A stretch of DNA of 64,000 bases from Candidatus Omnitrophota bacterium. GTDB taxonomy: Bacteria > Omnitrophota > Gorgyraeia > Gygaellales > Profunditerraquicolaceae. The notes under the pieces were generated by a model that was not told the DNA's origin, did not search any database, and saw only the letters and a list, made by a program, of their open reading frames with translations. The stretch spans positions 5,303 through 69,302 of the forward strand of contig JBASUY010000057.1 in NCBI GenBank assembly GCA_049275655.1. Direction: 5' to 3'. The position numbers were made by a program, and so were the translations under genes. How positions within the stretch are numbered: the stretch's first letter is position 1; every line of letters starts with the position of its first letter. Shown here piece by piece: positions 1 through 64,000 of this stretch.

Positions 1-186
1 CATAAAAACCTCTGCCGCTATTTCAGGGGGAATCATACGAAAGACAATCATCTTCCAAGAGGGATTAGAGATGCCAGAAATAAGAAAAGCTATATCTTCC
101 GGATGCTGGGGGATAATCTCTTTAAGGTTAGAGAATTTTCTTTGGACTATTAACTCTTCTATCTCTTTTATAAACTTCTTATCCAT
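1..186 (-). CDS. mgtE: Mg2+ transporter MgtE, N-terminal fragment (gene continues beyond the window start)
   Basis: The reverse-strand ORF starts with ATG (reverse complement of cat at 184-186) and translates MDKKFIKEIEELIVQRKFSNLKEIIPQHPEDIAFLISGISNPSWKMIVFRMIPPEIAAEVF. This matches the MgtE N-domain pattern (hpEDIAdll..l...........lp.e.aAEVF). It is not in the ORF track because it is cut by the window edge. Confidence 0.4.
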   Translation of the reverse strand, partial: MDKKFIKEIEELIVQRKFSNLKEIIPQHPEDIAFLISGISNPSWKMIVFRMIPPEIAAEVFM

Positions 187-199
187 ATTTTAAATATAT

Positions 200-718
200 T
201 TAAAGGTGATACTCTTTTTCTGCCTCCGGCTGGTATAATATCTTTTTAATCTTAAGCCTTCTTAACCCTGCCGGTACTCGCCATTCAATAATATCCCCCA
301 CCTTATACCCCATTATCGCTGTGCCAATAGGGGCTAGTATGGAGATTTTATTTTGTTCTATATCCGCATCCTCAGGATAAACTAAATGGTAAGACTCTTC
401 CTTCCCCGTATCCATATCCTTAAGGCAAACCTTTGAGTTCATGGTAACTACGTCTTTGGGGATTTTATTAATATCTACTACAACCGCCCTCTTAAGCTCA
501 TCCTCAAGCTCTTTAAGCCTCCCTAACTCTGCGTTACTCTTCGGACTTTTTATCCTTCTTAACTCTTTAACCAGCTCCTGTTCATCTCTCTTGCGTAAAC
601 TATCCTCCAACTCATCAAGAGAACGCTGGTCAATACCTTGGCTGGATATCATATTTTTAATTATCTCTTTAAGGCGAGTATAATCCTGCTTTGTTATAAA
701 AATCTTCTTATCCTTCAT
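200..718 (-). CDS. GreA/GreB-family transcription elongation factor-like protein
   Basis: The 172 aa product has an N-terminal charged coiled-coil (LDELEDSLRKRDEQELVKELRRIK) and a C-terminal FKBP-like GreA domain motif (ISILAPIGTAIMGYKVGDIIEW..P.G...LKI). Confidence 0.55.
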   Translation of the reverse strand: MKDKKIFITKQDYTRLKEIIKNMISSQGIDQRSLDELEDSLRKRDEQELVKELRRIKSPKSNAELGRLKELEDELKRAVVVDINKIPKDVVTMNSKVCLKDMDTGKEESYHLVYPEDADIEQNKISILAPIGTAIMGYKVGDIIEWRVPAGLRRLKIKKILYQPEAEKEYHL

Positions 719-758
719 TACTCTTTCTCCTTAAATCCTGTCTCTGGTATAATTTAAA

Positions 759-1295
759 TTAGATAAACGGCCTGAGGCGTACTGATGCCCGCACGTCCCC
801 GACAGTATAGAAAGCGTTTGGGTCAAACTCTTTTATTGCGCATAAGGCCTTCTCTAATAATTTACGCCTCACTATAATAAAGATTATTTTTACCGGGCCA
901 AACGCTCCTTGCGCATCTATTGTTGTCAAGCCATATCCGTTATCGCGAAAATGCCTTAATAATTTAGAAGGGTCTTTATCTGTAATAAACTGAACGGATA
1001 TATTGCCTATGGCTATCTTTTTTTCTATGGTTATGCCTACAAAGTTCCCTAAACTAAACCCGGAGGCAAAGGCAATATAATTAACCGGGTTATTTAGGTT
1101 TTGCATTATTTGGGTAATCCCTACAAGCCAAATCAACATCTCAAAGAACCCTACTAAAGCAGCTAAAAACCTTACTCCCCGGGTAACAAAGATAATCCTT
1201 ATCGCTGACATACTCACATCCGCTGCCCGAAGAATAAAAATCAAAAAAGGAATAGCTATTTGAAGATAGATACTCTGCGGTATATATAATTGCAT
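759..1295 (-). CDS. UPF0316/DUF2179-domain membrane protein
   Basis: The 178 aa product has N-terminal TM helices and a C-terminal segment (GYGLTTIDAQGAFG...IKEFDPNAFYTVGDVRASV) matching the DUF2179 pattern (G.T...G.G.......I..iDP.AF.tv.dv). Confidence 0.4.
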   Translation of the reverse strand: MQLYIPQSIYLQIAIPFLIFILRAADVSMSAIRIIFVTRGVRFLAALVGFFEMLIWLVGITQIMQNLNNPVNYIAFASGFSLGNFVGITIEKKIAIGNISVQFITDKDPSKLLRHFRDNGYGLTTIDAQGAFGPVKIIFIIVRRKLLEKALCAIKEFDPNAFYTVGDVRASVRLRPFI

Positions 1296-1341
1296 AAGGC
1301 CTTCTTTATTCTTAAACCCTTACTTAAATGAATAACTTCAA

Positions 1342-2070
1342 TTAAGTAGGGCTATTTGCCCCTATCAAGATTTTGATCTTTTCTATTAATCCGGCTGCAT
1401 CCTCTGATTTATCATAATACCCGTCGGCACCGGGCAATAACTGCTTCTGGTCATCTTGGCTAAATACGCTGGAGATAATTATTTTTACCCCCGGAAACTC
1501 TCTTTTTATCTGTTCGTAAGTCTCAAGCCCGCTCTTCTGCGGCATGGCAAGGTCAAGAATTACTAAGGCGACCTCTTTGCTTCTCCTTAATATATCCAAC
1601 CCTAAGCTTCCATTATAGGCCTCAATTATGCGGTAACCGTTCTCCTGTAAATAGTGGCGGTAAATCTTTCTAATTCTCGGCTCATCGTCAATTACAAGTA
1701 TGCTTAACTGCCGGGTGAGACTCTGCTTAAGCCTTTTGATTTTCTCCAATAATAAATCAAGCCCTTGCGACTTATCATAATAATCTTCAGCCCCTTTAAT
1801 CATCTTCTTCTGCTCATCAATAGGATATACGCTGGCAACAATAACTTTAACCTTTTTATGAAAGTTCTGCGCTACTTCAAAAAAAATACTCCCATAGACC
1901 TGCGGCATATTGATATCCAAAAGCATTATATCGATCGGCTCTTTATTAAGTATATTGGAAGCTTCTATGGCATCGGGAGCTTCTATAACATCAAATCCTT
2001 CGTTTTTGAGCATAGCACTATACATCTTTCTTACTCTTTCTTCATCCTCAACAATAAGGATTCTTGTCAT
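1342..2070 (-). CDS. Response regulator with two tandem receiver (REC) domains and no output domain
   Basis: There are two CheY-like receiver domains. The first is ILIVEDEERVRKMY...MLLDINMP. The second is ILVIDDEPRIRKIY...LVILDLAMPQKSG with the phospho-acceptor Asp context. The protein is 242 aa. Confidence 0.7.
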   Translation of the reverse strand: MTRILIVEDEERVRKMYSAMLKNEGFDVIEAPDAIEASNILNKEPIDIMLLDINMPQVYGSIFFEVAQNFHKKVKVIVASVYPIDEQKKMIKGAEDYYDKSQGLDLLLEKIKRLKQSLTRQLSILVIDDEPRIRKIYRHYLQENGYRIIEAYNGSLGLDILRRSKEVALVILDLAMPQKSGLETYEQIKREFPGVKIIISSVFSQDDQKQLLPGADGYYDKSEDAAGLIEKIKILIGANSPT

Positions 2071-2275
2071 CTTTTCTCCTTAATTTAACGGGTTAGCCGC
2101 AGAATCAACTTCTACCTACGCCTACCTTTAAAATATTTTTTAAGGTACCCGTTTGTTTTTTAAGCTATAAAAAAATATAACACAAGCCCAATTAAAAAAA
2201 TGTTAAAAATAAATTAAAAAAATTAATAATTTTTTAGAAAGCTAAAACAGGCATTAAGTAAACAAAAAGCCCTTT

Positions 2276-3304
2276 TTAAGAAATGGGAAGAAAGAGGGTA
2301 AAGTTTGTCCCCTCCTCAGAAGAGCTGGCAACCGAAATCTCTCCCCTATGCAATTGGGCTATTGATTGAGCAATGCTTAAACCCAACCCACTACTCGGAG
2401 AAGTATCTTTAATAATTGTATCAATGCGGAAAAACTTATCAAAGAGCTTCGGTAAATTCTCTTCCTTAATCCCAATCCCCGTATCAATTATAGAAACAGA
2501 GGCTTTTTGCCCTTCATACATTAATTGTATCGTTATGCTCCCGCCGGCAAAGGTAAACTTAATCGCATTATCTATTAAGTTAAACAATAGCCGCCTTAGA
2601 TGCAGTTCATCGGCATTCACCATACGGGATTCTTGCGGAACGGCTAATTTTACCGTTATATTCTTTTTGGATGCTAAGACCTTTGCCTGCTCATAGATAA
2701 CACGGATAAACTCTGTTAAATCAACCGGCTCAAATTTTAAAACATCGGGCTGGTAGTTCATTTTAGTTAAAAGAAGCAAGTCCTCAATAATTTTAAGCAT
2801 CCTCTTAGTCTCTTCTAAACTTACGCTAATAACCCTTTTATACTCTTCTTTATCGCGCTCTTTTTTTAAAGCAAACTCTGACTCCCCCCTAATGATAGCT
2901 ATCGGGGTTTTAAGCTCATGGGCGATATACGAACTAGAATCAGTTATATACTCAAAGGATTCGCTTAAGCGAAAAATCATATCATTAAAAGCCTCAATCA
3001 AACGCCCCAACTCCTCATCCACATTTTCAGTTTTTAACCTTAGGCTTAAATCTTCATGGGTTATATTCTTTACCGTATCAGTCATTATTTTAATCGGTTT
3101 TAATATCCTTGAAATTATTAGATGCCCGATAAAATAACCAAGTAGCAAGGTTAGAGGGATAGGCAATAACATAAAGAGGAGTTTGTTGCTTTGTAAAATC
3201 CCTGCGGGCAAAAGAAAAAATACCCCGATATATATAGATAATACAACGCCTAAGATGAATACATATAATAGGCAAACTTTAAATTTTATTGTTTTAGTGC
3301 GCAT
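2276..3304 (-). CDS. Sensor histidine kinase (TM-HAMP-HisKA-HATPase)
   Basis: It has two N-terminal TM helices and an H-box (HELKTPIAIIRGESEF). It has an N box (LFNLIDNAIKFT), a G1 box (IDTGIGI) and a G2 box (GLGLSIAQSIA). Confidence 0.85.
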   Translation of the reverse strand: MRTKTIKFKVCLLYVFILGVVLSIYIGVFFLLPAGILQSNKLLFMLLPIPLTLLLGYFIGHLIISRILKPIKIMTDTVKNITHEDLSLRLKTENVDEELGRLIEAFNDMIFRLSESFEYITDSSSYIAHELKTPIAIIRGESEFALKKERDKEEYKRVISVSLEETKRMLKIIEDLLLLTKMNYQPDVLKFEPVDLTEFIRVIYEQAKVLASKKNITVKLAVPQESRMVNADELHLRRLLFNLIDNAIKFTFAGGSITIQLMYEGQKASVSIIDTGIGIKEENLPKLFDKFFRIDTIIKDTSPSSGLGLSIAQSIAQLHRGEISVASSSEEGTNFTLFLPIS

Positions 3305-3306
3305 GA

Positions 3307-3975
3307 TTACTCCCTTAAAAGATAGCCCTTGCCGTGGATGGTATGGATTAACTTTTTTTTGTGTCCCTTATCAATCTTTTTACGTAAAAAATTCATATAG
3401 ACATCAATGACATTAGTAAAACTATCAAAATCTTCGTGCCATACATGCTCGGATATCATCGTCCTCGTGACGACGGAAGAAGCGTTAACCATAAGGTATT
3501 CTAAAAGCGCAAACTCCTTGCTGGTTAATTTAATTTCTTTTCCTGCCCTGGCAACCCTATGTTTAAGCTTATCCATCTCTAAATCTCCAACTCTAATAAT
3601 GCCGGTTTTATCTTTATTCTCACGGCGCAATAGCGCGCTAATTCTGGCCAACAACTCTTCAAAGGCAAAGGGCTTTGCTAAATAATCGTCGGCGCCCGAA
3701 TTTAACCCTAAAACCTTATCCCGCACCCTATCTTTAGAGGTAAGCATTAAAATAGGTACATTTATTCCTTTATTTCTAAGCTCACGGCAAACAGAAATGC
3801 CGTCTTTAAGCGGAAGGATAACATCAAGTATGATAAGGTCATACGTGTTTATCTCGGCCTGAAATAAAGCCTCTTGTCCATCGCCGGCTATATCAACGAC
3901 ATAATCCTCTTCTTTTAAACCGCGAGCGATAAAACTTGCTATCTTAATCTCATCTTCAACCAAAAGAATGCGCAT
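3307..3975 (-). CDS. OmpR/PhoB-family response regulator
   Basis: It has a REC domain (MRILLVEDEIKIA...LDVILPLKDG) and a C-terminal winged-helix trans_reg_C domain (LTSKEFALLEYLMVNASSVVTRTMISEHVW). It abuts the kinase gene with a 2-nt gap. Confidence 0.85.
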   Translation of the reverse strand: MRILLVEDEIKIASFIARGLKEEDYVVDIAGDGQEALFQAEINTYDLIILDVILPLKDGISVCRELRNKGINVPILMLTSKDRVRDKVLGLNSGADDYLAKPFAFEELLARISALLRRENKDKTGIIRVGDLEMDKLKHRVARAGKEIKLTSKEFALLEYLMVNASSVVTRTMISEHVWHEDFDSFTNVIDVYMNFLRKKIDKGHKKKLIHTIHGKGYLLRE

Positions 3976-3999
3976 TTTTACTTTTTTCTTTTTGACACC

Positions 4000-5448
4000 T
4001 TACGCTAAAGCCCTTTGAAAAACAGCAAGGTCATCTTTATTTGCAAGTACCAACAAGACATCCCCGCCTTCTATAACCGTAGGCCCGGCAGGGATAATAA
4101 ACTTATTGTTTCTTGAGATAAGCATAATAAGGCATTTCTCAGGCACCTTTAAATCACGGATCATCTTGCCTACAGAACTTGAATTATACGGGACTATTAT
4201 ATCGGTTAACTCTGCGTCAATATTCTTTGTCTTTTCAAATTCAATAGGGTAGCGCGCTTTATCAATCCACGGAGCAGATACCTTTAGCGCCTTAGAGATA
4301 ACCGGTATTGATGTCCCCTGAATAAGAACTGAGGCAATAACAATAAAAAAGACGATATTAAAAATAATCCCTGCCTGCGTAATCCCGGCCATAAAAGGAA
4401 AGGTCGCTAAAATAATAGGAACCGAACCTCTAAGCCCTACCCAAGCAACCATAATTTTTTTACGCATCTTCATTTTAAACGGCAAGAGGCAAAGCAATAC
4501 GCTCACGGGCCGGGCAACTATCATAAGGAGAAATGTCAATAACAACCCCGGCTTTACCAACGGCAAAATTTGCGAAGGAAAGACAAGTAACCCTAAGGTT
4601 ACAAACATCGTAATCTGCATCAGCCAGGCTAACCCATCATGAAACTTTAAAATCATCCTTTTATTCGGAAACTCTGCTTTCCCAAGCATTAAGCCGGCGA
4701 CATAGACAGCTAATATCCCATTGCCCTTTAAAGATACGGCAACTACATAAGTTAAGAGTACTAAAGATATCATTACCGCCGGATAAAGCCCTTCATAATA
4801 CAACTTAAGCCGGCTGATAGAAAATACAATAATTTTGGCCATTAAATACCCTATGGCCGCACCCATCCCCATATCTATAAAAAACCTAGGGACCAAAGAA
4901 AAAATATTCGCATCCTTTGCAATTATGATACTAAGAAAACCGGCGGTTAAAAATACTGCCATCGGGTCATTGCTACCGGATTCAAATTCAAGCAACGGTT
5001 TTAAGGGCTGCTTTAAGCTTATGCGCTTGGAGCGCAATATACTAAATACCGCTGCAGCATCAGTAGAAGAGACTATAGAACCTAAGAGTAATCCTTCTAA
5101 GAGAGAAAACTTAAAGATATAAACGGCAAATATGCCTGTTATAATCGCAGTCAACAATACTCCTGCGGTAGAGAGGATTACCCCTTGCCAAAGAACGGGT
5201 TTAGTCTCTCTCCAATTAGTGTCAAGCCCGCCGGAGAAGATAATAAAGATAAGCGCAACAATCCCTATGGATTTTGCCAGATGCGCGTTATCAAAGTAAA
5301 TCTTTCCTAACCCCTCAGAGCCAACGAGCATCCCGATAACTAAAAAGAGAAGAAGAGCAGGTATGGCAAACCTATCCGAGAGCTTGCTTGAAATAGCGCT
5401 TACGAATACTAATACTGCGACCCAGAGTAATATCGTCTCTAATGCCAT
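4000..5448 (-). CDS. K+/H+ (cation:proton) antiporter, CPA1/NhaP2-type with C-terminal TrkA-C (RCK_C) domain
   Basis: The 482 aa product has about 12 TM helices typical of Na_H_exchanger proteins. Its C-terminal soluble domain (DAELTDIIVPYNSSSVGKMIRDLKVPEKCLIMLISRNNKFIIPAGPTVIEGGDVLLVL) matches TrkA-C. Confidence 0.7.
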   Translation of the reverse strand: MALETILLWVAVLVFVSAISSKLSDRFAIPALLLFLVIGMLVGSEGLGKIYFDNAHLAKSIGIVALIFIIFSGGLDTNWRETKPVLWQGVILSTAGVLLTAIITGIFAVYIFKFSLLEGLLLGSIVSSTDAAAVFSILRSKRISLKQPLKPLLEFESGSNDPMAVFLTAGFLSIIIAKDANIFSLVPRFFIDMGMGAAIGYLMAKIIVFSISRLKLYYEGLYPAVMISLVLLTYVVAVSLKGNGILAVYVAGLMLGKAEFPNKRMILKFHDGLAWLMQITMFVTLGLLVFPSQILPLVKPGLLLTFLLMIVARPVSVLLCLLPFKMKMRKKIMVAWVGLRGSVPIILATFPFMAGITQAGIIFNIVFFIVIASVLIQGTSIPVISKALKVSAPWIDKARYPIEFEKTKNIDAELTDIIVPYNSSSVGKMIRDLKVPEKCLIMLISRNNKFIIPAGPTVIEGGDVLLVLANKDDLAVFQRALA

Positions 5449-5484
5449 AAAAAATCTTCCTTATTTTCTATCAAATAATTTTAA

Positions 5485-5556
5485 CTGCCCCGCATGGACT
5501 CGAACCATGATAGTCAGATCCAGAATCTGAAGTCCTACCGATTAGACGACAGGGCA
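5485..5556 (-). tRNA. tRNA-Gln (anticodon CTG)
   Basis: The reverse complement folds as a cloverleaf. It has a U1:A72 first pair characteristic of tRNA-Gln, the anticodon loop ttCTGga and a T-loop GGTTCGAGTCC. Confidence 0.8.
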
Positions 5557-5563
5557 AAAATAA

Positions 5564-6175
5564 TTATTCTTTTTCTACACCCGCGCTATAGGATTGTATT
5601 TGCGGCATATTTTTCATAGCCTCTTCAATAGCACTGCGGTATTCAGCCGGCAACTTAGAGAGAGCCGTAGATATATTCTGAGGATCGCTCTGGATAGATT
5701 CAATCAACTGCTGATATTCAGGAGGAAGATTGGCTATTATATAAGCTGTATCTAAATTTACCGGCGATGTGTGTTTAATACCTTCATTTAACTCTCCTAT
5801 AGGCATATCAGTCGGAATATTAAAAATGTCTTTATCCATTATTTCTTCTGCATAATTATCGTTTTCGAATGATTCCTTATCGGACTGAATAGGATAATGC
5901 TCTGCAAGAGCAGAAAAATCAATAGGAGAATACGCCGGCTTAAAACCAAGCCCTTTCTCTGGAGAGAGCAAATTTGCCGCTCCTTGAGATACGCTATCAA
6001 TCTCATCATTATAGTAGGTTAAATCCACTCCTTGAAAGCTTATCTTTATATACTCGTCTGTCCTCTCTATAATATCGCCCTCTATCCTTTGGCCGGTTTT
6101 AAGTAAAATTGTCTCCGCAAAAAGATAAGGCACAAAAAATAAAACTACTAACATAAGGATAAATACTTTTTTCAT
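5564..6175 (-). CDS. Secreted hypothetical protein (signal peptide)
   Basis: It has an N-terminal signal peptide (MKKVFILMLVVLFFVPYLFA) and no recognisable family. Confidence 0.5.
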   Translation of the reverse strand: MKKVFILMLVVLFFVPYLFAETILLKTGQRIEGDIIERTDEYIKISFQGVDLTYYNDEIDSVSQGAANLLSPEKGLGFKPAYSPIDFSALAEHYPIQSDKESFENDNYAEEIMDKDIFNIPTDMPIGELNEGIKHTSPVNLDTAYIIANLPPEYQQLIESIQSDPQNISTALSKLPAEYRSAIEEAMKNMPQIQSYSAGVEKE

Positions 6176-6189
6176 ACGCTCCTACCTTT

Positions 6190-7485
6190 TTATTTTATAA
6201 ATCTTGCTAACCTCTTAATTGTTCTATCAATACCTAAATAATATATCACCTCAAATAACCCCGGGCCTATGGTCTTTCCGGTAAGTGCAACCCTCACCGG
6301 GTGTATCAAAACCCTTGCTTCAATCCCTAACTCGCTTACTAGGTTACGGAAGCTCTCCTCAATACTGACAATATCAAATTTCTTTAATGCTCTAAGCCGT
6401 TCGGAGAAGAGCAAAAATTCATGCGAAAAATCCTTGCTTAAATACTTCTCCTTAGCCTTAGGCTCAACGCTGACTTCTTCTAAAAAGAAGAAATCCGCCC
6501 AATCACAAAAATCATTAACCAATCCAAGCCTCGGCTTAAATAATTCTATCAGAGAGAGAAGATAATTTCTATCAAAATCAGCTTCTTTAATGTATCCCTT
6601 TTCTTTTAATAGAGGTATTAGCTGTTCAAGGAGCTTAGCGCTATCCTCATTTTTAATATACTGATTATTGACCCACCCTAATTTTTTTAGGTCAAATGTA
6701 GCTGCAGTCTTATTTACACAAGATAAATCAAATAACTTTACAGCCTCATCTATATCAATAATCTCCCGGTTCTCGCCCGGAGCCCAACTTAAAAGCAAAA
6801 GGTAATTAACCAAGGCTTTTGGCAGATACCCCATTGCCCGGTAATCACTTATGGCGGTTGCCCCTGTCCTCTTAGAGAGCCTGCCTCCTTCCATGCCTAG
6901 AATCAGCGGAAGATGGGCAAAGAGAGGGGTCTTAAAACCTAATGCTTCATACAAGAGTAATTGTTTAGGCGTATTAGATATATGGTCATCTCCGCGGATT
7001 ACATGGGTTATATCGGTTGTCGCATCGTCTATAACACAGGCAAAGTTATAGGTAGGGGTTCCGTCTGACTTTATCAAGACCTGGTCCTTTATCACCTCTG
7101 AGTCAAATTCAATCTCTCCGCGGATTAAATCACAAACCTTTATCTTTTGCGGGGTTACTTTAAATATTATCGCCTCCCCCTCTTTCTCGGGGGATTTTTC
7201 TGTATATGCCTTACCTGACTTAAGAAGTCTTTGGGCAAAATCATTGTAGATGCTCGGGCGCTGGCTCTGATAATATATCTCATCCCAGCTAAACCCAAGC
7301 CATTGCAAGCTATTTAATATCTCATCTACAAACTCCTGTTTAGAGCGTAATTTATCCGTATCTTCTATCCTTAAGATAAACTTGCCTGACTTTGCCTTTG
7401 CATAAAGCCAATTAAAAAGCGCAGTCCGTCCGCCGCCTATATGTAGATTACCCGTCGGGCTTGGAGCAAACCTTACCCTAACCAT
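6190..7485 (-). CDS. gltX: Glutamate--tRNA ligase (short form, 431 aa)
   Basis: It has class I aaRS motifs. The HIGH region reads RFAPSPTGNLHIGGGRTALFNWL and is followed by ILRIEDTD. The KMSKS-like motif is RLSKR. The C-terminal anticodon-binding helix pattern is RVALTGKTIGPGLFEVIYYLG. Confidence 0.85.
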   Translation of the reverse strand: MVRVRFAPSPTGNLHIGGGRTALFNWLYAKAKSGKFILRIEDTDKLRSKQEFVDEILNSLQWLGFSWDEIYYQSQRPSIYNDFAQRLLKSGKAYTEKSPEKEGEAIIFKVTPQKIKVCDLIRGEIEFDSEVIKDQVLIKSDGTPTYNFACVIDDATTDITHVIRGDDHISNTPKQLLLYEALGFKTPLFAHLPLILGMEGGRLSKRTGATAISDYRAMGYLPKALVNYLLLLSWAPGENREIIDIDEAVKLFDLSCVNKTAATFDLKKLGWVNNQYIKNEDSAKLLEQLIPLLKEKGYIKEADFDRNYLLSLIELFKPRLGLVNDFCDWADFFFLEEVSVEPKAKEKYLSKDFSHEFLLFSERLRALKKFDIVSIEESFRNLVSELGIEARVLIHPVRVALTGKTIGPGLFEVIYYLGIDRTIKRLARFIK

Positions 7486-8009
7486 TATAAAGCCCTCCCT
7501 GCCTGTAAAGCTTTCTCATTAATCTTTATAATGCCTTTTCTATCTGCGGGAGCCATCTTACCTATCGCCCTTAATACGCTCTTCTCTTGAAGAGTTTTAC
7601 TAAACTTTAAGTAACTGCCTAATGCCACCATGTTCGCTACTTTTACATTGCCTAATTTTACCGCAATATCAGTAAAAGGGAATTGCTCTATTTGTAATTT
7701 ATTTTTTACCGGGCCAACCAAAGAACTATTAACAATTATCCTTCCGTTTTTATTCACTCTCAATCTAAACTTCTCGTAAGAAAGATTATTCATAATAATC
7801 AAGGCATCTGCCTTATCAACATAAGGAGAACCAATCTCATTATCCGAGATAACTAACATACAATGTGCAGTGCCTCCTCTGACCTCAGCACCATAAGCAG
7901 GAAGCCAAGTAACAAATTTACCCTCATCCATAGCCGCCTCTGCTATAACCTTACCTAAAAGCATAATCCCCTGCCCGCCGCTTCCGGCGATAATTATCTT
8001 CTCTGTCAT
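7485..8009 (-). CDS. porG: 2-oxoacid (pyruvate/2-ketoisovalerate):ferredoxin oxidoreductase gamma subunit
   Basis: The product contains IIIAGSGGQGIMLLGKVIAEAA...YGAEVRGG, the POR gamma signature. It is the last gene of a four-gene cluster. Confidence 0.8.
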   Translation of the reverse strand: MTEKIIIAGSGGQGIMLLGKVIAEAAMDEGKFVTWLPAYGAEVRGGTAHCMLVISDNEIGSPYVDKADALIIMNNLSYEKFRLRVNKNGRIIVNSSLVGPVKNKLQIEQFPFTDIAVKLGNVKVANMVALGSYLKFSKTLQEKSVLRAIGKMAPADRKGIIKINEKALQAGRAL

Positions 8010-8734
8010 TTTATCCTGCCTAAAGGAAACTCTTTTACTACCTCTTCTTTAATCCTCTTTAATGCCTCAACCGCAGATAATCTCCAATAAGTCGGGCAAG
8101 GAGAGAGTATCTCAACCATAGAAAAGCCAACCCCTTCTATTTGGTTTAAAAAAGCCTGTTTTACCGCCCTTTTAGTTTTTATAACCTCCTGCGCAGAATG
8201 CAATGAAACTCTCTCAATATATTTTACCCCCGGTAACAAGGCAAGCATCTCTGATATCCTTAAAGGAAATCCGTGCTTCTTTGCCTGCCTACCCAATACT
8301 GTAGTCGCTGTCTTTTGGTTAATCAGGGTAGTCGGAGCCATCTGCCCTCCGGTCATCCCATAAACCCCATTATTAATAAAAATTACAGTAAGATTTTCTC
8401 CGCGGTTAGCCGCGTGTATTGTCTCATTAGCTCCTATGGCAGCCAAGTCTCCGTCTCCTTGATAAGTAAAGACTATATTTTTAGGCCTTACCCTTTTTAT
8501 TGCTGTGGCAACTGCTAATGCTCTCCCATGCGCAGACTCTGAGCAATCAAAATCCCAATAATCATAGGCAATTACTGCGCATCCTACCGGAGCAACCGCA
8601 ATTACCCTCTCTCTTATCTTTAACTCATCTATAATCTCAGCGATAATCCTATGCGCTATGCCATGCCCGCACCCAGGGCAATAGTGAGTAGGAATGTTGC
8701 GTAAAGATTTAGGATGGGCGTATATCTTATCCAT
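8006..8734 (-). CDS. porB: 2-oxoacid:ferredoxin oxidoreductase beta subunit (TPP-binding)
   Basis: It has a CPGCGHG motif and a GDG...N TPP-binding motif (YQGDGDLAAIGANE...NNGVYGMTGGQ). Confidence 0.85.
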   Translation of the reverse strand: MDKIYAHPKSLRNIPTHYCPGCGHGIAHRIIAEIIDELKIRERVIAVAPVGCAVIAYDYWDFDCSESAHGRALAVATAIKRVRPKNIVFTYQGDGDLAAIGANETIHAANRGENLTVIFINNGVYGMTGGQMAPTTLINQKTATTVLGRQAKKHGFPLRISEMLALLPGVKYIERVSLHSAQEVIKTKRAVKQAFLNQIEGVGFSMVEILSPCPTYWRLSAVEALKRIKEEVVKEFPLGRIK

Positions 8735-9809
8735 ATAATTTAACTACCCTTTTGATAATCTCTTCTTCTGACAAAACCCCTCCTCCTGCCCTGCCTAAAA
8801 AATCAACCTCTGCCCTTCCTTTAAGAGCAAGCCGAACATCTTCAACCATCTGGCCATAAGACATCTCAAGGACTAAATAACGCTTCTTACTCTTTACTCT
8901 TGTATTTACCCTATTAAATGCCTTAATCGGAAAAGGCCAGAGAGTTATCGGGCGTATCAATCCTGCCCTTATCCCCATTTTTCTTAAAGATTTAAGCGCA
9001 GACTTAGCAATCCTTGCCATTGTCCCATAAGCAACCAAGATAATCTTAGCATCAGACACACTTACTTCTTCATAGCGCTCTTCATCTTTGACAATCTGCG
9101 CATATTTTTTTTGCAGCTTAAGATTAAACTTCTCTAAATCTCCTGCGCGCATATAAAAAGACTTTATAATATTCTGCCTTCTCTCCTTACAACCTGTAAG
9201 CGCCCACGGCTTATCTATCGGTTTTTGCCTGCTCCTATTAGAACCTAAAGGGATAATAATAGGCTCCATCATCTGGCCTAACATCCCATCCCCTAAGACA
9301 ATCACCGGGTTTCGGTATCTATCCGCAAGGCAAAAAGCAGTCTTCATAATATCAAATGACTCCTGCACAGAAGATGGCGCTAAGACTATGCAACGGTATT
9401 CTCCATTTCCTCCACCGCGCGTTGCCTGAAAATAATCGGATTGCGCAGGCCAGATATTGCCTAAACCCGGGCCTGCGCGCATAATATTTACAATTACCGC
9501 AGGAAGCTCTGAACCGGCAAGGTATGATATTCCCTCTTGTTTTAGGCTTATACCCGGGCTTGAAGAAGAGGTCATCGCAGAAGCCCCTGCAGCAGAAGCA
9601 CCATAAACCATATTTATCGCGGCAATCTCAGACTCTGCCTGTATAAAGACCCCATCATCAGGCATATGTTCGGACATATAACCAATGAGCTCATTTTGCG
9701 GCGTTATAGGATACCCGGCATAAAACTTACAGCCAGCGTCTATTGCGCCTTCAGCTATGGCCTCATTCCCTGAAATCAATACTTTTTTTTGCGACTCTTT
9801 TCTTGCCAT
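8727..9809 (-). CDS. porA: 2-oxoacid:ferredoxin oxidoreductase alpha subunit
   Basis: The product begins MARKESQKKVLISGNEAIAEGAIDAGC, a typical POR alpha N-terminus. The ORF track extends it to 9863. The conserved N-terminus suggests the true start is the internal Met at about 9809, overlapping the delta gene. Confidence 0.8.
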   Translation of the reverse strand: MARKESQKKVLISGNEAIAEGAIDAGCKFYAGYPITPQNELIGYMSEHMPDDGVFIQAESEIAAINMVYGASAAGASAMTSSSSPGISLKQEGISYLAGSELPAVIVNIMRAGPGLGNIWPAQSDYFQATRGGGNGEYRCIVLAPSSVQESFDIMKTAFCLADRYRNPVIVLGDGMLGQMMEPIIIPLGSNRSRQKPIDKPWALTGCKERRQNIIKSFYMRAGDLEKFNLKLQKKYAQIVKDEERYEEVSVSDAKIILVAYGTMARIAKSALKSLRKMGIRAGLIRPITLWPFPIKAFNRVNTRVKSKKRYLVLEMSYGQMVEDVRLALKGRAEVDFLGRAGGGVLSEEEIIKRVVKLYG

Positions 9810-10003
9810 ACCTCTATACAAGAGTCCGGGCAGATAATTGCACATAAAGCGCACCCGATACACTCTTTGCTATCCCTAAACTTAACCGGCTGGTAACCGT
9901 TTATATTAAGGCCCTCATCCTTGCTAATTAAGCGCTTAGGGCATACCTCAATACACAAATAACATCCTTTGCATTTATCCTTATTTATAGTTATTTTTGG
10001 CAT
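9776..10003 (-). CDS. porD: 2-oxoacid:ferredoxin oxidoreductase delta subunit (2x[4Fe-4S] ferredoxin)
   Basis: It carries two CxxCxxCxxxCP motifs (CKGCYLCIEVCP and CIGCALCAIICP). Confidence 0.8.
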   Translation of the reverse strand: MPKITINKDKCKGCYLCIEVCPKRLISKDEGLNINGYQPVKFRDSKECIGCALCAIICPDSCIEVWQEKSRKKKY

Positions 10004-11853
10004 ACTGTTTTAACTACCTTATCTGCGATACCAACCGCAGACAATCCGTATTTCTCCAATAATAAATACCTCTTCCCATGAGGTATAAACTTACGCGGAA
10101 GCCCTATTTTAATTACCGGCTTTCCAATAGCTCCTTCTACCATAGAACCAAACCCTGTGTCTATTATCCCCTCTTCAATAGTAAAGATAAACTTAAATCT
10201 TTTATTTAATAGCCTCAAAGCCTCAATATCTAAAGGGTTTATAAAACGGGCATTTACCACTTCTGCTGATAAACCGCTCTTTAAGGCAATATCTGCTGCC
10301 TCCATAGATAAAGGCACCATACTCCCCAAAGCAATAATAGCAAGGTCTTCCCCTTTGCGTAGGGTTTCAAATTTCCCAAGCTCAATCTCTATTTTCCGAC
10401 TATCTTCTCCTAAAGGTGCATAGCCCCGAGGGTATCTTATTGTTACGGACTTACCGAGTTTCAACGCAAACCCTAACATCTCCTCAAGCTCAAGAGCATC
10501 TTTTGGCGCCATATTTACTAAATTAGGAACGGTATTTAAAAACCCTATATCAAATATACCCTGATGAGTAACCCCGTCTTCTCCCACTATCCCAGCGCGG
10601 TCAATACAAAAAACAACCGCCAAATCCTGTAAAGCAACGTCCTCAATTATCTGGTCATAGGCTCTCTGTAAAAAGGTAGAATAAATTGCAATTACCGGCT
10701 TTAAGCCACTCCTTGCTAACCCGGCAGAGAATGTCACTGCATGAGCCTCGGCAATCCCCACATCAAAGAATCTTTCAGGAAAAGCCTTACGAAACTTATC
10801 TAACCCTGTCCCCTCCGGCATAGCAGCAGTAACCGCCACAATCTTACTATCTTCTTTAGCTAACTCTAATAATTTTGCCGAGAATATATCGGTATAACTT
10901 TTTTGCCCGCTTTGCTTTTGTAAGAGAGAGCCTGTCTGTATATCAAATGGGCCTATGCCATGAAATCTTACAGGCTCTTCCTCTGCAGAAGAATACCCTT
11001 TACCCTTCTTAGTTACCACATGCACTATGCGCGGGCCTTTTATATTTAAGATATTTTTAAAAGAGCGTACTAAAAGGTCAATATTATGCCCTTCTAACGG
11101 CCCAAAATACCTAAAACCTAACTCTTCAAATAAAACCCCCGGGATAAAAAGCCCTTTTAACCCTTCTTCAAATTTATTGGCAAGCCTTAGAAGCCTCTTG
11201 CCCCTATTGCCACGGGAGGATAAAAAATTTACTAAAGAATCCCGAAAATGATTATAGACAGGGAGTGAGATTATCTTATTAAGGTAATTGCTTATTGCTC
11301 CGACATTAGGGGCAATGCTTAACTCATTGGTATTTAAAACAACGAGGATATCTTTTTTTAGGTGGCCAGAGTTATTAAGCCCTTCAAAACATAACCCTCC
11401 ACTTAATGATCCGTCACCGATAAGGGCCGCTACCTTAAAATGTTTTTGTCCCGGAAGAATATCCCTACCACAAGCTAACCCAAGCGCTAAAGATACGGCA
11501 TTAGAGGAATGCCCGGTAGTAAAGATATCATACTCCGGCGACTCAACCCTTGATGGAAATCCGCTTAACCCTTTGTATTGCCTTATAGTTGAAAATTCTG
11601 TGGCCCGGCCGGTAATTATCTTATGTGCGTAAGCCTGGTGGCCGACATCAAAGATTATCTTATCAAAGGGGGTATTTAAGCAGTAGTGCAAAGCAATAAT
11701 TACCTCTACTGCCCCTAAGCTTGCGGCAAGGTGGCCTCCGTTTACAGATACAACCTCTACCATCCTCTGGCGTATCTCGGTTGCTAAGGCTGTTAGTTCT
11801 TCTGTCTTTAACTTTCTTAGGTCTTGCGGAGAATGTATCTTTTCAAGCAACAT
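9991..11853 (-). CDS. dxs: 1-deoxy-D-xylulose-5-phosphate synthase
   Basis: The 620 aa product has a DXS N-terminus (LLEKIHSPQDLRKL). It has a TPP-binding GDG motif (IGDGSLSGG) and a transketolase-like C-terminal half. Confidence 0.9.
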   Translation of the reverse strand: MLLEKIHSPQDLRKLKTEELTALATEIRQRMVEVVSVNGGHLAASLGAVEVIIALHYCLNTPFDKIIFDVGHQAYAHKIITGRATEFSTIRQYKGLSGFPSRVESPEYDIFTTGHSSNAVSLALGLACGRDILPGQKHFKVAALIGDGSLSGGLCFEGLNNSGHLKKDILVVLNTNELSIAPNVGAISNYLNKIISLPVYNHFRDSLVNFLSSRGNRGKRLLRLANKFEEGLKGLFIPGVLFEELGFRYFGPLEGHNIDLLVRSFKNILNIKGPRIVHVVTKKGKGYSSAEEEPVRFHGIGPFDIQTGSLLQKQSGQKSYTDIFSAKLLELAKEDSKIVAVTAAMPEGTGLDKFRKAFPERFFDVGIAEAHAVTFSAGLARSGLKPVIAIYSTFLQRAYDQIIEDVALQDLAVVFCIDRAGIVGEDGVTHQGIFDIGFLNTVPNLVNMAPKDALELEEMLGFALKLGKSVTIRYPRGYAPLGEDSRKIEIELGKFETLRKGEDLAIIALGSMVPLSMEAADIALKSGLSAEVVNARFINPLDIEALRLLNKRFKFIFTIEEGIIDTGFGSMVEGAIGKPVIKIGLPRKFIPHGKRYLLLEKYGLSAVGIADKVVKTVCQK

Positions 11854-11855
11854 TA

Positions 11856-12086
11856 TTAATCTTCCTCTTCTTTAAACTTCTCCAATGTAAATTTACCCTC
11901 TTTTTTCATTAAAGACTCTACCCTTCTTTGGGCATCCTCAAGAAGCAAAGAGCAGCTTTGCGCAAGCTTAACCCCCTCTTCGTATTTCTTTAACGACTCT
12001 CCTAAGGTAAGCTTGCCGGAAGAAAGCTCCTCTACTATCTTCTGTAATTTCTTTAAATCGCCCTCAAAAGACTCTTTCTCTTTCAT
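11856..12086 (-). CDS. xseB: Exodeoxyribonuclease VII small subunit
   Basis: The 76 aa product reads FEGDLKKLQKIVEELSSGKLTLGESLKKYEEGVKLAQSC.LLEDAQRRVE, the XseB pattern. Confidence 0.85.
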   Translation of the reverse strand: MKEKESFEGDLKKLQKIVEELSSGKLTLGESLKKYEEGVKLAQSCSLLLEDAQRRVESLMKKEGKFTLEKFKEEED

Positions 12087-12099
12087 CTCTTTTTTCTCC

Positions 12100-13302
12100 T
12101 TAATTTACTTCTTCAACCTTGCTTATAAAAAATCCTTTATCAAGAATGGTCTTTATCTTATCCCCTATTTTTATCTTATCTGCATCCTTGATAACAACCC
12201 CTTGCGGGTACATCATGCTTAAACTATAGCCGCGGGATAATACTTTTAAGGGGCTTAAGGCATCGAGCCTACCGGCAGATAACCTCAATCTCTCTTTAGT
12301 TATATCTATTATCTGGCGGATATTATTCCCTAAAGAGGACGTAAGTTCATCTAAGAGCTGTATCTTCTCCTGAAGCTTATCCAGGGGGCTTTTCAAACTA
12401 TGTTTTAACCTAATTACTTCGTTCTTAAGAAGATTTATTTTCTCCGAAAAAGAAAACCCTATATCATATCTTAACTGGCTTATCTGATTTAAAAGAGCAA
12501 CCTTTTTATCTACTATAATTTTAGCCGCAGCAGTAGGTGTTTCAACAAAAAAATCTGCGGCTAAATCACAAAGGCTTGTATTTATCTGATGCCCGACCGC
12601 AGAGACAACCGGTATCGTAGAATCATAGACTGCGCGCACGCATGGCTCTTCATTAAATGCCCAAAGGTCTTCGGTACTGCCCCCTCCACGGCTTACAATA
12701 ATAAGGTCTATCCTACCAAACTCATTAAGCTCTTTTATCCCTTGGGCTATTTCAAGGCTTGCCCCTTCTCCCTGCACGCGTACCGGCCGGACTACAACGC
12801 CAACCCCAGGAGCGCCTTTCTTAAGTATTCCAAGTATGTCGCGTATAGCAGCGCCTGCGGATGAGGTAACTATCCCGACAGTAAAAGGCATCAAGGGCAA
12901 TGTTCTTTTACGCTCTAAAGAAAACACCCCTTCCTTAGAAAGCTTCTCTTTTAACTGCTCAAAAGCTAACTGCCTTGCGCCTATCCCCTTAGGCTCTATC
13001 CTCTCAACAATAAGTTGATACTGTCCACGAGGGCCATATACATCTACCCTGCCAAAACATATAACCTTAAGCCCGTCTTCAAGCCTAAATTTTAACTTGC
13101 GGTTTACATTTAAAAACATCGCTGCCCCTAAAACAGCTCTTTCGTCTTTTAGGGAAAAATAAAAGTGCCCCGAGGCAGCCGGCTTAAAATTAGATACCTC
13201 TCCCTCTACCCACACCCCCATGCCAAAGGAGTTTTCAAAGATTATCTTAATCTCCTGAGTAATATCCGATACGGTATATATATGTTTATCCTTTAGGACC
13301 AT
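12100..13302 (-). CDS. xseA: Exodeoxyribonuclease VII large subunit
   Basis: It has an N-terminal OB fold (VWVEGEVSNFKPAASGHFYFSLKDE) and an XseA catalytic domain (RGGGSTEDLWAFNEE). It lies immediately upstream of xseB. Confidence 0.9.
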   Translation of the reverse strand: MVLKDKHIYTVSDITQEIKIIFENSFGMGVWVEGEVSNFKPAASGHFYFSLKDERAVLGAAMFLNVNRKLKFRLEDGLKVICFGRVDVYGPRGQYQLIVERIEPKGIGARQLAFEQLKEKLSKEGVFSLERKRTLPLMPFTVGIVTSSAGAAIRDILGILKKGAPGVGVVVRPVRVQGEGASLEIAQGIKELNEFGRIDLIIVSRGGGSTEDLWAFNEEPCVRAVYDSTIPVVSAVGHQINTSLCDLAADFFVETPTAAAKIIVDKKVALLNQISQLRYDIGFSFSEKINLLKNEVIRLKHSLKSPLDKLQEKIQLLDELTSSLGNNIRQIIDITKERLRLSAGRLDALSPLKVLSRGYSLSMMYPQGVVIKDADKIKIGDKIKTILDKGFFISKVEEVN

Positions 13303-14992
13303 CGCCCTGCTTTTTTAATATAAGAAGATTAACTGAATAAGGGGTAATTTTTAATTCATCCTGGAATCTCCCTTGAGGAGAAATATTTTTTTCTTCTACC
13401 GGTTTAAATTCACACCCCAAACCACAAGAAGAGTCAACTGTAAAACGGCTGTATGCATATTCTCCATTAATGCCTTTGGTTGTTAATTTAATAACCCGCG
13501 GAGATTCTGCGGCATCCTTTGCCCTATCCGCAAGCTGGCGCGCCTTTATTAAAATCGACTTTACCTTCTCATTTGCCCGCAAAGCACGCTCATCTATTTG
13601 ATAACTGATAAACTTTTCTAACTGATTGCTTTTTATTATTTGAAGCAGGTTCTGCCTCTCAGAGCTATTAAGCCCTAAAATATTATGAGAAAGAAAACTC
13701 TTTACAATATCAGGATCAATATAATTATAAATAAGTAAGGTTATTCCCTCGGAAGATTTTGTAGCAATAGCCCCGCAAAACTCATCAAAAGATACCACCT
13801 TATACATCTCCGGGCCAAGCATGCTCATCATCCTAAAAACATTGTATATTGATTTTGGAGCCTCTTTATGCTGCAGTAAGGATGAATCAATATAAAACGC
13901 CCCGATATTTCGGGTAACCTTCTCTAGATTGTCTTGAAAATCTTCAAGTGAAAAATATACCTGATTATCCAACCCTGCCTCGTACATATTCTTTATCCGT
14001 GCAGGTATATAGCTTCCTGCGATATAAGATTTTTTTCTTCTGGCAGGCAAGAGATTAACATCACGGTCAAAATTCCATTCGTCAACTATTAAAGGGGTAT
14101 CGCGCTTAAAATTAAAATAAGAAAGCCAATCACGGATTAACTCTATAGCATTCTTATTATATATAGTTGCCTCTTTTTCTATTTTTGGATCGGAGGAAAA
14201 GGCATGCCAAGTAATAAAATTAAGCGGCAAGGAATTTGCAGAAGCAAACTTTATCAGGTCATAAATTAAACTTCTTTCCGGAGTTAAGGCATTGTTGCCC
14301 TCTAAGTTATGAAACCAGCCACTTAAGCTTGGAGCGCCAACTGATATATCAACCTTATATTGCGCGCTTAACTCTTTAGCGCTCTCGGCAAATACCCTAT
14401 ACATATTAAAATAATCCTGTTTACTACCGATAAAAAAATCGTCTGAATCCGGAGAGGACCAAACCTCATACCAAATATTATATTTTTTTTCACAACTTAA
14501 ATACCTCATCGTCTCCTTAATTAAAACCTTGAAAGCCTCTAAGTTTAAAGGCGCGCTCTTTTTATCCAATGCCTTTCCTAACCCCGGAGGAGTACCATAA
14601 AGATTCAGCAAAACTATACCCTTAGCATCAGATACAGCCTTAATAATCTCCTCATAGTTAGCCAGAAGTTTATCCTGTGCTTCTTTATCTTTAGCCAGCT
14701 GGCTTATCTCCCAAAGGTTGTATTGAACACGATAGACGCCTAAAAAACCTATATCCCTACCCCAAACCTCTAAAACCTCTTTAGCAGCCATATTCTGCGG
14801 CCAAGTATCATCTTTATGAAACCCCCTCCCACCTAAATCAATATTGGGGCGGAAAATAGACGGGGTGGGGATAGTGCTTAAAGAGGTATCTAAAAATAAC
14901 TCTATAGTAGTATTATCTTGTGAGTATATTAAGTGGGAAAGAGAAAAGATAATAAGAAGAATTAAGATTGATATCCTACGGAGGTTAAACAT
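13286..14992 (-). CDS. Secreted TIM-barrel protein resembling clan GH-A glycoside hydrolases (GH39/GH5-like), catalytic acid motif not conserved
   Basis: It has a signal peptide (MFNLRRISILILLIIFSLSHLIYS). The segment NIWYEVWSSPD aligns to the WEVWNEP acid/base strand of GH39/GH5 but reads SSP instead of NEP. A candidate nucleophile strand is IVDEWNF. Confidence 0.3.
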   Translation of the reverse strand: MFNLRRISILILLIIFSLSHLIYSQDNTTIELFLDTSLSTIPTPSIFRPNIDLGGRGFHKDDTWPQNMAAKEVLEVWGRDIGFLGVYRVQYNLWEISQLAKDKEAQDKLLANYEEIIKAVSDAKGIVLLNLYGTPPGLGKALDKKSAPLNLEAFKVLIKETMRYLSCEKKYNIWYEVWSSPDSDDFFIGSKQDYFNMYRVFAESAKELSAQYKVDISVGAPSLSGWFHNLEGNNALTPERSLIYDLIKFASANSLPLNFITWHAFSSDPKIEKEATIYNKNAIELIRDWLSYFNFKRDTPLIVDEWNFDRDVNLLPARRKKSYIAGSYIPARIKNMYEAGLDNQVYFSLEDFQDNLEKVTRNIGAFYIDSSLLQHKEAPKSIYNVFRMMSMLGPEMYKVVSFDEFCGAIATKSSEGITLLIYNYIDPDIVKSFLSHNILGLNSSERQNLLQIIKSNQLEKFISYQIDERALRANEKVKSILIKARQLADRAKDAAESPRVIKLTTKGINGEYAYSRFTVDSSCGLGCEFKPVEEKNISPQGRFQDELKITPYSVNLLILKKQGDGPKG

Positions 14993-15770
14993 GTAGTTTC
15001 TCCTGTATTCTTACAATGGAGCGAGACTTACCGCTATTACTGTCTATATCTAAGACTACTGCATGCAATTGAACGTTTTCTTCGGCTACCTCAAACCTAA
15101 CCGGGATTGATGTAAGAAAACGCGTTAAGACATTATCTACCTTCCTACCGATAACCGAGTCATACGCCCCGCACATGCCCACATCAGTAATATACCCGGT
15201 GCCTAAAGAGAGTATCTTTTCATCCGCAGTCTGTATATGGGTATGCGTGCCTAATACCGCCGATACCTTGCCATTAAGATACCATCCTAAGGCGACCTTC
15301 TCTGAGGTTGCTTCGGCGTGAATATCTACGATTATGATATTGGTCTCCTTGGATAACTCTTCATAAGCAGCCTGCGAAGTTTTAAACGGGCATTCCAATG
15401 CATCCATAAATACCCTGCCATTAACATTAATCACCCCTATCCTTTCCTGCCCCTTAGTTTTAAATATACGCTTTCCGTTCCCCGGAGCGCCTGAAGGATA
15501 ATTCAATGGCCTTAATATCCTCTCTTCATAATTAACTAACTCAAATGTCTCTTTCTTCTTCCAAATATGGTCTCCGGAAGTTAAAACATCTACTCCATAG
15601 TTAAATAATTCTTCGGAGACTTTTTGGGTAATACCCGAGCCTCCTGAAGCATTCTCGGCATTGGCGATCACAAAATCAAGGGAATGCTGAGACTTTAATT
15701 TGGGCAATAAGATTCTCACAGCCTCTCTGCCGGGCTTGCCTACTATATCACCAATAAAAAGTATCTTCAT
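14985..15770 (-). CDS. ymdB: YmdB-family metallophosphoesterase (2',3'-cyclic-nucleotide 2'-phosphodiesterase)
   Basis: It has the TIGR00282-like N-terminus MKILFIGDIVGKPGREAV and metallophosphatase motifs (GDH, GTHTH). It lies downstream of rny as in Bacillus. Confidence 0.85.
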   Translation of the reverse strand: MKILFIGDIVGKPGREAVRILLPKLKSQHSLDFVIANAENASGGSGITQKVSEELFNYGVDVLTSGDHIWKKKETFELVNYEERILRPLNYPSGAPGNGKRIFKTKGQERIGVINVNGRVFMDALECPFKTSQAAYEELSKETNIIIVDIHAEATSEKVALGWYLNGKVSAVLGTHTHIQTADEKILSLGTGYITDVGMCGAYDSVIGRKVDNVLTRFLTSIPVRFEVAEENVQLHAVVLDIDSNSGKSRSIVRIQEKLHV

Positions 15771-15841
15771 AAATTTCCTTTCTTTAAAAACAACTTATAC
15801 TGCTAAAAAAATACCTAACCTTAAACCTTATGCTAAGGATG

Positions 15842-17398
15842 CTATTTTGCGTATTCAATTGCCCTTGTCTCTCTAATAACCGTAACCTTAATTTGTCCCG
15901 GATACTCCATGCCTTCTTCTATTTTTTTACGGATATCCCTTGCCATAACCGTAGCTTCGCTATCGGTTATCTTATCCGGTTGAACAATAACACGTATCTC
16001 TCTACCTGCCTGAATAGCAAAAGATTTATCAACCCCTTTAAATAAATTAGCAATGGATTCTAACTTTTCAAGCCTTTTAATATAAGTCTCAAGCGTCTCC
16101 CGGCGCGCTCCCGGACGGGAAGCGCTTATTGCATCTGCAGCTATCGCCAAAACCCCAAAAATATTCTGTATTGGAGCTTCTTCATGATGGGATTCAATAG
16201 CCGATACGATCTCAGCAGATTCTCCGTACTTCTTAGCTAACTCTGCCCCTATCCTTGCGTGTGTCCCTTCCACCTGATGGTCAACTGCCTTGCCTATATC
16301 GTGTAGCAGGCCTATTCTACGCGCAAGCTTAAAATCAAGCCCTAACTCTGAAGCCATAGCGCCCAAAAGGAAAGACGATTCTTTAGAATGCTGCAGGGCA
16401 TTTTGCCCATAACTTGTGCGGTATTTAAGCCTCCCTAAAAGTTTGATTATCTCAGGGTGCAGGCCATTGACCTGCGCTTCAAACGCCGCCCGCTCCCCCT
16501 CTTCGCGTATCTTCTCATCCATCTCTTTTTTTGTCTTTTCAACTATTTCTTCAATCCTCCCGGGGTGAATCCTCCCATCGGAGAGAAGCTTCTCTAAGCT
16601 TAAACGGGCTATCTCACGGCGCACCGTATCAAAAGCAGAGATAGTAACTGCTTCCGGGGTATCATCAATAATAATATCTACTCCCGTAGCCATCTCTAAA
16701 GCACGGATATTCCTCCCCTCCCTACCGATAACCCTCCCCTTCATCTCGTCGTTAGGCAAGGCTACTACGCTTACGGTAGATTCAACTGTATGCTCCGCCG
16801 CGCATTTTTGTATGGCAAGGCTTATTATCTCTCTAGCCTTTTTATTAGAAGTAGCGCGAAGGTCCTCCTCTTCTTTTTTTATTAACGCCGCCTTCTCATT
16901 ATTCAACTCTTCATTAAGCCGGTTTAAAAGAATCTGTTTTGCCTCTTCGGCTGAAAGAGATGAAATCTTCTGCAGCCTCTCTTTCTCCTCTGCGATTAAT
17001 AAATGCAGTTGGTTATCTTTAAGCTTTAAGGCCTCTTCTTGTTTCTTAAACCCTTCATGCTTTACATCCAGGTCTTTCTCTTTCTTCTCTAAAAGATCAA
17101 GCCTACGGTCAATATTCTCCTCTTTCTGGGCAAGGCGCTTCTCCATATTGGATATCTCAAGACGCCTATCTTTAGTCTCGCGTTCAAAATCCTGCCGAAT
17201 ACGATAGAGAAGGTCCTTTGCCTCTAACTCCACCTCCCTGCGTTTATCAATGGCTTCTTTTTCAGCTTGTTTTAAAATGCCTTCTGCCTGAGACTCGGCA
17301 TCTTGAATCTTTTTCTCAGCTAAGCGCTTCCTTAAAGTATAGCCAAGAAAAGCGGCTAATAACACTAATGGTATGGTTATAATTAAGGTATTTAACAT
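15842..17398 (-). CDS. rny: Ribonuclease Y
   Basis: It has an N-terminal TM helix and a long coiled coil. It has a KH domain (GRVIGREGRNIRALEMATGVDIIIDD) and an HD domain (LLHDIGKAVDH...H). The protein is 518 aa. Confidence 0.9.
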   Translation of the reverse strand: MLNTLIITIPLVLLAAFLGYTLRKRLAEKKIQDAESQAEGILKQAEKEAIDKRREVELEAKDLLYRIRQDFERETKDRRLEISNMEKRLAQKEENIDRRLDLLEKKEKDLDVKHEGFKKQEEALKLKDNQLHLLIAEEKERLQKISSLSAEEAKQILLNRLNEELNNEKAALIKKEEEDLRATSNKKAREIISLAIQKCAAEHTVESTVSVVALPNDEMKGRVIGREGRNIRALEMATGVDIIIDDTPEAVTISAFDTVRREIARLSLEKLLSDGRIHPGRIEEIVEKTKKEMDEKIREEGERAAFEAQVNGLHPEIIKLLGRLKYRTSYGQNALQHSKESSFLLGAMASELGLDFKLARRIGLLHDIGKAVDHQVEGTHARIGAELAKKYGESAEIVSAIESHHEEAPIQNIFGVLAIAADAISASRPGARRETLETYIKRLEKLESIANLFKGVDKSFAIQAGREIRVIVQPDKITDSEATVMARDIRKKIEEGMEYPGQIKVTVIRETRAIEYAK

Positions 17399-17440
17399 CG
17401 GATCCTCCTTAGGATAGAATTACAAGGTTTTCAGCTAATT

Positions 17441-18019
17441 TTAGGCAAAGAGGACTTTTGTTACGCTTATATCGGAAGAGGTAGTAGGAACCTTGGGTAA
17501 GATTTGCATGCTAAATGCCAAACCAATAGAAGAAGTCTCTTTAGGAATCTTCTTTAAGAAGCGGTCATAATAACCTTTACCGCGCCCTAATCGGTTGCCT
17601 TTTTTATCAAATGCTAAACCCGGAACAATCACTAAATCCAAGTCTTTTAAACCAATATAGCGGCTTGTAACCGGCTCGGATACGCCGTAAGGGCCCTTTT
17701 TTAGTCGGCTATGAGGCCGCAACAGGACCGGCAATAAAGATCTTCTATTTTTTATACAGGCTGGCACAGCGATAATCTTACCTAATTTTTTAGCTCCTTT
17801 AATCATCTCTTTAGTCTCTACCTCGCCCTTCAAGGCGATATAAAACATTACTCTCTTTGCTTTCTTAAATATCGGTTCTTTAAAAAGTTTTTCTTTAATT
17901 AAACGGCTCTTTTTACTACGCTCTTCCTCCTTCTGTTTTTTTAACTTAAGTAGGATTTTACTACGTATTTTATCTTTTGTCAACCTGACTTCTGCGCTAC
18001 AGATGTTTTTTACTCTCAT
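17441..18019 (-). CDS. 5-formyltetrahydrofolate cyclo-ligase
   Basis: The C-terminal motif is VIVPGLAFDKKGNRLGRGKGYYDRFL, the 5-FTHF cyclo-ligase signature. Confidence 0.75.
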   Translation of the reverse strand: MRVKNICSAEVRLTKDKIRSKILLKLKKQKEEERSKKSRLIKEKLFKEPIFKKAKRVMFYIALKGEVETKEMIKGAKKLGKIIAVPACIKNRRSLLPVLLRPHSRLKKGPYGVSEPVTSRYIGLKDLDLVIVPGLAFDKKGNRLGRGKGYYDRFLKKIPKETSSIGLAFSMQILPKVPTTSSDISVTKVLFA

Positions 18020-18434
18020 CTAAATGCTCTTTTTCATCAAAAGGCACAGGCCTGCCTTGTTTTTGGTAATAATCTTTTAAGGCTGAACGCAACGCCTCTT
18101 CGGCTAAAACTGAACAATGCATTTTAACCGGCGGCAACCCCCCTAGGGCATCTACAACTTCCTTGTTAGTTATTTTTAGGGCATCGGCTATGGTCTTACC
18201 TTTAACCATCTCTGTAACCATAGAGCTTGTAGCTAAGGCTGCGCCGCAGCCAAAAGTCTTAAATTTAATATCCACAATGATATCGCCTTCTATCTTTAAA
18301 AACATCTTCATTACATCTCCACAGACAGGATTTCCAACGGTTCCTATACCGCTGGCATCAGGAATCTCCCCGACATTTCTGGGGTTAGCAAAATGATCCA
18401 TAACTTTTTCATTATAAGGAAATTGTTTATTCAT
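17997..18434 (-). CDS. iscU: Fe-S cluster assembly scaffold protein IscU/NifU-like
   Basis: It contains HFANPRNVGEIPDASGIGTVGNPVCGDVMKMFLKI...FKTFGCGAALATSS...MHCSVLAEEA, with the three conserved Cys. Confidence 0.85.
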   Translation of the reverse strand: MNKQFPYNEKVMDHFANPRNVGEIPDASGIGTVGNPVCGDVMKMFLKIEGDIIVDIKFKTFGCGAALATSSMVTEMVKGKTIADALKITNKEVVDALGGLPPVKMHCSVLAEEALRSALKDYYQKQGRPVPFDEKEHLDESKKHL

Positions 18435-18457
18435 TTATGCCTCTTATCGTAATTTTA

Positions 18458-19111
18458 CTATTTTGCAAATATCAGTTTATGCGGCTTGCCTGATTTCTTA
18501 AAATCTTTTGCCGGGTTAATTTCTTTTAAAGAGGATAGTTTTTTAGCCTTTTCTAATTCCCTATAAATCAAAACCCAAACGCAATCCTGCTCATTGTCCA
18601 CTTCACACTTTCCTCTTTTCATCCCTCCGCAAGGGCCATTAAGAAGAGCTTTTGGGCAGAGTGTCACCGGGCATATCCCTCCGGTTCTGTCCAATATACA
18701 CTCTCCGCACATAGAGCACTTCTCATAAAAATTCCCTTTAGCATCCATTACCGCGCCAAAGGTAGTATTAAGCGCAGGAAATGCCGGCAAGCCAAGACGG
18801 TCATTATCCTTAAAAGACTGTAACCCCAAACCGCAGGCTAAGACCAAAACCGCATCTGTCTCTTGTAGCGCTTTTATATTTTTTGCTATCTCACTTTTAA
18901 GTTTTGCCGCTACACAAGGCGCAGAAGGAATACAGCTTCCGGTAATAATCTTACCGGTAGACTCTAAGTCTTTTTTCATCTTAGCTACCTCTGCCTCCCC
19001 CCCAGTCTTACAGGCAGTAGCACACTCTCCGCAACCAATAATAAAAATCTTAGAGTAGCCTTTTAAGCTATCTACAATAGCCTGAATAGGTTTTCTCTCT
19101 GTTATAATCAT
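18458..19111 (-). CDS. Cys-rich protein resembling the methylenetetrahydrofolate reductase C-terminal domain (MetV-like zinc-ribbon protein)
   Basis: It has multiple CxxC pairs (GCGECATAC, CSMCGEC, CPVTLCPK) and the LNGPCGG motif characteristic of the MTHFR_C/MetV family. This is my recollection of that family signature, not a database hit. Confidence 0.4.
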   Translation of the reverse strand: MIITERKPIQAIVDSLKGYSKIFIIGCGECATACKTGGEAEVAKMKKDLESTGKIITGSCIPSAPCVAAKLKSEIAKNIKALQETDAVLVLACGLGLQSFKDNDRLGLPAFPALNTTFGAVMDAKGNFYEKCSMCGECILDRTGGICPVTLCPKALLNGPCGGMKRGKCEVDNEQDCVWVLIYRELEKAKKLSSLKEINPAKDFKKSGKPHKLIFAK

Positions 19112-19149
19112 AAAAGGATTTTAACATTAATATGCGTTATTCTCAAGAA

Positions 19150-19196
19150 AAATAATAACTGAGGGACACCCGTAGCTTTAGCAGATTGGGTGTCCC
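19150..19196 (-). terminator. Rho-independent terminator directly after the EF-G fusion gene (also hairpin-competent on + strand)
   Basis: It is a 9-bp GC-rich inverted repeat (gggacaccc ... gggtgtccc at 19163..19196) with a 16-nt loop. On the minus strand it is followed by a T-rich run, and on the plus strand by tattcttttttttg. Confidence 0.6.
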
Positions 19197-22100
19197 TATT
19201 CTTTTTTTTGTTTTTCTTCAATGAGTTTTTGGGTAATCTCTTGCGGGACCTGGAGGTATTTAGAAAACTCCATAGAAGCATTTGCCCGGCCTGAGGAGAG
19301 AGAGCGGAATGCCGTAGCATAACCAAACATCTCTGCTAAAGGGACTTCTGCGGAGATTATCTTCTGCTTGCCTTTTGGCTCGGCATTTAAAATCTTTCCT
19401 CGGCGGGAACAGATATATCCGATACAAGCATTAGCGTATTCTTCTATAGTAGATACCTCTAAAGACATATACGGCTCCAATAAAATTGGCTTAGCCTTCA
19501 TAAATGCCTCTTTAAACCCAAAGATACCCGCCATCTTAAAGGCAAGCTCTGAAGAATCTACTTCATGAAAAGAACCGTCGTATAGCTCTACCTTGATATC
19601 TACAACCGGATACCCCACATACACCCCTTTTTGCATCGCTTCAATTACGCCTTTTTCTACCGCAGGAATAAACGAACGCGGTATTGCTCCTCCTTTTATA
19701 GAATCAATAAACTCAAAACCCTCTCCGGGCTTTGCCGGGATAACCCTTAAATTACAATGCCCGTATTGGCCGCGGCCTCCGGATTGTTTAATATATTTTC
19801 CCTCGCCTTCTGATTCTTCGATAATCGTCTCCCGGTAAGCTACTTTTGGTTGCCCAACTATTGCCTCTACCCCAAACTCTTCTTTTAACCTATCAACGAT
19901 AATCTCAAGATGCAGCTCTCCCATCCCGGTTAAAATAACCTCTTTGGTCTCATCATCCGTATTAACGATAAAAGTCGGGTCCTCCTCGGCAAGCCTTGAT
20001 AAACCCTTTCCTAACTTATCCTGATCTGACCTACTCTTTGGGGCAATGCTTAAAGAGACAACCGGAGTAGGAAATTGTATCGCCTCTAATAAAACCGGGC
20101 TCTCCGTATCACAAAGGGTATCCCCGGTAGTTGTATTGCCTAAACCGACTACCGCCACTATATCCCCAGCAAAGGCATACTCAATATTTTCCCTCTGATT
20201 CGCGTGCATCTGGACTATGCGCGCTATCCTCTCCTTTTTATTTTTGGTTGAGTTGAAAATATAAGTTCCCGCCTGAAGGCAGCCGGAATAAATACGAATA
20301 TAGACTAATTTCCCCATATGCGGGTCTGCCTGAACCTTAAAGGCAAGTCCGGCAAAAGGCTCTTCTATTTCAGGTTTACGCAAAAGCATATTATCAGGAT
20401 CCTTTAAATCATGCCCCTCAACTGCCGGGATATCTAAAGGAGAAGGTAGATAAGCTACTACCGCATCTAATAACTTCTGCAATCCTTTATTTTTAAATGC
20501 CGAGCCGCAAAGAAGGGGGACAACCTTGTTAGCTATTGTCCCTTTTCTTATCGCTGAGGACAACTCCTCTGCGCTAAGAGCAGATTCTCCTTCTTCTAAG
20601 TATCTCTTCATCAACCCCTCGTCAAATGCCGTTGCTTTCTCAACCATGATATTACGGTATTCCCTTGCCTTCTCTAAGTAATCTTGAGGGATATCTTCAA
20701 TACGGTATTCTTTACCTAAAGATTCATCTTCATAAATATATGCCTTCATTTCAAGTAAATCCACTACCCCTACAAAATCATCCTCTCCTTTTAATAAGGG
20801 TATCTCTATGGGAAGGGGATTCCCCCCTAAATCCTCCTCTATCCCTTTTAAGACCGCGTAAAAGTCCGCGCCTACCCTATCCATCTTATTAACAAACCCA
20901 ATCTTAGGAACATTATACTTATTTGATTGATGCCAGACTGTCTCTGATTGCGGTTCTACACCACCGACTGCGCAAAAAACAGCCACAGCTCCGTCTAAGA
21001 TACGTAAAGAGCGCTCTACCTCTACTGTAAAATCCACATGTCCAGGGGTATCAATTACATTGATACGGTAATCTTTCCAAAAACAGGTTGTCGCAGCAGA
21101 GGTAATCGTTATCCCCCGCTCTTGCTCCTGCTTCATCCAATCCATAGTCGCAGCCCCCTCGTGCACTTCCCCTATCTTATGGGATTTTCCGGTGTAGAAT
21201 AGTATCCGTTCCGTAGTTGTGGTCTTGCCGGCGTCAATATGCGCCATAATTCCTATATTGCGGGTTTTATCTAAAGAGTATTTTGGTTGGGGAATAAATT
21301 TTCCCTTATCATTAACCTCTGCTGATTGGCTTACAACTTCTTTCTCCTCTTCTTCTTTAAGCTTCTCCTCTTCAACCTCTGTTTCTTTAGGTTGCGCAGG
21401 CAAGGCTTCTTCGTTAATTTGCTCTACCGGTTCCTTTAGATCTTCTTTATCTACAATTGGCTCTATCTCATCTTCTTCTTTTAAAAGTTCGGATTCGTCT
21501 TTATCTTCGCCTTTTATAGGCACGCCTAAAGAAGAACCCTCCTGAGCCTGCTTCCTTAAACTAACTATCTCCTCGGCAAAACCCTTAAGGCGCTCTTCTT
21601 TCTCCTCTAATTCTTTCTCTAATGCAGTATATTCTTCATTAAGCTTGTTAAACTCTGCCTTAGGCACCCATTCACTTATCTTCTCTTTATTCTTAAACTC
21701 TTCTATGGTCTTTAAATAAACCTTTATATCCCGCTCATTTTTTTCTATCCTGTGCCTCTGTATCTCAATCTGCTCACCCTTCTCCTTGATAACCTTCTCT
21801 AACTCGCCTGCTTTTATTTTAAGCTCGTCTATCTCTTTTTTTAAGTTTACGTTTTTGGTAAACTCTTCCTGAGATTCTCTCTCTTTTTCTATAAACCGGT
21901 TCTTAAGTTCTAAATTTTCTGCTTTTACCTTATCAAGCATCCCCTCAGAAGTAGTAACCCACTCCTGCCTACGGCCTAACTCTTCTTTTAGTTCATTATA
22001 TTTACCTGTCGCCTCCTGAAAACTTGCTTTCTCAGTATTATATATGAGGCGTTGTTTTTCAAGCTCTGCTTCTAATTTTTTTAACTCTTCCTCAAGCCGG

Positions 22101-22258
22101 GATATCTTCTGGTCGCGAAAATCAGGCAAGGTAGGGTCGCTTATTTTCTTCCTATGCTTCTTTTCTTTTTGGAGAGAAGGCGAAGAAAAGACCGCATATA
22201 AAGCATAGATAACCATGCCTGCCGCAGGAACTAATACTATTAAAGTCAAATTGTTCAT
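19196..22258 (-). CDS. fusA: Elongation factor G with about 325-aa N-terminal extension (TM helix + coiled coil + acidic linker)
   Basis: It is a continuous 1020-aa ORF. Residues 1-25 form a TM helix ([21 protein letters not shown]). Residues 40-250 are heptad-rich E/K coiled coil. Residues 250-320 form an acidic E-rich linker. From [32 protein letters not shown] onward it is a full-length canonical EF-G with G1-G5 motifs and domains II-V. There is no in-frame ATG/GTG/TTG near the junction. Confidence 0.75.
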
Positions 22259-22261
22259 ATA

Positions 22262-23572
22262 TTATTTATCTGCCTTCTTTATCTTCTGCATCCGCTCTTT
22301 TATCTTTAACTCATACCCTATGTCCGTAGGCTCGTAATAACGCACTCTTCGGCGTGTATATTTTTGTTTTACATAATGCCCTTTATAATCGTGGGCATAT
22401 TTATACCCTCTTCCGTGGCCAAGCCCTTCTTTGTCTAAGGTAGCGTCCTTTAAATAGTCCGGGACCTCCTGGACCTTATGGCTCTTAATGTCCTGCATTG
22501 CTTTATCAATAGCTAAATAGCTAGCATTGGATTTAGGGGCGCAAGAGAGATAGATTACCGCCTGCGCTAAAGGTATGCGCGCTTCAGGCATCCCGACAAA
22601 CTCTGATACCTGTAAAGCGGCATTCGCTAAAACTAAAGCTAAAGGGTCAGCATTGCCGACATCCTCCGCTGCTAAGATACAGATTCTACGCGCAATAAAC
22701 CTGGGGTCCTCCCCGGCATAAAGCATCTTCGCCATCCAGTAGAGCGCGGCATCAGGATCGCTTCCGCGCATAGATTTGATAAAAGCAGAAGCAGTATCAT
22801 AATGCCCGTCTTCGCCCTTATCATAGACAACCGGCTTTTTTTGGATAGACTCCACAGCAACTTCTAAATTAATATTTATACTTGCGTCTTGCCCTTTCGG
22901 GGTAGTAAGCACCGCTATCTCAAGGGCATTAAGCGCCCTGCGCGCATCCCCTTCACATATATGCGTTAAAAACTTAAGCGCTTCCTTATCTATTTTGATC
23001 TTTAACGCGCCAAACCCTAAAGATTTATCTTTTAAGGCGCGGGATAAAATTGCGGCGATATCTGAACTTTTAAGGCTTTTAAGCTCGCAGACAAGAGAGC
23101 GGGAGATTAGCGGGGGGATGATAGAAAAATACGGGTTGTATACCGTTGCCCCGATTAAGATAGGGTTTCCTCCCTCTACATCCGGGAGTAAAACATCTTG
23201 CTGTGCTTTATTAAAGCGGTGAATCTCATCTATAAAAAGTATCGTCTTTTTTCCAGTATTAGTATATTTTTGTTTAGCAGAGGATATTATTTTACGCAAC
23301 TCTTCTACATTGGAGATTGTAGCATTAATAGAAGTATAGTAGGCTTTTGTGGTATTTGCAATACACCAAGCTAAAGAAGTCTTGCCTACCCCAGGCGGGC
23401 CAAATAGGACAAGGGAATTTAATCGGTCAGATTCTATTGCCCGGCGCAAAAGCTTCCCCTTACCTATAATATCCTCTTGACCAATAAAATCATCTAAAGA
23501 AGCTGGCCGCATGCGGATTGCCAAGGGGAGATTTTTAAGCTCTTCCATTTTTTCTTTAGGGAATAAATCCAT
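22262..23572 (-). CDS. rarA: Replication-associated recombination protein A (AAA+ ATPase RarA/MgsA)
   Basis: It has a Walker A motif (LFGPPGVGKTSLA), a Walker B motif (ILFIDEIHRFNK) and a MgsA C-terminal domain. The track ORF extends to 23701. The conserved N-terminus begins MDLFPKEK at about 23572. Confidence 0.85.
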   Translation of the reverse strand: MDLFPKEKMEELKNLPLAIRMRPASLDDFIGQEDIIGKGKLLRRAIESDRLNSLVLFGPPGVGKTSLAWCIANTTKAYYTSINATISNVEELRKIISSAKQKYTNTGKKTILFIDEIHRFNKAQQDVLLPDVEGGNPILIGATVYNPYFSIIPPLISRSLVCELKSLKSSDIAAILSRALKDKSLGFGALKIKIDKEALKFLTHICEGDARRALNALEIAVLTTPKGQDASININLEVAVESIQKKPVVYDKGEDGHYDTASAFIKSMRGSDPDAALYWMAKMLYAGEDPRFIARRICILAAEDVGNADPLALVLANAALQVSEFVGMPEARIPLAQAVIYLSCAPKSNASYLAIDKAMQDIKSHKVQEVPDYLKDATLDKEGLGHGRGYKYAHDYKGHYVKQKYTRRRVRYYEPTDIGYELKIKERMQKIKKADK

Positions 23573-23791
23573 AACATAAAAAAATCCCCGCTTTGTGCCG
23601 TTAGACTGACTCAATTGAACCGATCTTTTTAGGTGGGTGCCTTCTCTATGGCGCAAAAGCGTCGTAGAATACAGGCTCCCTTGATATTTTTGTTGGTTCA
23701 AAAATTATCAATTTTCCAACGCGCACAGCAGGGATTTTAAAAGAACTCGTTTTCTAAAAAAAGTATAGCACATATTTTCGCAAAGTCAACC

Positions 23792-25816
23792 CTACCTTAT
23801 CTGAATACCGAATCTGCTCTTTAACAAAAGGCAAATACTCTCATGAAGCGGAGCAACATCCTCTTCTGTTAAAGTGCGCTCATAAGATGCATAAACTAAC
23901 TCTAAAGTCAACCCGCGGTAACCTTCCGGTATTTGCCTGCCCTTATAATAATCCGATACCTTTAAGCTTTGTAAAAGAGGCCTGCCCTTTTCTTCTATAG
24001 CAAGCAGGATATTTTTAATAGATTCTTCGTTTTTTAAAATAATGCTTATATCCCGGGGAGATCCGGGGTATTTTAAGAGCGGGGCATACCTTTTTTTTAC
24101 CGAGGAAGGCAGAGGTATTTTGTTTAAAGACAGCTCCGCGACAAAAACATCCCTACCTTTAATACCAAAGGCATCAAGCACCTTTTGGCTTAAAACTTGC
24201 ATTAACCCGGCTTTTTCATTATTAATATAAACCTCTGCCTTTAATTCGCGCGCATCACTTACAAAATCATACTCCTTGGTACAAAGCCTTCTTAAAAGCG
24301 TTTCAATGACTCCCTTTAAATTAAGCATCCCCGTCTCGTCCTTAACAACAAGGTCATTAAAAAATGCCTTTTTTGTCCCGCTTAAGGCTAACCCAAGCCT
24401 AAGCTCTTGACAGACAGACCCCCCTTTTTCAAAGAATACATTAGCGCATTCAAAGAGGGCTATGTAATCCTGCTTCTGATTTAAATTATGCGCTACTGCG
24501 CAGGCTAGCCCCGGGATAAGCGTTGTCCTTAATACCCCTTGCTCTTGGCTTAAAGGGTTTAGTAGTTCTATCGGACTTGATAAGGCGTTAATGCTATTTA
24601 AATATTTTATATTGGTAAGGCTATATGTAATCGCCTCATTTAATCCTAACCCTACAAGGATATCCTTTACCTTTGATACCAAAACCCTCTCTTCTTCAAT
24701 GATTACAGAAGACAAGACCCTAGGCAAAGTTACCGGGATATGTTCATAGCCATAAATACGGATAACCTCTTCCATTAAATCCTCTTCCAAAGAGACATCC
24801 TGCCTGAATGAAGGAATAGCGACATCTAATAACCCTCTTTCTTTTGCCTTAACCTTAAACCCTAACCCGGATAAGATACTTTTAATACACGCAGTTTTAA
24901 TCTTAAGGCCTGATGCCTTTTCTAAATTAGCCGGATTAAGCAAAACTCTCTTTTTTTTAGGTTCTGCTAAGCCCAAAGAATAAAATCCTTTATCCTCTCC
25001 GGAACAAAACTCAATAATCAACTGAGCCGCCCTCTCAGATGCCTTAACTACCCCTGTTAAATCTACCCCTCTTTCAAACCTATAGCTAGATTCACTCTGC
25101 ATCCCTTGTAATTGCCTCTGCCTGCGGATTACCACAGGGTTAAAAACCGCTGATTCTAATAAAATACTGGTTGTAGTATAAGAGACTTCAGAACCCTTCC
25201 CTCCCATAATACCGGCTAATGCCAATGGCTTTTCTTCATCGGCGATAACCAAAGAAGCTTCATTGATATCCCTTGTTAAACCATCAATAGTTACAAGCCT
25301 CTCCCCTCTTCTGCCGCGCCGCACAAAAATCTTATTTGAGTTTATCTTATCTAAATCAAATGCATGCAACGGCTCTCCTAATTCAAAGAGGCAATAATTA
25401 GTTATATCTACAATATTATTTACGCTACGGCAACCAATAAGTTCAAGCCTCTTCCGCAACCAACCCGCGGAAGGCCCGACCTTAACCCCTCTAATAATTC
25501 TTGCACTATACAAGGGGCAGTCTTTTTTGTCCTCAATAGTTATCTTTATCCCTACAGGCTCTTTTTCGCCCTTCCTCTGCTTAAACTTTAAAGGCTTTAA
25601 ACTTGTTCCGGTTATAGCAGATACCTCTCTGGCTATACCAACAATGCTTAACCAATCAGGACGGTTAGAGGTAATCTCTACTTCAAATAGATAATCCCCT
25701 TCCTTAGACTGCAAAGAGATAACCTCTAGTCCTGCCATAGTAAGTTTTTCCGCAAGCCTTGCCGGGGATATCCTAATATCAATATAATCTTTTAGCCAAT
25801 TATAAGTAAATTTCAT
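23792..25816 (-). CDS. pheT: Phenylalanine--tRNA ligase beta subunit (short form lacking N-terminal tRNA-binding domain)
   Basis: The 674 aa product begins MKFTYNWLKDYIDIRISP. It has B3/4 and B5 domains, a FDX-ACB C-terminal domain and a terminal GIQIR. Confidence 0.85.
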   Translation of the reverse strand: MKFTYNWLKDYIDIRISPARLAEKLTMAGLEVISLQSKEGDYLFEVEITSNRPDWLSIVGIAREVSAITGTSLKPLKFKQRKGEKEPVGIKITIEDKKDCPLYSARIIRGVKVGPSAGWLRKRLELIGCRSVNNIVDITNYCLFELGEPLHAFDLDKINSNKIFVRRGRRGERLVTIDGLTRDINEASLVIADEEKPLALAGIMGGKGSEVSYTTTSILLESAVFNPVVIRRQRQLQGMQSESSYRFERGVDLTGVVKASERAAQLIIEFCSGEDKGFYSLGLAEPKKKRVLLNPANLEKASGLKIKTACIKSILSGLGFKVKAKERGLLDVAIPSFRQDVSLEEDLMEEVIRIYGYEHIPVTLPRVLSSVIIEEERVLVSKVKDILVGLGLNEAITYSLTNIKYLNSINALSSPIELLNPLSQEQGVLRTTLIPGLACAVAHNLNQKQDYIALFECANVFFEKGGSVCQELRLGLALSGTKKAFFNDLVVKDETGMLNLKGVIETLLRRLCTKEYDFVSDARELKAEVYINNEKAGLMQVLSQKVLDAFGIKGRDVFVAELSLNKIPLPSSVKKRYAPLLKYPGSPRDISIILKNEESIKNILLAIEEKGRPLLQSLKVSDYYKGRQIPEGYRGLTLELVYASYERTLTEEDVAPLHESICLLLKSRFGIQIR

Positions 25817-25819
25817 CCT

Positions 25820-26833
25820 TTAAAATTGTTTTAAAAACCTTAAGTCATTCTCAAAGAATACCCTTATATCATTTATTCCATATTTAAGCATCGCTATTCT
25901 TTCTAAGCCCATGCCAAAGGCAAATCCGGTATATTTTTTATAATCTATCCCTACGCCTTTTAAGACATTCGGGTGTATCATCCCTGCGCCTAAAATCTCA
26001 AGCCAGCCTTTTTTACCGCAGACCGAACAACCTTTCCCCTTGCAGATAATACACGATATATCCACTTCGGCTGATGGCTCGGTAAAAGGAAAAAAGTGCG
26101 GACGAAAACGCATCTTTATATCATCCTGGAATATTCTTTTAGCGAATAACTCAAGCGTTCCTTTTAAATCTGAGAACCTCACCCCCCTATCAACCATAAA
26201 ACCTTCTATCTGATGGAACATAAAAGAGTGCGAGGCATCTACCGCATCTGGGCGATAAACCTTCCCCGGAACTATTACTGCCAACGGGACCTTATACTTT
26301 TTCATCACGCGTACCTGTGCCGGGGATGTATGGCTACGCAACAACATCTTAGGATAACCTTTTAGGTAAAATGTATCAAATGCCTCCCGCGAAGGATGCT
26401 CCAAAGGGATATTTAAGCCGGTAAAGTTATTATACTCACTCTCTACTTCAGGGCCTTCTATGGTAGAAAACCCCATGGAGTTAAAAATGGCGCATATCTG
26501 GTCATTAATCTGGGTTAAAGGATGCAAACTCCCTAAATCCTGGACAACCCCTGGCATCCCTATATCAAAAGAAGAAGAAGCTTTGTCATTTTTTAAAGAT
26601 GCTGAGTTTTTTTGCGCTTCCTCTAAAAACTCAAAAACCTTCTTCTTCAGGCTGTTAACTTTTTGCCCAAAAGCAGAGCGCTCATTTAAAGGCAATGTAG
26701 GTATAGTGGCGGTAAGCTCAGATAAAATCCCCTTCCTCCCTAAATATTTAAGGCGAAACTCTTCTACGCCCTTAAGAGAATCTATACCCTTAGATTCTAT
26801 CTCTACTTGCGCAATAATAATATCAATATCCAT
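25820..26833 (-). CDS. pheS: Phenylalanine--tRNA ligase alpha subunit
   Basis: It has a class II aaRS core (FRPHFFPFTEPSAEVDI, GWLEILGAGMIHPNVL, AFGMGLERIAMLKYGI). Confidence 0.9.
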   Translation of the reverse strand: MDIDIIIAQVEIESKGIDSLKGVEEFRLKYLGRKGILSELTATIPTLPLNERSAFGQKVNSLKKKVFEFLEEAQKNSASLKNDKASSSFDIGMPGVVQDLGSLHPLTQINDQICAIFNSMGFSTIEGPEVESEYNNFTGLNIPLEHPSREAFDTFYLKGYPKMLLRSHTSPAQVRVMKKYKVPLAVIVPGKVYRPDAVDASHSFMFHQIEGFMVDRGVRFSDLKGTLELFAKRIFQDDIKMRFRPHFFPFTEPSAEVDISCIICKGKGCSVCGKKGWLEILGAGMIHPNVLKGVGIDYKKYTGFAFGMGLERIAMLKYGINDIRVFFENDLRFLKQF

Positions 26834-27297
26834 AGCAACAAAACCCCGAATAATATTAAGGCCTTATTTTTTTTACCCTCTTCTATCCGCTCATCAACAC
26901 TTCTACCGGAAGAAATCTTAGTAAAGGCTTGCGCGTGTATATCTAAACTACCTCCGTGCTCAGGGCAAGAACGGTTAAATACGCCATCAACCTCGAAGGT
27001 GTCCCCTTTAGTTTTATAACTTCCAGTATAAAGAATATTTTTAGTTAAGCTCACGGGAACCCATACGCCTACGGCGTTTTCTCCGTCGTGCAAGTTAACC
27101 CAAGCAAAATTACCACGCCGCATAACCTCTCCGATCACTTCCCCTTTATATTTTACATCCTTCCCGTCATACTCTTTTGCCTTTTCTATCAAAGCAGAGC
27201 TTGGTAGGCTATCTAAGGCAAAGGCAAGATTTAATTTTATAGTAAATACTGATAATATAGCAGAAATTACGCAGATAACAGCAATTTTTTTTCGCAT
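26803..27297 (-). CDS. Exported hypothetical protein with C-terminal TM anchor
   Basis: It has a signal peptide (MRKKIAVICVISAILSVFTIKLNLAFA) and a C-terminal hydrophobic segment (ALILFGVLLLWILILLL). The middle may be an OB-like fold, but no family is assigned. Confidence 0.45.
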   Translation of the reverse strand: MRKKIAVICVISAILSVFTIKLNLAFALDSLPSSALIEKAKEYDGKDVKYKGEVIGEVMRRGNFAWVNLHDGENAVGVWVPVSLTKNILYTGSYKTKGDTFEVDGVFNRSCPEHGGSLDIHAQAFTKISSGRSVDERIEEGKKNKALILFGVLLLWILILLLRK

Positions 27298-27298
27298 C

Positions 27299-28801
27299 CT
27301 ATTTTCCTTTTACTAAAGCTATAAAAAAACCGGCTAAGGTAAATACGGATAAAAACTCAAGCCGCCCTGCCCACATCTGCAAAATGTATGTTATTTTTAA
27401 AAAAGCGGGCATAGATATAGAGGTTATACCGCATGACAACCCCACGTTCCCTGCTGCAGAGGTAGATTCAAATAAGGCATTTAAAAAGGGATGCCCATAG
27501 AGCATCCCTACGCATGCGCCAAAAAAATATAGGATAATGTAAGATACTGTAATAAGGAAAGCGCTGCGTACTTGAGCATCCTGCAAGAAGACCTCCTTGA
27601 CATGATGCATCTTCTCTATCAAAATAGCCCTCTCCGGCAACATAATCTTTTTTATATCTTCAATAAAAGCTTTAAAGATTATACCCACTCTCAACATCTT
27701 AATTGCTCCGGTCGTAGAGCAGACTGACCCTCCTAAGCCCATTGCTACAATTAAACCTACTAAACTTAAATTATTCCATTCTCCTGTCAACTGAGCCGGA
27801 TATAACGTTTGAAACCCGCTCCCCGAATGCCCGGATATTAATTGAAAAAAACCTTTGCGAAAAAGCAGGCCTGCCTGAAGATAAATCCCGGAGCGCTTCA
27901 AGCCTATAGCAACAATAGAAAATATAGCTATGACGGACACAAAAAAAGTAATTGACTCTATATTCTTCGCTATCTCTTTTCGATTCCCAGCCCAAATATG
28001 ATAATGGAGTTTAAAATTAAGGGCGCCTATAATCATCAATAAGATAACTACAATTTCAAAGGCAAAAGAACGGTAATACAAAATACTCTGGGATTGCGGA
28101 GTAAATCCCCCGGTATCAAAGGCAGCCATAAATATGCACAACCCGTGGAAAAAAGCATTAAACGGTCTCATCCCCTCTAAAACTCCAACCAGAAAAAGCG
28201 CTGATGTCCCTATAATCATATAGACGACACTTACCATCCATATAAACCGCGCACTATGAATTACATTGGGCATAATCCTCTCCTCGCGCCCCTCCCCCAC
28301 ATAGAGCTTAAAGATTCCCGAGGCCCCTTTTACAAAAAAAGAAAGGGCAATAATCACAATCCCTTGCCCTCCTATAAACATAGTCATATGCCGCCAGAGG
28401 TTGTGCGTTAAAGACATATGGTCTAAATTTTGCACTAAGGTAAGCCCTGTGGTAGCAAATCCGGACATAGAATCAAAACAGGCATCAAGGAAAGACCTCC
28501 AGTGCCCGCTTAGGTACATAGGAACTGCGCCTAAGAACATCGCAGCTATCCATGCCAGAGAGACAACCACCATCCCCTGCATCCAATTAATCTCGCGTTC
28601 TGTCCGGCAGAAAAGAATAAGCACAACCCCGGATATCAGCCCTATTTCTAAACCGATGATAAAATCCAAAACAGGGTTTATCTCTCTGGCTACTATACCT
28701 ACTATAATAGGAACTAACATAACAAAGGAGAGTCCTATTATTATCTTGCCTAAATAATAACCTATGGTTCTTACATCTTGTATGCTTGGTTTTAAGATCA
28801 T
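27299..28801 (-). CDS. trkH: Trk/Ktr-type K+ uptake membrane subunit
   Basis: The 500 aa polytopic protein has repeated M1-P-M2 units and glycine selectivity-filter-like motifs (TTGLT, DTGGFT, SGSGFQ, NVGLS). Confidence 0.85.
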   Translation of the reverse strand: MILKPSIQDVRTIGYYLGKIIIGLSFVMLVPIIVGIVAREINPVLDFIIGLEIGLISGVVLILFCRTEREINWMQGMVVVSLAWIAAMFLGAVPMYLSGHWRSFLDACFDSMSGFATTGLTLVQNLDHMSLTHNLWRHMTMFIGGQGIVIIALSFFVKGASGIFKLYVGEGREERIMPNVIHSARFIWMVSVVYMIIGTSALFLVGVLEGMRPFNAFFHGLCIFMAAFDTGGFTPQSQSILYYRSFAFEIVVILLMIIGALNFKLHYHIWAGNRKEIAKNIESITFFVSVIAIFSIVAIGLKRSGIYLQAGLLFRKGFFQLISGHSGSGFQTLYPAQLTGEWNNLSLVGLIVAMGLGGSVCSTTGAIKMLRVGIIFKAFIEDIKKIMLPERAILIEKMHHVKEVFLQDAQVRSAFLITVSYIILYFFGACVGMLYGHPFLNALFESTSAAGNVGLSCGITSISMPAFLKITYILQMWAGRLEFLSVFTLAGFFIALVKGK

Positions 28802-28917
28802 TTTTTTAAATTTATAAGAAAGGCTCCAAGGAATGCGGCAAAAATTATGCAGAGGGCATAAAATACCTCTATAGATATGCCAAAAATGGCGTTTAATAAC
28901 TGCTTCTTCTTAATCAT
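28798..28917 (-). CDS. Candidate 39-aa single-TM microprotein between trkA and trkH
   Basis: The reverse strand reads ATG ATT AAG AAG AAG CAG ... giving MIKKKQLLNAIFGISIEVFYALCIIFAAFLGAFLINLKK. Its ATG overlaps the trkA stop (ATGA) and its stop overlaps the trkH ATG. The exact stop position depends on the length of a T/A homopolymer run at about 28801-28807 that I could not count unambiguously. Confidence 0.3.
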   Translation of the reverse strand: MIKKKQLLNAIFGISIEVFYALCIIFAAFLGAFLINLKK

Positions 28918-29576
28918 AGCCTTCCTGCCAAGAGGCTTAAAAGTTGCGGTTCATTGCCTATGGCTGTCAATGCTACCACATCATCACCGGATAAAAGTAT
29001 TGTATTCCCTTTAGGGACGATAACATCGTCCCCGCGTAAAATTGATACTAAGACCGAATCCTCCGGAAGAAGAATATCTTTTACCTCTTTATTAATCACA
29101 GGCGAGTCCTCCGGTAAATCCACCCGCACAATAGCAAGCTTGCCGCGCTTAAAGCTCATAAGGGTAACAAGATCGGAGAAGGAGACCTCCTCTTCTATAA
29201 TCTTAGAGATTATCCTAGTAGCATCCACCGGGACATCAACACCCAACCGGCTAAAGGTATGCTCATTATCCGGATTATTTACGCGCCCTACTGTCCGCCC
29301 TACATCAAACCTCTCCTTAGCCAATTGGCAGAGAATAAGATTATCCTCATCATCGCCGGTAACCGCAGCCACCACATCAGCACGCGCAATCCCTGCCTCT
29401 TCTAATATTTTAGGTTCGCATCCGTCGCCGTTAATAACCAAAGCCTCTGTCTCTTTGGCTATCTTTTCGCAAATAGACCTATCTTTATCAACTATACTTA
29501 CAGTATGCTTATTAGCAATAAGCCTCTTTGCTAAAAAATAACCCACCTTCCCTGCGCCTACGATTAAAATATACAT
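28914..29576 (-). CDS. trkA: Trk/Ktr system NAD-binding regulatory subunit (RCK_N + RCK_C)
   Basis: It has a Rossmann motif (MYILIVGAGKVGYFLAKRL) and a TrkA-C domain. Confidence 0.85.
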   Translation of the reverse strand: MYILIVGAGKVGYFLAKRLIANKHTVSIVDKDRSICEKIAKETEALVINGDGCEPKILEEAGIARADVVAAVTGDDEDNLILCQLAKERFDVGRTVGRVNNPDNEHTFSRLGVDVPVDATRIISKIIEEEVSFSDLVTLMSFKRGKLAIVRVDLPEDSPVINKEVKDILLPEDSVLVSILRGDDVIVPKGNTILLSGDDVVALTAIGNEPQLLSLLAGRL

Positions 29577-29597
29577 TACCCGCCCTTTTTAAAAAAT

Positions 29598-30245
29598 CTA
29601 AAGTATTTTAAGGCCTTCTTTTATCTTCTCTAAGCTACTGACCCTAACTACCGCCATAAGAATATCTTTTTCCTTAAAGAGAGTATTGCTATCAGGGATG
29701 ATAACCCCTGTAAGCCTCCTTATAGCAACAACCATAAACTCCTGAGGGATATTAATATCCGCAGGAGACTTACCTATAAGCCCGTCTTTTACTTCTATTT
29801 CAAATACGCCTAAATCTTTGGTTTCAATAAGGTAACTGGAAAACCTACTTTCAATAATCTTATCCCTTAACATAGAGGCAAAGAGCGTTGTTCCGCTAAT
29901 TATATCAAGCCCTAACGCAGCATAAATATGCGCACGCTGCGGATCATATACTCGGGCAATCACCTTAGGGACCTTATAAATCTTTTTGGCAACCTGAGCT
30001 GAAATCAAATTGGTATTATCTCCGTTTGTAAGGGCGCAAAAGGCATCTGCCTTTTCAATGCCTACCTGCCTTAAAAGGTTAAGGTCAAACCCGCTGCCGG
30101 TCATAGTCAAGCCGTTAAAAGTACTCCCGAGGCGCACAAATGCATCCTGCGATTTATCAATAACAACAAGATTATGCCCTTCATTAGCAAGAATCTTAGC
30201 CAGTTCTGCCCCAACCCTGCCACAACCGACTATTATAATATGCAT
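29598..30245 (-). CDS. trkA: Trk/Ktr system NAD-binding regulatory subunit, second copy (RCK_N + RCK_C)
   Basis: It has a Rossmann motif (MHIIIVGCGRVGAELAKIL) and a TrkA-C domain. Confidence 0.85.
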   Translation of the reverse strand: MHIIIVGCGRVGAELAKILANEGHNLVVIDKSQDAFVRLGSTFNGLTMTGSGFDLNLLRQVGIEKADAFCALTNGDNTNLISAQVAKKIYKVPKVIARVYDPQRAHIYAALGLDIISGTTLFASMLRDKIIESRFSSYLIETKDLGVFEIEVKDGLIGKSPADINIPQEFMVVAIRRLTGVIIPDSNTLFKEKDILMAVVRVSSLEKIKEGLKIL

Positions 30246-30254
30246 CTAAGCCTC

Positions 30255-30602
30255 TTACTTTTTTATCATACCGGCTATCTTCTTAAAAGCCGCACTATCC
30301 TGCACAGCCAAATCCGCTAAGATTTTACGATCCAATGCGATATTAGATTTCTTTAGCCCATTTATAAAAGCGCTATAGGTAATGCCGCATTCACGACAGG
30401 CAGCATTAATGCGCGCAATCCATAGAGCGCGGATTTCTCGCTTCTTATTACGCCTATCGCGGTATGCATATTTTAAGGCATGCATAAGCGCCCTCTGCGC
30501 CTGCTGAAACTGCTTACTCCTATCGGAGAAAAACCCTTTCGCCTCCTTTAAAACTCTCTTCTTTCTCCTACGCGTAGCAACACTATGTTTAACCTTTGCC
30601 AT
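30255..30602 (-). CDS. rplT: 50S ribosomal protein L20
   Basis: The 115 aa product reads [17 protein letters not shown]...[12 protein letters not shown]. Confidence 0.95.
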
Positions 30603-30621
30603 AATACTCCCTCTCTTTTAT

Positions 30622-30822
30622 TTAACCATACGGAAGCATCCTTTTAAGATACTTAACTTCCTTCTTGTTATTTAATATACGCTTCTTCTTTAGCGCCCTT
30701 ATCCTCTTTGCCGTCTTACTTGAAGCAAGATGGCTCTTACCCCCGGGAGAATATTTAATCTTACCCTTCTTGGTTAACTTAAACCTTTTTGCTACCCCTC
30801 TTTTAGTCTTTAATTTTCCCAT
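30622..30822 (-). CDS. rpmI: 50S ribosomal protein L35
   Basis: The 66 aa product reads MGKLKTKRGVAKRFKLTKKGKIK. Confidence 0.95.
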   Translation of the reverse strand: MGKLKTKRGVAKRFKLTKKGKIKYSPGGKSHLASSKTAKRIRALKKKRILNNKKEVKYLKRMLPYG

Positions 30823-31348
30823 CTCTTCCTTCCTTATTAGGCGCCACTACAAAATGCATTACCCTACCTTCTAATGCCGGCGCTTTCTCTAGCTGCCCTG
30901 CCATTAATAAATCCTCAATAAAGCGGTCTAAGACCTTCTTTCCCAAATCTAAATGCTCCATCTGCCTGCCGCGAAAAAAAAGGCTAACCTTTACCTTATC
31001 CTTCTTCTTTAAAAAAGCTAATGCCTGCTTAAGTTTTGTTGAATAATCATGATCGTCAATATTAGGTTTCAGGCGAATCTCTTTAAGCCGCCCCTGCTTT
31101 TGATGCTTTTTAGCTTCTCGCTCCTTTTTCTCTATGTCATATTTAAATTTGCTAAAATCAATAATCCTGCATACCGGAGGATTAGCTGTAGGAGCAACCT
31201 CAACTAAATCTAACTCATATTGTCCAGCTAACTCTAACGCTTTTTGTATAGATACTATGCCTAATTGTTTTGAATCCGGGCCAATAAGCCTTACATGGGC
31301 AACGCGAATCCTTTCATTAACGCGGATAAACTTTTTTATCTCAACCAC
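30803..31348 (-). CDS. infC: Translation initiation factor IF-3
   Basis: The product reads INERIRVAHVRLIGPDSKQLGIVSIQKALELAGQYELDLVEVAP. The true start may be a non-ATG codon, as is usual for infC. Confidence 0.9.
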   Translation of the reverse strand: MVEIKKFIRVNERIRVAHVRLIGPDSKQLGIVSIQKALELAGQYELDLVEVAPTANPPVCRIIDFSKFKYDIEKKEREAKKHQKQGRLKEIRLKPNIDDHDYSTKLKQALAFLKKKDKVKVSLFFRGRQMEHLDLGKKVLDRFIEDLLMAGQLEKAPALEGRVMHFVVAPNKEGRDGKIKD

Positions 31349-31378
31349 CTTACCTTTCTTTTTTTAATTTAGAGTGCC

Positions 31379-33106
31379 TTATCTAAAAACACTCTTTTCC
31401 TTAATTTCGCCTTTTACCTTTTTTATAAAATCTTGCAGGCTAAGCGTACCTAAATTGCCTTTTCCTTTTCTTCTCACCGCAACTAGCCCTGTACTCTCTT
31501 CCCTGTCACCGATAACTAAAGTATAAGGTATTTTCTCCATCTCAGAATTACGTATCTTCTTATCCAAAGTCTCATTACGCATATCTACCCCTACCCTAAG
31601 CCCTTCATCCCTTAGGGACTTTTCTACTCTGCTACTATATTCAAAAACCCCTTCTCTTATAGGTATTATTAAAACCTGCACCGGGGCAAGCCAAAGAGGA
31701 AAATCCCCGTTGTAGTGCTCTACCAGTGCTCCGATAAAGCGCTCAATGCTCCCAAGCAAGACCCTATGCACCATTATAGGCAATGCTTCCTTACCCTCTT
31801 TATCAATATATGAAAGCCCGAATCTTTTAGGCAAGGCAAAATCACATTGTATTGTAGCGCATTGCCACTGCCTCTTTAAAGCATCTTTAAGTTTTATATC
31901 TATCTTTGGCCCATAAAAAGCCCCATCCCCTTCATTAATATCATATTGTAAATCCTTGTCTTGCAATGCCTCCTTGAGCGCACCGGTTGCCACCTCCCAG
32001 TCTTCATCAGAGCCGATATGGTCTTTAGGCTGAGTGCTTAATTCTATCGCCCATTCATTAAAACCAAACGCCTTCATAGTGTCAAATACAAAATCTATAA
32101 CGCCCTTTATCTCTTCGCGTAATTGTTGTGGAAGGCAAAATATATGCGCATCATCCTGAGTAAATCCGCGTACGCGCAATAAACCATGCAAGACGCCCGC
32201 CTTTTCGTGCCGATAGACGGTCCCTAATTCAAAGAGCCTTATAGGAAGTTCCTTATAACTCCTCGTTTTAGATTTATAGATTAAGATGTGCCCCGGACAA
32301 TTCATCGGTTTTAATACATATTCAGCATTATCCACCCCAAAGACGTACATATTATCTTTATAATAATCATAGTGGCCGCTGGCCCTCCATAAATTAGAGT
32401 GCATTATATGCGGGGTAATAACCATTTGGTAGCCGCGCTTTATATGCTCCTCTTTTTCATAGTCTTCAATTATCTTACGTAAGATAGCTCCCTTAGGATG
32501 ATAGAATACTAATCCTGCCCCGGCTTCTTCATGAAAGATATCAAAGAGCCCTAACGCCGGGCCTATCTTGCGATGATCGCGCAACTTTGCCTCGTCAAGG
32601 TTTCTTAAATAATCTTCTAACTCCTCCTGAGTAAAGAAAGCTGTCCCGTAAATCCTCTGCAGCATAGGGTTTGTCTCTATCCCGTGCCAATATGCCCCGG
32701 CCAAAGATAAAAGCTTAAATGCTTTAACTTCGCCGGTTGAATGAAGGTGCGGGCCGCGGCATAAATCTACAAAACCTTCTCCCGTCCTATAAAGAGAGAC
32801 TACCTCATCGGTAATAGCGCTGATTAATTCTACCTTATAATCTTCTTTACGCTCTTGAAATAACTTAAGCGCGTCTTGGCGCTTCATCTCTTCTCTTCGG
32901 AAGGGCTCGTTTCGCGAAATTATCTCCCGCATCTTTTTATCTATGGCCAATAAGTCTTCTTCGGTAAAAGGCTCTTTTCTATCAAAATCATAATAAAACC
33001 CGTCTTCAATCGCAGGGCCAATGCCTAATTTAACATCCGGCCATAATTCTTTTACCGCGGAAGCTAAAATGTGTGAACAAGAATGCCTTAAAGTCTCTAT
33101 ATCCAT
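31379..33106 (-). CDS. thrS: Threonine--tRNA ligase (lacks N-terminal TGS domain)
   Basis: The 575 aa product has the HxxxH editing/SAD motif (RHSCSHILASAV) at the N-terminus. It has a class II core and an anticodon-binding domain. Confidence 0.9.
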   Translation of the reverse strand: MDIETLRHSCSHILASAVKELWPDVKLGIGPAIEDGFYYDFDRKEPFTEEDLLAIDKKMREIISRNEPFRREEMKRQDALKLFQERKEDYKVELISAITDEVVSLYRTGEGFVDLCRGPHLHSTGEVKAFKLLSLAGAYWHGIETNPMLQRIYGTAFFTQEELEDYLRNLDEAKLRDHRKIGPALGLFDIFHEEAGAGLVFYHPKGAILRKIIEDYEKEEHIKRGYQMVITPHIMHSNLWRASGHYDYYKDNMYVFGVDNAEYVLKPMNCPGHILIYKSKTRSYKELPIRLFELGTVYRHEKAGVLHGLLRVRGFTQDDAHIFCLPQQLREEIKGVIDFVFDTMKAFGFNEWAIELSTQPKDHIGSDEDWEVATGALKEALQDKDLQYDINEGDGAFYGPKIDIKLKDALKRQWQCATIQCDFALPKRFGLSYIDKEGKEALPIMVHRVLLGSIERFIGALVEHYNGDFPLWLAPVQVLIIPIREGVFEYSSRVEKSLRDEGLRVGVDMRNETLDKKIRNSEMEKIPYTLVIGDREESTGLVAVRRKGKGNLGTLSLQDFIKKVKGEIKEKSVFR

Positions 33107-33111
33107 ATTAA

Positions 33112-33188
33112 TGGTGGGCCCAAGAGGACTTGAACCTCTGACCTTTGCGATGTCAACGCAACGCTCTAACCAACTGAGCTATGAGCCC
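33112..33188 (-). tRNA. tRNA-Val (anticodon GAC), CCA encoded
   Basis: The reverse complement is GGGCTCATAGCTCAGTTGGTTAGAGC...TTGACAT...GGTTCAAGTCCTCT...CCA, a cloverleaf with the anticodon loop ttGACat. Confidence 0.85.
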
Positions 33189-33204
33189 TTGATTATCTTT
33201 CTAT

Positions 33205-33576
33205 CTAATCAAAAACCGACCCGCCTTTACCTGCAATCTGGCCTCTGCCTATATTGCGGACTACCCCCTCTTCGGTAAATTGTATTGTCAAAGTATGGGT
33301 AACAGAGTCGCTTCCTCCCGCAACTGCGCCTAAGTAAGGCAAGAATGATGATGCCCGGGTCTGGGACCTAGAATATACATACTCCCAAACCTCATATCCG
33401 GCATCCGTAAAATCAACCTTAGTCGGACTGCCAAATAAAGAGCGGACATCCTCTTTGGTAGATACTCCCTTTTGAATTTGGCTAATCCTAGAATCATCTA
33501 TGATACTACTTGAACCTGTTGTAGCACACCCCTCTAAACAAAAAATTAAAGCCGCTAAAATAAAGATGTAACGCAT
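33205..33576 (-). CDS. BamE/SmpA-OmlA-like outer-membrane lipoprotein
   Basis: It has a lipoprotein signal and lipobox (ALIFCLEGC). It has a SmpA_OmlA-like segment ([25 protein letters not shown]). Confidence 0.5.
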
Positions 33577-33603
33577 AAATCCTCCTTCCTCTATTATAAT
33601 ATA

Positions 33604-33686
33604 TGGGCAAGAAGGGAGTCGAACCCTTACGACCTTGCGGCCAACAGATTTTAAGTCTGTCGTGTATGCCTTTCCACCACTTGCCC
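33604..33686 (-). tRNA. tRNA-Leu (anticodon TAA), class II with long variable arm
   Basis: The reverse complement is GGGCAAGTGGTGGAAAGGCATACACGACAGACTTAAAATCTGTTGGCCGCAAGGTCGTAAGGGTTCGACTCCCTTCTTGCCCA. It has the anticodon loop cTTAAaa, a 14-nt variable arm and discriminator A. Confidence 0.85.
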
Positions 33687-33716
33687 TAAATATACTTTAA
33701 AAACTTACCTGATTTA

Positions 33717-33788
33717 AGGCGTGGACCGGGTTCGAACCGGTGAATAACGGTTTTGCAGACCGTTGCCTTACCACTTGGCTACCACGCC
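33717..33788 (-). tRNA. tRNA-Cys (anticodon GCA)
   Basis: The reverse complement is GGCGTGGTAGCCAAGTGGTAAGGCAACGGTCTGCAAAACCGTTATTCACCGGTTCGAACCCGGTCCACGCCT. It has the anticodon loop ctGCAaa and discriminator U73 typical of tRNA-Cys. Confidence 0.85.
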
Positions 33789-33790
33789 AA

Positions 33791-34339
33791 CTATAAATTA
33801 TTTTTTAGCGTATTTTTTACAGCTTTTAAAATATCCTCTTCATCTGCCAAACATCCGGTACCCGTGGAACCACAAGCTAATTTCCCTTTTTTAGGAGCAA
33901 TGAATTTAAATCCAAAACCCATAAGCTTTGTAATATTGCTTTGAGTAATCTTATTGTTATACATATTTTCGTTCATTGCGGGTGCTATCAAAATAGGGGC
34001 TTTCGTTGCTGCCACTATACAGGTTAGCATATCATCGCATATGCCACCGGCAATCTTAGCAATAATATTTGCGGTTGCAGGTGCTATTAAAACTAAATCC
34101 GCTTTTGTTGCCAACGCTATATGCCCTATATCCCAAGGAGAAGAGGTTACAAATAACCCCTGATAAACCTTATTCCCAGAGAGGCTTTGAAAAACTATAG
34201 GGCTAATTAGCTCTTTAGATTCTTGTGTTTGTATGACTGTAACGGAATAACCTTGCTTTTTCAACAGGCGGACTAATCCACATGCCTTATAAATAGCTAT
34301 ACTAGCAGTAATTCCTAAAATAATATTTTTACTTTTCAC
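33791..34339 (-). CDS. coaC: Phosphopantothenoylcysteine decarboxylase (flavoprotein domain only, CoaC)
   Basis: The 182 aa product has the flavoprotein fold motifs GITASIAIYKA and PAMN. It has no CoaB synthetase half. Confidence 0.75.
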   Translation of the reverse strand: MKSKNIILGITASIAIYKACGLVRLLKKQGYSVTVIQTQESKELISPIVFQSLSGNKVYQGLFVTSSPWDIGHIALATKADLVLIAPATANIIAKIAGGICDDMLTCIVAATKAPILIAPAMNENMYNNKITQSNITKLMGFGFKFIAPKKGKLACGSTGTGCLADEEDILKAVKNTLKNNL

Positions 34340-34560
34340 TAATCAGTCTTCTTGTTTATTTTTTTAGCTTGCACCTTGCCACTGGCAACTTCGCATAAGG
34401 CTATGGTTGATGGCTTTACAGCAGAATGAGCCTCTACAAGCTTAGGCTGGCCTTCTATAATTTCTAACGCCCTTTTTGCAACAAGGTTAACCAGTTTATA
34501 AATAGAACCCTCGCTCTTTGATAATAATTTTTCTCTCTCAATATAACCCATAGAACACAC
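34339..34560 (-). CDS. rpoZ: DNA-directed RNA polymerase subunit omega
   Basis: The 73 aa product reads KYKLVNLVAKRALEI. It lies in the conserved gmk-rpoZ context. Confidence 0.75.
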   Translation of the reverse strand: MCSMGYIEREKLLSKSEGSIYKLVNLVAKRALEIIEGQPKLVEAHSAVKPSTIALCEVASGKVQAKKINKKTD

Positions 34561-34565
34561 CCCTT

Positions 34566-35129
34566 TTATTTTAACTTATTTAGGATAATCGCCTTTAGCC
34601 TCTTAAACGCCTGATCTAAGTTTCTATTCCGTAGAGTATAGTCGTAATACGCGGCATTCAATAACTCTCTCTTAGCAATTTTGATGCGGCATGACAGTTC
34701 TCTTTCCCCTGTTTTGCATGAGCGCCCATATATTCTCTTGCGTAATTCTTTTATCGAAGGAGGAAGGATAAAGATAGAGACTGTTTCTTTAGGGTAAAGC
34801 TTTTTTATCCTTTGGGTACCCTTAAAATCCAGGCAGAAGAGAATACCTTTTTTCGCCCTTAAAGCAGATTCTACTATATCTTTTTTCGTCCCGTAATAAT
34901 ACCCTAAATATTTTGTCCACTCAAGTATTTTTCGCTTTTTCTGAAACAGGTTAAATGCCTCCTTATCTACGAAAAAATAATCCCTCCCCTCTACTTCCCG
35001 CAACCGTTTCATACGGGTAGTTATTGATACAGATTTAATTAATTTTTTTTTAAGCCCCGGGTCTTTAAGCAAAAGGTTGCGCAGAGTTGTCTTTCCCGAT
35101 CCGGACGGTCCAGAGAGTATAAAAATCAT
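34566..35129 (-). CDS. gmk: Guanylate kinase
   Basis: It has a P-loop (ILSGPSGSGKTTL) and GMP-binding motifs (RxxxxGExxGxDY: RLREVEGRDY). Confidence 0.9.
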   Translation of the reverse strand: MIFILSGPSGSGKTTLRNLLLKDPGLKKKLIKSVSITTRMKRLREVEGRDYFFVDKEAFNLFQKKRKILEWTKYLGYYYGTKKDIVESALRAKKGILFCLDFKGTQRIKKLYPKETVSIFILPPSIKELRKRIYGRSCKTGERELSCRIKIAKRELLNAAYYDYTLRNRNLDQAFKRLKAIILNKLK

Positions 35130-35953
35130 TCTATATTCTGTGCCTGCTCACGAATTTTTTCAATTATGCTTTTTACTTTAAGGACTTGCGCGGAGACTGC
35201 TTTATCAAAAGTCTTCGCCGCTAAGGTGTTTGCTTCCCTCTGTAACTCCTGTGCGATAAAATCAATCTCCTTGCCTACCGAAGTATTAACTTTTATCTTA
35301 CTTTGCAAATTACGAATATGAAAACCCAGCCTATCTATCTCCTCTGTGGTATCCGTATCTTTTAAAAATGCTCCTCTCTCCTCATCGGTAGCAAACCTTT
35401 TAAGCCTTTCTCTTAGAGAGGCCCTTAATATACTTTTAATTAAACTTAGCCTCTTTTTTAGCTCTTCGGTCTGCCCCTTTAAATAACCTTGAAGCGCAAT
35501 GCCTTCTTTCTTGCGCGACTTGGATAAATTATTAAGCGCCGCCATTAAGGCAACCCTTAAAGCCGGCCAAATCCCTGTCACAGATAAACTCTCTTCTTCT
35601 AAGGCTAATATCCCCGGTAGGCGGATTAAAGAATCAAAGCTAATCGAATCCTGAATCCCCAGCTCTTTTTTTACCTTATTTATCTTATCAAGATACCTCT
35701 TTAACAAAAGGGTATTAATCTCTACGCTGCCTGATTTTTGCCCCAAGATATTTACTACGCAAGCAACCCTGCCTCTTTTTACCTTGCCCTCAATAATCTT
35801 TTTAATCTTCTCTTCCAGAGCAAAAGACCCCTCAGGAAGATGCAAAGATATCTCTAAAAATTTATGGTTCGTGCTTCTTAGTTCTACGGTTATCTTTCCG
35901 CGGCCTTTTAGGCTCAGTTCAGAGCCCCCAAAGCCGGTCATACTCTTAATCAT
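35126..35953 (-). CDS. yicC: YicC-family stress-induced protein
   Basis: The N-terminus is MIKSMTGFGGSEL, the TIGR00255/YicC pattern. It is 275 aa and lies upstream of gmk, as is conserved. Confidence 0.8.
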   Translation of the reverse strand: MIKSMTGFGGSELSLKGRGKITVELRSTNHKFLEISLHLPEGSFALEEKIKKIIEGKVKRGRVACVVNILGQKSGSVEINTLLLKRYLDKINKVKKELGIQDSISFDSLIRLPGILALEEESLSVTGIWPALRVALMAALNNLSKSRKKEGIALQGYLKGQTEELKKRLSLIKSILRASLRERLKRFATDEERGAFLKDTDTTEEIDRLGFHIRNLQSKIKVNTSVGKEIDFIAQELQREANTLAAKTFDKAVSAQVLKVKSIIEKIREQAQNIE

Positions 35954-35972
35954 TCGTTTTTTTTCTTTCTGT

Positions 35973-36476
35973 TCAAGCCCAAATATTTGCCTGGATCTTT
36001 TTCTCTACTGCTTCTTTAGCAGGGTAGAGATTTACAATTATCTCGTCGGGCTGGAACCATAATTTAATCTCCCTCTCCGCCTCTGATTCATTGGAAGAGA
36101 CGTGTATTACATTTTCATAAACCCCGGTTGTGGTAATCCGGCCGTAAGAGCCGCGTATAGATGTTGGGTCTGCCTCTTCCGGATTAGTTGCTCCGGCAAG
36201 CTCCCGGCATTTTGTAATTGCTCCCTCACCCCAATATACTAACGCCATAACCTTCTTACGGTTATGCAGGTCCCCTTGCAAATATTTAATAAGGTCGTTA
36301 AAAAATGGCTTATCCTTAAGATGGCAGTAGTGGTCCTCTGCAAGCTGCTTAGAGACTCTAACCATCTTAGCAGCTACTATCTCTAATTTGGTCTCGGAGA
36401 GGCGGGTTAAAATATTCCCGGTTAAAGATTTTTTAAGCCCATCCGGTTTTATAAGAATAAGCGCAGCTTGATTCAT
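35973..36476 (-). CDS. ndk: Nucleoside diphosphate kinase
   Basis: It reads LILIKPDG...IRGSYG...NVIHVSS, which matches the NDK active-site region (NIIHGSD) with the catalytic His. Confidence 0.7.
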   Translation of the reverse strand: MNQAALILIKPDGLKKSLTGNILTRLSETKLEIVAAKMVRVSKQLAEDHYCHLKDKPFFNDLIKYLQGDLHNRKKVMALVYWGEGAITKCRELAGATNPEEADPTSIRGSYGRITTTGVYENVIHVSSNESEAEREIKLWFQPDEIIVNLYPAKEAVEKKIQANIWA

Positions 36477-37330
36477 CCCTCTTTCCCTCCCCTTATTACC
36501 CCTACAATTCTCTCAAGGTCCTCCTGAGAGTAAAATTCAACATTGATATTCCCACGCTTCTTCCTTTTATTAATCCTTACCTTTGTAGATAGGCGCCTCT
36601 GTAGCTCTTCTTCTAAAAGAGCGACATAAGGCTCCCGGGGCGTGCGAATAACTTTAGCCTTCTGTATCCGTGGCCTGCTTGCCCTGATTAAATTTTCTAA
36701 CTCCCTCACTGATAAACCACGGGATATTGCTTCTTGTGCAAGGACACGCTGACGGTTCTCTCCGTCTACCTCTAATAGCGCCCGGCCATGGGCAAAAGAG
36801 AGCCGGCCTTTTTTTAACTCCTCTTGAATTTCGTGAGGGAGCTTTAAAAGCCTTAGCGTATTTACTATAGTTGTGCGGGCCTTTCCTAAGCTTTCACTTA
36901 TCTTCTCTTGAGTTACCTGAAACTTATCAATGAGATGCTGATAAGCATGCGCCTCTTCAATAGGATTTAATCCCTCTCTTTGTATATTCTCAATCAAGGC
37001 GTACTCTAAAGAATCCTTATCATCTACATCTTTTATTATTATTGGTATCTCATTGATACCCAACGAGTTACATGCACGCAATCTCCTCTCACCTGCAATT
37101 AATTCATAATAATCCCCCTTCTGCCTAACTAAAAGCGGCTGGATTATTCCTTTCTCTTTTATAGATTGCGCTAATTCTTCAATAGCATTAATATCAAACT
37201 CTTCTCTGGGCTGAAAGGGGTTAGGGCGTATCTGCGTAGTTTGGACATAAATAACTTCGTTTTTCTTAGCATGCTCTTTCCCTGGAATTAATGCTTCTAT
37301 TCCTTTTCCTAATGCTTTTCTTTCCATCAA
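36473..37330 (-). CDS. parB: Chromosome partitioning protein ParB/Spo0J
   Basis: It has ParB-box motifs (IRPNPFQPREEFD, LIAGERRLRA) and an HTH. Confidence 0.9.
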   Translation of the reverse strand: MMERKALGKGIEALIPGKEHAKKNEVIYVQTTQIRPNPFQPREEFDINAIEELAQSIKEKGIIQPLLVRQKGDYYELIAGERRLRACNSLGINEIPIIIKDVDDKDSLEYALIENIQREGLNPIEEAHAYQHLIDKFQVTQEKISESLGKARTTIVNTLRLLKLPHEIQEELKKGRLSFAHGRALLEVDGENRQRVLAQEAISRGLSVRELENLIRASRPRIQKAKVIRTPREPYVALLEEELQRRLSTKVRINKRKKRGNINVEFYSQEDLERIVGVIRGGKEG

Positions 37331-38124
37331 GGTTCTCCTTCTATTTTTATAGCTTCAGAATCTAAAGATAACCCTAAAATTTCACGGCATAATTCTGCAT
37401 ATTTATGCGCGCCTAAAGAATCTTTATCATAAAGCAAAATTGGTTTGCCAAAACTAGGAGCCTCGGTCAAGCGTATATTTCGCGGGATTACCGTGCGGTA
37501 AACCTTATCTTGAAAATGATTGCGTGCTTCTTGGATAACCTCTTTAGTTAGGTTCGTCCTAAAGTCCGCCATAGTCAATAAAACTCCCTCTATAGCCAAA
37601 TTTGGGTTAATATTATCTCTTACAAGGCGAATAGTATTATTAAGTTGAGTTAAACCCTCTAAGGCATAATACTCGCACTGCACCGGAATTAATACTGAAT
37701 CAGCTGCACATAGCCCATTTATTGTCAATAAACCTAATGAAGGCGGGGAGTCAATAATAATAAAGTCATATTCTGCTTTTATCTTATCAAGGGCTCTTTT
37801 AAGTCGGTATTCTCTACCTAAAGAACCAACAAGCTCTACCTCTGCTCCAGTTAAGTCTAAATTAGAAGGGGCGACAATAAGATTAGGTATATTAACGGAG
37901 TGCAAAATATCCTTAATATCTAATTCTTCTAATAATACATGATATGTACTCTTTGTAATATTATGCTTATTTAAGCCTATGCCGCTTGTAGCATTAGCTT
38001 GGGGATCCAGGTCAATAAGCATAACCTTTTTTTCATACGTAGCTAAATATGCAGAAATATTAACCGCGGATGTAGTTTTGCCTACTCCACCCTTCTGATT
38101 ACAAATTGTGATTACTTTACCCAT
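37327..38124 (-). CDS. parA: Chromosome partitioning ATPase ParA/Soj
   Basis: It has the deviant Walker A KGGVGKTT and is 265 aa. Confidence 0.9.
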   Translation of the reverse strand: MGKVITICNQKGGVGKTTSAVNISAYLATYEKKVMLIDLDPQANATSGIGLNKHNITKSTYHVLLEELDIKDILHSVNIPNLIVAPSNLDLTGAEVELVGSLGREYRLKRALDKIKAEYDFIIIDSPPSLGLLTINGLCAADSVLIPVQCEYYALEGLTQLNNTIRLVRDNINPNLAIEGVLLTMADFRTNLTKEVIQEARNHFQDKVYRTVIPRNIRLTEAPSFGKPILLYDKDSLGAHKYAELCREILGLSLDSEAIKIEGEP

Positions 38125-38146
38125 TGATATTCATATAGTTACAAAC

Positions 38147-38162
38147 TGTTCCACGCGGAACA
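38147..38162. promoter_or_regulatory. parS-like inverted repeat (tGTTCCACGCGGAACa) 23 nt upstream of parA start
   Basis: It matches the parS consensus tGTTTCACGTGAAACa at 13 of 16 positions. The half-sites GTTCC/GGAAC are perfectly symmetric. Confidence 0.35.
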
Positions 38163-38205
38163 TATCAAATTGGATACAAATATTATCTTACATATAAAGA
38201 CATTG

Positions 38206-38403
38206 TCAAGCCTTTTTTGTCTCTTTTATAACAATAGCACGTATCCTTGCTAACTTAGCTCCAGGCATACCAAAGAGCCCTTTTGCTTCTTCAGATAAGA
38301 CTTCTATTTTAACTTGTTTACGGGGTAATTGTAGTTGATGTAGCGCTTCTTTTATCGCCGCACTTACTGTCTTACCCTCTACTTCTATAAATCTATTCGT
38401 CAT
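38206..38403 (-). CDS. Jag/KhpB N-terminal-domain-only protein (65 aa)
   Basis: It reads IEVEGKTVSAAIKEALHQLQLPRKQVKIEVLSEEAKGLFGMPGAKLARIRA, which matches the Jag_N domain. There are no KH or R3H domains. It is immediately downstream of yidC, where jag normally sits. Confidence 0.5.
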   Translation of the reverse strand: MTNRFIEVEGKTVSAAIKEALHQLQLPRKQVKIEVLSEEAKGLFGMPGAKLARIRAIVIKETKKA

Positions 38404-39926
38404 GCTTTTGCCCTATTTAAACGTAATTGAAAAAAGAGCATTAATGTACTATTAACAAACCAATAAAGGACTAAACCTGAAGGCATACGATAAAAAATTA
38501 AACAAAACATTATTGGCATAATAACCAACATCATTCTTTGTTGTTCGGTAGTTATACCAGTAGAAGAAGCAGATGAAATTTTCTGTTGAAAAAACATACC
38601 TATAGCCATTGCAATAGGCAAGATATTTAATTCATTACCGATTATTGGTAATTTGAGCCAAGAAAAAGGAAAAGTCCACAAATTATCCGGTTTTGATAAA
38701 TCTTTAATCCAAAGAAAACGAGCACCTTTTAAGGCTATTGAACGTATTAAAGCATTATAAAGCGCAAAAAATATGGGCATTTGCAATAAAAGCGGTAAAC
38801 AACCACCTAAGGGATTTACATTATGCTCTTTATAAAGCCCCATGATCTCTTTATTCAATTTTTGTGGATTATCTTTATAAGTTTGTCGTAATAATTCTAT
38901 CTTGGGTTGTAAAGCTTGCATCTCTTTCATAGAGCGCATTTGTTTTAAAGATAATGGATATAATATCATATATACTAATAAACTTAGAAAGATTATAGCC
39001 AAGCCCCAATTATGTAAAATCCTGTATAAAAAATTAAGGGTTTGCAATAAGACTTGTGAAATAAAATCAAATCTTCCAAAATGCACTATATTTCCCCAAA
39101 GTGGATTAGTTTTATTAATAATAGTTAGATCTTGAGGACCAAGATAAATTTTATATAAATGTCCAATTTGCTGATTAGGAGAAATATTAACAGTTTGGAC
39201 ATTAATTCCTACTTCAGATTCTTGATTATTCAGTTTTTTAATAAAAGCGTTTGCTTGTTCAAAATCAGGTTCAATTATTGCCGCAAAATATTGATCTCGT
39301 AATCCAAAAAATTTGATATCTAAAAATTGTCCATCCTTTTTTCCATTTACATGAAAAGTCTTTTCTTGTAGGCCTACGGTTAAATCTTGATATCGCGCTT
39401 GCGGATTATTATGAGCAAAATTCAATACCCCTAATAAAATCGGAATATTCATAGAAATAGGAATAGTGGAATTGTTTGTAATTATTGTTTCTAATGTAAT
39501 GGTGTAATTAGACTTATGAAAAATAAATCTCTTGATTATCTTTTGGGTAGGGGTTATAGCATAAAAACTGATACTATTATTTGTACTCTCTCCTTTTTTA
39601 AAGACCAAAGAGGGGTCCCCCAACAAAAACCCATACTTAAGAGAGAGCTCATCATTATTATAATGAGTAAATATCACTTTTTGTAAAGTTGCTTGCGACT
39701 CATTAAAAATAGCTTTTAGGTTCTCCTGTTGATAAATTATGGGCTTATCTTCTCTGGGAATAACCTGCGAAAGGTTAATATTATTAACCGGCATAGGCGC
39801 AGAGACGCTTCCCAATTCCTTATTAACTCTTTGTGTTACAACAGGTTGCGGTTTTGGCACCAAAGCAGACCAAGTTAACAATACTAATAGTGATAATCCG
39901 ATTGCTATAACTAAACGCTTTTCCAT
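38400..39926 (-). CDS. yidC: Membrane protein insertase YidC
   Basis: The 508 aa product has an N-terminal TM and periplasmic domain. It has a conserved 60KD_IMP C-terminal core (LLQMPIFFALY, PSGLVLYWFVNS). Confidence 0.9.
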   Translation of the reverse strand: MEKRLVIAIGLSLLVLLTWSALVPKPQPVVTQRVNKELGSVSAPMPVNNINLSQVIPREDKPIIYQQENLKAIFNESQATLQKVIFTHYNNDELSLKYGFLLGDPSLVFKKGESTNNSISFYAITPTQKIIKRFIFHKSNYTITLETIITNNSTIPISMNIPILLGVLNFAHNNPQARYQDLTVGLQEKTFHVNGKKDGQFLDIKFFGLRDQYFAAIIEPDFEQANAFIKKLNNQESEVGINVQTVNISPNQQIGHLYKIYLGPQDLTIINKTNPLWGNIVHFGRFDFISQVLLQTLNFLYRILHNWGLAIIFLSLLVYMILYPLSLKQMRSMKEMQALQPKIELLRQTYKDNPQKLNKEIMGLYKEHNVNPLGGCLPLLLQMPIFFALYNALIRSIALKGARFLWIKDLSKPDNLWTFPFSWLKLPIIGNELNILPIAMAIGMFFQQKISSASSTGITTEQQRMMLVIMPIMFCLIFYRMPSGLVLYWFVNSTLMLFFQLRLNRAKA

Positions 39927-39930
39927 CTTA

Positions 39931-40155
39931 TTAATCTAACGGATCATATAGCCCTCTGCCTGAAAATGGATGGCACATAGATATCCTCTTAACTCCTTTT
40001 AAAGAGCCTTTTAATACCCCATATCTTTGAATTGCCTCTTTTGTATATTCAGAGCAGCTTGGAATAAAGCGGCAGGCAGGAGGCAAAACAAACCTTATAT
40101 ACTTTTGATAGTAACCTATAATCCTAATGGCGAACTTTTGCAAGATTAGAGACAA
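39931..40155 (-). CDS. yidD: Membrane protein insertion efficiency factor YidD
   Basis: It reads IRIIGYYQKYI...PACRFIPSCSEYTKEAIQRYG, the YidD/hemolysin family signature. Confidence 0.85.
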   Translation of the reverse strand: MSLILQKFAIRIIGYYQKYIRFVLPPACRFIPSCSEYTKEAIQRYGVLKGSLKGVKRISMCHPFSGRGLYDPLD

Positions 40156-40283
40156 AGCCTCTTCCTACCTTTTTTCCTGCGCCGGGCTAAGAGTTTGCGG
40201 CCCTTGCGGGTTGACATCTTCTTCCGAAAGCCCTGCCTTCTTTTACCAACAATATTGGTCGGAGTTTTCAAATTCTTTTTCAT
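40146..40283 (-). CDS. rpmH: 50S ribosomal protein L34
   Basis: I translated this by hand; it is absent from the track because it is under 60 aa. The 45 aa product is MKKNLKTPTNIVGKRRQGFRKKMSTRKGRKLLARRRKKGRKRLCL. It matches the L34 consensus (MKRTFQPS..KR...HGFR.RM.T..GR.VL..RR.KGRK.L). Confidence 0.85.
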   Translation of the reverse strand: MKKNLKTPTNIVGKRRQGFRKKMSTRKGRKLLARRRKKGRKRLCL

Positions 40284-40732
40284 CTTCTTATCCCTCTTAA
40301 TTAAGATTGATTATGATGGTTGCTAATTATAGCATAAAAGCACACTCCGTCAATGGGTAATTTATATATTAATATAAAAGAGCCTTAATCTCCACCGAAT
40401 ATCCACAGCTCCGTCGATATTATCACCCTGCAGCCTCTCTTTGGCGCTTTTTAATCCTTATGATTATATTATAAAAGCGCCAGAGAATAAACCACTAAAG
40501 CTTATATCTAATTTGTATTGACGCAAGAGAAGAACGATGTATAATAACTGACGTTTAACTTTTTTGCTTGCAACTACTTTAATTTCTGTTATAATTATTG
40601 CACTCTACCTAAGGTATTGGAATGCCGACTATATTTGTCGCCGGTTTTATGATTTTAGGGGCTTGAGATCCTATAATAATAAGAATCATTTTTCCACAGA
40701 TTTATACAAGATGTGGATAAACTGTTAATAGA
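40284..40732. promoter_or_regulatory. Putative chromosomal replication origin (oriC) and dnaA promoter region
   Basis: It is a 449-nt non-coding rpmH-dnaA spacer. There is a perfect DnaA box TGTGGATAA at 40712..40720. Near-consensus boxes are aATATCCACA at 40398..40407 and TTTTCCACA at 40691..40699. An AT-rich run (atttatatattaatataaaag) lies at about 40360. Sigma70-like promoters are TTGACG-16-TATAAT (40518..40545) and TTGCAA-16-TATAAT (40568..40595). Gene-strand polarity flips here. Confidence 0.6.
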
Positions 40733-42073
40733 ATGAATTTGCAGGACTTAACGTTAATTTGGAACCGCGCTTGCCAACAGCTTCAGCAAATAATAGAGCA
40801 TACTGCTTTTGAGACTTGGATATTGCCGTTGCAGGTTAAATCAAAAACCGCAAACTCCTTAACCTTAGAGGCGCCGGATAATTTCTTTAAAGAATGGGTA
40901 CAAAAAAATTATGGGCCGATTATTGAAAACGCCATCAAAAAGTCCTATCCTGATATCATTAATATTGAAATAGGGGTAATACCGCAAACGTCCCCTAATT
41001 TAACCCCACCCCTTTCAACTATAGCCATAAAAGAAAAGGGGGAACAATATGGCATAGGGCTAAATAATAGATATACATTTGATAATTTTGTTGTCGGATC
41101 ATCTAATCGCCACGCACACGCCTATTCTGTCGCCGTAGCAGAGGCTCCGGCAAAAACCTATAATCCGCTTTTTATATACGGGGGTGTGGGCTTAGGGAAA
41201 ACACACCTTATACAAGCTATATGCCACAAAATTAAAGAGGGCGCAAAGAATAACTTAAAGATAGCTTACCTACCATCTGAACAATTTACCAACGAACTAA
41301 TTAATGCAATACAGCGCCACGCCACTGCTAATTTTAGACAAAAATATAGAAACGTTGATATCCTTGTTATTGATGACGTACATTTTTTCGGCGGCAAAGA
41401 CTCTACACAGGAGGAGTTTTTCCATACCTTTAATACACTGTATGATGCACACAAACAAATCATCCTCTCATCAGACCGGCCACCTAAAGAGATCGCCGAT
41501 TTACAAGAACGGTTAATATCCCGTTTTGGCTGGGGTTTAACAACCGATATACAACCGCCAGACCTAGAGACAAGGGTAGCCATTTTAAAAAAGAAGGTTG
41601 AACGGGAACCTGTTGTGGTCCCGGATGACGTTATATTTTTTATAGCGCAACTGATCAAGACTAATATCCGCGAATTAGAAGGAGCCTTGGTCCGAACAAT
41701 GGCTTATTCTTTAATGGAAGAGGAGCCCATTACCGTGAGCCTAACAAAAGAGGTTTTAAAAGACCTTATAAGGGAACCAAAAAAGCTAATTACCGTAGAT
41801 TTTATAATGCGTTGTACCGCAGAAGAGTTTGGTATCCTTATGGGGGATATGAAAACTCGCAGGAGAAATAAGACCGTAGTCTTACCGCGGCAGGTAGCTA
41901 TGTATTTAAGTAGAGAGTTGACGGATTTATCTTTGCCGGAAATAGGAGGGTTTTTTGGAGGGAAGGACCATACTACGGTATTGTATGCATACAATAAAAT
42001 TAAAGAGAGTATTAATAAAGATTGTCTTTTAAGTGACAAGATAACCCGAATTATAAACGTTCTTAAACAATAA
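40733..42073 (+). CDS. dnaA: Chromosomal replication initiator protein DnaA
   Basis: It has AAA+ Walker A ([10 protein letters not shown]) and Walker B (LVIDDVHF) motifs. It has sensor motifs and a C-terminal DnaA-box binding domain ([16 protein letters not shown]). Confidence 0.95.
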
Positions 42074-42207
42074 ATCCTAAGGTTATTCAATATATTTTTT
42101 ATTCTAACTTTTGATATCCATAGTGTTGGGTAGTTTTCAACAAAAAAGGCGGGGTATTACTATTACAACTATTTTTTATTTAATATATTAATAGTAAAGG
42201 AGATAAA

Positions 42208-43299
42208 ATGAAACTTAGTATTGATAAGGATGTCTTGTTGTCAGGAATACAGACCGTTCAAAATGTTATCATTGCTAAAACTAGCCTACCAATACTTTCC
42301 AACATTTTATTAGAAGCACAAAATGAGCAATTACGACTAACAGCCACAGATTTAGATATAGGTATAACCTGTGTAGTTCCTGTTGAGGTACGCGAAACAG
42401 GCGCAATTACTGTCCCGGCTAAAAGATTTAGCGATATTATTAAGGAGTTACCCGCAGGTAAAATTCAGTTAATGGCCAAAAAAAACAACCAGATGAATAT
42501 TGAAGCTCCTCCTTGTCAATTTAGAGTAATGGGGTTAGCCCGCGAAGAGTTTCCTAGGTTGCCTGAGTTTAAGGATAAGGAGGTAATTAATGTAGGGCAA
42601 AAAGATTTAAAAGAGATGTTGAGGGTTACTTCTTTTGCGGCATCTACGGACGAGCACCGTTATATTTTAAACGGGGTGCTTTTTAGGTTCCACAAAAATA
42701 ATCTTACTATGGTAGCTACGGATGGCAAAAGATTGGCGGTAGTGGAAAAAAAACTTAATACGCCTTCTAATATTGAAGCCAGTATTATTGTTCCACAAAA
42801 AGCAGTGCAAGAGCTAGGCCGCAACCTTAAAGATGAGGGGAGTGTCTCTTTGGTTTTAGGCCTCAATCAAGTGTTGTTTGAGTTGGGTTTCACATCTATT
42901 ATATCGCGCCTTATCGAGGGAGAATTTCCGGATTATAAACAAGTTATTCCTTCGCCTACAGATAACAAGCTACGTCTTAACAGGGGGGAGTTTTTGTTAG
43001 CGGTTAAAAGAGCTGCGCTTTTGTCTACTCCTGATTATCAGGCGGTAAAACTAGAGGTTTTTAAAAACAAATTAGTCCTCTCTAAATCTACTCCGGATGT
43101 CGGAGAGTCTCGGGAGGAGATTTCTATAGCCTATGTAGGGAAAGAATTGGTGGTAGGTTTTAATCCTTTGTATTTAGTAGATGTTTTAAAAAACTTAGAT
43201 GTTGAGTTTATAGATTTAGAGCTTACTGACACAGAAAAACCCGGGGTTATACGCAACGATGGTTATACTTATATAGTTTTACCTATGCGGTTAGGTTAG
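42208..43299 (+). CDS. dnaN: DNA polymerase III beta sliding clamp
   Basis: The 363 aa product has three beta-clamp domains and ends PMRL. Confidence 0.9.
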   Translation: MKLSIDKDVLLSGIQTVQNVIIAKTSLPILSNILLEAQNEQLRLTATDLDIGITCVVPVEVRETGAITVPAKRFSDIIKELPAGKIQLMAKKNNQMNIEAPPCQFRVMGLAREEFPRLPEFKDKEVINVGQKDLKEMLRVTSFAASTDEHRYILNGVLFRFHKNNLTMVATDGKRLAVVEKKLNTPSNIEASIIVPQKAVQELGRNLKDEGSVSLVLGLNQVLFELGFTSIISRLIEGEFPDYKQVIPSPTDNKLRLNRGEFLLAVKRAALLSTPDYQAVKLEVFKNKLVLSKSTPDVGESREEISIAYVGKELVVGFNPLYLVDVLKNLDVEFIDLELTDTEKPGVIRNDGYTYIVLPMRLG

Positions 43300-43302
43300 T
43301 TT

Positions 43303-46049
<2,747 letters not shown>

Positions 46050-46062
46050 CAAAGGAGGAGAT

Positions 46063-46872
46063 ATGGCGGATTATGCGAAAAAAGCGATTTATCCGGCTTT
46101 GATTTTTAAGGAAGCTTGGGGTATTGTTCTTAAAAGTTTCAAAAAATTGAGTGCCATTTTCCTAATTTTTTATATACCATTTTTGATCCTTGCTTTGTTA
46201 TCGTTGGCTATAGCAGGGGACCAGTCTAAAATTTTAACTCTAATCTCCATGATATTAAGCTTGTTGGTTTCGGTTCCGTTAATATTTGCTACTTGTAAAG
46301 TAGCGCAGGGTGAGGGGGTAAGTATTGTAGAGGGTATTTTATCGGGGATGAAAAAATACTTACTGCGCTATATAGCACTCAATTTATTAATGGCTCTATT
46401 TTTAATCGGTATAATCTTTGCCGGATTCTCGGTCGTAGTGGTTTTGTATTCTATGGTTGGCAGAGGGAGTATTTTATTGGCATTTACTACATTGATTATC
46501 CCGGCTATTATAGTAACTTCCATCTTCGTTTATTTTATGATCCGCTGGGCATTAGCAGGGGTAGTTTGTATAGCAGAGGGTTTAGGGCCTATTAAGTCAT
46601 TAAAGCGTAGCACCGTCCTTATAAAGAATTATGTTACGCCGGTTGTCGGAGAGTATACCTTAATTATGGTTACCTTATTGCTTGCATCTATCCCTTATAC
46701 TGCGTGGAATTATATTTTTAATAGGCAATATTATTCTGCAGAAGTAAGCATAGTTTCCGCTGCCGTCAATAATATTATTATTCATTCTATTGTAACACCA
46801 TTTATTATTGCAGTAATGGTTGTTATGTATAAAAAATTAAAAGAGGCGATAGAGACAAATGTATGCCCGTAA
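46063..46872 (+). CDS. Polytopic integral membrane protein of unknown function inserted between gyrB and gyrA
   Basis: The 269 aa product has about 6 predicted TM helices. A strong SD (aaaggagg) lies 6 nt upstream. Its 3' end overlaps the gyrA start by 14 nt. I did not recognise any family. Confidence 0.6.
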
Positions 46873-49288
46873 TGAAAAAGTAGTCCCTGTTTATATTGAA
46901 GAGGAGGTTAAAGACGCTTATTTAAATTATGCGATGAGCGTCATTGTCGGGCGTGCCCTGCCTGATATACGCGACGGTTTAAAGCCGGTGCATAGGAGGA
47001 TACTCTATGCTATGCAGGAGTTAAGCTTAGGGTATGCTAAGCCGTATAAGAAATGCGCGCGTATCGTTGGGGAGGTCTTGGGGAAATACCATCCGCATGG
47101 GGATGTGGCGGTTTACGATGCCTTAGTAAGGTTGGCGCAAGATTTTTCTTTACGCTATCCTTTGGTAGACGGACAAGGTAACTTTGGCTCTGTAGATGGA
47201 GATGCTGCTGCAGCCATGCGTTATACTGAGGCGCGCCTTGCTTCCATATCCGATGTTATCCTTGGGGATATAGATAAGGATACGGTAAACTTCGGGCCTA
47301 ATTTTGATGCTTCTTTAAAAGAGCCCTTGCTTTTGCCTGCGGCCCTGCCTAATTTGCTTGTAAATGGCTCAAGCGGTATCGCTGTAGGTATGGCCACAAA
47401 TATCCCGCCGCATAATTTAAATGAAGTAGCAGATGCGATTATTTATCTTTTAGATAATCCTTCAGCAGAGATTAAGGACTTGATGCGTTATATAAAAGGG
47501 CCGGATTTTCCTACAGGAGGGGTTATCTGCGGTAAGGGGGGGATTAAAGAGGCTTATACAACCGGGCGGGGCAAACTTACTGTGCGCGCTCGGGCGACTG
47601 TTGAGCATCAAAAAAACGGAAAAGATTTGATTATCATAACAGAGATTCCGTATCAAGTGCAAAAATCATCATTAATTGAGGCTATTGCCGGGCTTGTAGA
47701 CGAGAAAAAGATAGAAGGCATCTCTGATATACGCGATGAGTCTGACAAGGATGGCATGCGCATAGTAGTTGAGCTTAAAAGGGATACTGAGCCGCAGATT
47801 ATCCTCAACCAGCTCTTTAAACATACACAACTGGAGACCACCTTTGGTATTATTACCCTTGCACTTGTAGAGAATAGGCCTAAGGTTTTAAATCTGCGTC
47901 AAGTATTGGATTGCTATATAGAGCATCGCAAGGTTATTATCCGCCGCAGGACACAATTTGAGCTGGATAAGGCCTTGAAGAGGGCGCATATTTTAGAAGG
48001 ACTAAAGATAGCCCTTAAGTTTATTGACCGCATTATTAAGGTAATTAAATCCTCTAAGAGCGTAGATGTAGCACGGGTTAGTTTAATGAAAGAGTTCGGC
48101 CTTTCAGAGGTACAAGCGCAGGCAATACTGGAGATGCAGCTACAGCGCTTAACCGCTCTTGAGCAGGATAAGATTGAGGCTGAATATGCCGAATTACTAA
48201 AGAAGATAGAATTATGCAGGGCCATATTAGCCTCTGAGAAAAAAATAGAGGGCATTATTAAAAATGAGTTGAAAGGCCTTAAAGAGAGATACGGGGATGA
48301 GCGTAGGACTGATATAGTCGGCGAAGTGGAAGAGCTTGAGATAGAGGATTTGATAGCAGAAGAAGACGTTGTAGTTACTATTAGCCATAGCGGTTATATA
48401 AAGAGGCTTCCGGTAAGTTCTTACCGTAGACAAAAACGGGGGGGCAGAGGGGTAACCGGCGCAGAGGTGAAAGATGAGGATTTTATAGAGCACCTCTTTG
48501 TCGCCTCTACCAAGGATTACCTCTTGATTTTTACAGATAAGGGGCAAGTCCATTGGCTTAAGGTTTATGAGATTCCGCAGGCAAGCCGCACCTCTAAGGG
48601 TAAAGCTATTATTAATTTAGTGCAGATGGAGCAGGATTCTAAGATAAGCTCTACCGTTCCTGTTCAGGGGTTTTCTGCTGATCAATATTTAGTAATGGTT
48701 ACCAAATTAGGTTTAATTAAAAAGACTAAACTTGATGCTTATGGCAATCCGCGTAAAGGTGGGATTATAGGCATTACTCTAGACAAAGGAGATGAGTTAA
48801 TAAGCGTAGAGATGACGGATGGCAAGCAGGAGCTTTTAATAGGTACTCGCCAAGGAAAGGCTATACGTTTTTCTGAGGAAAAGGTTAGAGATATGGGGCG
48901 CGCTGCCCGGGGAGTAAGGGCAATATCTTTAGCAAAAAAAGATGAAGTAATAGATTTAGTTATCCCGCAAAAAGATGCGGCGATACTTACGGTTACCTCT
49001 TTGGGGTTTGCAAAGCGCACCACGGTAGATGAGTATAGGTTGACTTCTCGCGGAGGTAAGGGGATAATTAATATTAAGGTTACGGATAAAAACGGCGAAG
49101 CGGTAAACCTTAAGACCGTTAGCGATGAAGACGAATTGATGGTCATTACTCAAAATGGCATATTTTTACGTTGCGCGGTTAAAGACATTAGGGAGACCGG
49201 ACGCTCTGCCCAAGGAGTGAGATTAATCAAATTACAGGATAAAGACCGAGTCTCTTGTGTTGCTCCGGTTATAGCAGAAGAGGAATAG
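46859..49288 (+). CDS. gyrA: DNA gyrase subunit A
   Basis: It has the active-site region AMRYTEARL with the catalytic Tyr. It has a QRDR-like segment and C-terminal beta-pinwheel repeats. It is 809 aa. Confidence 0.95.
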
Positions 49289-49294
49289 GCTTTA

Positions 49295-49369
49295 GACCCT
49301 GTCGTCTAGCCTGGTCTAGGACAAGAGCTTTTCAAGCTCTCGACACGGGTTCAAATCCCGTCAGGGTCA
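49295..49369 (+). tRNA. tRNA-Glu (anticodon TTC)
   Basis: The sequence GACCCTGTCGTCTAGCCTGGTCTAGGACAAGAGCTTTTCAAGCTCTCGACACGGGTTCAAATCCCGTCAGGGTCA folds as a cloverleaf with the anticodon loop ttTTCaa. Confidence 0.8.
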
Positions 49370-49533
49370 CTTTATTTTTATGTGTGGAATAGTTGAGCAT
49401 GCAAGCGTAAGTCCAGCGCAGAATACTTTTTTCTGATAGGGTTAAAACGTTTAGGCACCGCGGATATAACAAAAAGAGGAAAATACGGGAATATAAACGG
49501 ATTAGCGAAACCCTTAAAGAGAGAGGTATTGAT

Positions 49534-50718
49534 ATGAAGAACTCAAAGGCCATGGATTATAAAGCCCGCCAGGTAGGCAAAAAAAATAATTGTATCCATA
49601 GGAATACAACACAGGCGCAAAAAAATGACTTTGCTCATTTTATGCTAAAAGAGATTAATGAGCAGCCAAAAACCTTAGAAAATTTTTTAAGTAGCAGGAT
49701 AAATAAAAAAACCCACAAGATAGAGTTTCTACAAGGAGAAATCTCAAAAGAGGCTTTAGGTAGCCTAAAAGATATTTTTATTATAGCCTGTGGGACGTCT
49801 TATCATGCCGGATTAGTAGGTAAGTATATTATAGAATCTTTATGCCGGATACCTGTACGCGTAGAAGTCTCAAGCGAATTTCATTATCGCGACCCATTGA
49901 TTGGCCCTAATACTTTGATTATCGCAATAAGCCAATCAGGGGAAACCGCGGATACTTTATCTGGGGTAGGCTTGGCACGGGCAAGAGGCGCAAGGGTTTT
50001 TACTATTTGTAATGTATTAGATTCTACATTAACCCGTAAGTCTGATGGCACTATTCATACGAATACCGGACTTGAGGTGGGAATAGCCGCTACAAAGACT
50101 TATACTACCCAGCTTGCTGCGTTGTATCTTTTTGCTTTGCATTTAGCGAAGGTAAAAAATATTTTGCCACCCGGTAAAATTCATAAACTGATAAAAGAGT
50201 TACGCAAGACACCGAAATATATAGAGGTTATCTTAAAAAACCAAAATCAGATAGCATCTATTGCCCGGAAGCACTCTAATTGTGAGGCTTTTCTTTATCT
50301 GGGGCGTAATATTAATTATCCCTCTGCTTTGGAGGGGGCATTAAAATTGAAAGAGGTCTCTTATATACCAGCGGAAGGGTATGCAGGCGGAGAGTTAAAG
50401 CACGGACCCATCGCCTTAATTGATGAGCGACGCATGGCAGTTTGTATTGCCCCGCAATCAAGAGTGTATGATAAGATGGTCTTAAGCATGCGGGAGATAC
50501 GCTTACGCAAGGGCAAGATTATTGCTATTGTCAGTAAGAACGATAGCGCAGTAAAAGCGTTAACCCACGGGACAATCTTTATACCGAAAATCAATGAATT
50601 ATTTTCTCCCCTTTTAGTGGCAATACCCTTACAACTATTAGCTTATTATATTGCAGCCAAAAAAGGTTATAATGTTGACCAACCACGCAACCTTACCAAA
50701 GCAGTTACTGTTGAATGA
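49534..50718 (+). CDS. GlmS-like sugar-phosphate isomerase (tandem SIS domains only; GlmD/AgaS-type), no glutaminase domain
   Basis: It is homologous to the C-terminal isomerase half of GlmS. It has EINEQPKTL, a first SIS domain (GTSYHAG...SQSGETADTL) and a second SIS domain. Its C-terminus (DQPRNLTKAVTVE) is identical in style to GlmS. The N-terminal Cys glutaminase domain is absent. An alternative start is at 49642. Confidence 0.75.
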   Translation: MKNSKAMDYKARQVGKKNNCIHRNTTQAQKNDFAHFMLKEINEQPKTLENFLSSRINKKTHKIEFLQGEISKEALGSLKDIFIIACGTSYHAGLVGKYIIESLCRIPVRVEVSSEFHYRDPLIGPNTLIIAISQSGETADTLSGVGLARARGARVFTICNVLDSTLTRKSDGTIHTNTGLEVGIAATKTYTTQLAALYLFALHLAKVKNILPPGKIHKLIKELRKTPKYIEVILKNQNQIASIARKHSNCEAFLYLGRNINYPSALEGALKLKEVSYIPAEGYAGGELKHGPIALIDERRMAVCIAPQSRVYDKMVLSMREIRLRKGKIIAIVSKNDSAVKALTHGTIFIPKINELFSPLLVAIPLQLLAYYIAAKKGYNVDQPRNLTKAVTVE

Positions 50719-50724
50719 TTTAAT

Positions 50725-51378
50725 ATGCTTTATATAGTAGCAACGCCGATAGGCAACCTAAAAGATATTACGCTTAGGGCAATTGAGGTCTTAAAATCAG
50801 TTGATCTTATTGCATGCGAAGATACTCGGCGCACAAAGATTTTGCTCAGAGAGTATAATATTAATAAGCCCACTACTAGTTTTTTTCAGCATAATAGAAT
50901 TATTAAGGGCGAATATTTAGTCTCTTTTCTTAAAAAGGGCAAAGATATTGCCCTTGTATCTGATGCCGGGACCCCAGGGATACTTGACCCGGGCTATAAT
51001 TTAATCAATTTAGCTATACGCCATAATATTCCTTTTACGGTTATACCAGGCGCTAGTGCTTTTATCAATGCCCTTGTATTATCCGGCAAGCCATCTCATG
51101 AGTTTTATTTCGCGGGGTTTTTGCCGAATAAGAGGGTTGCCCGGAAGAATAAGCTGCGAGAGTTGATTAAATTGTGTTGTACAGTAGTATTCTATGAGTC
51201 TTCACATAGAATTTTATCTACGTTAGAAGATTTAGCGGAAATATACGAACAGAAAAATATTGTTGTAGCGCGGGAGCTGACTAAGAAATTTGAAGAAGTT
51301 ACTCGCGGATTACCGCAAGAGGTTTTAATGAGGTTTCTTAAAGAAAAGCCCCGCGGTGAATTTGTAGTTATCTTATAA
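50725..51378 (+). CDS. rsmI: 16S rRNA (cytidine1402-2'-O)-methyltransferase
   Basis: It has the tetrapyrrole-methylase fold and begins LYIVATPIGNLKDITLRAIEVL...DLIACEDTR. Confidence 0.85.
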   Translation: MLYIVATPIGNLKDITLRAIEVLKSVDLIACEDTRRTKILLREYNINKPTTSFFQHNRIIKGEYLVSFLKKGKDIALVSDAGTPGILDPGYNLINLAIRHNIPFTVIPGASAFINALVLSGKPSHEFYFAGFLPNKRVARKNKLRELIKLCCTVVFYESSHRILSTLEDLAEIYEQKNIVVARELTKKFEEVTRGLPQEVLMRFLKEKPRGEFVVIL

Positions 51379-51412
51379 GGGCATTATTTTTTGGACATTT
51401 GAATTTTTGGCC

Positions 51413-51563
51413 TTGACAAAGGATTTGGGCGTGGTATACTTACCTTAAATTAGAAGGACCTTTAAGGCCTGCTCAGAGAGGCAGGCAAGGCGGAGAAAGT
51501 AATGGAGTTTACAACCTGTATATTAGATACCCTAGGCATAAAAGCCTAGGGTATTTTTTTATT
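51413..51563 (+). promoter_or_regulatory. pyr operon promoter + PyrR-binding loop + intrinsic terminator (transcription attenuator)
   Basis: The promoter is TTGACA-17-TATACT (51413..51441). The PyrR binding-loop motif is cctgCTCAGAGAGGCAGGCAAGG (51468..51490), against the consensus UCCAGAGAGGCU.GCAAGG. The terminator hairpin is accctaggc-ataaaa-gcctagggt (51529..51552) followed by T9. Confidence 0.65.
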
Positions 51564-51570
51564 TTGAAAG

Positions 51571-52107
51571 ATGAAAGAGAAGGCTAGGATATTAGATAAA
51601 GAGGCGATAAGCCGCGCTTTAATGCGCATTGCCCATGAGATAGTGGAGAAGAACAAGGGGACACAAAACCTATGCCTTATAGGGATAAGGAATCGCGGAG
51701 TTTTTTTAGCTAGGCGCCTGGCAGAGCAGATTAAAAAAATTGAAGGAGGCGATGTGTTATTCGGGGTTTTAGATATCACCCTCTACCGCGATGACCTTGC
51801 TTTGGCCTCCGGGCAGCCTATTGTGCGCAAGACAGAGATAGGTTTTGATATTAATAATAAACTACTCGTTCTTGTGGACGATGTCTTATATACCGGTAGG
51901 ACTATACGCGCGGCTTTGGACGCCTTAACTGATTTTGGTAGGCCTGAATCCATACAATTAGCGGTTTTAATTGACCGCGGACATCGGGAGTTGCCTATAA
52001 GGGCAGATTATGTAGGCAAGAATATTCCTACTGCTAAACATGAAACAATTCAGGTTCGGTTATTAGAAGTGGACAGGGCAGAAGAAGTTGTAATTTTAGA
52101 AAAATGA
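51571..52107 (+). CDS. pyrR: Bifunctional pyr operon regulator / uracil phosphoribosyltransferase PyrR
   Basis: It reads [22 protein letters not shown]...[17 protein letters not shown] and has the PRPP motif [17 protein letters not shown]. Confidence 0.9.
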
Positions 52108-53051
52108 GTTGGGTTAAAAAAGATTTATTAGGACTGGAATATCTAAGCAAAGAAGAGATCGAGTTAATTTTATCTACTGCTGAGTCTTTTAAAGAGGTCT
52201 CTACCCGAGAGATAAAAAAAGTTCCCGCTTTGCGCGGCAAGACCGTAGTTAATTTATTTTATGAGCCATCTACGCGTACCCGTGTATCATTTGAGGTAGC
52301 GGCAAAAAGGTTATCGGCAGACGTGATTAATATAGCTACCGAGACCTCAAGCGTTAAAAAAGGAGAGACCTTAATTGATACTGGGCGCAATATCGAGGCT
52401 CTTAAAGCGGATATTATTGTTGTGCGCCACAATGCATCCGGGGCAGCGGCTATACTTGCCAGGCATCTTAATATAAGCGTAGTCAATGCTGGGGATGGCT
52501 GGCATGAGCACCCAACCCAAGCCTTATTGGATATTTTTACCCTGAAGGAAAAGTTAGGAAGGGTACAAGGGTTAAATGTAACCATAGTAGGAGATATTGC
52601 CCACTCTCGTGTAGCCCGTTCAAATGCGTGGGGTTTAGTTAAGTTGGGGGCTAAGGTTACTTTTTGTGCCCCACAGATACTTATCCCGGCAGGCGTTGAA
52701 GGGTTTGGCGTTCAGGTAACCGACAATATAGAAGAGGCTTTAGAAAATGCCGATGCGGTTAATGTCCTGCGGATGCAGTTTGAGAGGGATGGTGGATCAG
52801 CCTTCCCTGAGCAGTTAGAATATTTTAAGAACTTTGGGATTACCGAAGAGAGGATCAAGAGGGCAAAAAAGGGAATAGTTGTTATGCACCCCGGGCCAAT
52901 TAACCGCGGGATAGAGATGTCAAGCGAAGTTGCTGATGGAGAAAACTCTGTGATTTTAGAACAGGTTATTAATGGGATAGCTGTGCGCATGGCGGTTTTG
53001 TATTTAGTCTCGCAAGCTAACGAAAGAATAAAAAATGGCGGTACTGATTAG
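52104..53051 (+). CDS. pyrB: Aspartate carbamoyltransferase catalytic subunit
   Basis: It has the STRTR motif ([11 protein letters not shown]), HPTQ, and HPGP with LP. Confidence 0.9.
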
Positions 53052-54312
53052 AGGCGGTAGGGTTGTTGATCCGTATAATAATACAGATGGTGTTTTTGAT
53101 CTTTTGATTGAGGGGAGTAAGATTATTAAGGTTGCAGCTGGTATTAAGGATGCGGCAGTTGAAGTAATTGAGGCAAGCGGAAAGATAGTAATTCCCGGTT
53201 TAGTAGATATGCACGTGCATTTAAGAGAACCGGGTAGAGAGGATAAAGAGACCCTCCTCTCAGGCACAATAGCTGCGCTTGCCGGAGGCGTAACCAGTAT
53301 TTTAGCCATGCCTAATACTACTCCTGCTATGGATTCTGTTGATAGTATTAAAATTTTAAAAGAGAGGATAGATGCGAATGCTAAGGCAAATGTCTTTATC
53401 TGTGGAGCAATCACAAAAGAGAGGGCAGGTAAAGACCTTGTAGATATAGAAGCCCTGAAAAAAGAAGGGGTTATTGCAATTTCTGATGACGGAGCATCCG
53501 TTGATTCGGATAGCCTAATGCTTGCGGCCTTTAAGGAAGCAGTTCAAGAGGGGTTACTTGTTATTTGCCACTCTGAAGATAAGTCTGCTTCCTGCGCTGG
53601 AGTAGTTAATTTGGGGTTTACCTCTACCCGATTAGGCCTAAGGGGAATATCTAAAGAATCCGAGTATAAAAGGGTCTTACGGGATATTGAATTAGCTAAA
53701 GAAGCAAAGGCAAAAGTTCATATAGCACATTTAAGTTGCCTTGAGTCAGTTGATGCGGTCTTGAAGGCAAAACAAAGAGGCGCAAGAGTTACGGTAGAGA
53801 CCTGTCCGCATTATTTTAGCTTTACAGAAGAAGCGGTATTAACCTATGATACTAATTTTAAAATGAACCCGCCATTAAGAAGCGCGGCAGATTCTCAGGC
53901 ACTTAAGGATGCTATATCTTCCGGGATAATTGACGTGATTGCCTCAGACCATGCGCCTCATACTGAAAATGAAAAAGACATAGAGTTTGAGCGCGCAGAA
54001 TTCGGAGTGATTGGTTTAGAGACTGCACTCTTAGCCGCCATAACAGAGTTAGTGGATAAAGGTGTCTTAGGATGGGCTGATTTAGTTAAAAGAATGTCAT
54101 TAAATCCTGCGCGCATCTTGGGTATAAATAAGGGGAGCCTTTCTGTGGGAGCTGATGCGGATATTGCTATAATTGACCCTGTTAAAGAGCAAAGGATTAC
54201 TAAAGAGCGTTTTTTATCTAAATCTAAGAATTCTCCGTTTATAGGCAGGACGCTTAAAGGTTGTGTAGAATACACGCTTTGCTTAGGGAAGGTGTATAAA
54301 TGGAATTCATAG
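53035..54312 (+). CDS. pyrC: Dihydroorotase
   Basis: The amidohydrolase metal ligands are DMHVHLREPG and SDHAPH. It is 425 aa. Confidence 0.85.
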   Translation: MAVLIRGGRVVDPYNNTDGVFDLLIEGSKIIKVAAGIKDAAVEVIEASGKIVIPGLVDMHVHLREPGREDKETLLSGTIAALAGGVTSILAMPNTTPAMDSVDSIKILKERIDANAKANVFICGAITKERAGKDLVDIEALKKEGVIAISDDGASVDSDSLMLAAFKEAVQEGLLVICHSEDKSASCAGVVNLGFTSTRLGLRGISKESEYKRVLRDIELAKEAKAKVHIAHLSCLESVDAVLKAKQRGARVTVETCPHYFSFTEEAVLTYDTNFKMNPPLRSAADSQALKDAISSGIIDVIASDHAPHTENEKDIEFERAEFGVIGLETALLAAITELVDKGVLGWADLVKRMSLNPARILGINKGSLSVGADADIAIIDPVKEQRITKERFLSKSKNSPFIGRTLKGCVEYTLCLGKVYKWNS

Positions 54313-55532
54313 CGGATTTTCATATTCACTCAAAGTATTCTAGGGCTACGAGCCGTAATATGGATATTAAGAATTTAGCGGAATGGGCAAAACTGAAAGG
54401 TATATCCCTTATGGGAACAGGAGATTTTACCCACCATTTATGGCTTGAGGAGCTTAAGGCGAACTTAGAGGATTGCGGTAATGGGCTTTATGCGTACAAC
54501 GGAATAAGTTTTATATTAACTGCCGAAGTAAGCAGTATTTATTCAAAGAAAGGTAGGTCTTATAGGATACACAACTTAATATTTGCTCCTTCATTTAAGG
54601 TTGTAGACCAGATAAATGATACCTTGGGCAGAATCGGCAATTTATCCTCAGACGGCAGGCCGATTTTAGGGCTTGACGCCGCAGAACTTGCCCGCATTGT
54701 CTTTGATATAGACGAGAATTGTATGCTCATCCCCGGGCATATCTGGACTCCGTGGTTTTCTTTGTTTGGCTCTATGTCCGGCTTTGACAGAATAGAAGAC
54801 TGTTTTGAGGATCAGACATCAAAAATCTTTGCCCTTGAAACCGGGCTCTCTTCGGACCCGGCGATGAATTGGAGGCTAAGCGCCTTAGATAAATTTACCC
54901 TGATTTCAAATAGCGATTCCCATTCTCCGCAGAAAATAGGAAGGGAGGCGAATGTTTTTAATTGCGCGCTTGATTATAATGAAATCCGCCAAGCTTTAAA
55001 AACAAAGGATAAGGATAAGTTTCTTTATACGATAGAGTTTTTCCCGGAAGAAGGAAAGTACCATTTTGACGGGCATAGGCTTTGTGGGGTAAGATGGTCT
55101 CCGCAGGAGACTAAAAAACATAGCGGTAAATGCCCTAAATGCGGGAAGAAGGTTACCGTAGGTGTTTTAAATAGAGTAGAGTCTTTAGCAGATAGGCCAG
55201 AAGGGTTTAAGCCTGCCGATGCAATACCATTTATAAACCTAATTCCATTAGACGAGATAATTGCCGATGCTAAAGGCGTTGGCAAGGCGAGCGTTGCTGT
55301 GGAGCGTGATTACCGTAGCATGATTGCTAAATTTGGCACGGAATTTGAGATATTAAAACGGGTGCCTAAAGAAGAGTTGTTGAAAGGGTTAGCTTCAAAG
55401 ATAGCTGAGGGCATTTTAAGGGTGCGGGAAAGGAGGGTTAACATAAAGGCCGGATTTGACGGAGAATATGGCAAGATTTCTATCTTTGAAGATAAAGAGA
55501 CAGAGAAGGAGGAGCAGCTCAGGCTGTTTTAA
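54300..55532 (+). CDS. PHP-domain nuclease with C-terminal Cys-rich zinc ribbon, endonuclease Q-like
   Basis: It has an N-terminal PHP motif (ADFHIHSKYSRATS) and a further PHP His/Asp cluster (NSDSHSP). It has a C-terminal HRLCG...CPKCGKK zinc finger. The 410 aa length and architecture match EndoQ/TIGR00375 as I recall it. Its start overlaps the pyrC stop. Confidence 0.45.
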   Translation: MEFIADFHIHSKYSRATSRNMDIKNLAEWAKLKGISLMGTGDFTHHLWLEELKANLEDCGNGLYAYNGISFILTAEVSSIYSKKGRSYRIHNLIFAPSFKVVDQINDTLGRIGNLSSDGRPILGLDAAELARIVFDIDENCMLIPGHIWTPWFSLFGSMSGFDRIEDCFEDQTSKIFALETGLSSDPAMNWRLSALDKFTLISNSDSHSPQKIGREANVFNCALDYNEIRQALKTKDKDKFLYTIEFFPEEGKYHFDGHRLCGVRWSPQETKKHSGKCPKCGKKVTVGVLNRVESLADRPEGFKPADAIPFINLIPLDEIIADAKGVGKASVAVERDYRSMIAKFGTEFEILKRVPKEELLKGLASKIAEGILRVRERRVNIKAGFDGEYGKISIFEDKETEKEEQLRLF

Positions 55533-55562
55533 AAGAGATTTACACAGGGACAGCTTATTAGC

Positions 55563-55634
55563 GCGCCTGTAGCCTAATGGATAGGGCATTAGCCTCCGGA
55601 GCTAAGTGTGACAGTTCGATTCTGTCCAGGCGCA
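55563..55634 (+). tRNA. tRNA-Arg (anticodon CCG)
   Basis: The sequence GCGCCTGTAGCCTAATGGATAGGGCATTAGCCTCCGGAGCTAAGTGTGACAGTTCGATTCTGTCCAGGCGCA folds as a cloverleaf with the anticodon loop ctCCGga. Confidence 0.8.
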
Positions 55635-55686
55635 ATCAGTATTTATTCTGACTTGTCTATATTTAGTTAATAGATAGAGAGGCATA

Positions 55687-56157
55687 ATGAAAAAAATTAT
55701 AGGGGTTATTGGTGGGCATATATGTAATAATAAAGTAGGGGATTTAGCCTATAAATTAGGCATTAAACTTGCTAAAGTGGGGGATTATCTTGTATGTGGA
55801 GGGCTTAGTGGAGTAATGAACCATGTTTGTAAAGGTTTTAAGCAAGGAGGTGGGGTTACAATAGGCATTATTCCGGGCTATAATAAATCTACTGCAAATA
55901 AGTATGTAGATATTGTTATTCCTACAGGTATGGGGTTCGCAAGGAATGTTTTAGTGGTTAAGAGCGCGGATATTGTTGTTGCTTTCCCGGGGAGGACAGG
56001 GACTTTATCAGAGATAGCGTATTGTTTACAATTTAATATTCCGGTGATAGGGTTTAAGTATTGGAATATACCTGGAATTATCCGAGTGGATAAGATTGAT
56101 AAAGTAGTTGAAATAGTTAAGGATACCCTATCTAAAGTAGTTTTGGAGGATGAGTAA
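55687..56157 (+). CDS. LOG/TIGR00725-family Rossmann-fold protein (putative nucleotide 5'-monophosphate nucleosidase-like)
   Basis: It reads IIGVIGG...LVCGGLSGVMN...FPGRTGTLSE. This matches the LOG-family PGGxGTxxE motif and glycine-rich loop. It is 156 aa. Confidence 0.55.
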   Translation: MKKIIGVIGGHICNNKVGDLAYKLGIKLAKVGDYLVCGGLSGVMNHVCKGFKQGGGVTIGIIPGYNKSTANKYVDIVIPTGMGFARNVLVVKSADIVVAFPGRTGTLSEIAYCLQFNIPVIGFKYWNIPGIIRVDKIDKVVEIVKDTLSKVVLEDE

Positions 56158-57233
56158 TGCAGGCTATTTTGGTTCTTGAGGACGGGAAGAGTTTTATAGG
56201 CGAATCTAGCGGGATAAAGACAGAGAGGGCCGGAGAGGTTATTGTAAATACCGGAGTTGTCGGGTATCAGGAGATGATAACTGACCCTGCAAACTTAGGG
56301 AAGATATTAGTTTTAACTTATCCTATTATAGGTAATTATGGTTGTGCGCCTAAGTTTAGCGAATCTGATAAAGTTAGAGTTGCCGGGCTTGTTGTAAAAG
56401 AGGAGTCCCGGGTATATTCAAACTGGCAGGCTAAAGAGAGCCTAAAGAGCTTTGCGCAGAAAAATGAATTATTTGTATTGCATTCTGTTGATACACGCAT
56501 GCTTGCGATACACCTAAGACAAAGAGGGCCCTTATACGGGATAATCTCTACGGAATCTTTTGATGTTAAGAGTCTTGTTGAGAATGCCCGCGCATTCCGT
56601 CAAAGCCCCCCTTTAGACGTGCTTAAAGAGGTCTCTGTCAGTAAGCCAAAAAAGTTAGATAAGTCAAAAGGCAAGAGGTTAGCAATATTAGATTTGGGGG
56701 TAACGAGGAGCATTATAAGGCAGATTGAGCGTTTAGGGTTTTCAATAACCCTCTTGCCGTATAATACTGCTACTTCAGAGGTAATAAAGTTAAGGCCCAA
56801 GGGCTTAGTTATCGCTGGAGGGCCTGAGAATATTATTGCGTTGGAGAGGGTTGCTGAAAGTATCAAACCTTTATTAGGGAGGATGCCTATTTTAGGAATA
56901 TCTTCCGGGAGTTTAGTCTTGGCATTAGGCTTGGAAGCTAAGCTTCATAGGTTGCAAATAGGGCATAGGGGGATGAATTATCCGGTGCAAAATCCCTCTT
57001 CTCCTAAAGGGGAGATTACTATCCAAAACCATACTTATGCTATAGACCCTATTTCTTTGCTTAAGGTGCGGGGGGTAAAGATTACTGGGTATAACCTAAA
57101 CGACAGGACAGTGGAAAGATTTGAAAGTAAGCGGTTAAAAATAATAGCAGTACAATATATTCCTTATTCGCCGGGATGTAATGAAGTTAATACGGATATC
57201 CTAAGGTTTAAGGGTATCTTGAAAGGAAGTTAG
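56157..57233 (+). CDS. carA: Carbamoyl-phosphate synthase small subunit homologue with degenerate glutaminase active site
   Basis: It has a CPSase_sm_chain N-domain (VIVNTGVVGYQEMITDPANLGKILVLTYPIIGNYG). In the GATase domain, the region aligning to E. coli GICLGHQ reads GISSGSL, so Cys269 becomes Ser. The region aligning to FQGHPE reads VQYIPY, so His353 becomes Ile and Glu355 becomes Tyr. Confidence 0.8.
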   Translation: MQAILVLEDGKSFIGESSGIKTERAGEVIVNTGVVGYQEMITDPANLGKILVLTYPIIGNYGCAPKFSESDKVRVAGLVVKEESRVYSNWQAKESLKSFAQKNELFVLHSVDTRMLAIHLRQRGPLYGIISTESFDVKSLVENARAFRQSPPLDVLKEVSVSKPKKLDKSKGKRLAILDLGVTRSIIRQIERLGFSITLLPYNTATSEVIKLRPKGLVIAGGPENIIALERVAESIKPLLGRMPILGISSGSLVLALGLEAKLHRLQIGHRGMNYPVQNPSSPKGEITIQNHTYAIDPISLLKVRGVKITGYNLNDRTVERFESKRLKIIAVQYIPYSPGCNEVNTDILRFKGILKGS

Positions 57234-57236
57234 CCT

Positions 57237-60200
57237 ATGCCTCGCAGAAGAGACATTAAAAAGATTTTAATAATTGGTTCCGGGCCTATTGTCATTGGTC
57301 AAGCTTGTGAGTTTGATTACTCAGGCTCTCAGGCGTGTAAGGCCTTAAAAGAGGAGGGTTATTTTACTATACTTATAAATTCCAACCCAGCGACAATAAT
57401 GACTGATCCGGGCATGGCGGATGTTACTTATATTGAACCTCTGTCTGTTGAGATGTTAACTAAGGTTATTGCTAAAGAACGTCCGGATGCTATTTTACCG
57501 ACATTAGGAGGGCAGACAGGGCTTAACCTTGCCTTCTTCCTTATGAAAAAAGGGGTTTTGAAGAAATACGGGGTTGAATCTATCGGGGCTTCGGTAAGTT
57601 CCATATCTTGCGCTGAGGATAGGGGAATTTTTAAAAGAGCGATGCAGGGGATAGGGGTTGGTATTCCTAAAAGTAGCATAGTTACTTCATTGGCCGAAGG
57701 GATGAGAGTGGGCCGTACCATAGGGTTTCCTCTTATATTAAGGCCTGCCTATACATTAGGGGGTAGCGGAGGGTCTATTGCTTATAATCATGAAGAGCTA
57801 AAAAGATTATTATCAAAGAGCTTAGAATCAAGCCCGGTCCATCAGGTTTTGATTGAAGAGTCTGTTTTAGGATGGAAGGAAATTGAGTTTGAGGTTTTAC
57901 GCGATTGTGCCGATAATGTAATTATCGTTACCTCTATGGAGAACTTTGATCCTATGGGAGTGCATACGGGGGATAGCATTGTTGTTGCCCCTGCCCAGAC
58001 GCTAACCGCAGAAGAATACAATAACTTTGTTAATCTTTCTAAGAGGATTATTCGCCGTATCGGGATAAACGGCGGGGGTGCGAATATACAGTTTGGCCAA
58101 AATCCTAAGGATGGCAGGATTGTAGTTATTGAGGTTAATCCGAGGCTCTCGCGTTCTTCTGCCTTAGCTTCTAAGGCGACCGGATTTCCTATTGCGCGTG
58201 TTGCAACGAAACTTGCTGTTGGTTATACGTTGCCTGAAGTGATAAACCAGGTTACAGGCAAGACCTCTTCATTTTTTGAACCTACGCTAGATTATTGCGT
58301 CTTTAAGATGTGCCGTTTTACTTTTGAAAAATTCCCCTACGCCCAGCGCCTCTTGAATACCTCAATGAAGGCTGTGGGAGAGGCGATGTCTATTGGGAGG
58401 AATTTTAAAGAGGCATTTCAAAAAGGCATTCGCTCTATGGAGATATCCCGTTTTGGCTTTGGTTCAGACGGAAAAGATAAAATTACTGACGCGGAACTAA
58501 AGAAAGCAGGGAATGGGTTAATTAAGCTTATGCGTGATAAACTTAGGATCCCTAATGATGAAAGGGTATTTTATATCCGCTACGCGCTTAAAGCCGGAAT
58601 CTCCCCTCAAGAGATAAGTTCCCTCTCTAATATTGACCGTTGGTTTATTGATAACCTGCAGGAGCTAGTTAAGATAGAAGAGGAGTTGGCGGGGTATAAA
58701 AATCATAAACCCGAAGAAGATATCAAGGTTCCTTTAGGGCTTCTTAAAAAAGCTAAAGAAAACGGCTTTTCTGACCACCAACTGGCATTTATATTAAATT
58801 CTAAAGAAGATAAGGTGCGTGATTTACGCAAGAAGTATAATATAAAAGCAGTCTATAAACTGGTGGATACATGTGCCGGAGGGGTTGCGGCTAAACAGCC
58901 ATATTTTTATTCTACTTATGAGGTTTTTGACGAGTCAAGGCCAAGTAAGAATAAAAAGGTAGTAATTTTAGGCGGAGGGCCTAACCGTATCGGACAGGGG
59001 ATTGAGTTTGATTATTGTTGTTGTCATGCAGCGTATGCTTTAAAAGATGAAGGTGTAGATAGTATTATGGTTAATTGTAACCCTGAGACGGTTTCAACGG
59101 ACTATGATACTTCTGACCGTCTTTATTTTGAGCCGCTTACATTTGAAGATATAATGAATATTATAGATTTAGAGAAACCAATGGGGGTTATCCTGCAGTT
59201 TGGCGGCCAGACACCTTTAAATCTTGCCCTCCCGCTACGCGAGGCAGGGGTTAACATTCTTGGGACCTCCGCAGAGAGCATTGATATTGCAGAAGACCGG
59301 AAGAGGTTTAAAGATATGCTGTATAAACTCGCCCTTTTGCAGCCTGAGAACGGGACCGCCTTTAATTTTGATGAGGCGAAGAAAGTAGCCAAAGAGATAG
59401 GTTATCCGGTTTTGGTTAGGCCGTCATATGTTTTAGGAGGCAGGGCAATGGAGATCGCCTATGACGAGGAGGCATTGGAAAAGTTTATTAAAGATGCGGC
59501 AGAGGTATCCGGGGAGCATCCGGTTTTAATTGATAAATTTTTAGAGGATGCTATTGAGGTGGATGTAGATTTAATCGGAGACGCAGAGACTTTTGTTATC
59601 GGAGGGATTATGGAGCATATTGAGTATGCCGGGGTTCACTCCGGCGATGCAGCGATGTCCCTTCCGACATATACGCTTTCTGAAGCAAGCTTGAATAAGA
59701 TCAGGCATGCTACATATGAGATGGCTAAAGAGTTAAAGGTAGTAGGCCTGATGAATATACAGTATGCGGTAAAAGATGATAAGGTTTATGTATTAGAGGT
59801 TAACCCAAGGGCTTCCCGGACGATTCCTTTTGTCTCAAAGGCCATAGGAGTTCCTTTGGCGAAGTTAGCGACAAAGGTATTATTAGGAAGGAAGCTAAAG
59901 GATTTAGGGTTTACCAAAGAGGTTATACCTAAACACATATCAATTAAAGAATCGGTCTTTCCTTTTAATCGTTTTCCGGGGGTGGATGTTATTTTAGGCC
60001 CGGAGATGAAATCAACCGGAGAGGTTATGGGGATTGATAAGGATTTTGGCCGCGCGTATATTAAAAGCCAGCTTGCCGCAGGCCAAAAACTTCCTAAGAA
60101 AGGCAATGTTTTTATCTCTGTGCGCGATAAAGACAAGAGGCAGATAATCTTTATCGCTAAAAAGATAGCGGAGTTAGGGTTTAATGTTTATGCCAGTTTA

Positions 60201-60524
60201 GGTACTGCTAATGTCTTACGCAAAAGCGGGATTAAGGTAAAGGTTTTGCCGAAAATAGCCGAAGGTAGGCCGAATATATTGGATTTGATGAAAGATGGAA
60301 AGATACAGCTTCTGATAAATACCCCTTCAGGGCGCATACCTCGTCAGGATGAGGTGAAGATTCGTTCACATGTTATACTATACAATATTCCCTATACTAC
60401 CAGCATCTCTGCTGCGCAGGCGACAGTTAATGGCATAGAGGTTTTATTAAAGAATGATTTAGAGGTTAAGCCCTTACAGGCATACCATAAGAAAAAAAGG
60501 CAAAGAGGAGGTTGTTGTGCCTGA
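57237..60524 (+). CDS. carB: Carbamoyl-phosphate synthase large subunit
   Basis: The 1095 aa product has duplicated ATP-grasp halves, an oligomerisation domain and a C-terminal MGS-like domain. Confidence 0.95.
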
Positions 60525-61320
60525 GTTGCCGGAAGTCGAGACTATAAAGAGAGAGTTAGAAAAGGTCGTAATAGGCAAAAAAATTTCCAAGGTATCTGTT
60601 TATAACCCTAGGGTCATACGTAGCCCTTCTGTCTCTAAGTTTAAAGCAATCTTATCCGGAACCCGTATAAACCGAATATTGCGTCGGGGCAAGGCCCTGA
60701 TATTTGAGCTCTCCAATGCTAAGGCCTTGGTTATTCACTTAAAGATGACCGGGCAGTTAATCTACCCGGGTTCAAAAAGCAAAGAGCAAAAAGTCTCTTT
60801 TGGTTTTTCAGGTGGGGATAGCCTTGTCTTTAATGATCAGAGGCTCTTTGCGGAGATTAGGCTTATGGATGATTGGAGGGAGTTAAAGTTTATACAGGGC
60901 TTAGGGCCTGAACCAAAGGATTTAACGCTCTTAAAATTTCAAGATATGTTAGCGGGTAAAAAAACGAAAATCAAGCCTTTGCTTATGGACCAGAAGTTTA
61001 TCTCTGGTATAGGCAATCTATATGCAGCAGAGATTTTGTTTGCTGCTAAGATTAATCCTGAGAAGAGGGCAAATAGCCTATCCAATAAAGAGAAAGAGAG
61101 GCTTTATAATGCTATGCGTAGCGTATTGGATGCGGCTATTAAGCATGGCGGTTCGTCTATTGATGACTATCTTCGCCTTTCAGGCGCAAAGGGAGAATAT
61201 AAAAAATACCACAAGGTCTATGGTAGAGAAGGCAAGCCTTGTTTTATATGTAAAAGTTTAATCAAAAGAAGCGTGTTAGGTGGAAGGGGTACTTATTTTT
61301 GCCCTAAGTGTCAAAGGTAA
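60517..61320 (+). CDS. mutM: Formamidopyrimidine-DNA glycosylase (Fpg/MutM)
   Basis: The N-terminus is [10 protein letters not shown], with catalytic Pro2 and Glu3. It has an H2TH domain and a C-terminal zinc finger ([25 protein letters not shown]). Its start overlaps the carB stop by 8 nt. Confidence 0.9.
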
Positions 61321-62099
61321 GGACAGTGAAGCAGATAAAGCCGAAGATTATCTCTAATAAGCTCTTAACAAAGAGTTATTGGCGTTGTATTATGCGCGCT
61401 CCAGCTATTGCTAAAATTGCTAAGCCGGGGCAGTTTATAAATGTTAAGACAACCAGCGGGTTAGTTCCTCTTTTGCGTCGCCCCTTTAGCATACACAATA
61501 TTGACGGAGCGGACTTAGAGGTTATTTATGATGTTGTCGGAGAAGGGACTAAGGCATTTTCTCAAAAAAGAAGCGGTGAGTATTTAGATATTATCGGGCC
61601 GTTAGGTAATGGATTTTCTCTGCCCGTATCTTCTAAGTACTTATTGATTGTTGTCGGGGGGGGAGTGGGTATTGCGCCGTTGTTTCTCTTAGCAAAAAAA
61701 GCGAAAACAAAAAATAAGATTGTTTTGATTGGTTCAAAGAACCAAGGAGAGCTTTTGTGTGAAAAAGAGTTTAAGGATATCGGATGTGATGTTAAAATAT
61801 CTACGGATGACGGGTCTTATGGATTTAAGGGGCAGGTAACATCTTTATTAAGAGAGGTGCTTGATATTAAGAGAAGAGAAAAAGAAAGAATACTTATATA
61901 TGCTTGCGGCCCTACACCGATGCTTAAAGAGGCCTTTAAGATTGCAACTACGAATGGCTTACCTGCGCAGTTTTCATTAGAGGAGCATATGGGTTGTGGC
62001 ATAGGAGCCTGTTTAGGGTGTGTGGTAAAGACAAAAAATGGCCTAAAGAGGGTTTGTAAAGAAGGCCCGGTATTTAATGCTTCGGATTTAGTATGGTGA
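61308..62099 (+). CDS. pyrK: Dihydroorotate dehydrogenase electron-transfer subunit (FAD/[2Fe-2S])
   Basis: It has an FAD-binding module (RAPAIAKIAKPGQFINV, RRPFSI) and a C-terminal 2Fe-2S cluster (CGIGACLGC). The start is a GTG at 61308 overlapping mutM, or possibly the GTG at 61326. Confidence 0.85.
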   Translation: MSKVRTVKQIKPKIISNKLLTKSYWRCIMRAPAIAKIAKPGQFINVKTTSGLVPLLRRPFSIHNIDGADLEVIYDVVGEGTKAFSQKRSGEYLDIIGPLGNGFSLPVSSKYLLIVVGGGVGIAPLFLLAKKAKTKNKIVLIGSKNQGELLCEKEFKDIGCDVKISTDDGSYGFKGQVTSLLREVLDIKRREKERILIYACGPTPMLKEAFKIATTNGLPAQFSLEEHMGCGIGACLGCVVKTKNGLKRVCKEGPVFNASDLVW

Positions 62100-62103
62100 A
62101 GAT

Positions 62104-63027
62104 ATGAGTGTTAATCTTGCAGTTAATATAGGTAAACTTAAATTAAAGAATCCAGTGATGGTTGCCTCCGGAACCTTTGGCTATGCTAAAGAGTTTAAAG
62201 ATTTTATTAATCTAAGAAGATTAGGGGCCATTGCAACAAAGACTATAACCTTAAAACCCCGTCAAGGTAATCCCCCTGTCCGTACCTGTGAAACTCCCTG
62301 TGGGATGCTTAATTCCATCGGTTTAGAAAATCCCGGGATAAATTCCTTTTTAAAGGATAATTTGCCTTTTTTGAAAAAGTTGCAGGTGCCCATTGTTATG
62401 AGTATTGCTGCGGAGGATAATCCTTCTGAATTTGTAGAGCTTACGAAGAGATTAAACAAATTAAGTTGTGTTGATGCCTTAGAGCTTAATATATCCTGCC
62501 CTAATATCGCAGGTAAGAGCGATTTAATTGCACAAGATAAGGATGCTACGTATGCAGTTGTCCGTTCTGTGCGTAAGGCCACAACTAAAACTTTGATTAC
62601 TAAATTATCCCCCAATGTTACTTCTATTAGCGAGATTGCCGGCGCTGCGCAGGAAGCCGGCAGTGACGCAGTCTCTTTAATTAATACGCTCTCGGGTATG
62701 AGTATCGATATTTTTACCATGAGGCCAAAACTTGCGCAGGCTTTTGGAGGCTTAAGCGGCCCGGCAATAAGGCCGGTAGCTATTAAGATGGTCTGGGATG
62801 TCTATAATAAGATTAAAATTCCAATTATCGGAATGGGTGGTATAATAGATGCGCAAAGTGCATTAGAATTTTTTATCGCCGGGGCTACTGCTATAAGCGT
62901 AGGAACAGCTAATTTTATTAATCCTAAGGTAAGCGTTGAGATAATAGACGGGTTAAAAAGATACCTTAAAGATAAGAAGATACAAAATATTCAAAACCTT
63001 ACCGGAAGCTTAATCTATGAAACCTGA
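62104..63027 (+). CDS. pyrD: Dihydroorotate dehydrogenase catalytic subunit (class 1B)
   Basis: It reads LKNPVMVASGTFGYAKEF with the catalytic Cys region NISCPN. It is 307 aa. Confidence 0.9.
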   Translation: MSVNLAVNIGKLKLKNPVMVASGTFGYAKEFKDFINLRRLGAIATKTITLKPRQGNPPVRTCETPCGMLNSIGLENPGINSFLKDNLPFLKKLQVPIVMSIAAEDNPSEFVELTKRLNKLSCVDALELNISCPNIAGKSDLIAQDKDATYAVVRSVRKATTKTLITKLSPNVTSISEIAGAAQEAGSDAVSLINTLSGMSIDIFTMRPKLAQAFGGLSGPAIRPVAIKMVWDVYNKIKIPIIGMGGIIDAQSALEFFIAGATAISVGTANFINPKVSVEIIDGLKRYLKDKKIQNIQNLTGSLIYET

Positions 63028-63700
63028 GATAGTTTTGGCACTTGATGTGGATAATTTTCTTCAAGCGCGCCAGCTTGTGGATAAACTCTATCCTACTATT
63101 AAAACATTTAAGGTAGGAAGCCAGTTATTTACCTCATGCGGGCATAAGATTGTAGAGTTTATCAATAAAAAAGGCGCTAAGGTATTTTTAGACTTAAAAT
63201 TTTTTGATATACCCAATACCGTTGCCAAGGCAGTTCGCGCAGCAACCCGCCTTAAGGTTAAGATGATGACCATGCATATCCTTGGCGATGAGGAGATGCT
63301 TAAGGCAGCGGTCTTTGCCGCGAAGGATGAGGCAAGGAGACTTCGCATAAAAAGGCCGCTTTTAATCGGGGTTACTGTATTGACTAGCAAGGAAGCGAAG
63401 ATAAATGATGTTTTAATTTTAGCAAAGATGGGGATAGAGTCTGGTTTGGACGGAGTGGTCTGCTCTGCTAAGGAGGCAGGGGAAGTGCGTAAGAATATAA
63501 AAGGGGAGTTTGTTATCGTAACTCCGGGGCTAAGGGCAAGGGGTAGTTTTAAGAATGACCAAAAGAGGACTGCGACTATCCTTGAGGCAATCTCTGCAGG
63601 GAGTAATTTTTTAGTAGTCGGCAGGCCGCTCTTAGAAGCAACTAACCCTAAGGCAACCGCAAAAGCAATGTTAGGAGAGATAAATGCCGGAAGAGATTAA
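63017..63700 (+). CDS. pyrF: Orotidine 5'-phosphate decarboxylase
   Basis: It reads IVLALDVDNF with the DxKxxDIP motif (LDLKFFDIPNTV). Confidence 0.9.
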   Translation: MKPEIVLALDVDNFLQARQLVDKLYPTIKTFKVGSQLFTSCGHKIVEFINKKGAKVFLDLKFFDIPNTVAKAVRAATRLKVKMMTMHILGDEEMLKAAVFAAKDEARRLRIKRPLLIGVTVLTSKEAKINDVLILAKMGIESGLDGVVCSAKEAGEVRKNIKGEFVIVTPGLRARGSFKNDQKRTATILEAISAGSNFLVVGRPLLEATNPKATAKAMLGEINAGRD

Positions 63701-64000
63701 ATCACTAATAGAAAAGATTCAAAAAGAAGGGATTCAAAAGGCATCCGATGAAGCGCTTAAGATAGTAGAAGAGGCCAAAAGAGAAGCCAAAAAAATATTA
63801 CAGGATGCGCATGCAAAGGCAGAAGTTTTGCTTGCTCAGGCTAAAGAAGAGATATTAAAAAAGAAGGAGTCTTCCGATATTCTACTCAAGCAATCAGGGA
63901 GGGATTTTATCATCTCTTTGCGCAATCAGATTAATATAATCCTTAAAAATATTATTGCGCAGAAGGTCTCCGAGGCTCTATCTATTGAAGAGGTCTCTAA
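63683..64000 (+). CDS. Partial ORF continuing past the window end: coiled-coil protein resembling V/A-type ATPase subunit E or an F-type b-like stalk protein
   Basis: The ATG at 63683 overlaps the pyrF stop. The product is MPEEIKSLIEKIQKEGIQKASDEALKIVEEAKREAKKILQDAHAKAEVLLAQAKEEILKKKES..., a charged alpha-helical stalk-like sequence. The window truncates it. Confidence 0.3.

Follow-up and report, generated by a model that had tools for sequence, protein, structure and literature searches.

An elongation factor G fused in frame to a predicted membrane-anchored coiled coil across Omnitrophota

We identified a gene in a Candidatus Omnitrophota bacterium that joins a complete elongation factor G (EF-G) to an N-terminal module with a predicted membrane anchor and a coiled coil, and this architecture recurs in dozens of related species. 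The window, meaning the whole 64,000-nucleotide stretch of contig JBASUY010000057.1 that was analysed, carries it on the minus strand as a single open reading frame of 1020 codons plus a stop codon, beginning with ATG (Table 1). The encoded protein starts with a transmembrane (TM) helix and a basic patch, continues with a heptad coiled coil of 149 residues that an EWVP kink separates from a second helix, and passes through an acidic and proline-rich linker into a complete EF-G. Judging from sequence and structural models, we consider with moderate confidence that the product is a cytoplasm-facing, membrane-tethered, catalytically intact canonical EF-G made as one polypeptide. A first-pass annotation of this DNA had described an in-frame fusion of TM helix, coiled coil, acidic linker, and full EF-G, and the single frame with all five Pfam domains of EF-G bears this out.

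Table 1. Features of the fused gene and its flanks, with positions in the window.
Feature	Residues	Positions	Strand	Evidence
Whole fused ORF	1-1020	19196..22258	-	Identical protein P0001; >100 full-length homologues, 62-80% identity
rarA stop TAA (22262-22264), 3-nt spacer, fused-gene ATG (22256-22258)		22256..22264	-	Sequence
Intrinsic-terminator-like hairpin, 10-bp stem overlapping stop codon, U-rich tail		19144..19197	-	Folding energy
N-terminal TM anchor, predicted N-out/C-in	3-24	22187..22252	-	AF2 helix, hydropathy, K/R asymmetry
Basic disordered juxtamembrane segment	25-46	22121..22186	-	K/R-rich, poorly conserved
Continuous 149-residue heptad coiled coil, ~22 nm	47-195	21674..22120	-	AF2, periodicity, conservation
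Helix break, invariant E-W-V-P	196-199	21662..21673	-	Non-helical in both AF2 models
Second conserved helix	200-240	21539..21661	-	AF2 helix at 200-239; heptad periodicity
Hypervariable acidic, proline-rich disordered linker	241-324	21287..21538	-	Composition, conservation, AF2
Complete EF-G	325-1020	19196..21286	-	Pfam, TIGR00484, 1dar alignment
G domain with G' insert		20441-21268	-	Pfam
EF-G domain II		20108-20359	-	Pfam
EF-G domain III		19853-20074	-	Pfam
EF-G domain IV		19490-19849	-	Pfam
EF-G domain V		19226-19483	-	Pfam

Genomic setting and distribution

The fused gene directly follows a rarA-like gene, in an arrangement that resembles translational coupling at the sequence level. The adjacency had been noted before with a spacing of 4 nt, which proves to be 3 nt (TAT). 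The proposal that the gene ends at its own intrinsic terminator also stands, as the hairpin and U-run after the stop codon fold at -22.8 kcal/mol (z = -4.8), a value reached by none of 200 shuffled sequences; a simple terminator scan missed this hairpin because its loop exceeds the length that the scan allows. A position in an rpsL-rpsG-fusA-tuf cluster is typical of the EF-G family, though not defining. The fused gene instead follows pheS-pheT-rarA, and the window holds no second EF-G gene and no rpsL (S12), rpsG (S7), or tuf (EF-Tu) gene, in keeping with the original description of an unusual context.

Module and EF-G occupy one frame at 56 of 80 species-level (GTDB) Omnitrophota loci. Independently assembled sequences contribute well over 100 protein clusters with the fusion, and the synteny is mostly conserved. 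It is a clade-wide Omnitrophota architecture, not a singular oddity. The best 120 homologues are approximately 990-1048 aa long, align over roughly 100% of their length, and come from NCBI, JGI, ENA, and Logan assemblies, while a protein identical to that of the window (P0001) is encoded on independently assembled Logan contigs. The conserved gene order is trkA-trkA-trkH-x-pheS-pheT-rarA-(fused gene)-DUF5981-nifU-5FTHF-rny, and the module follows rarA in nearly all of 83 related loci. Other genomic contexts also hold the fusion (L085, L093, L094, and L095). Among the relatives, locus L084 is apparently frameshifted in its 5' part, L059 contains an N-gap, and proteins P0351 and P0352 were called at 711 aa.

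The N-terminal module

The predicted TM segment has a mean Kyte-Doolittle hydropathy of 2.34 (median of 2.5 over 52 homologues), with the positions Y18 and A19 nearly invariant in the module alignment. No lysine or arginine precedes it and six occur in the next 20 residues, compared with medians of 0 and 5 over the homologues; by the positive-inside rule, this asymmetry (0 vs 5) predicts a cytoplasmic coiled coil. Residues 28-44, in the juxtamembrane segment, have AF2 pLDDT values below 50. The coiled coil is modelled as one helix with pLDDT above 90, and its hydrophobic periodicity peaks sharply at exactly 3.5 residues, which was reached in 0 of 2000 shuffles. Conserved blocks within it read RRxEWV..SEEML.KVK.ENL.LKNKF..KEKE.Q.EF.KNVN and EQIEIQKH.IEK. 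At the kink, four residues (S195, W197, V198, and K200) do not vary, and at least 90% of sequences share E196 and P199. Conservation within the module is highest in the second helix (mean 0.79), whose heptad periodicity was likewise matched by none of 2000 shuffles.

The linker that follows measures 86 aa in the window protein and 60-124 aa over 52 fusions, in which glutamate (25%), proline (14%), and lysine (12%) predominate and the median net charge is -12.5. Its column conservation is 0.32, and AF2 renders it as coil with pLDDT of 25-30. The full-length AF2 model is poor (pLDDT 54) and uninformative on contacts between the module and EF-G.

Residues 1-326 matched no curated family in Pfam or NCBIfam, and residues 1-240 match only generic coiled-coil families at sub-threshold scores (Phage_scaffold, ATG16, GAS, and others). 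The coiled coil had been likened to those of FtsB, DivIC, and EzrA. Its heptad nature is upheld, but none of 20 module sequences gave a Pfam match to EzrA, DivIC, or FtsB, and the predicted topology is opposite to that of FtsB and DivIC. Judged by the alignments, residues 1-240 constitute an autonomous, sequence-specific family with invariant polar residues that lies outside Pfam. We define this family by a TM helix at the N-terminus, some 150 aa of heptad helix, an invariant S-E-W-V-P-K kink, and a helix with the motif (E/D)FN(K/Q)LN(E/D)EY. The window protein belongs to it by alignment (A1) and by its invariant positions. An exhaustive search recovered 167 representative proteins at E<1e-10, and the family is present in 120 GTDB species genomes.

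The EF-G part

Residues ~327-1017 match GTP_EFTU, EF-G_D2/GTP_EFTU_D2, EFG_III, EFG_IV, and EFG_C, all above the Pfam cutoffs. Against TIGR00484, the EF-G part scores 1036.2 bits (cutoff 659.4) and covers profile positions 5-690 of 691. It aligns with residues 7-689 of Thermus thermophilus EF-G (1dar) at 890 bits, and because this alignment starts at residue 7, the junction sits where EF-G usually begins, as the first-pass annotation had it. The P-loop, the other GTPase motifs, and the domain-IV motifs, including H.VDSS, align with those of T. thermophilus EF-G and are invariant over 30 homologues, as is P325 immediately before the EF-G fold, and we saw no loss-of-function substitution in either group of motifs within the clade. 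Median identity over the clade is 76% for EF-G, close to 73% for RarA, 71% for PheS, and 81% for RNase Y, compared with 48% for the module. By these sequence measures, the EF-G part is intact and constrained. A role akin to ribosome rescue or tetracycline protection had been floated, and it finds no support in the sequence: the part scores as a canonical EF-G, and its scores for EF-G2 (NF009377, 512 vs 890), tet_protect (375.5 vs 775), and RF3 (prfC, 265 vs 473) lie well short of the cutoffs. Against the EF-G-2 homologue 1wdt it reaches 404 bits, compared with the 890 bits for 1dar.

A proposed tether

We propose that the N-terminus acts as a reverse signal-anchor that would insert with only 2-6 residues outside, the basic patch setting the N-out/C-in orientation. 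The 149-residue heptad helix would form a stalk of ~22 nm, probably by assembling in parallel as a dimer or trimer, and would end in the invariant EWVP kink, after which would come a second helix of 40 residues and the 60-124-aa polyanionic, proline-rich disordered linker, serving as a leash. The EF-G head retains every GTPase and domain-IV element required for translocation, which may then take place at the membrane. The outcome would be a reservoir of EF-G heads close to the membrane, with each stalk probably bearing at least two. Most Omnitrophota cells are ~0.2 µm across (PMC10066038), and by our calculation a reach of 30-50 nm for stalk plus leash would cover roughly 66-88% of a sphere of 100-nm radius. 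In such cells, a tethered EF-G pool could sweep most of the cytoplasm.

As to origin, the stalk module may be an older, autonomous membrane protein with a conserved surface of its own, probably partner-binding. A single fusion with EF-G, close to the root of a large clade within Omnitrophota, would have followed, and one subclade would later have deleted the EF-G part again.

Standalone modules and the question of a second EF-G

In 24 of the 80 species, the module stands alone in the same gene slot, with no EF-G nearby. One condition that the first-pass annotation had named as refuting the fusion, residues 1-325 belonging to a separate gene, comes close to holding in these relatives, but not in the window. 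Standalone forms consist of the module plus an acidic tail of 10-170 aa and keep 96% of the invariant residues. Since the module persists in this form, its function needs no covalent EF-G, and trees indicate that the loss of EF-G from this subclade is secondary. More distant standalone homologues of ~225 aa occur in TPR or two-component gene contexts without EF-G; we used these as an outgroup only, as coiled-coil composition could inflate homology at that distance.

Genomes that lack EF-G at this slot must hold another, and this bears on the role of the fused protein. It may be an accessory paralogue, sharing all of the architecture described above and differing only in its role: a soluble canonical EF-G, for instance in an rpsL-rpsG-fusA-tuf operon, would carry bulk elongation. 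The tethered copy would be left with a specialised task near the membrane, for instance feeding EF-G to ribosomes docked at the translocon, splitting or recycling membrane-located ribosomes, or holding a reserve of the factor. We give this possibility somewhat less than an even chance. Division of labour between near-canonical EF-G duplicates has precedents, such as EF-G1A and EF-G1B of Pseudomonas aeruginosa; structures related to such duplicates appear among the PDB matches. A nested subclade that deleted EF-G from this gene implies an ancestor with another EF-G. For the standalone-module genomes, we found no unfused EF-G at least 76% identical to the fused EF-Gs of their sister group, which suggests that a second, different fusA lineage exists in the clade. 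Fusions of the P0145/L085 type, which lie in another genomic context, were considered as the EF-G of these genomes and are unsupported: they form only three clusters, and their assemblies are not those of the standalone modules. Canonical S12-S7-EF-G-EF-Tu operons have also been described in several complete Omnitrophota chromosomes (preprint 10.64898/2026.06.07.730766), and these, taken with the loss in one subclade, suggest that a second fusA may exist; we found no fusA copy numbers in the supplement of that preprint, and a scan of viral and mobile contigs gave no Omnitrophota str operon.

Several observations weigh against an accessory role. The fused EF-G passes the equivalog cutoff, its evolutionary rate is about as low as that of the neighbouring housekeeping genes, and every EF-G of this lineage that was checked is fused. 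No second EF-G, S7, S12, or EF-Tu gene was found in 95 related loci totalling 1.48 Mb, a sample that covers only ~20 kb per genome. Omnitrophota genomes are also reduced (PMC10066038). We slightly favour a functional EF-G of major importance over a degenerate paralogue. It is a further step, and one we regard as rather unlikely, that these genomes have no EF-G besides the tethered protein, with all translocation performed by a membrane-anchored and probably multimeric EF-G. If that were true, translation would necessarily be organised in a zone reaching ~30-50 nm from the membrane, the conserved surface of the stalk module would dock ribosomes or a partner, and bacterial protein synthesis would have a previously unknown spatial organisation.

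One polypeptide or two products

The fusion might instead serve co-expression, with a soluble EF-G freed by proteolysis of the linker or by low-level internal initiation at a near-cognate codon and the membrane protein and its acidic tail left behind. A standalone module with an acidic tail resembles such a cleavage remnant and is clearly functional, the disordered linker should be accessible to proteases, and the residue just ahead of the EF-G fold, P325, does not vary among the homologues compared. Against this, no motif is conserved within the linker, and a free EF-G would not require that more than 50 species stay in frame across a hypervariable linker of changing length.

The earlier statement that no start codon lies close upstream of the junction is correct, as the window ORF has no in-frame ATG, GTG, or TTG in the 30 codons before the RNIG junction. 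Such codons are absent within 30 codons of the junction in 31 of 52 fusions and vary in position in the remainder. The window codon corresponding to starts near the junction elsewhere is TAC. We therefore rejected a conserved internal EF-G start, as none is kept in position among the 52. In NCBI records, EF-G begins at ATA, ATC, ATT, CTG, or GTG codons inside the fused ORF. That the pipeline could place starts near the junction might seem to favour a second product, but these starts reflect homology-guided start picking and are no evidence of initiation. Entries of ~695-716 aa named 'EF-G [Ca. Omnitrophica]' were considered as unfused genes, and all seven that we checked are start-site truncations within the fused ORF. 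As the pipeline trims the extension by way of non-canonical starts, the NCBI protein records that we examined do not show the fusion at all, and comparisons of translational GTPases built on them would miss it. Overall, we judge the release of a soluble EF-G to be improbable.

Chimeric assembly, a frameshift, a sequencing error, and a decaying pseudogene that joins two unrelated genes can all be dismissed. Local problems do occur in a few relatives (L084, L059, P0351, and P0352), but against them stand the same in-frame junction in 56 species and more than 100 clusters, in SPAdes, MEGAHIT, and nanopore assemblies from four repositories, the identical P0001 on independent Logan contigs, and purifying selection on both halves. 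The recurrence of the junction also answers the earlier call for a check in related genomes.

Significance and comparison with known systems

EF-G is usually regarded as soluble and free to diffuse. Retention of the fusion in frame over dozens of nanobacterial species in an uncultured phylum suggests that these cells at least tolerate a covalent restriction of EF-G to the membrane and probably benefit from it, and it raises questions about the spatial organisation of translation in very small cells and the importance of factor diffusion. The fusion also serves as a Rosetta stone, connecting the translation apparatus with a family of uncharacterised membrane coiled-coil proteins that stand alone in many Omnitrophota. 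As the first-pass annotation had supposed, we found no prior description of a fused or membrane-anchored translational GTPase of the EF-G family in the searchable literature.

Canonical EF-G (TIGR00484; PDB 1dar and 4v5f) shares the C-terminal 695 aa, with the five domains and the GTPase and domain-IV motifs, but lacks the 325 aa that carry the TM anchor, the coiled coil, and the linker at the N-terminus of the Omnitrophota fusion, which sits after pheST-rarA. EF-G2, Tet(M)/Tet(O), RF3, LepA, and BipA belong to the same translational GTPase superfamily and partly share its domain architecture; no TM or coiled-coil extension on any of them was found in the searchable literature. The PDB holds ribosome-related entries with an engineered L9-EF-G N-terminal chimera (4wpo, 4wqf, and others). 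On the general understanding of that construct, it suggests by analogy that the N-terminus of EF-G can carry cargo and that EF-G fused at this end can still bind the ribosome. Unlike the Omnitrophota fusion, the chimera is artificial, soluble, and short-linked, and was made to trap EF-G in crystals.

Among membrane-associated coiled coils, EzrA has an N-terminal TM helix and a long cytoplasmic coiled coil, a topology compatible with that predicted for the module, although there is no Pfam match; the coiled coils of FtsB and DivIC are periplasmic. YqjD, ElaB, and YgaM are small single-pass inner-membrane proteins that bind ribosomes (bioRxiv 10.1101/2024.08.16.608256). As may be the case for the module, a cytoplasmic helical region ties translation machinery to the membrane, but these proteins are C-tail-anchored, inactivate the ribosomes they bind, carry no factor, and have no sequence relation to the module. 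FtsY combines an N-terminal, membrane-targeting, acidic A domain with a GTPase (PMC4602035, PMC2928010). Like the fusion as proposed here, it is a translation-associated GTPase placed at the inner membrane by an N-terminal element and a highly charged, poorly conserved spacer. It has an SRP-type NG domain and no long coiled coil, and the fused protein gave no Pfam match to SRP54 or SRP54_N; the two are non-homologous, and their likeness is one of architecture only.

The fused gene is an EF-G gene

The fused gene of the window is a single 1020-codon frame with an ATG start (see table). All five EF-G Pfam domains lie within residues ~327-1017 of its product, which scores 1036 bits against the EF-G equivalog model TIGR00484 (cutoff 659). 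It falls far under every cutoff of the EF-G2, Tet-protection, RF3, LepA and BipA models, and the ribosome-rescue or tetracycline-protection-like paralogue function entertained in the first-pass annotation has no support in the sequence. The top solved-structure match is Thermus thermophilus EF-G (890 bits), with only 404 bits for the EF-G-2 homologue 1wdt; because the alignment starts at residue 7 of T. thermophilus EF-G, the join sits where EF-G normally begins, as first proposed. The P-loop and H.VDSS are among the EF-G motifs without variation across homologues. The C-terminal part belongs to the EF-G family, and its genomic position is atypical. Within the window there is no other copy of EF-G and no gene for EF-Tu, S12 or S7, in keeping with the earlier remark that the usual rpsL-rpsG-fusA-tuf context is missing.

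The TAA of a co-oriented upstream rarA-like gene lies 3 nt before the fused-gene start, not 4 nt as first stated. At the 3' end, the intrinsic terminator noted then consists of a GC-rich hairpin with a 10-bp stem and a U-run after it (-22.8 kcal/mol, z = -4.8). A promoter-like element, TTGAGA-17-TAAAAT with an extended -10 TG, stands between this terminator and the start of the downstream gene and suggests a separate transcription unit there. As called mechanically, the rarA ORF begins at a TTG ~42 codons upstream of its likely true start (MDLFPKEKMEEL...), which gives it an N-terminal extension that is probably left untranslated.

Positions of features in the window, the fused protein and distant relatives of its N-terminal module
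Feature	Sequence	Position	Strand	Basis or remark
Fused ORF	window	19196..22258	minus	
DUF5981-family gene, downstream of fused gene	window	start 19111		
Promoter-like element	window	19118-19146	minus	
rarA ORF	window	22262-23701	minus	mechanical call
First helix	fused protein	aa 3-24		AF2
Disordered segment	fused protein	aa 25-46		AF2
Single uninterrupted helix	fused protein	aa 47-195		AF2
Helix break	fused protein	aa 196-199		AF2
Distal helix	fused protein	aa 200-239		AF2
Distant ~225-aa standalone relative	L090	2983-3660		
Distant ~225-aa standalone relative	L091	6810-7499		
Distant ~225-aa standalone relative	L092	2304-2993		

The fusion is conserved and hidden by annotation

The fusion is real and conserved. 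An identical full protein occurs on independent Logan contigs in the protein database. The best 120 protein matches, drawn from NCBI, JGI, ENA and Logan assemblies and some labelled Candidatus Omnitrophica, are ~990-1048 aa long with roughly 100% coverage and 62-80% identity, barring five in which the N-terminal extension is cut short, at least once by a very short contig. The first-pass annotation had proposed searching related genomes for the same extension; a module-only profile run against one genome per GTDB species matched 120 genomes, of which the best 80 were fetched, nearly all labelled Omnitrophota. In 56 of these 80 species the module and an AHIDAGKTT-containing EF-G share one uninterrupted frame (L081, a locus cut by a contig end, is counted as fused). 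The conserved gene order is trkA-trkA-trkH-x-pheS-pheT-rarA-[gene]-DUF5981-nifU-5-FTHF cyclo-ligase-rny, preceded on long contigs (0.5-1.2 Mb) by thrS-infC-rpmI-rplT. Fusions also occur in unrelated neighbourhoods (loci L085, L093, L094 and L095) and with very divergent modules (protein clusters P0212, P0242 and P0253).

Some loci showed peculiarities of their own. On the 1.19-Mb nanopore contig of L001 (3218-3659), infC is split into IF3_N (78 aa) and IF3_C (73 aa) and thrS is shortened, which suggests indel errors in that assembly; its fused fusA is intact. At L084 (6861-8000, JAQURX010000003.1), gene calling assigns the TM-encoding 5' end of the module to a 109-aa gene of its own, and the frame that runs on into EF-G is open only from 7011, probably because of a frameshift in the 5' part that reflects either sequencing error or real decay. 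L086 (11014-18094), L089 (10914-18091) and L087 (10919-14680) carry, two genes downstream of the fused fusA, very large genes of >2692, >3492 and 1253 aa, respectively, with Metallophos and Methyltransf_28 domains, in agreement with reported giant Omnitrophota proteins.

The EF-G part of a relative, used alone as query, matched many NCBI proteins of ~695-716 aa that bear the name elongation factor G. In all seven such contigs examined, the annotated start is an ATA, ATC, ATT, CTG or GTG within a continuous ORF, and the unannotated upstream 0.9-1.1 kb encodes the full TM/coiled-coil module. Truncated starts are found at L084-L089, L093 and L094 (e.g., JAQUMA010000002.1, JAQTTO010000009.1 and JAPLLV010000006.1); in JGI, ENA and Logan gene calls the protein has its long form. 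Start-site truncation of this family in NCBI annotation is systematic, and it hides the fusion. We rejected the short forms as evidence of internal initiation, as they are homology-guided start choices. No in-frame ATG, GTG or TTG occurs within 30 codons upstream of RNIG in 31 of 52 fusions, including that of the window, where a separately initiated EF-G had already been judged unlikely; since such codons are scattered in position in the remaining 21, a conserved second start is not supported. Two 711-aa fused-lineage EF-Gs without the module (P0351 and P0352, JGI/ENA gene calls) could be true fissions or frameshifts.

The N-terminal module

Residues 1-326 matched no curated family among the Pfam and NCBIfam profiles, and this N-terminal part is not a member of any family described so far. 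Its AF2 model, built from an alignment of 20 homologues, has a mean pLDDT of 84.7, with helices above 90. The first helix is strongly hydrophobic (Kyte-Doolittle mean 2.34; median 2.5 in 52 homologues); K/R residues are absent ahead of it and number five (median) in the 20 residues that follow. By the positive-inside rule it is predicted to be an N-out/C-in anchor, which would place the remainder of the protein on the cytoplasmic side. Conserved hydrophobics of the long helix, spaced mostly by 3, 4 and 7, show a sharp periodicity of exactly 3.5 residues matched by 0/2000 shuffles, indicating a continuous left-handed coiled coil of ~22 nm (149 x 0.15).

The originally described TM helix and coiled coil hold; their likening to FtsB/DivIC-type heptads does not. 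More than a run of generic heptads, the module has 23 positions that do not vary across 20 sequences sharing 42-71% identity, and polar residues are common among them (E93, W100, H169, S195, W197, K200, N204 and N207). Conserved blocks include RRxEWV..SEEML.KVK.ENL.LKNKF..KEKE.Q.EF.KNVN, EQIEIQKH.IEK and a third. The linker, acidic as first described, is hypervariable in sequence, at a column conservation of 0.32. In 52 fusions its length ranges from 60 to 124 aa, with 25% E, 14% P, 12% K and a median net charge of -12.5; AF2 renders it as coil (pLDDT 25-30).

Standalone modules and the history of the fusion

The module is also an autonomous protein. In 24 of the best 80 species, rarA and the DUF5981 gene flank instead a gene for a 248-412-aa protein with a TM helix, coiled coil and acidic tail followed by a stop codon (L031, L035, L036, L040-L045, L048-L051, L053, L054, L056, L059, L061, L063, L065, L068-L070 and L073), and no EF-G-like sequence is present in these ~20-kb loci. 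Of the 23 invariant positions, 96% are retained in standalone proteins, as many as in fused ones. HMMER, run exhaustively against 1.84 billion representative proteins, gave 336 matches at E<0.001 (167 at E<1e-10), including contig-truncated fusions and the distant relatives listed in the table. The latter have a TM helix, a coiled coil and a WV(A/S)KSEYEKLE motif; their genes directly follow a TPR protein gene and adjoin histidine-kinase, Hpt and response-regulator genes.

For the module, neighbour-joining trees (~190 columns) were given a midpoint root and, in a second version, the distant relatives as outgroup. Under both rootings, 21 standalone genes form one clade nested among fused lineages, with L040/L042 nested separately and L069 one further case. 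The simplest history has EF-G joining the module once, near the base of a large Omnitrophota clade, with secondary losses of the EF-G moiety afterwards; as these are simple distance trees of ~190 columns, that direction is likely rather than proven.

Is the fused protein the only EF-G?

A housekeeping role is favoured by the equivalog-level similarity and invariant motifs, by the presence of the fusion in every checkable EF-G of the fused lineage, and by a clade-wide median identity of 76% for the EF-G part (vs 48% for the module), within the range of RarA (73%), PheS (71%), NifU (79%) and RNase Y (81%). That it is the only EF-G of these genomes is less likely than not. Counting against a sole copy, standalone-module genomes must encode EF-G elsewhere, and a preprint on 176 complete Omnitrophota genomes (10.64898/2026.06.07.730766, 2026) reports the canonical order S12-S7-EF-G-EF-Tu-S10-L3 on several chromosomes, without lineages or copy numbers. 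No unfused EF-G at least 76% identical to the standalone clade's sister fused group was among the matches listed, which implies that standalone-module genomes use a different fusA lineage. Their ancestor must then have had that lineage alongside the fusion. Rare fusions in other contexts (P0145 type) found no support as the EF-G of standalone-module genomes.

A possible membrane-tethered EF-G

The sequence features moderately favour a membrane-tethered, active and uncleaved EF-G. An N-terminal reverse signal-anchor would insert into the membrane, and oligomers of the heptad helix would form a stalk ~22 nm long, continued by a kinked distal helix of 6 nm. A polyanionic leash, with a contour of ~30 nm and an estimated random-coil end-to-end distance of ~6-10 nm, would bear a fully functional EF-G head at its end. 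Omnitrophota cells mostly measure ~0.2 um across (PMC10066038); in a cytoplasm of 100 nm radius, an EF-G reaching 30-50 nm inward from the membrane would therefore have access to ~66-88% of the volume. A tether need not deprive ribosomes of EF-G, and would concentrate the factor at roughly the level of a ribosome docked on the membrane. An engineered L9-EF-G N-terminal chimera among ribosome-related PDB entries suggests that cargo on the EF-G N-terminus is tolerated. The conserved polar stalk surface, kept without EF-G, points to a putative partner-binding function of the stalk itself, and the position after thrS-infC-rpmI-rplT-pheST-rarA hints, through guilt by association only, at a role in translation.

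Neither literature searches on a membrane-anchored or TM-extended EF-G, as the first-pass annotation had supposed, nor those on EF-G in Omnitrophota brought up a description of such a protein. The module resembles EzrA in its predicted topology only, and that predicted topology is opposite to the one of FtsB/DivIC. The fused protein has an architectural analogue in FtsY, which also combines a membrane-targeting element, a charged spacer and a GTPase, and a conceptual kinship with the membrane-anchored ribosome binders YqjD/ElaB/YgaM; it is homologous to neither FtsY nor these binders.

Follow-up and report, generated by a model that had tools for sequence, protein, structure and literature searches.

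Organization of the gyrase locus

The window, i.e., the whole stretch of DNA that was analyzed, comprises 64,000 nucleotides of a Candidatus Omnitrophota genome (contig JBASUY010000057.1). Between its gyrB and gyrA genes lies a gene for a 269-aa protein, designated here as X. The features of the region, with positions counted in the window, are as follows.

39927–40732, no strand: probable oriC region upstream of dnaA (strand switch, GC skew, DnaA-box-like sites)
40733–42073, plus strand: dnaA (open reading frame; homologues in loci L001 and L005 carry Bac_DnaA domains)
42208–43299, plus strand: dnaN, beta clamp (open reading frame, gene calls in relatives)
43303–43590, plus strand: dciA, helicase-loader antecedent (Pfam DciA, E 1.7e-6, 28.6 bits, cut-off 24)
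43587–46049, plus strand: gyrB, 820 aa (ATG at 43587, translation starts MSKEKTKQ; 4-nt overlap, ATGA, with the dciA stop)
46051–46058, plus strand: Shine-Dalgarno (SD) site of X, AAAGGAGG, 4 nt upstream of its ATG (direct reading of the sequence)
46063–46872, plus strand: X, 269 aa (ATG start, TAA stop), between gyrB and gyrA
46840–46846, plus strand: AAAGAGG, candidate SD site of gyrA, inside codons K260-E261-A262 of X; 12 nt from its last G to the gyrA ATG
46859–46872, plus strand: 14-nt overlap of the 3' end of X with the 5' end of gyrA (sequence)
46859–49288, plus strand: gyrA, 809 aa (ATG at 46859; relatives 82–97% identical)
49295–49370, plus strand: tRNA-Glu (ttc), directly after gyrA (ARAGORN)
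51525–51556, plus strand: first strong terminator-like hairpin (13-bp stem and T run), after rsmI

All open reading frames of at least 150 aa were on the minus strand before position 39926 and on the plus strand after 40733. The sign of the GC skew changed and the cumulative skew had its minimum at about 40 kb, and DnaA-box-like sites were present at 40399, 40690, and 40712, the last being the sole perfect box in the oriC region. Because of this strand switch, skew change, and set of sites, we infer a replication origin immediately upstream of dnaA, which would place X on the leading strand about 6 kb away from it. Perfect DnaA boxes (TTATCCACA) also occurred as a pair on the minus strand, at 63046–63054 and 63076–63084, 30 nt apart and at a distance of about 22 kb from this inferred origin.

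From dnaN through gyrA, all gaps between genes were −14 to +13 nt. The list of open reading frames offered GTG 43485 as the gyrB start (854 aa, with a 106-nt overlap with dciA); it was rejected, as gene calls in relatives (807–820 aa, domains HATPase_c, DNA_gyraseB, Toprim, and DNA_gyraseB_C) favor ATG 43587. The gyrB stop codon TAA is at 46047–46049, X begins 13 nt later, and the gaps of 13 and −14 nt on the two sides of X leave no room for transcription signals. Apart from weak ones, no terminator-like site was found at 43600–49288. The best promoter-like sites were upstream of dnaA.

The glmS-like gene downstream (49534–50718, plus strand) encodes 394 aa with two SIS domains and without the N-terminal glutaminase domain (Pfam). 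A tblastn search with a 612-aa GlmS matched residues 223–612 only, both in the window and in its closest relative, L009 (8524–9693), while the full glmS was retained in 17 other relatives. The tRNA-Glu gene occupies the place of the missing part. The short gene may represent an isomerase-only or a GlmD-like deaminase form.

Conservation and selection

An identical X protein, labeled Candidatus Omnitrophota, was found by a word-indexed protein search on 14 contigs. The reach of this search was 31% identity. Searching 1.84 billion representatives with a profile extended this reach to 23% identity and yielded 47 clusters at E ≤ 1e-30, with scores dropping sharply from about 92 bits (P0067) to about 73 bits (P0073). 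The homologues were 259–288 aa long, and both length and helix pattern were kept down to 23% identity.

In codon-level comparison of genome pairs, the dN/dS of X was 0.15–0.28. For the same pairs it was 0.016–0.032 for gyrA and 0.026–0.050 for gyrB, i.e., X had about 8–10 times the values of its neighbors. Given 0.15–0.28 against 0.016–0.05, X is under purifying selection far looser than that on gyrA and gyrB. The X proteins were 23–52% identical where GyrA was 82–93% identical. The GC content of X was 0.358 vs. the window average of 0.404.

Topology and predicted structure

Hydropathy analysis revealed six hydrophobic segments in X, and the helices of the AlphaFold models agreed with them. 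The K and R residues were distributed unevenly: the N-terminus, loops 2 and 4, and the C-terminus carried 18 of them, loops 1, 3, and 5 carried 2–3, and therefore the topology is N-in/C-in. X is a genuine inner-membrane protein with six helices, the number that the original prediction had proposed, and the length kept in relatives and the dN/dS values confirm that the gene is real.

The AlphaFold model built from 13 sequences had a pLDDT of 80.9 and a pTM of 0.77; the model built from 53 sequences reached 92.2 and 0.88. They share one plan, in which a short amphipathic helix (residues 11–24) precedes three helical hairpins (26–49/55–81, 88–132/137–161, and 191–221/226–265), with extra short helices at 165–172 and 176–188 between the second and the third hairpin. 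The conserved segments were all on or near the cytoplasmic face: the N-terminal helix, residues 156–198 (consensus VYFxIRxxLxGxxCxxExxGPxxALKRSxxLxKxYVxPVVG), and the C-terminal LYxKLKEA. In the models, the short amphipathic helices form a conserved cytoplasmic "head".

The three hairpins with a hydrophilic head, together with a significant structural superposition of the AlphaFold model, identify the predicted fold of X as that of CysZ, CTL1, and Pns1. CysZ is a sulfate permease known from binding and flux data, and its conserved residues lie in an extramembranous hydrophilic head made of short helices and both termini (PMC5967866). X and CysZ (EI24/CysZ family; PDB 3tx3/6D9Z) thus share three hairpins and a head with the termini and the most conserved residues, but no sequence similarity (9–13% identity), and the CysZ motifs ExVE and QYxDYPxDNHK (PMC5967866) are absent from X. 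No EI24/CysZ match was obtained for X or its 53 relatives in Pfam. The membrane part also differs: CysZ has two full transmembrane helices and two hemi-penetrating hairpins and forms a dual-topology hexamer, whereas in X the six hydrophobic helices are long and the charge bias is strongly N-in/C-in. In fold, X also resembles eukaryotic CTL1/SLC44A1 and yeast Pns1, at only 7–10% identity. The CTLs are larger, have an extracellular domain, and are eukaryotic, in contrast to the 269 aa and six helices of X, which had neither a CTL/SLC44 match in Pfam nor a CTL-type architecture. Whether the CTLs themselves transport is disputed, and a role other than transport has been proposed (PMC13160678). A PDB sequence search with the X profile gave chance matches only (GPCRs and the like). 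By analogy, the fold probably points to work at the membrane in which something small is handled at the cytoplasmic face; it is silent on DNA.

Family assignment

No Pfam family matched the X of the window even at E ≤ 10, and there was no NCBIfam match. The protein falls below the gathering cut-off of Pfam DUF7847 (PF25231; 28.7 bits), being too divergent for the Pfam model. Its orthologues pass this cut-off, P0003 (60% identical) with 34.0 bits and P0007 (45% identical) with 31.4 bits. Among the 53 members of the gyrase-linked subfamily, 28 matched DUF7847 at E ≤ 0.01 (best 2.7e-11), and a few also matched GPDPase_memb or DUF975. Alignment of the 53-member set with 31 generic members by hhalign gave 99.9%, E 7e-37, over 255 columns. 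At E ≤ 1e-3 the profile search retrieved 2478 representatives, P0073 (annotated PF25231 and PF10110) among them, and its low-scoring tail consisted of generic proteins of the DUF7847, GPDPase_memb, DUF7544, and UPF0259 types.

The residues E172, R182, S183, L186, G196, P246, and Y256 of X form a family-wide core that is conserved in 77–98% of 84 generic members, and the family signature E...(G)P..AL.RS..L with a C-terminal P...Y is present in X. Residues specific to the gyrase-linked branch are P11, Y103, V156-Y157-F158, C169, P193, and K258/K260/E261. At the C-terminal helix, the generic DUF7847 proteins read YYDLRIRKEGFDL, whereas X reads LYKKLKEA. DUF7847 and its relatives GPDPase_memb (PF10110), DUF7544, DUF975, and UPF0259/YciC have the same length and helix plan as X. 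The original prediction had assigned X to no recognizable family; the profile data instead identify it, by sequence, as a divergent, gyrase-linked Omnitrophota branch of DUF7847/GPDPase_memb with a predicted CysZ/CTL-like fold.

Only this branch sits between gyrB and gyrA, in contrast to the generic members, which occur in MoxR or other contexts. P0073 (locus L026) belongs to a DUF7847x2-DUF4129-DUF4350-MoxR cluster, and P0076 (L030) adjoins GAPDH. At L026 (5001–10209), a tandem pair of generic members (DUF7847/GPDPase_memb, then DUF7847) precedes DUF4129, DUF4350, and a MoxR AAA+ ATPase; the family at large may recur in such a setting. The original prediction was to be abandoned if the same protein occurred away from gyrase or belonged to a well-known housekeeping membrane family. 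Homologues outside the subfamily (L026, L030) have no gyrase linkage, every orthologue examined is linked, and the family of X is not a well-known characterized one. In our literature search, no functional study of DUF7847, GPDPase_memb, DUF975, or UPF0259 was found.

Synteny in related genomes

Relatives of X were encoded at 32 places, all beside gyrB and/or gyrA (about 24 distinct X sequences). Both flanks were visible at 27 of them, and the order was gyrB-X-gyrA in all 27. Three different junction architectures were distinguished among the 32 places. All places with a name belonged to Candidatus Omnitrophota, down to 23% identity. The taxon names attached to the protein clusters were likewise Omnitrophota or Omnitrophica throughout, and a word-indexed search with the 53-sequence profile, which gave at least 11 matches, added no further taxa. 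The synteny that the original prediction proposed to examine thus holds throughout this lineage, with X always between the two gyrase genes.

15 GTDB species representatives and the P0005, P0010, and P0013 contigs: dnaA-dnaN-dciA-gyrB-X-gyrA in all (tblastn)
P0058 (X 23% identical): X between gyrB and gyrA
P0067: X between gyrB and gyrA
P0028: X between gyrB and gyrA, both gyrase genes with inteins
P0032, P0060, P0046, and P0043: X beside gyrB and/or gyrA

In one relative (locus L027), gyrB (1228–4983, 1251 aa) and gyrA (5834–9652, 1272 aa) both carry inteins (Intein_splicing, LAGLIDADG_3), and X lies between them. In the gyrB of L022, about 1.2 kb is inserted (about 2635–3842) at the equivalent of residues 440–462. 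Four loci (L009, L011, L012, and L013) come from GTDB representative MAGs of this clade that bear the title "uncultured Planctomycetales bacterium". In the proteins of the dnaA-gyrA region they reach up to 97% identity to Omnitrophota-labeled MAGs, and the label is therefore probably wrong.

The whole order dnaA-dnaN-dciA-gyrB-X-gyrA-glmS-rsmI-PRTase-ATCase (ATCase/OTCase-family) was syntenic throughout the same loci, and judged by gyrase the clade is not deep (GyrA 82–97%, DnaA 64–96% identical). Since the whole neighborhood is syntenic, the link of X to gyrase is no stronger than that of glmS, and the fixed position of X may reflect inheritance rather than function.

Junctions and proposed translational coupling

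At the 27 loci with both flanks visible, the gap between gyrB and X was 0–32 nt, mostly 0–2 nt, and the distance from the X stop to the gyrA start was −14 nt in 19 loci, the others ranging from −25 to +6 nt. The 14-nt overlap predicted for the window is thus the prevailing arrangement. At L015 (5812) it is kept although gyrA starts with GTG rather than ATG. The strong SD site of X, part of the original prediction, stands for the window genome and fails as a general trait: such a site was found in only some relatives, because the gap of 0–2 nt in most of them leaves no room for it. The predicted site is thus a local feature of the window genome, and in the relatives with the short gap X itself looks coupled to gyrB.

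The gyrA start is backed by the conserved N-terminus MY[AT]RN[ED], which every relative retains, even where X stops short of gyrA. Of the 18 loci keeping K-E, 16 have AAA GAG as the K260-E261 codons (GAG usage in the neighboring genes is 58%), and wherever the overlap is −14 nt, GAGG stands at a fixed 12 nt upstream of the gyrA ATG. AAAGAGG at the end of X is thus the probable ribosome-binding site of gyrA, with a spacing of 12 nt that is long and in loci that are not independent of each other.

Genes between gyrB and gyrA in other lineages

As a background sample, 80 metagenome gyrA loci were collected with the GyrA N-terminus; they represent distant lineages, with full-length GyrA 50–60% identical where measured. 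At least 1.5 kb upstream of gyrA was available in 59 of the 80 loci, and gyrB was upstream in 17 of these, directly adjacent to gyrA in about 13. No homologue of X was detected in these 17 unrelated gyrB-gyrA loci. Other inserts do occur. At L038 (GyrA 56% identical; 2111–3950), a 111-aa hypothetical protein, a thiamin pyrophosphokinase, and a 6-TM TauE/SafE exporter are encoded between gyrB and gyrA, and the exporter gene stops 18–26 nt short of gyrA. In Caldalkalibacillus thermarum, a 4.7-kb insert with transport genes separates gyrB and gyrA (PMC7561548). Both inserts differ from X in that they belong to unrelated families, do not overlap gyrA, and have no sign of clade-wide conservation. 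No earlier report of the gyrB-X-gyrA arrangement was found in our literature search, and the clade-wide, presumably translationally coupled arrangement appears to be unreported in the literature searched.

Discussion

The explanation we favor, with moderate confidence, is that X is a membrane housekeeping protein and that the origin-proximal gyrase operon captured its gene, which translational coupling now holds in place. Capture inside the dnaN-dciA-gyrB-gyrA operon would have taken place in the ancestor of one Omnitrophota clade. X would then be read from the gyrase mRNA and translated from its own SD site in the window genome or by re-initiation after gyrB in most relatives. Ribosomes ending X would start gyrA at the overlapping or abutting ATG, aided by AAAGAGG in the last conserved codons of X. 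The job of the protein would be membrane-related and outside gyrase catalysis, possibly the handling of a small solute or lipid head-group at the cytoplasmic face, as the fold analogy suggests. X would stay in place because gyrA translation now depends on it and because the whole neighborhood is syntenic. The family and fold of X, the unlinked generic members, a position that can be inherited, the selection weaker than that on gyrase, the other inserts between gyrase genes, and the coupling geometry all suggest this explanation. Its "membrane housekeeping" part would follow solely from the analogy of fold, because no function is known for any family member. Against capture stand the lack of a single exception to the gyrB-X-gyrA order in 32 places and the conservation, both family-wide and subfamily-specific, of the cytoplasmic face, where a soluble partner would bind (P11, Y103, V156-F158, C169, P193, K258-E261).

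The same two observations fit the main rival proposal, in which X serves gyrase or the origin region as a dedicated membrane tether; we consider it unlikely. Tethering could proceed in two ways. Either the cytoplasmic head of X would bind GyrA or GyrB made nearby from the same mRNA, or transertion of X (insertion during both transcription and translation), an established concept (PMC4464175, PMC9977878), would pull the origin-proximal locus and the nascent gyrase to the membrane. The invariant order, tight on both sides in the 27 of 27 fully visible loci, the distance of about 6 kb from the inferred oriC, and the clustering of conserved positions on the cytoplasmic face are consistent with a tether. 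The cytoplasmic C-terminus is consistent with it too, because ribosomes ending X would be at the membrane when they start gyrA. However, the conserved cytoplasmic core is common to generic members with no gyrase context, X diverges fast beside highly conserved gyrase subunits, and the syntenic neighborhood includes the unrelated glmS and rsmI. The stoichiometric partnership with gyrase in the original prediction had been drawn from position alone.

To our knowledge, no membrane protein is among the known gyrase partners, which also speaks against a tether. YacG, GyrI/SbmC, the MfpA/Qnr pentapeptide proteins, CcdB, and ParE are all soluble. These gyrase-binding regulators are not homologous to X (no Pfam match) and share with it only the idea of an accessory factor. 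The more specific proposal that this branch of DUF7847 was purpose-built to anchor both the origin region and gyrase in the membrane seems to us rather improbable. Here, co-translational insertion of X, possibly with direct binding by the head, would hold origin-proximal DNA, together with new GyrB and GyrA, at the inner membrane.

A quite doubtful alternative is that X acts as a transporter or channel with a substrate that influences gyrase in turn, either an imported or exported ion or osmolyte that sets supercoiling or an exported gyrase poison (an immunity-like role). The fold matches CysZ, for which sulfate binding and flux were measured (PMC5967866), and the junction geometry suggests co-expression of X with gyrase through a presumed common transcript. 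Set against this are the absence of the CysZ motifs and of any sequence-level relation to CysZ/EI24; no toxin or biosynthetic genes lie near X, and the gyrase genes here are the housekeeping pair near dnaA. The search of X for mobile, defense, and immunity elements was empty as well (PADLOC 0; no PHROGs match at E ≤ 0.06; no match by plasmid tblastn), and on these results the cargo and immunity roles suggested originally, as well as defense, were set aside.

The chance that X is merely an accidental open frame, a mis-assembled or decaying insertion without function, is negligible: the lack of a direct Pfam or NCBIfam match for the X of the window and its GC content below the window average could be cited in favor, but the spurious reading is ruled out by the dN/dS of 0.15–0.28 and by the length and helix pattern preserved down to 23% identity, and the identical protein on 14 contigs and a model with pLDDT 92 also oppose it.

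Returning to capture of a membrane gene, if the position of X is merely inherited, a housekeeping operon has captured an unrelated membrane gene and cannot release it, because gyrA translation runs through X. If the linkage is functional, bacterial gyrase would have its first membrane-bound partner in X, which would also open a way into the origin-region organization of the ultra-small, uncultured Omnitrophota and, for the first time, into the function of its family. Anchoring, if true, would localize a topoisomerase in a hitherto undescribed manner and give DUF7847 its first functional clue. The analysis of X also documents, from predicted structure, the CysZ/CTL fold for the uncharacterized DUF7847/GPDPase_memb, a family with thousands of members.

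Follow-up and report, generated by a model that had tools for sequence, protein, structure and literature searches.

Two base-repair genes and a tRNA gene within a PyrR-type pyrimidine operon shared by related Omnitrophota

The pyr operon of Bacillus subtilis has the order pyrR-pyrP-pyrB-pyrC-pyrAA-pyrAB-pyrK-pyrD-pyrF-pyrE and possesses three attenuators. The operon described here occupies 51.4–63.7 kb of a 64,000-nucleotide stretch of an Omnitrophota contig, which was analysed at its full length and is called the window below. It shares with the Bacillus-type operon the first position of pyrR, a PyrR-binding leader RNA with an intrinsic terminator (RF00515), the order pyrB-pyrC-carA-carB-pyrK-pyrD-pyrF and the overlaps between stop and start codons. 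Unlike the B. subtilis operon, it has one detected attenuator instead of three, lacks pyrP and pyrE, leads straight into V-ATPase genes and holds four foreign elements, namely endoQ, a tRNA-Arg(CCG) gene, a SLOG gene and mutM. The complete order is promoter, PyrR leader, pyrR-pyrB-pyrC-endoQ-tRNA-Arg(CCG)-SLOG-carA-carB-mutM-pyrK-pyrD-pyrF (Table 1). Gene order and identities were taken from the ORF listing, ARAGORN, Pfam, NCBIfam and Rfam, all of which agree with the operon map proposed in an earlier note on this DNA.

The location of a glycosylase gene inside an unrelated housekeeping operon is an already known pattern. In E. coli, mutM is co-transcribed with housekeeping genes as yicR-rpmB-rpmG-mutM (Gifford & Wallace 1999, cited in PMC4725251). 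The two loci are alike in having an Fpg/MutM gene among housekeeping genes of unrelated function. They differ in that the Omnitrophota host operon is one of nucleotide biosynthesis with metabolite-sensing attenuation, and in that its mutM is internal rather than terminal, overlaps carB by 8 nt and has a second repair gene, endoQ, alongside; moreover, co-transcription is reported for the E. coli operon and predicted for the Omnitrophota one. The closest described relatives of the endoQ product are the Pyrococcus furiosus enzyme (PfuEndoQ; 5zb8, 7k30) and the bacterial enzymes of Bacillus pumilus and B. subtilis, with which it shares the full-length architecture. Bacterial EndoQ homologues have been called rare (PMC4357722, PMC5961232), against which stands their presence in at least 65 Omnitrophota species. 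Unlike the EndoQ homologues of other phyla in our survey, the Omnitrophota gene sits in a pyr operon. A literature search found no published description of endoQ and mutM in a pyr operon, and the earlier note was not aware of one either; the layout with two base-repair genes and a tRNA inside a pyrimidine operon is shared by about 65 related species.

Table 1. Features of the pyr locus and the evidence for their assignment (window coordinates)
Feature	Position	Strand	Evidence
pyr operon promoter, sigma-70 type (TTGACA-16-TATACT, TG extension)	51413..51440	+	11/12 positions
PyrR-binding leader RNA and intrinsic terminator	51455..51562	+	Rfam RF00515, 56.7 bits vs gathering score 54
pyrR, attenuation regulator / uracil phosphoribosyltransferase	51571..52107	+	NCBIfam NF003549 equivalog, 256 bits vs cutoff 138
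pyrB, aspartate carbamoyltransferase	52104..53051	+	NF002032, 408.6 bits
pyrC, dihydroorotase	53035..54312	+	TIGR00857, 394.6 bits vs cutoff 279
endoQ, endonuclease Q homologue, 410 aa; PHP, Zn-binding and C-terminal domains	54300..55532	+	PfuEndoQ 5zb8/7k30, E=6e-63
tRNA-Arg(CCG)	55563..55634	+	ARAGORN and Rfam, 67.3 bits
SLOG cluster-4 (LDcluster4) / TIGR00725 protein	55687..56157	+	PF18306, 6e-40; TIGR00725, 118.9 bits vs cutoff 106.9
carA, carbamoyl-phosphate synthase small subunit	56157..57233	+	TIGR01368, 311 bits
carB, carbamoyl-phosphate synthase large subunit, 1095 aa	57237..60524	+	precomputed Pfam CPSase_L domains; orthologues 59–95% identity
mutM/fpg, formamidopyrimidine-DNA glycosylase/AP lyase, 267 aa, GTG start	60517..61320	+	TIGR00577, 283.7 bits vs cutoff 203.3
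pyrK, dihydroorotate dehydrogenase B electron-transfer subunit	61326..62099 (start alternatively GTG 61308)	+	NF000798, 196.8 bits, below curated cutoff 219; Pfam DHODB_Fe-S_bind, 6.3e-17
pyrD, dihydroorotate dehydrogenase catalytic subunit	62104..63027	+	NF005574, 394 bits
pyrF, OMP decarboxylase	63017..63700	+	NF001273, 228.5 bits
V-type ATPase E/G-like gene start, cut by window end	63684..64000	+	identical contig L001 19385-19981, V-ATPase A subunit next

The window covers an oriC region, with dnaA, dnaN, gyrB and gyrA upstream of the pyr operon and a switch in the sign of the GC skew at ~40–42 kb; the operon lies on the leading strand, ~11 kb from dnaA. At its other end, the pyrF stop is overlapped by 17 nt by the V-ATPase-like gene, so that the co-directional array runs on beyond the pyr genes; in Pfam, this gene resembles HrpE/V-ATPase E and V-ATPase_G_2 weakly (E ~2e-3, below cutoffs). 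Except around the tRNA, the junctions of the operon overlap or are at most 5 nt apart. The endoQ ATG at 54300, with GGGAAGGTG upstream, falls inside pyrC and gives a 13-nt overlap (pyrC stop TAG at 54310–54312), and the mutM GTG at 60517, with AGAGGAGG upstream, lies in the overlap with carB (GTGCCTGA); both overlaps are given in the earlier note. A third one, also given there, between the mutM stop (TAA at 61318–61320) and pyrK, exists only if pyrK starts at GTG 61308. A 5-nt spacer is more likely, because public contigs of identical sequence have pyrK annotated from GTG 61326 (257 aa) and the alignments to the pyrK family profiles begin no earlier than residue 8. Close packing is the rule throughout this genome and no special mark of the repair genes: of the 54 pairs of neighbouring same-strand genes in the window, 28 overlap or are separated by at most 15 nt, at a coding density of 93%.

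The 410-aa product of the gene downstream of pyrC had been regarded as an EndoQ-like PHP nuclease, and the homology search sustains this view by excluding a non-nuclease PHP family. Specifically, a histidinol-phosphatase-type PHP protein was rejected because the homology to PfuEndoQ is full-length and the catalytic Zn ligands are all present. The phmmer search against the PDB aligned residues 5–405 with positions 5–392 of chain 5zb8_A (E=6e-63), at 38% identity (145 of 384 aligned positions). The match to TIGR00375 spans profile positions 2–374 of 374 and scores 204.2 bits, under the cutoff of 326.6, and by this cutoff rule the protein is assigned to a divergent subfamily. The two-Zn catalytic site of PfuEndoQ is formed by His8, His10, Glu76, His84, His139 and Asp193, plus His195 (PMC5961232); the corresponding residues in the window protein are H8, H10, E76, H91, H147, D206 and H208, which are kept in 80–81 of 81 orthologues. 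Among the eight residues of the PfuEndoQ lesion pocket (His139, Thr142, Glu167, Leu168, Gly169, Leu170, Asn191 and Asp193), seven are identical, and the sole change, L168 to T, affects a position contributing main-chain atoms only. The pocket is also preserved across orthologues, with T150, E180, G182 and L183 found in 81/81 and N204 in 79/81. In the Zn-binding domain, C249, C252, C268 and C271 of PfuEndoQ align to H259, C262, C278 and C281, so that the first ligand is His instead of Cys; the resulting His-Cys3 set, kept in 80/81 orthologues, is a plausible Zn site that differs from the four-Cys set of PfuEndoQ. Taken together, these comparisons identify the protein as an endonuclease Q homologue with intact active-site residues; EndoQ enzymes cut the phosphodiester bond on the 5' side of dU, dI, dX or AP sites.

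The proposed identity of mutM also holds, and its predicted product is a canonical Fpg/MutM. All three Pfam domains, PF01149 (Fapy_DNA_glyco), PF06831 (H2TH) and PF06827 (zf-FPG), are matched, and the comparison with PDB structures of Fpg gives E=1.6e-50. The protein begins with (M)PELPEVET, which puts the catalytic P2 and E3 in place, and has K59 (the conserved Lys at approximately position 57) and the CxxC...CxxC zinc finger formed by C242, C245, C262 and C265. P2, E3, K59 and the zinc-finger cysteines are kept in 43–44 of 44 orthologues.

To assess the conservation of the layout, we surveyed 80 genomes, each representing one species and encoding an EndoQ homologue, along the lines of the synteny comparison proposed in the earlier note. 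The endoQ gene was found with pyr genes in 67 of them, and all 67 loci are collinear, a recurrence that excludes a chance arrangement. pyrC precedes endoQ in 60/60 cases, mutM is located between endoQ and pyrK in 38/41, and tRNA-Arg(CCG) follows endoQ in 63 relatives. No pyr genes were observed beside the EndoQ homologues of other phyla in the survey. The layout is conserved within one clade, for which shared descent rather than selection can partly account.

The pyr promoter is the best promoter match within 49–64 kb, and CCTTGACA and the -10 element are kept in an alignment of relatives. The leader terminator at 51525–51556 consists of a 13-bp hairpin followed by a T-run; both it and the PyrR binding loop are conserved in the leader alignment, and it is present in ~48 of 59 operon-bearing loci scanned. 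The PyrR attenuation claimed for the operon is therefore backed by a leader with a terminator, which is the only PyrR attenuator detected in the window operon. The score of this leader is barely above the Rfam threshold, and none of seven relatives tested had the Rfam PyrR element at the gathering score; the motif is nonetheless visible in the alignment. Across the same 59 loci no conserved internal terminator was found: only the leader terminator is consistently placed, and other hairpin-plus-T matches are weak, scattered and mostly within coding sequence. The PyrR attenuator is the sole conserved regulatory signal found at the locus, and co-transcription of pyrR through pyrF, including endoQ and mutM, is likely.

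The explanation that we favour, with a probability of roughly 55%, is a conserved, lineage-specific variant of the PyrR-attenuated pyr operon in which the repair genes hitchhike, while selection keeps them in the operon. According to this scenario, the operon would have stably taken up EndoQ (predicted to nick 5' of dU, dI and AP sites), tRNA-Arg(CCG), SLOG and Fpg/MutM. A single promoter at ~51.41 kb would drive a long polycistronic transcript, the level of which would be set by the PyrR/UMP-sensitive leader terminator; by this route, we infer, the distal genes would also come under PyrR control. The repair genes would be translated via coupling or re-initiation at the overlapping junctions. 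Excision of the tRNA by RNase P and 3' processing would leave two mRNA halves, pyrR-B-C-endoQ and SLOG-carAB-mutM-pyrKDF. The benefit might be that housekeeping mutation-avoidance enzymes are co-expressed, in a very compact genome, with a steady nucleotide-supply operon linked to growth and replication. Hitchhiking is suggested by the generic tight junctions, the overlap between pyrF and the V-ATPase-like gene, the origin-region location and the precedent of the E. coli mutM operon. The collinear conservation of the loci, the persistence of endoQ and mutM amid changing passenger genes and the presence of mutM in operons that lack carAB also count in favour of this explanation. More than pure hitchhiking is suggested by one genome of the survey (L051), in which MutM has been swapped in situ for Ogg (PF22175, 2e-58) and EndoIII.

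The replacement in L051 can also be taken as a sign of adaptive coupling, in which removal of U/Hx (EndoQ), 8-oxoG (MutM/Ogg) and oxidised pyrimidines (EndoIII) would be co-regulated with pyrimidine synthesis via PyrR attenuation, and repair capacity would rise at low UMP/UTP or high nucleotide demand. This is possible but, in our judgement, doubtful. In its favour, endoQ and mutM are kept across ~65 species while the rest of the locus turns over: the upstream flank, with an rsmI-like gene beside pyrR, is kept in just 22/47 cases, and passenger genes are gained and lost among relatives (a PEMT-like protein, TauE, flavodoxin, UPF0047 and an ORF of 381–388 aa that was judged by eye to be glycosyltransferase-like). 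mutM is retained in three operons without carAB (L009, L064 and L067), and further nucleic-acid or deoxynucleotide genes join the operon, including a Mut7-C nuclease gene adjoining endoQ in ~21 loci and a DCD (dCTP-deaminase)/dUTPase-like gene in L057 and L064. That the PyrR attenuator is the sole conserved signal points the same way. On the other hand, the Ogg/EndoIII replacement is a single exception and comes together with an HNH endonuclease, a hint of a mobile cassette; EndoQ homologues beyond the clade are not beside pyr genes; and the direction of PyrR control (on at low UMP/UTP) has, by our reasoning, no obvious connection to 8-oxoG repair. The tie between repair and pyrimidine pools proposed in the earlier note is thus not established, given the generic junctions, the unrelated passengers and tRNA in the same operon and the precedent for a glycosylase gene in an operon. 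We do not think that there is a dedicated sensor link between the two, and to view the layout as a link of repair to nucleotide supply, rather than as tight gene packing, is speculative.

A tRNA normally needs robust, metabolite-independent expression. The operon tRNA-Arg(CCG) may be the only CGG-decoding tRNA, and its position behind a UMP-responsive attenuator would then be odd, so that an unrecognised internal promoter could exist. At least two transcription units would result if such a promoter, situated before the tRNA or around or within the 3' end of endoQ, drove tRNA-Arg-SLOG-carAB-mutM-pyrKDF independently of PyrR; at most endoQ would then be under the attenuator, and the gene order would be a matter of inherited synteny with no regulatory meaning. 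A weak promoter-like match (9/12) at 55438–55467, inside endoQ, and insertions of 0.3–1.1 kb between endoQ and the tRNA in many relatives are consistent with this division, as is the strong terminator directly after the tRNA in L051 (-22 kcal/mol), which divides the unit at that point in at least one species. We nevertheless consider a second unit unlikely in general. Among 63 relatives, no sigma-70 match was found at a consistent position upstream of the tRNA, although the scan was limited to sigma-70-type sites, which leaves room for this alternative. Third-codon-position entropy in the last ~50 endoQ codons is 1.30–1.42 vs the gene mean of 1.23; it is not reduced, and synonymous sites there give no sign of a conserved embedded promoter. 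In many species the tRNA starts 4–12 nt past the endoQ stop and therefore must be transcribed through endoQ, and the halves are not separated by a conserved terminator.

A role of the embedded proteins on nucleotides or RNA, such as sanitation of the nucleotide pool or salvage that supplies the pyrimidine pathway, would make operon membership metabolic and could draw on the nucleotide binding or hydrolysis of SLOG/LOG-type proteins and on the DCD/dUTPase-like gene of two relatives, but is very improbable, since EndoQ retains the DNA-lesion and cleavage residues of PfuEndoQ together with its Zn-binding and C-terminal domains, and MutM its catalytic Pro2, Glu3 and Lys, H2TH domain and zinc-finger DNA-binding modules.

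The 156-aa gene that follows the tRNA had been labelled LOG-family, which is a loose description of a SLOG cluster 4/TIGR00725 protein. LOG proper was rejected for this gene, with 48.4 bits vs 96.35 for TIGR00730 and 32.2 vs 300 for NF058542, and its nearest solved structures are the Moco-carrier-like proteins 6y01 and 2iz5.

The repair genes endoQ and mutM were found inside a PyrR-attenuated pyr operon, in the gene order from pyrR to pyrF that the earlier note had claimed and that the ORF listing, ARAGORN, Pfam and NCBIfam together bear out. A PyrR-attenuated pyr operon is a known system, of which the operon in the window is a variant carrying repair genes; pyrE is not part of it. No second PyrR site was detected at 51–64 kb in a permissive Rfam scan (E<=1). 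Among the relatives, a strict CAGAGAGG-type motif search for PyrR sites was too narrow to be useful, and Rfam at the gathering threshold missed the PyrR leaders of seven of them; direct alignment nonetheless demonstrated a conserved leader, with the promoter, PyrR loop and terminator all visible.

Features of the pyr operon, its leader and the adjacent origin region (window coordinates)
Feature	Position	Strand	Source
sigma-70-type promoter match TTGACA-16-TATACT, best of the region, 5' of pyrR	51413-51440	+	
PyrR-binding element, 3' of the promoter	51455-51562	+	Rfam, 56.7 bits (gathering score 54)
leader terminator, 13-bp hairpin then T-run, end of PyrR element	51525-51556	+	
pyrR	51571-52107	+	ORF listing, Pfam, NCBIfam
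pyrB	52104-53051	+	ORF listing, Pfam, NCBIfam
pyrC	53035-54312	+	ORF listing, Pfam, NCBIfam
endoQ, 410-aa ORF	54300-55532	+	ORF listing, NCBIfam
tRNA-Arg(CCG)	55563-55634	+	ARAGORN
SLOG gene, 156 aa	55687-56157	+	ORF listing, Pfam, NCBIfam
carA	56157-57233	+	ORF listing, Pfam, NCBIfam
carB	57237-60524	+	ORF listing, Pfam, NCBIfam
fpg/mutM	60517-61320	+	ORF listing, Pfam, NCBIfam
pyrK	end at 62099; start GTG 61326 or GTG 61308	+	ORF listing, Pfam, NCBIfam
pyrD	62104-63027	+	ORF listing, Pfam, NCBIfam
pyrF	63017-63700	+	ORF listing, Pfam, NCBIfam
yidC, parA	origin region, 38400-49370	-	
dnaA	40733-42073	+	
dnaN, gyrB, gyrA, tRNA-Glu	origin region, 38400-49370	+	
269-aa conserved protein without Pfam match	46063-46872	+	

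The endoQ ATG is located 13 nt before the end of pyrC, with GGGAAGGTG upstream of it, and mutM overlaps carB by 8 nt at its GTG (GTGCCTGA), which is preceded by AGAGGAGG and is fixed as the start by a product beginning (M)PELPEVET. Both overlaps agree with the earlier note. The further overlap claimed there, between the mutM stop and pyrK, requires a pyrK start at GTG 61308; since gene calls on identical public contigs place the start at GTG 61326 and family profiles align only from residue 8 or later, a 5-nt spacer is more likely. At the far end, a V-type ATPase cluster follows, its first gene sharing 17 nt with pyrF (window 63684-64000; 19385-21233 in the related locus L001). This cluster comprises, in order, an E/G-like subunit, a DUF2764-like gene and the A subunit.

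The endoQ product has no match in the local copy of Pfam-A. It aligns to the whole NCBIfam profile TIGR00375 with 204 bits, under the curated cutoff of 326.6, and end to end to the Pyrococcus furiosus enzyme, PfuEndoQ (5zb8, 7k30; E=6e-63, residues 5-405 against 5-392, 38% identity). In PfuEndoQ the two catalytic Zn ions are bound by His8, His10, Glu76, His84, His139 and Asp193, and the lesion pocket is formed by His139, Thr142, Glu167, Leu168, Gly169, Leu170, Asn191 and Asp193 (PMC5961232). Every catalytic Zn ligand is kept in the window protein, as is His195, and the pocket differs at one residue out of eight, L168 being T here, at a position that gives main-chain atoms only. These catalytic and pocket positions are conserved in 79–81 of the 81 homologues collected. 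The only systematic difference among the residues compared concerns the Zn-binding domain, where a histidine replaces the first of the four PfuEndoQ cysteine ligands (H259-C262-C278-C281) in 80 of 81 sequences. Judged from these alignments, the window protein is an EndoQ, as had been proposed, which has diverged but appears competent; a histidinol-phosphatase-type or other non-nuclease PHP protein is ruled out by the full-length EndoQ matches in PDB and NCBIfam and by the intact catalytic residues.

The Fpg/MutM assignment is likewise upheld. The product scores 283.7 bits against TIGR00577 (cutoff 203.3), contains all three Pfam domains and matches Fpg structures in PDB (E=1.6e-50); Pro2, Glu3, Lys59 and the CxxC...CxxC zinc finger are conserved in 43–44 of 44 orthologues, and by these residues the MutM is canonical. 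The gene labelled LOG-family in the earlier note belongs broadly to SLOG, but its product fails the models of LOG proper; SLOG cluster 4/TIGR00725 is the more precise match, and among solved structures Moco-carrier-like proteins are closest to it.

A synteny survey, proposed earlier, covered 80 loci with an EndoQ homologue from species-representative genomes, on which window proteins were mapped by tblastn and tRNAs by ARAGORN. The layout recurs widely: endoQ occurs together with pyr genes in 67 of the 80 loci and is collinear with the window in all 67. Where upstream sequence was sufficient, pyrC was found just upstream of endoQ without exception (60/60); tRNA-Arg(CCG) follows endoQ in 63 loci, and mutM lies between endoQ and pyrK in 38 of 41. 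The rsmI-like gene, taken as an internal control, still adjoins pyrR in only 22 of 47 loci, indicating that the operon interior is more stable than its flank. This order persists at PyrC identities to the window of about 48–90% (mostly 56–68%) and PyrK identities of 40–82% (mostly 44–59%). EndoQ homologues from Patescibacteria, WOR-3, proteobacterial and archaeal MAGs (48–62% identity) are not accompanied by pyr genes within 10 kb. Two divergent loci, L071 and L072 (about 60% identity), possess the order pyrR-B-C-(Mut7-C)-endoQ-carA-carB-pyrK with neither the tRNA nor mutM, and endoQ probably entered the operon earlier than mutM. The repair genes are unlikely to have been inserted by recent horizontal transfer, given a GC content of 0.41–0.43 throughout the operon and a layout common to about 65 species.

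Other members of the operon come and go. We clustered the ORFs in the operon gaps and scanned representatives of most clusters against Pfam. In about 21 loci, a gene of roughly 150 aa with a Mut7-C nuclease domain (PIN-like plus Zn-ribbon) is located between pyrC and endoQ, immediately 5' of the latter (e.g., L030 9517-9972; L062, L071, L072); the window lacks this gene, which was probably present ancestrally and then lost on the lineage leading to it, and whose product may work together with EndoQ. The endoQ-tRNA gap holds a flavodoxin-like gene and a 95-aa ORF of no named family in relatives, and a UPF0047 gene separates carB from mutM in 11 loci. Between mutM and pyrK, most relatives (33) have a PEMT/ICMT-like membrane methyltransferase of roughly 235 aa (e.g., L013 14188-14898), which is deleted in the window's lineage, so that mutM lies directly against pyrK. 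The pyrK-pyrD gap contains a TauE fragment (12 loci) or a 381–388-aa ORF (6 loci), by eye a putative glycosyltransferase. A dCTP-deaminase/dUTPase-like gene (PF22769) is present in the operons of L057 (12524-13057) and L064 (11901-12419), in the second directly 5' of mutM. The carbamoyl-phosphate synthase genes vary as well. L009, L064 and L067 have the operon without carAB and with mutM kept, and 17 of 19 loci examined have only the C-terminal half of carB in the operon, lacking carA and the N-terminal half (L012, L013, L014, L019, L023, L024, L025, L033, L034, L035, L038, L039, L043, L045, L053, L061 and L084). These genes (e.g., L013 11773-13356) encode about 515–575 aa, match residues ~520/570-1090 of the window CarB at 74–83% identity and could represent a half-size or split synthase; full carA and a 1095-aa carB are present in the window, L007, L017 and L026.

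In one related locus, L051 (14200-17412), mutM is missing from its slot, which reads carB-UPF0047-HNH endonuclease-Ogg (PF22175, 2e-58)-73-aa ORF-EndoIII (HhH-GPD plus FeS)-PEMT-pyrK. By gene content, MutM is here replaced in place by a non-homologous 8-oxoG glycosylase. An HNH gene in the slot points to a mobile cassette, and among the 80 loci the Ogg/EndoIII cassette was found only in this one.

In its simplest reading, the array would be one unit under the PyrR leader, with endoQ and the tRNA co-transcribed from upstream and the tRNA cut out of the transcript afterwards. A hairpin-plus-T-run scan showed that about 48 of the 59 operon-bearing loci have a strong terminator in the leader, and gave elsewhere only weak, inconsistently placed matches, mostly within coding sequence; the exception is L051, with a -22 kcal/mol terminator directly 3' of the tRNA. 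Several promoters, including an unrecognised or non-sigma-70 internal one, are an unlikely alternative; the placement of a tRNA behind a metabolite-sensing attenuator calls for caution over the one-unit reading. The tRNA starts 4–12 nt past the endoQ stop in many species, and no sigma-70-like motif was found at a consistent distance upstream of it in the relatives. Third-codon-position entropy over the last ~50 endoQ codons is 1.30–1.42, not below the gene mean of 1.23, so that unconstrained synonymous sites give no sign of a conserved promoter within the coding sequence. The gap between the endoQ stop and the tRNA contains GC-rich hairpins without a T-run in L015, L025, L034, L038 (e.g., GCGCCTGTGGTTCGACAAGCTCACCACACGGCGC), L041, L048, L065, L068 and other loci. 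In sequence they are similar to two parts of the neighbouring tRNA-Arg, the acceptor stem and the T-arm, and could be minihelices of tRNA-like form, partial duplications or signals for processing.

The best account of the layout, to which we assign a probability of roughly 0.55, is that genes for housekeeping mutation avoidance share the expression of a nucleotide-supply operon that lies near the origin and is steadily transcribed; modulation of the repair genes by PyrR would then be a by-product of where they lie. Purpose-built coupling of repair to pyrimidine pools, which extends the link raised in the earlier note, appears improbable. The retention of endoQ and mutM despite much passenger turnover, the persistence of mutM where carAB is absent and the substitution of Ogg and EndoIII for MutM in the single genome of L051 suggest selection keeping base-excision functions in this transcription context. 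However, tight junctions are general in the window (28 of 54 same-strand neighbour pairs overlap or lie <=15 nt apart), the pyrF/V-ATPase overlap being equally tight, and the operon also accepts functionally unrelated passengers. Moreover, a glycosylase gene riding in a housekeeping operon has long been known from E. coli, where mutM belongs to yicR-rpmB-rpmG-mutM (Gifford & Wallace 1999, cited in PMC4725251). It is doubtful that excision of miscoding bases was selected, in this Omnitrophota clade, for expression from the same PyrR-attenuated transcript as pyrimidine synthesis, with the tRNA as an RNase P site uncoupling the stabilities of the half-operons; the bases concerned would, just as tentatively, be uracil and hypoxanthine for EndoQ and 8-oxoguanine for MutM, or for the Ogg and EndoIII replacing it. 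Such selected expression, if true, would parallel in bacteria the way nucleotide supply and base-excision repair are co-regulated with replication. A purely metabolic role of the embedded proteins is very improbable.

Bacterial EndoQ homologues have been described as few and unexplained (PMC4357722, PMC5961232), and the EndoQ literature treats the enzyme as archaeal and rare in bacteria. Full-text literature searches turned up neither EndoQ nor MutM within pyr operons, no account of where repair genes lie in Omnitrophota and nothing relevant on TIGR00375/MJ0043 or SLOG cluster 4, in line with the earlier view that the arrangement is undescribed. In the survey, a large clade of uncultured Omnitrophota has EndoQ as a standard gene, retained by vertical descent, which bears on how the enzyme is distributed among bacteria; that a bacterial EndoQ is syntenic throughout a clade appears not to have been noted before. 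The layout reveals no new kind of molecular system, and its practical value is modest: better genome annotation, since this EndoQ falls under the NCBIfam cutoff, and a testable operon model. If co-transcription is true, the operon would provide a clear and phylogenetically conserved example of DNA base-repair genes tied into nucleotide biosynthesis under metabolite-sensing control, and a concrete system for testing whether bacteria match miscoding-base repair to nucleotide supply or replication.

Proteins identical to those of the window are present on metagenome contigs, with identical contigs in runs SRR28062859, ERR7015307 and SRR12762278, and the closest genomes are Candidatus Omnitrophota MAGs, with EndoQ identities of 93% at best and mostly 70–82%. 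The window spans the replication origin region, with a GC skew sign switch at about 40–42 kb; all genes of this region are co-oriented with replication, coding density in the window is about 93%, and a SIS-domain gene and the rsmI-like methylase lie on the + strand between tRNA-Glu and the pyr operon. Elsewhere in the window, a 6S RNA (RF00013, 74.9 bits; 23581-23737, - strand) is located between pheT and an MgsA-type AAA+ gene. Because the mechanical ORF 22262-23701 runs into this RNA, mgsA probably starts downstream of the position called. An EF-G-like ORF of 1020 aa (19196-22258, - strand) has its GTPase domain from residue 331, spanning 276 residues against a 188-position profile, which suggests an N-terminal extension of roughly 330 aa and a G-domain insertion.

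Follow-up and report, generated by a model that had tools for sequence, protein, structure and literature searches.

Which nitrogen donor would serve a CPS whose small subunit has lost the residues for glutamine hydrolysis? A carA gene from a Candidatus Omnitrophota bacterium raises this question. It lies in the window, by which we mean the whole 64,000-nt stretch of DNA analysed, within a pyrimidine (pyr) operon of the order PyrR site, pyrR, pyrB, pyrC, further genes, carA, carB, mutM, pyrK, pyrD and pyrF. The features concerned are as follows (window coordinates, strand in parentheses).

51455–51562 (+): PyrR-binding attenuator RNA at the operon head (Rfam RF00515, 56.7 bits; gathering score 54)
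51571–54312 (+): pyrR, pyrB and pyrC, the upstream operon genes (ORF list; locus comparison)
55687–56157 (+): TIGR00725/SLOG-cluster-4 (LOG-like) gene, translationally coupled to carA (profile matches)
56157–57233 (+): carA, homologue of the CPS small subunit lacking the glutaminase triad (358 aa, full-length; ORF list, profile matches and PDB alignments)
56169–56546 (+): N-terminal CPSase small-chain domain of CarA, aa 5–130 (PF00988, CPSase_sm_chain, 137.8 bits)
56685–57158 (+): class-I GATase-like (pseudo-glutaminase) domain of CarA, aa 177–334 by Pfam (PF00117, GATase, 86.8 bits)
57237–60524 (+): carB, intact full-length large subunit of 1095 aa (NF003671, 1601 bits; all CPSase_L domains and MGS)
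60517–63700 (+): mutM, pyrK, pyrD and pyrF, the downstream operon genes (ORF list; locus comparison)

We consider it probable that this CarA and CarB combine a pseudo-glutaminase subunit with free NH3 as the donor for the CPS of the pyrimidine operon, and that they represent a distinct, multi-phylum lineage.

Architecture and former active site of the window CarA

The window carA is preceded by a ribosome-binding site (GGAGGA) 9 nt before its start codon, which shares 1 nt with the stop codon of the TIGR00725 gene (TAATG). An overlap with carB, as described in the initial annotation, is not present; instead, the TAG stop of carA (57231–57233) is separated from the carB ATG at 57237 by a 3-nt spacer. 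The same annotation had described the N-terminal domain and overall length as intact, and with the PF00988 match and the 358 residues listed above we agree. In E. coli CPS, it is through this small-chain domain that CarA contacts CarB. The product scores 311.1 bits against TIGR01368, the profile of the glutamine-hydrolysing small subunit (EC 6.3.5.5), a small margin over the cutoff of 307.35. Its AlphaFold model has a pLDDT of 94.3 and can be superposed on chains of E. coli CarA with TM scores of 0.92–0.94 and on CPS1 with 0.87. Because of this close superposition, the alignment to E. coli CarA cannot be put down to a difference in fold. Thus, the protein has the small-chain domain, the class-I GATase fold and the site directly 5' of carB that make up a CarA architecture, and it lacks both the Cys-His-Glu triad and the Ser47/Gly243/Gln273 glutamine site. 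We regard it as a CarA homologue by descent that is predicted to have no glutaminase activity and for which the name "glutamine-hydrolyzing" would be unfit. The residues on which this prediction rests map as follows.

56289–56291 (+): Ala45 in place of glutamine-site Ser47 (alignment)
56826–56828 (+): Glu224 in place of Gly243, in the GPGDP loop beside oxyanion-hole Gly241 (alignment)
56901–56903 (+): TCT codon of Ser249, which aligns with the nucleophile Cys269 (HMMER against PDB chains; MAFFT)
56973–56975 (+): Met273 at E. coli Gly293, an ammonia-tunnel position of the small subunit (alignment)
57159–57167 (+): Ile335-Pro336-Tyr337 at His353-Pro354-Glu355 (alignments to CPS1 and the CarA set)

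In HMMER searches against PDB chains, the segment pilGISSGSLvlal pairs with pvfGICLGHQllal of E. coli CarA, placing Ser249 at Cys269, and avQYIPY.sPG pairs with avQFHPEvtPG of human CPS1, placing Ile335 at the catalytic His and Tyr337 at the Glu. MAFFT alternatively introduces a one-residue gap at Glu355 instead of Tyr337, and neither alignment provides a Glu. The multiple alignment with characterised CarA sequences that had been proposed as a check thus reveals no Cys, His or Glu at the catalytic positions, and the original claim that all three triad residues are substituted stands. Beyond the triad, Leu253 occupies the position of Gln273, which is Gln in 69 of 70 triad-bearing CarA representatives; the same representatives invariably carry Ser at position 47 and Gly at position 243 (70/70 each).

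Among 120 clade sequences, the closest homologues of the window protein, none has a complete triad. Position 269 is Ser in 92, Ala in 21, Gly in six and Cys in one of them, the former His353 position is occupied by Tyr, Ile, Leu, Met, Asn or Cys, and Glu355 is missing throughout (120/120). Nor is there a conserved Cys anywhere in the clade alignment. Such variability at the former catalytic positions strongly supports the idea of a site that is no longer catalytic, and a glutaminase-dead subunit, as initially proposed, is likewise strongly supported by the replacement of the triad together with three further glutamine-site residues. We also considered that the protein might hydrolyse glutamine via Ser249 or another non-canonical set of residues. 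Serine is chemically competent and occurs more often than any other residue at position 269, but 27 close homologues have Ala or Gly there, the His and Glu are gone and the oxyanion/glutamine site is altered. Moreover, the engineered E. coli CarA variant C269S (PDB 1C30), the top PDB sequence match, is reportedly inactive. Human CPS1, which carries Ser294 at the nucleophile position, is likewise unable to use glutamine (PMC4655335). Taken together, these data render hydrolysis via Ser249 very improbable.

The former ammonia tunnel of the small subunit may have been affected as well. The position of E. coli Gly293, Met273 in the window protein, is Val in 111 of the 120 clade sequences, and a bulky residue is found there in 35 of 75 triad-less and 12 of 70 triad-bearing representatives; by its position, such a residue may close the old tunnel. 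Two further differences from E. coli CarA, G352Y and H341E, were dropped as candidate clade-specific novelties. The 70 triad-bearing representatives have Tyr or Phe at 352 and are variable at 341, so that E. coli is the outlier at both positions.

Conservation of the gene and of its altered pocket

As a TCT serine codon is a single base change away from a TGT cysteine codon, one might suspect a sequencing or assembly artefact, or else a decaying pseudogene. However, separate sequencing runs yielded at least 24 contigs that encode exactly this 358-aa protein, and a sister species with 90% identity has the same residues, which rules out the sequencing error that had been named as a possible refutation. 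In addition, when orthologues in sister genomes are compared, the triad is missing in all 38 full-length Omnitrophota species loci, as it is in 119 of 119 full-length homologues. The reading frame is intact, and the whole protein is under purifying selection: mean pairwise identity in the clade is 76% for the N-terminal small-chain domain (dN/dS 0.09) and 68% for the GATase-like domain (dN/dS 0.17). With the contig replicates, the conservation across loci and the dN/dS values, the artefact or pseudogene reading is refuted, and we assign it a negligible probability.

Strong purifying selection on a domain that has lost its triad could also mean that the remodelled pocket (Glu224, Ala45 and Asn291-His292, the latter pair being retained in the window protein) binds another nitrogen donor or an effector, in which case the domain would be a new kind of module that processes a donor or acts as a sensor, and not a passive scaffold. 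The new residues are indeed invariant or nearly so, with Glu at position 243 in 120/120 and Ala at position 47 in 119/120 clade sequences, and Gly241, Asn311, His312, Pro358 and Gly359 are kept. On the other hand, the clade offers no conserved nucleophile. Furthermore, S47A and G243E belong to Omnitrophota: clade members from Planctomycetota and Margulisiibacteriota lack the equivalents of Glu224 and Ala45. Finally, comparison of gene neighbourhoods did not identify a conserved partner gene across the loci. Roughly every second Omnitrophota locus has the TIGR00725/LOG-like gene directly 5' of carA, ruling it out as an obligatory partner. We therefore consider a pocket for another ligand unlikely and favour a pseudo-glutaminase domain.

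The CarB partner and its lineage

The window CarB is intact, including an MGS-like allosteric domain detected by Pfam, and retains the tunnel residues E217, A251, N283, N301, S307, A311, A314 and M378. Two sites differ from E. coli CarB:

57930–57938 (+): CarB Thr232-Ser233-Met234 (alignment to E. coli CarB; 232 is the gate Cys position)
58029–58031 (+): CarB Val265 in place of Arg265 (alignment to E. coli CarB)

Residue 232 belongs to the A314-A251-C232 ammonia-tunnel gate of CarB (PMC8674909). All 36 Omnitrophota CarBs examined carry Thr232 and Met234 (C232T, I234M), and residue 265 is Val in 35 and non-Arg in all 36 of them. In contrast, Cys232 and Arg265 are both present in 22 of 22 CarBs whose partner CarA is intact, and Arg265 is also found in E. 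coli CarB and CPS1. Work by Thoden et al. from 2002 is said to have found that CarB R265 and small-subunit P360/H361 seal the tunnel wall.

The same combination of Thr232, Met234 and a non-Arg residue 265 recurs outside Omnitrophota (loci L005, L090, L045, L047, L049 and L082), in CarBs of Planctomycetota, Margulisiibacteriota/Saganbacteria and Ratteibacteria that are again paired with small subunits without a complete triad; across the clade, Arg265 is replaced by Val, Thr, Glu or Ala. In a crude neighbour-joining (distance) tree built from the N-terminal halves of CarB, with no support values, the Thr232 CarBs still form one clade after removal of the signature columns, and the matching small subunits fall within a 41-leaf CarA clade that is triad-less throughout. 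The two subunits of this clade co-vary and share common ancestry, and the co-variation of CarB with triad-less CarA is new here. We provisionally propose a bacterial "Thr232-gate" CPS clade, characterised by a triad-less CarA and a CarB with Thr232, Met234 and non-Arg265. Judged from these sequences, the triad loss that the initial annotation described for one gene characterises Omnitrophota as a phylum and a CPS lineage in at least four phyla.

The initial annotation allowed for another amidotransferase as the source of NH3. A second CarA with its triad, or some other class-I GATase, might be encoded outside the window and feed CarB, the triad-less CarA being an additional regulatory or structural paralogue or part of a specialised second CPS. 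Our view of the source genome is the 64-kb window, and a precedent for two small subunits exists: on the Margulisiibacteriota contig L046, a carA that has kept Cys-His-Glu stands beside a carB of half size, followed 2 kb downstream by a separate pair of triad-less carA and carB. Yet in this phylum the CarB beside the intact CarA has Cys, Ile and Arg at positions 232, 234 and 265, while the CarB beside the dead CarA has Thr, Met and Glu. As the gate changes track the dead CarA even within Margulisiibacteriota, we suggest that the window CarB works with the triad-less CarA, in a different way. Moreover, the triad-less gene occupies the canonical slot: carA lies directly 5' of carB in the pyr operon at all Omnitrophota species loci, each of which (13–21 kb) contains a single carA, and the 64-kb window has none besides it. 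The operon itself is conserved across the phylum, the upstream order pyrR-pyrB-pyrC being the same in at least 30 Omnitrophota loci. Considering these points, we deem a glutaminase supplied from elsewhere improbable, albeit somewhat less so than a pocket for another ligand, and retain the pair of triad-less CarA and CarB as the functional unit.

Ammonia as the putative nitrogen donor

A CarA-derived glutaminase-like domain whose nucleophile Cys is replaced by Ser is also known from the vertebrate mitochondrial urea-cycle enzyme CPS1 (PDB 5DOT/5DOU), the human form of which takes free NH3 as its substrate (PMC4655335). Local motifs are alike (IAGGPGN and GISTGNL in CPS1, IAGGPEN and GISSGSL in the window protein), and the GATase-like half finds its best PDB sequence match in the inactive glutaminase-like domain of human CPS1 (72.5 bits, ahead of E. 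coli C269S with 69.7 and the wild type with 67.4). In addition, both have a bulky residue at tunnel position 293, Met273 in the window protein (Val in the clade) and Gln318 in CPS1, where it plugs the ancestral tunnel (PMC4655335). However, CPS1 is one fused polypeptide of 1500 residues that requires N-acetylglutamate, whereas the window subunits are two ORFs separated by a stop codon and the 3-nt spacer. CPS1 also keeps the triad His and Glu (FHPE), Cys648 (equivalent to C232) and the Arg equivalent to R265, all of which are lost in the window proteins. Because the window CarB is closer to bacterial CarB (744 bits against residues 1–400 of E. coli CarB, 554 bits against CPS1), the likeness to CPS1 is convergent and not due to descent. 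Rather than pointing to the metazoan CPS III/CPS I line, the neighbour-joining tree, in which CPS1 was not included, nests the window CarB with bacterial CarBs of four phyla.

E. coli CarAB (PDB 1JDB, 1BXR, 1C30) shares with the window pair the two-subunit build, the gene order and the folds, but has Cys269-His353-Glu355 and Ser47/Gly243/Gln273 in CarA and C232, I234 and R265 in CarB, where the window proteins have replaced all of the former and carry Thr, Met and Val at the latter. The best full-length PDB match of the window protein is the engineered E. coli CarA C269S (PDB 1C30/1C3O), which also has Ser at the nucleophile position. This classic glutaminase-dead mutant still binds glutamine; it is a laboratory point mutant in which the rest of the glutamine site is whole, whereas the window protein has lost that site too. 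A further, scattered set of triad-less CarAs, from Bacillota (L006, L078, L079, L081 and L084), likewise lies 5' of carB in pyr operons and has the nucleophile Cys replaced, mostly by Gly. Where the CarB N-half was scored (L006, L079 and L084), however, Cys232 is kept and CarB groups with canonical CarB. These triad losses look like separate, more recent events outside the Thr232 clade. A conceptual parallel is offered by the NAD synthetases, some bacterial lineages of which run on free NH3 and others with a glutaminase module (PMC3376133); fold and chemistry are unrelated, and the glutaminase domain is absent rather than dead.

In favour of NH3 as the donor, the large subunit of E. coli CPS can use it on its own. 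Against it speak the poor affinity of canonical bacterial CPS for NH3, a possible closure of the old tunnel by the bulky residue 293, and the rarity of ammonium transporters as neighbours, one lying beside triad-less carAB at locus L045 but at no other locus and not in the window. We suggest that the window CarA keeps binding CarB without hydrolysing glutamine, and that the complex would convert bicarbonate, two ATP and free NH3 to carbamoyl phosphate for the pyrimidine operon. The lineage would be an old one in which both subunits changed together, CarA at the triad, the pocket and residue 293 and CarB at C232T, I234M and residue 265; the changes in CarB might fit the ammonia path to NH3 from outside, and the GATase-like domain may have been retained for scaffolding, for ammonia entry or for regulation. 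The dependence on free ammonia predicted at the outset, which we still infer, is strengthened by the change of C232 to Thr and of R265 in every lineage of the clade; the 22 CarBs with an intact partner show neither change. NH3 would then be the physiological nitrogen donor, with which Omnitrophota and their clade relatives probably feed pyrimidine synthesis. More tentatively, these enzymes might constitute an independent bacterial class of ammonia CPS, in which the dead domain and the re-gated CarB (C232T, R265V) create a new NH3/NH4+ intake path or capture site, with Glu224 as a candidate ammonium-recruiting residue in Omnitrophota, and pyrimidine nitrogen might be glutamine-independent in whole phyla; we regard this extended model as possible, though doubtful.

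In the literature searched, we found no report of a triad-less CarA or an ammonia-dependent CPS from bacteria in general or from Omnitrophota or Planctomycetes in particular. All CPS types but CPS1 have been described as using glutamine (PMC4655335), and a 2018 review classed bacterial CPS as CPS II (PMC6022934). Clade proteins pass the TIGR01368 cutoff by a small margin, and the NCBI records examined call them "glutamine-hydrolyzing", an annotation that, under the extended model, would misname many deposited sequences. Under this model, pyrimidine nitrogen would also be free of glutamine in Omnitrophota and Planctomycetota, including MAGs labelled Brocadiia. Models of nitrogen flow in uncultured members of both phyla would be constrained. 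The clade would further represent an independent parallel to the transition from CPS III to CPS I and a natural experiment in re-routing an ammonia tunnel, in which residues 232 and 265 are ready targets for mutagenesis.

Any such independence from glutamine would not extend to amidotransfer as a whole, a point that counts against it. Most Omnitrophota have retained a full-length GlmS, and 109 of 120 of its homologues in the phylum start with [MVL]CGI and thus keep the N-terminal Cys, which rules out a phylum-wide loss of glutamine amidotransfer; glutamine is therefore still a nitrogen donor in Omnitrophota.

A CarA homologue lacking the glutaminase triad

The gene termed carA* encodes a homologue of the small subunit of carbamoyl-phosphate synthetase (CPS) and stands directly upstream of the large-subunit gene.

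56157-57233 (+), carA*, 358-aa ORF; CPSase_sm_chain domain, aa 5-130, 137.8 bits; class-I GATase domain, aa 177-334, 86.8 bits
57237 (start), carB, 1095 aa, canonical (NF003671, 1601 bits)

A GGAGGA ribosome-binding site precedes the carA* ATG, the A of which is also the final base of the TAA stop codon in the preceding TIGR00725 gene. The carA* TAG stop lies at 57231-57233, so that a 3-nt spacer separates carA* from carB, rather than the overlap claimed in the initial annotation. CarA* scores 311.1 bits against TIGR01368, narrowly above the cutoff of 307.35, and its N-domain is present, as had been annotated. An AlphaFold2 model (91-sequence alignment; pLDDT 94.3) matches E. coli CarA chains with TM 0.92-0.94 and the N-terminal moiety of CPS1, the vertebrate NH3-using CPS I, with TM 0.87. 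The predicted fold, and therefore the alignment, can be considered secure.

In HMMER alignments to PDB chains, Ser249 (TCT, 56901-56903) occupies the position of E. coli Cys269, while Ile335 and Tyr337 occupy the His and Glu positions of human CPS1 ('avQYIPY.sPG' vs 'avQFHPEvtPG'). An alternative MAFFT alignment places a gap at the Glu355 position; neither alignment yields a Glu. The replacement of the entire Cys269-His353-Glu355 triad (E. coli numbering), originally read from the sequence alone, is thus confirmed. Ser47 and Gly243, each present in 70/70 triad-bearing CarA representatives, correspond to Ala45 and Glu224 in CarA*, and Gln273 (69/70) corresponds to Leu253. Among the top 120 database homologues (56-90% identity; 119 full-length, one fragment), which where annotated stem from Omnitrophota except for one unclassified bacterium, position 269 is S in 92, A in 21, G in 6 and C in 1, position 353 is Y, I, L, M, N or C, and Glu355 is missing throughout; no conserved Cys was found across this clade. 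With the triad and the Ser47, Gly243 and Gln273 positions all replaced, the alignments support the proposed glutaminase-dead state and show CarA* to be, as far as sequence can tell, incapable of class-I amidotransferase chemistry. CarA* is a CarA by descent, yet lacks the catalytic features that define the 'glutamine-hydrolyzing' family.

Comparison with orthologues revealed that the triad is missing in relatives too: it is present in none of the 119 full-length homologues and in none of the 38 full-length species-representative loci of Omnitrophota. Gene calls on at least 24 contigs, obtained in separate sequencing runs, give an identical CarA* protein. Relative to a sister species with a 90%-identical CarA, dN/dS is 0.17 in the GATase-like part and 0.09 in the N-domain; mean pairwise identities across the clade are 0.68 and 0.76, respectively. 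A sequencing error or a decaying gene is ruled out by the identical copies, the phylum-wide conservation and the low dN/dS. The catalytic positions drift while the GATase-like domain stays constrained.

Large-subunit residues and distribution of triad-less CarA

The ammonia tunnel of E. coli CPS ends in a triangular gate, A314-A251-C232 (PMC8674909), equivalents of which are retained in CPS1 (Cys648/Ala667/Ala729; PMC4655335). The window CarB matches E. coli CarB with 744 bits over the first 400 residues, with identical numbering in the gate region. It retains A251 and A314 and carries Thr232, Met234 and Val265.

CarB residues at positions 232, 234 and 265
Omnitrophota (n=36): 232 T; 234 M; 265 V in 35, T in 1
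Paired with triad-bearing CarA (n=22): 232 C in 22/22; 234 I in 12, M in 10; 265 R in 22/22
E. coli CarB and CPS1: 232 C; 265 R
Planctomycetota (loci L005, L090): 232 T; 234 M; 265 T or V
Margulisiibacteriota, adjoining triad-less CarA (locus L045): 232 T; 234 M; 265 E
Margulisiibacteriota, half-size, adjoining intact CarA (contig L046): 232 C; 234 I; 265 R

In a neighbor-joining tree of the CarB N-half, from which columns 228, 232, 234 and 265 were left out, Ratteibacteria, Margulisiibacteriota/Saganbacteria, Planctomycetota and Omnitrophota form one clade apart from canonical CarB. The CarA tree contains a matching 41-leaf clade in which every leaf is triad-less; both are rough distance trees that carry no support values. 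Judged by these alignments, the large subunit co-varies with triad loss, which is our main new result. The triad-less CarAs of Bacillota with a scorable CarB (L006, L079, L084) are partnered by an ordinary Cys232 CarB and seem to reflect independent, more recent losses.

A complete HMMER search of 1.84 billion cluster representatives yielded the best 150 matches, 147 of them scorable at the triad; Cys-His-Glu was present in 70 and missing in 77 (mostly Gly at 269), counts that give no prevalence estimate because the ranking is skewed to relatives of the triad-less query. Planctomycetota CarAs, including Phycisphaerae- and Brocadiia-labelled MAGs, carry Gly269 in 119/120 listed, with the His mostly retained and the Glu lost. 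Triad-less CarAs also occur in Margulisiibacteriota/Saganbacteria (motif 'GIQNGACVL'), Ratteibacteria and a few Bacillota MAGs. carB follows triad-less carA in every examined locus with downstream sequence available.

In two Planctomycetota loci (L005:9011-9946, L090:7011-7946), the Gly269 carA directly follows a gene for a 311-aa GMP synthase that comprises ATP-pyrophosphatase and GMP_synt_C domains only; with no GATase domain, this is another amidotransferase lacking its glutaminase next to a dead CarA. At L045:2327-10246, the triad-less carA-carB pair has an Amt ammonium transporter ~2.4 kb upstream, an adjacency found only once. The Margulisiibacteriota MAG contig L046 (1212-6371) bears two CPS systems, in the order intact carA, half-size carB (544 aa, N-terminal half only), ANTAR regulator, triad-less carA and its own carB.

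Operon context and predicted nitrogen source

In the window, the operon runs pyrR, pyrB, pyrC, endoQ homologue, tRNA-Arg, TIGR00725 gene, carA*, carB, mutM, pyrK, pyrD, pyrF.

51455-51562, PyrR-binding site (Rfam), operon head
54300-55532 (+), endonuclease Q homologue, 216.7 bits to P. furiosus EndoQ (PfuEndoQ, PDB 5ZB8)
55563-55634 (+), tRNA-Arg(CCG), between endoQ and the TIGR00725 gene
55687-56157 (+), TIGR00725/SLOG-cluster-4 (LOG-like) gene
60517-61320 (+), mutM/Fpg, inside the operon

Because the order pyrR-pyrB-pyrC-(endoQ)-(TIGR00725)-carA*-carB-mutM-...-pyrK-pyrD-pyrF is found in virtually all Omnitrophota loci, carA* can be assigned as the phylum's pyrimidine-pathway small subunit. 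A second, intact CarA elsewhere in the genome is possible, and intact and triad-less CarA can co-exist in Margulisiibacteriota; the 64-kb window holds neither a second carA nor an ammonium transporter. The PyrR-controlled operon also holds two DNA-repair genes (the EndoQ homologue and mutM/Fpg), an arrangement conserved across Omnitrophota, and the LOG-like gene directly precedes carA* in about half of the loci. The EndoQ homologue of L001, an Omnitrophota contig, has 825 aa with a faint, sub-threshold intein-splicing Pfam match.

The comparisons show CarA* to be maintained and paired with an intact synthetase, both subunits bearing lineage-specific changes along the ammonia path. We infer that CarA*-CarB uses free NH3, a reading that supports and extends the ammonia-type enzyme initially suggested. 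NH3 might enter via a remodelled glutamine pocket, in which the invariant Glu224 lies beside the retained Asn291-His292; the tunnel residues Pro339-Gly340 are also retained. Alternatively, a bulky side chain at position 273 (Val in 111/120) might shut the old tunnel, as Gln318 does at the equivalent position in CPS1 (PMC4655335). NH3 would then enter at the subunit interface, the site of the CarB Arg265-to-Val exchange. In E. coli, Thoden and colleagues (2002) reportedly showed R265 and small-subunit P360/H361 to seal the tunnel wall, with an ammonia leak upon mutation of all three.

The closest functional analogue of CarA*-CarB is CPS1. The GATase-like half of CarA* finds its best match, at 72.5 bits, in the pseudo-glutaminase domain of CPS1, with which it shares 'AGGP' and 'GIS(S/T)G(S/N)L'; as deeper Omnitrophota CarAs bear 'GISTGHQ', this motif resemblance is convergent. 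Unlike CPS1, CarA*-CarB consists of separate subunits, lacks the His and Glu of the triad as well, and is altered at CarB positions 232 and 265. Every CPS type bar CPS1 is described as using glutamine (PMC4655335), and bacterial CPS is classed as CPS II (2018 review, PMC6022934). In the literature searched, largely without subscription journals, no mention of a triad-less bacterial CarA was found, and earlier notice is possible. CarA*-CarB represents a probably ammonia-dependent lineage of bacterial two-subunit CPS in which the small subunit is a pseudo-glutaminase and the synthetase is re-gated.

Truncated glmS and further features of the window

The glutaminase domain, here of class II, is likewise lost from the window glmS.

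49380-50718 (+), glmS
49534-50718 (+), SIS-only ORF, 394 aa, two SIS domains
49380-49436, 19-codon remnant of the old start ('MCGIV...')

Over residues 223-612 of full-length Omnitrophota GlmS, the 394-aa protein shows 62% identity. Directly behind tRNA-Glu come the start remnant and a frameshifted 'RHRGYN' trace. Both the 394-aa ORF (82% identity) and the remnant recur in the sister species and in two additional metagenome contigs bearing the sister's protein, which indicates that the deletion is real and inherited; besides the window, it is found at loci L087:2700-4185, L088 and L089. Among the other GlmS homologues listed, 113/118 have ~612 aa with GATase domains, and most of the remainder resemble fragments cut at contig ends. 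Most Omnitrophota retain glutamine-dependent GlmS, which argues against a general retreat from glutamine. The stand-alone isomerase half might, like GlmD/NagB-II, form or break down GlcN6P with free NH3. The loss in the window's genus fits a lineage leaning further to free ammonia; it is distinct from, and far more recent than, CarA triad loss.

Elongation factor G (19196-22258, -) has 1020 aa, of which TIGR00484 (EF-G, 1036 bits) covers only residues 327-1017; the N-terminal extension of ~325 aa has no family match. A 6S RNA (Rfam RF00013, 74.9 bits; 23581-23737, -) overlaps the first ~40 codons of a mechanically called TTG-start ORF (22262-23701) for an MgsA/RarA-like AAA+ protein, the true start of which probably lies further downstream. 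The cumulative GC skew is lowest at ~40-42 kb, and gene strand flips from minus to plus at ~39900-42100, which is probably the chromosomal replication origin; dnaA lies at 40733-42073, followed by gyrB and gyrA and preceded by parA/parB and yidC. The window gyrA encodes 809 aa without an intein, and that of L001 (1-615; Ga0315279_10000037) encodes 1263 aa with one (Intein_splicing and LAGLIDADG domains).
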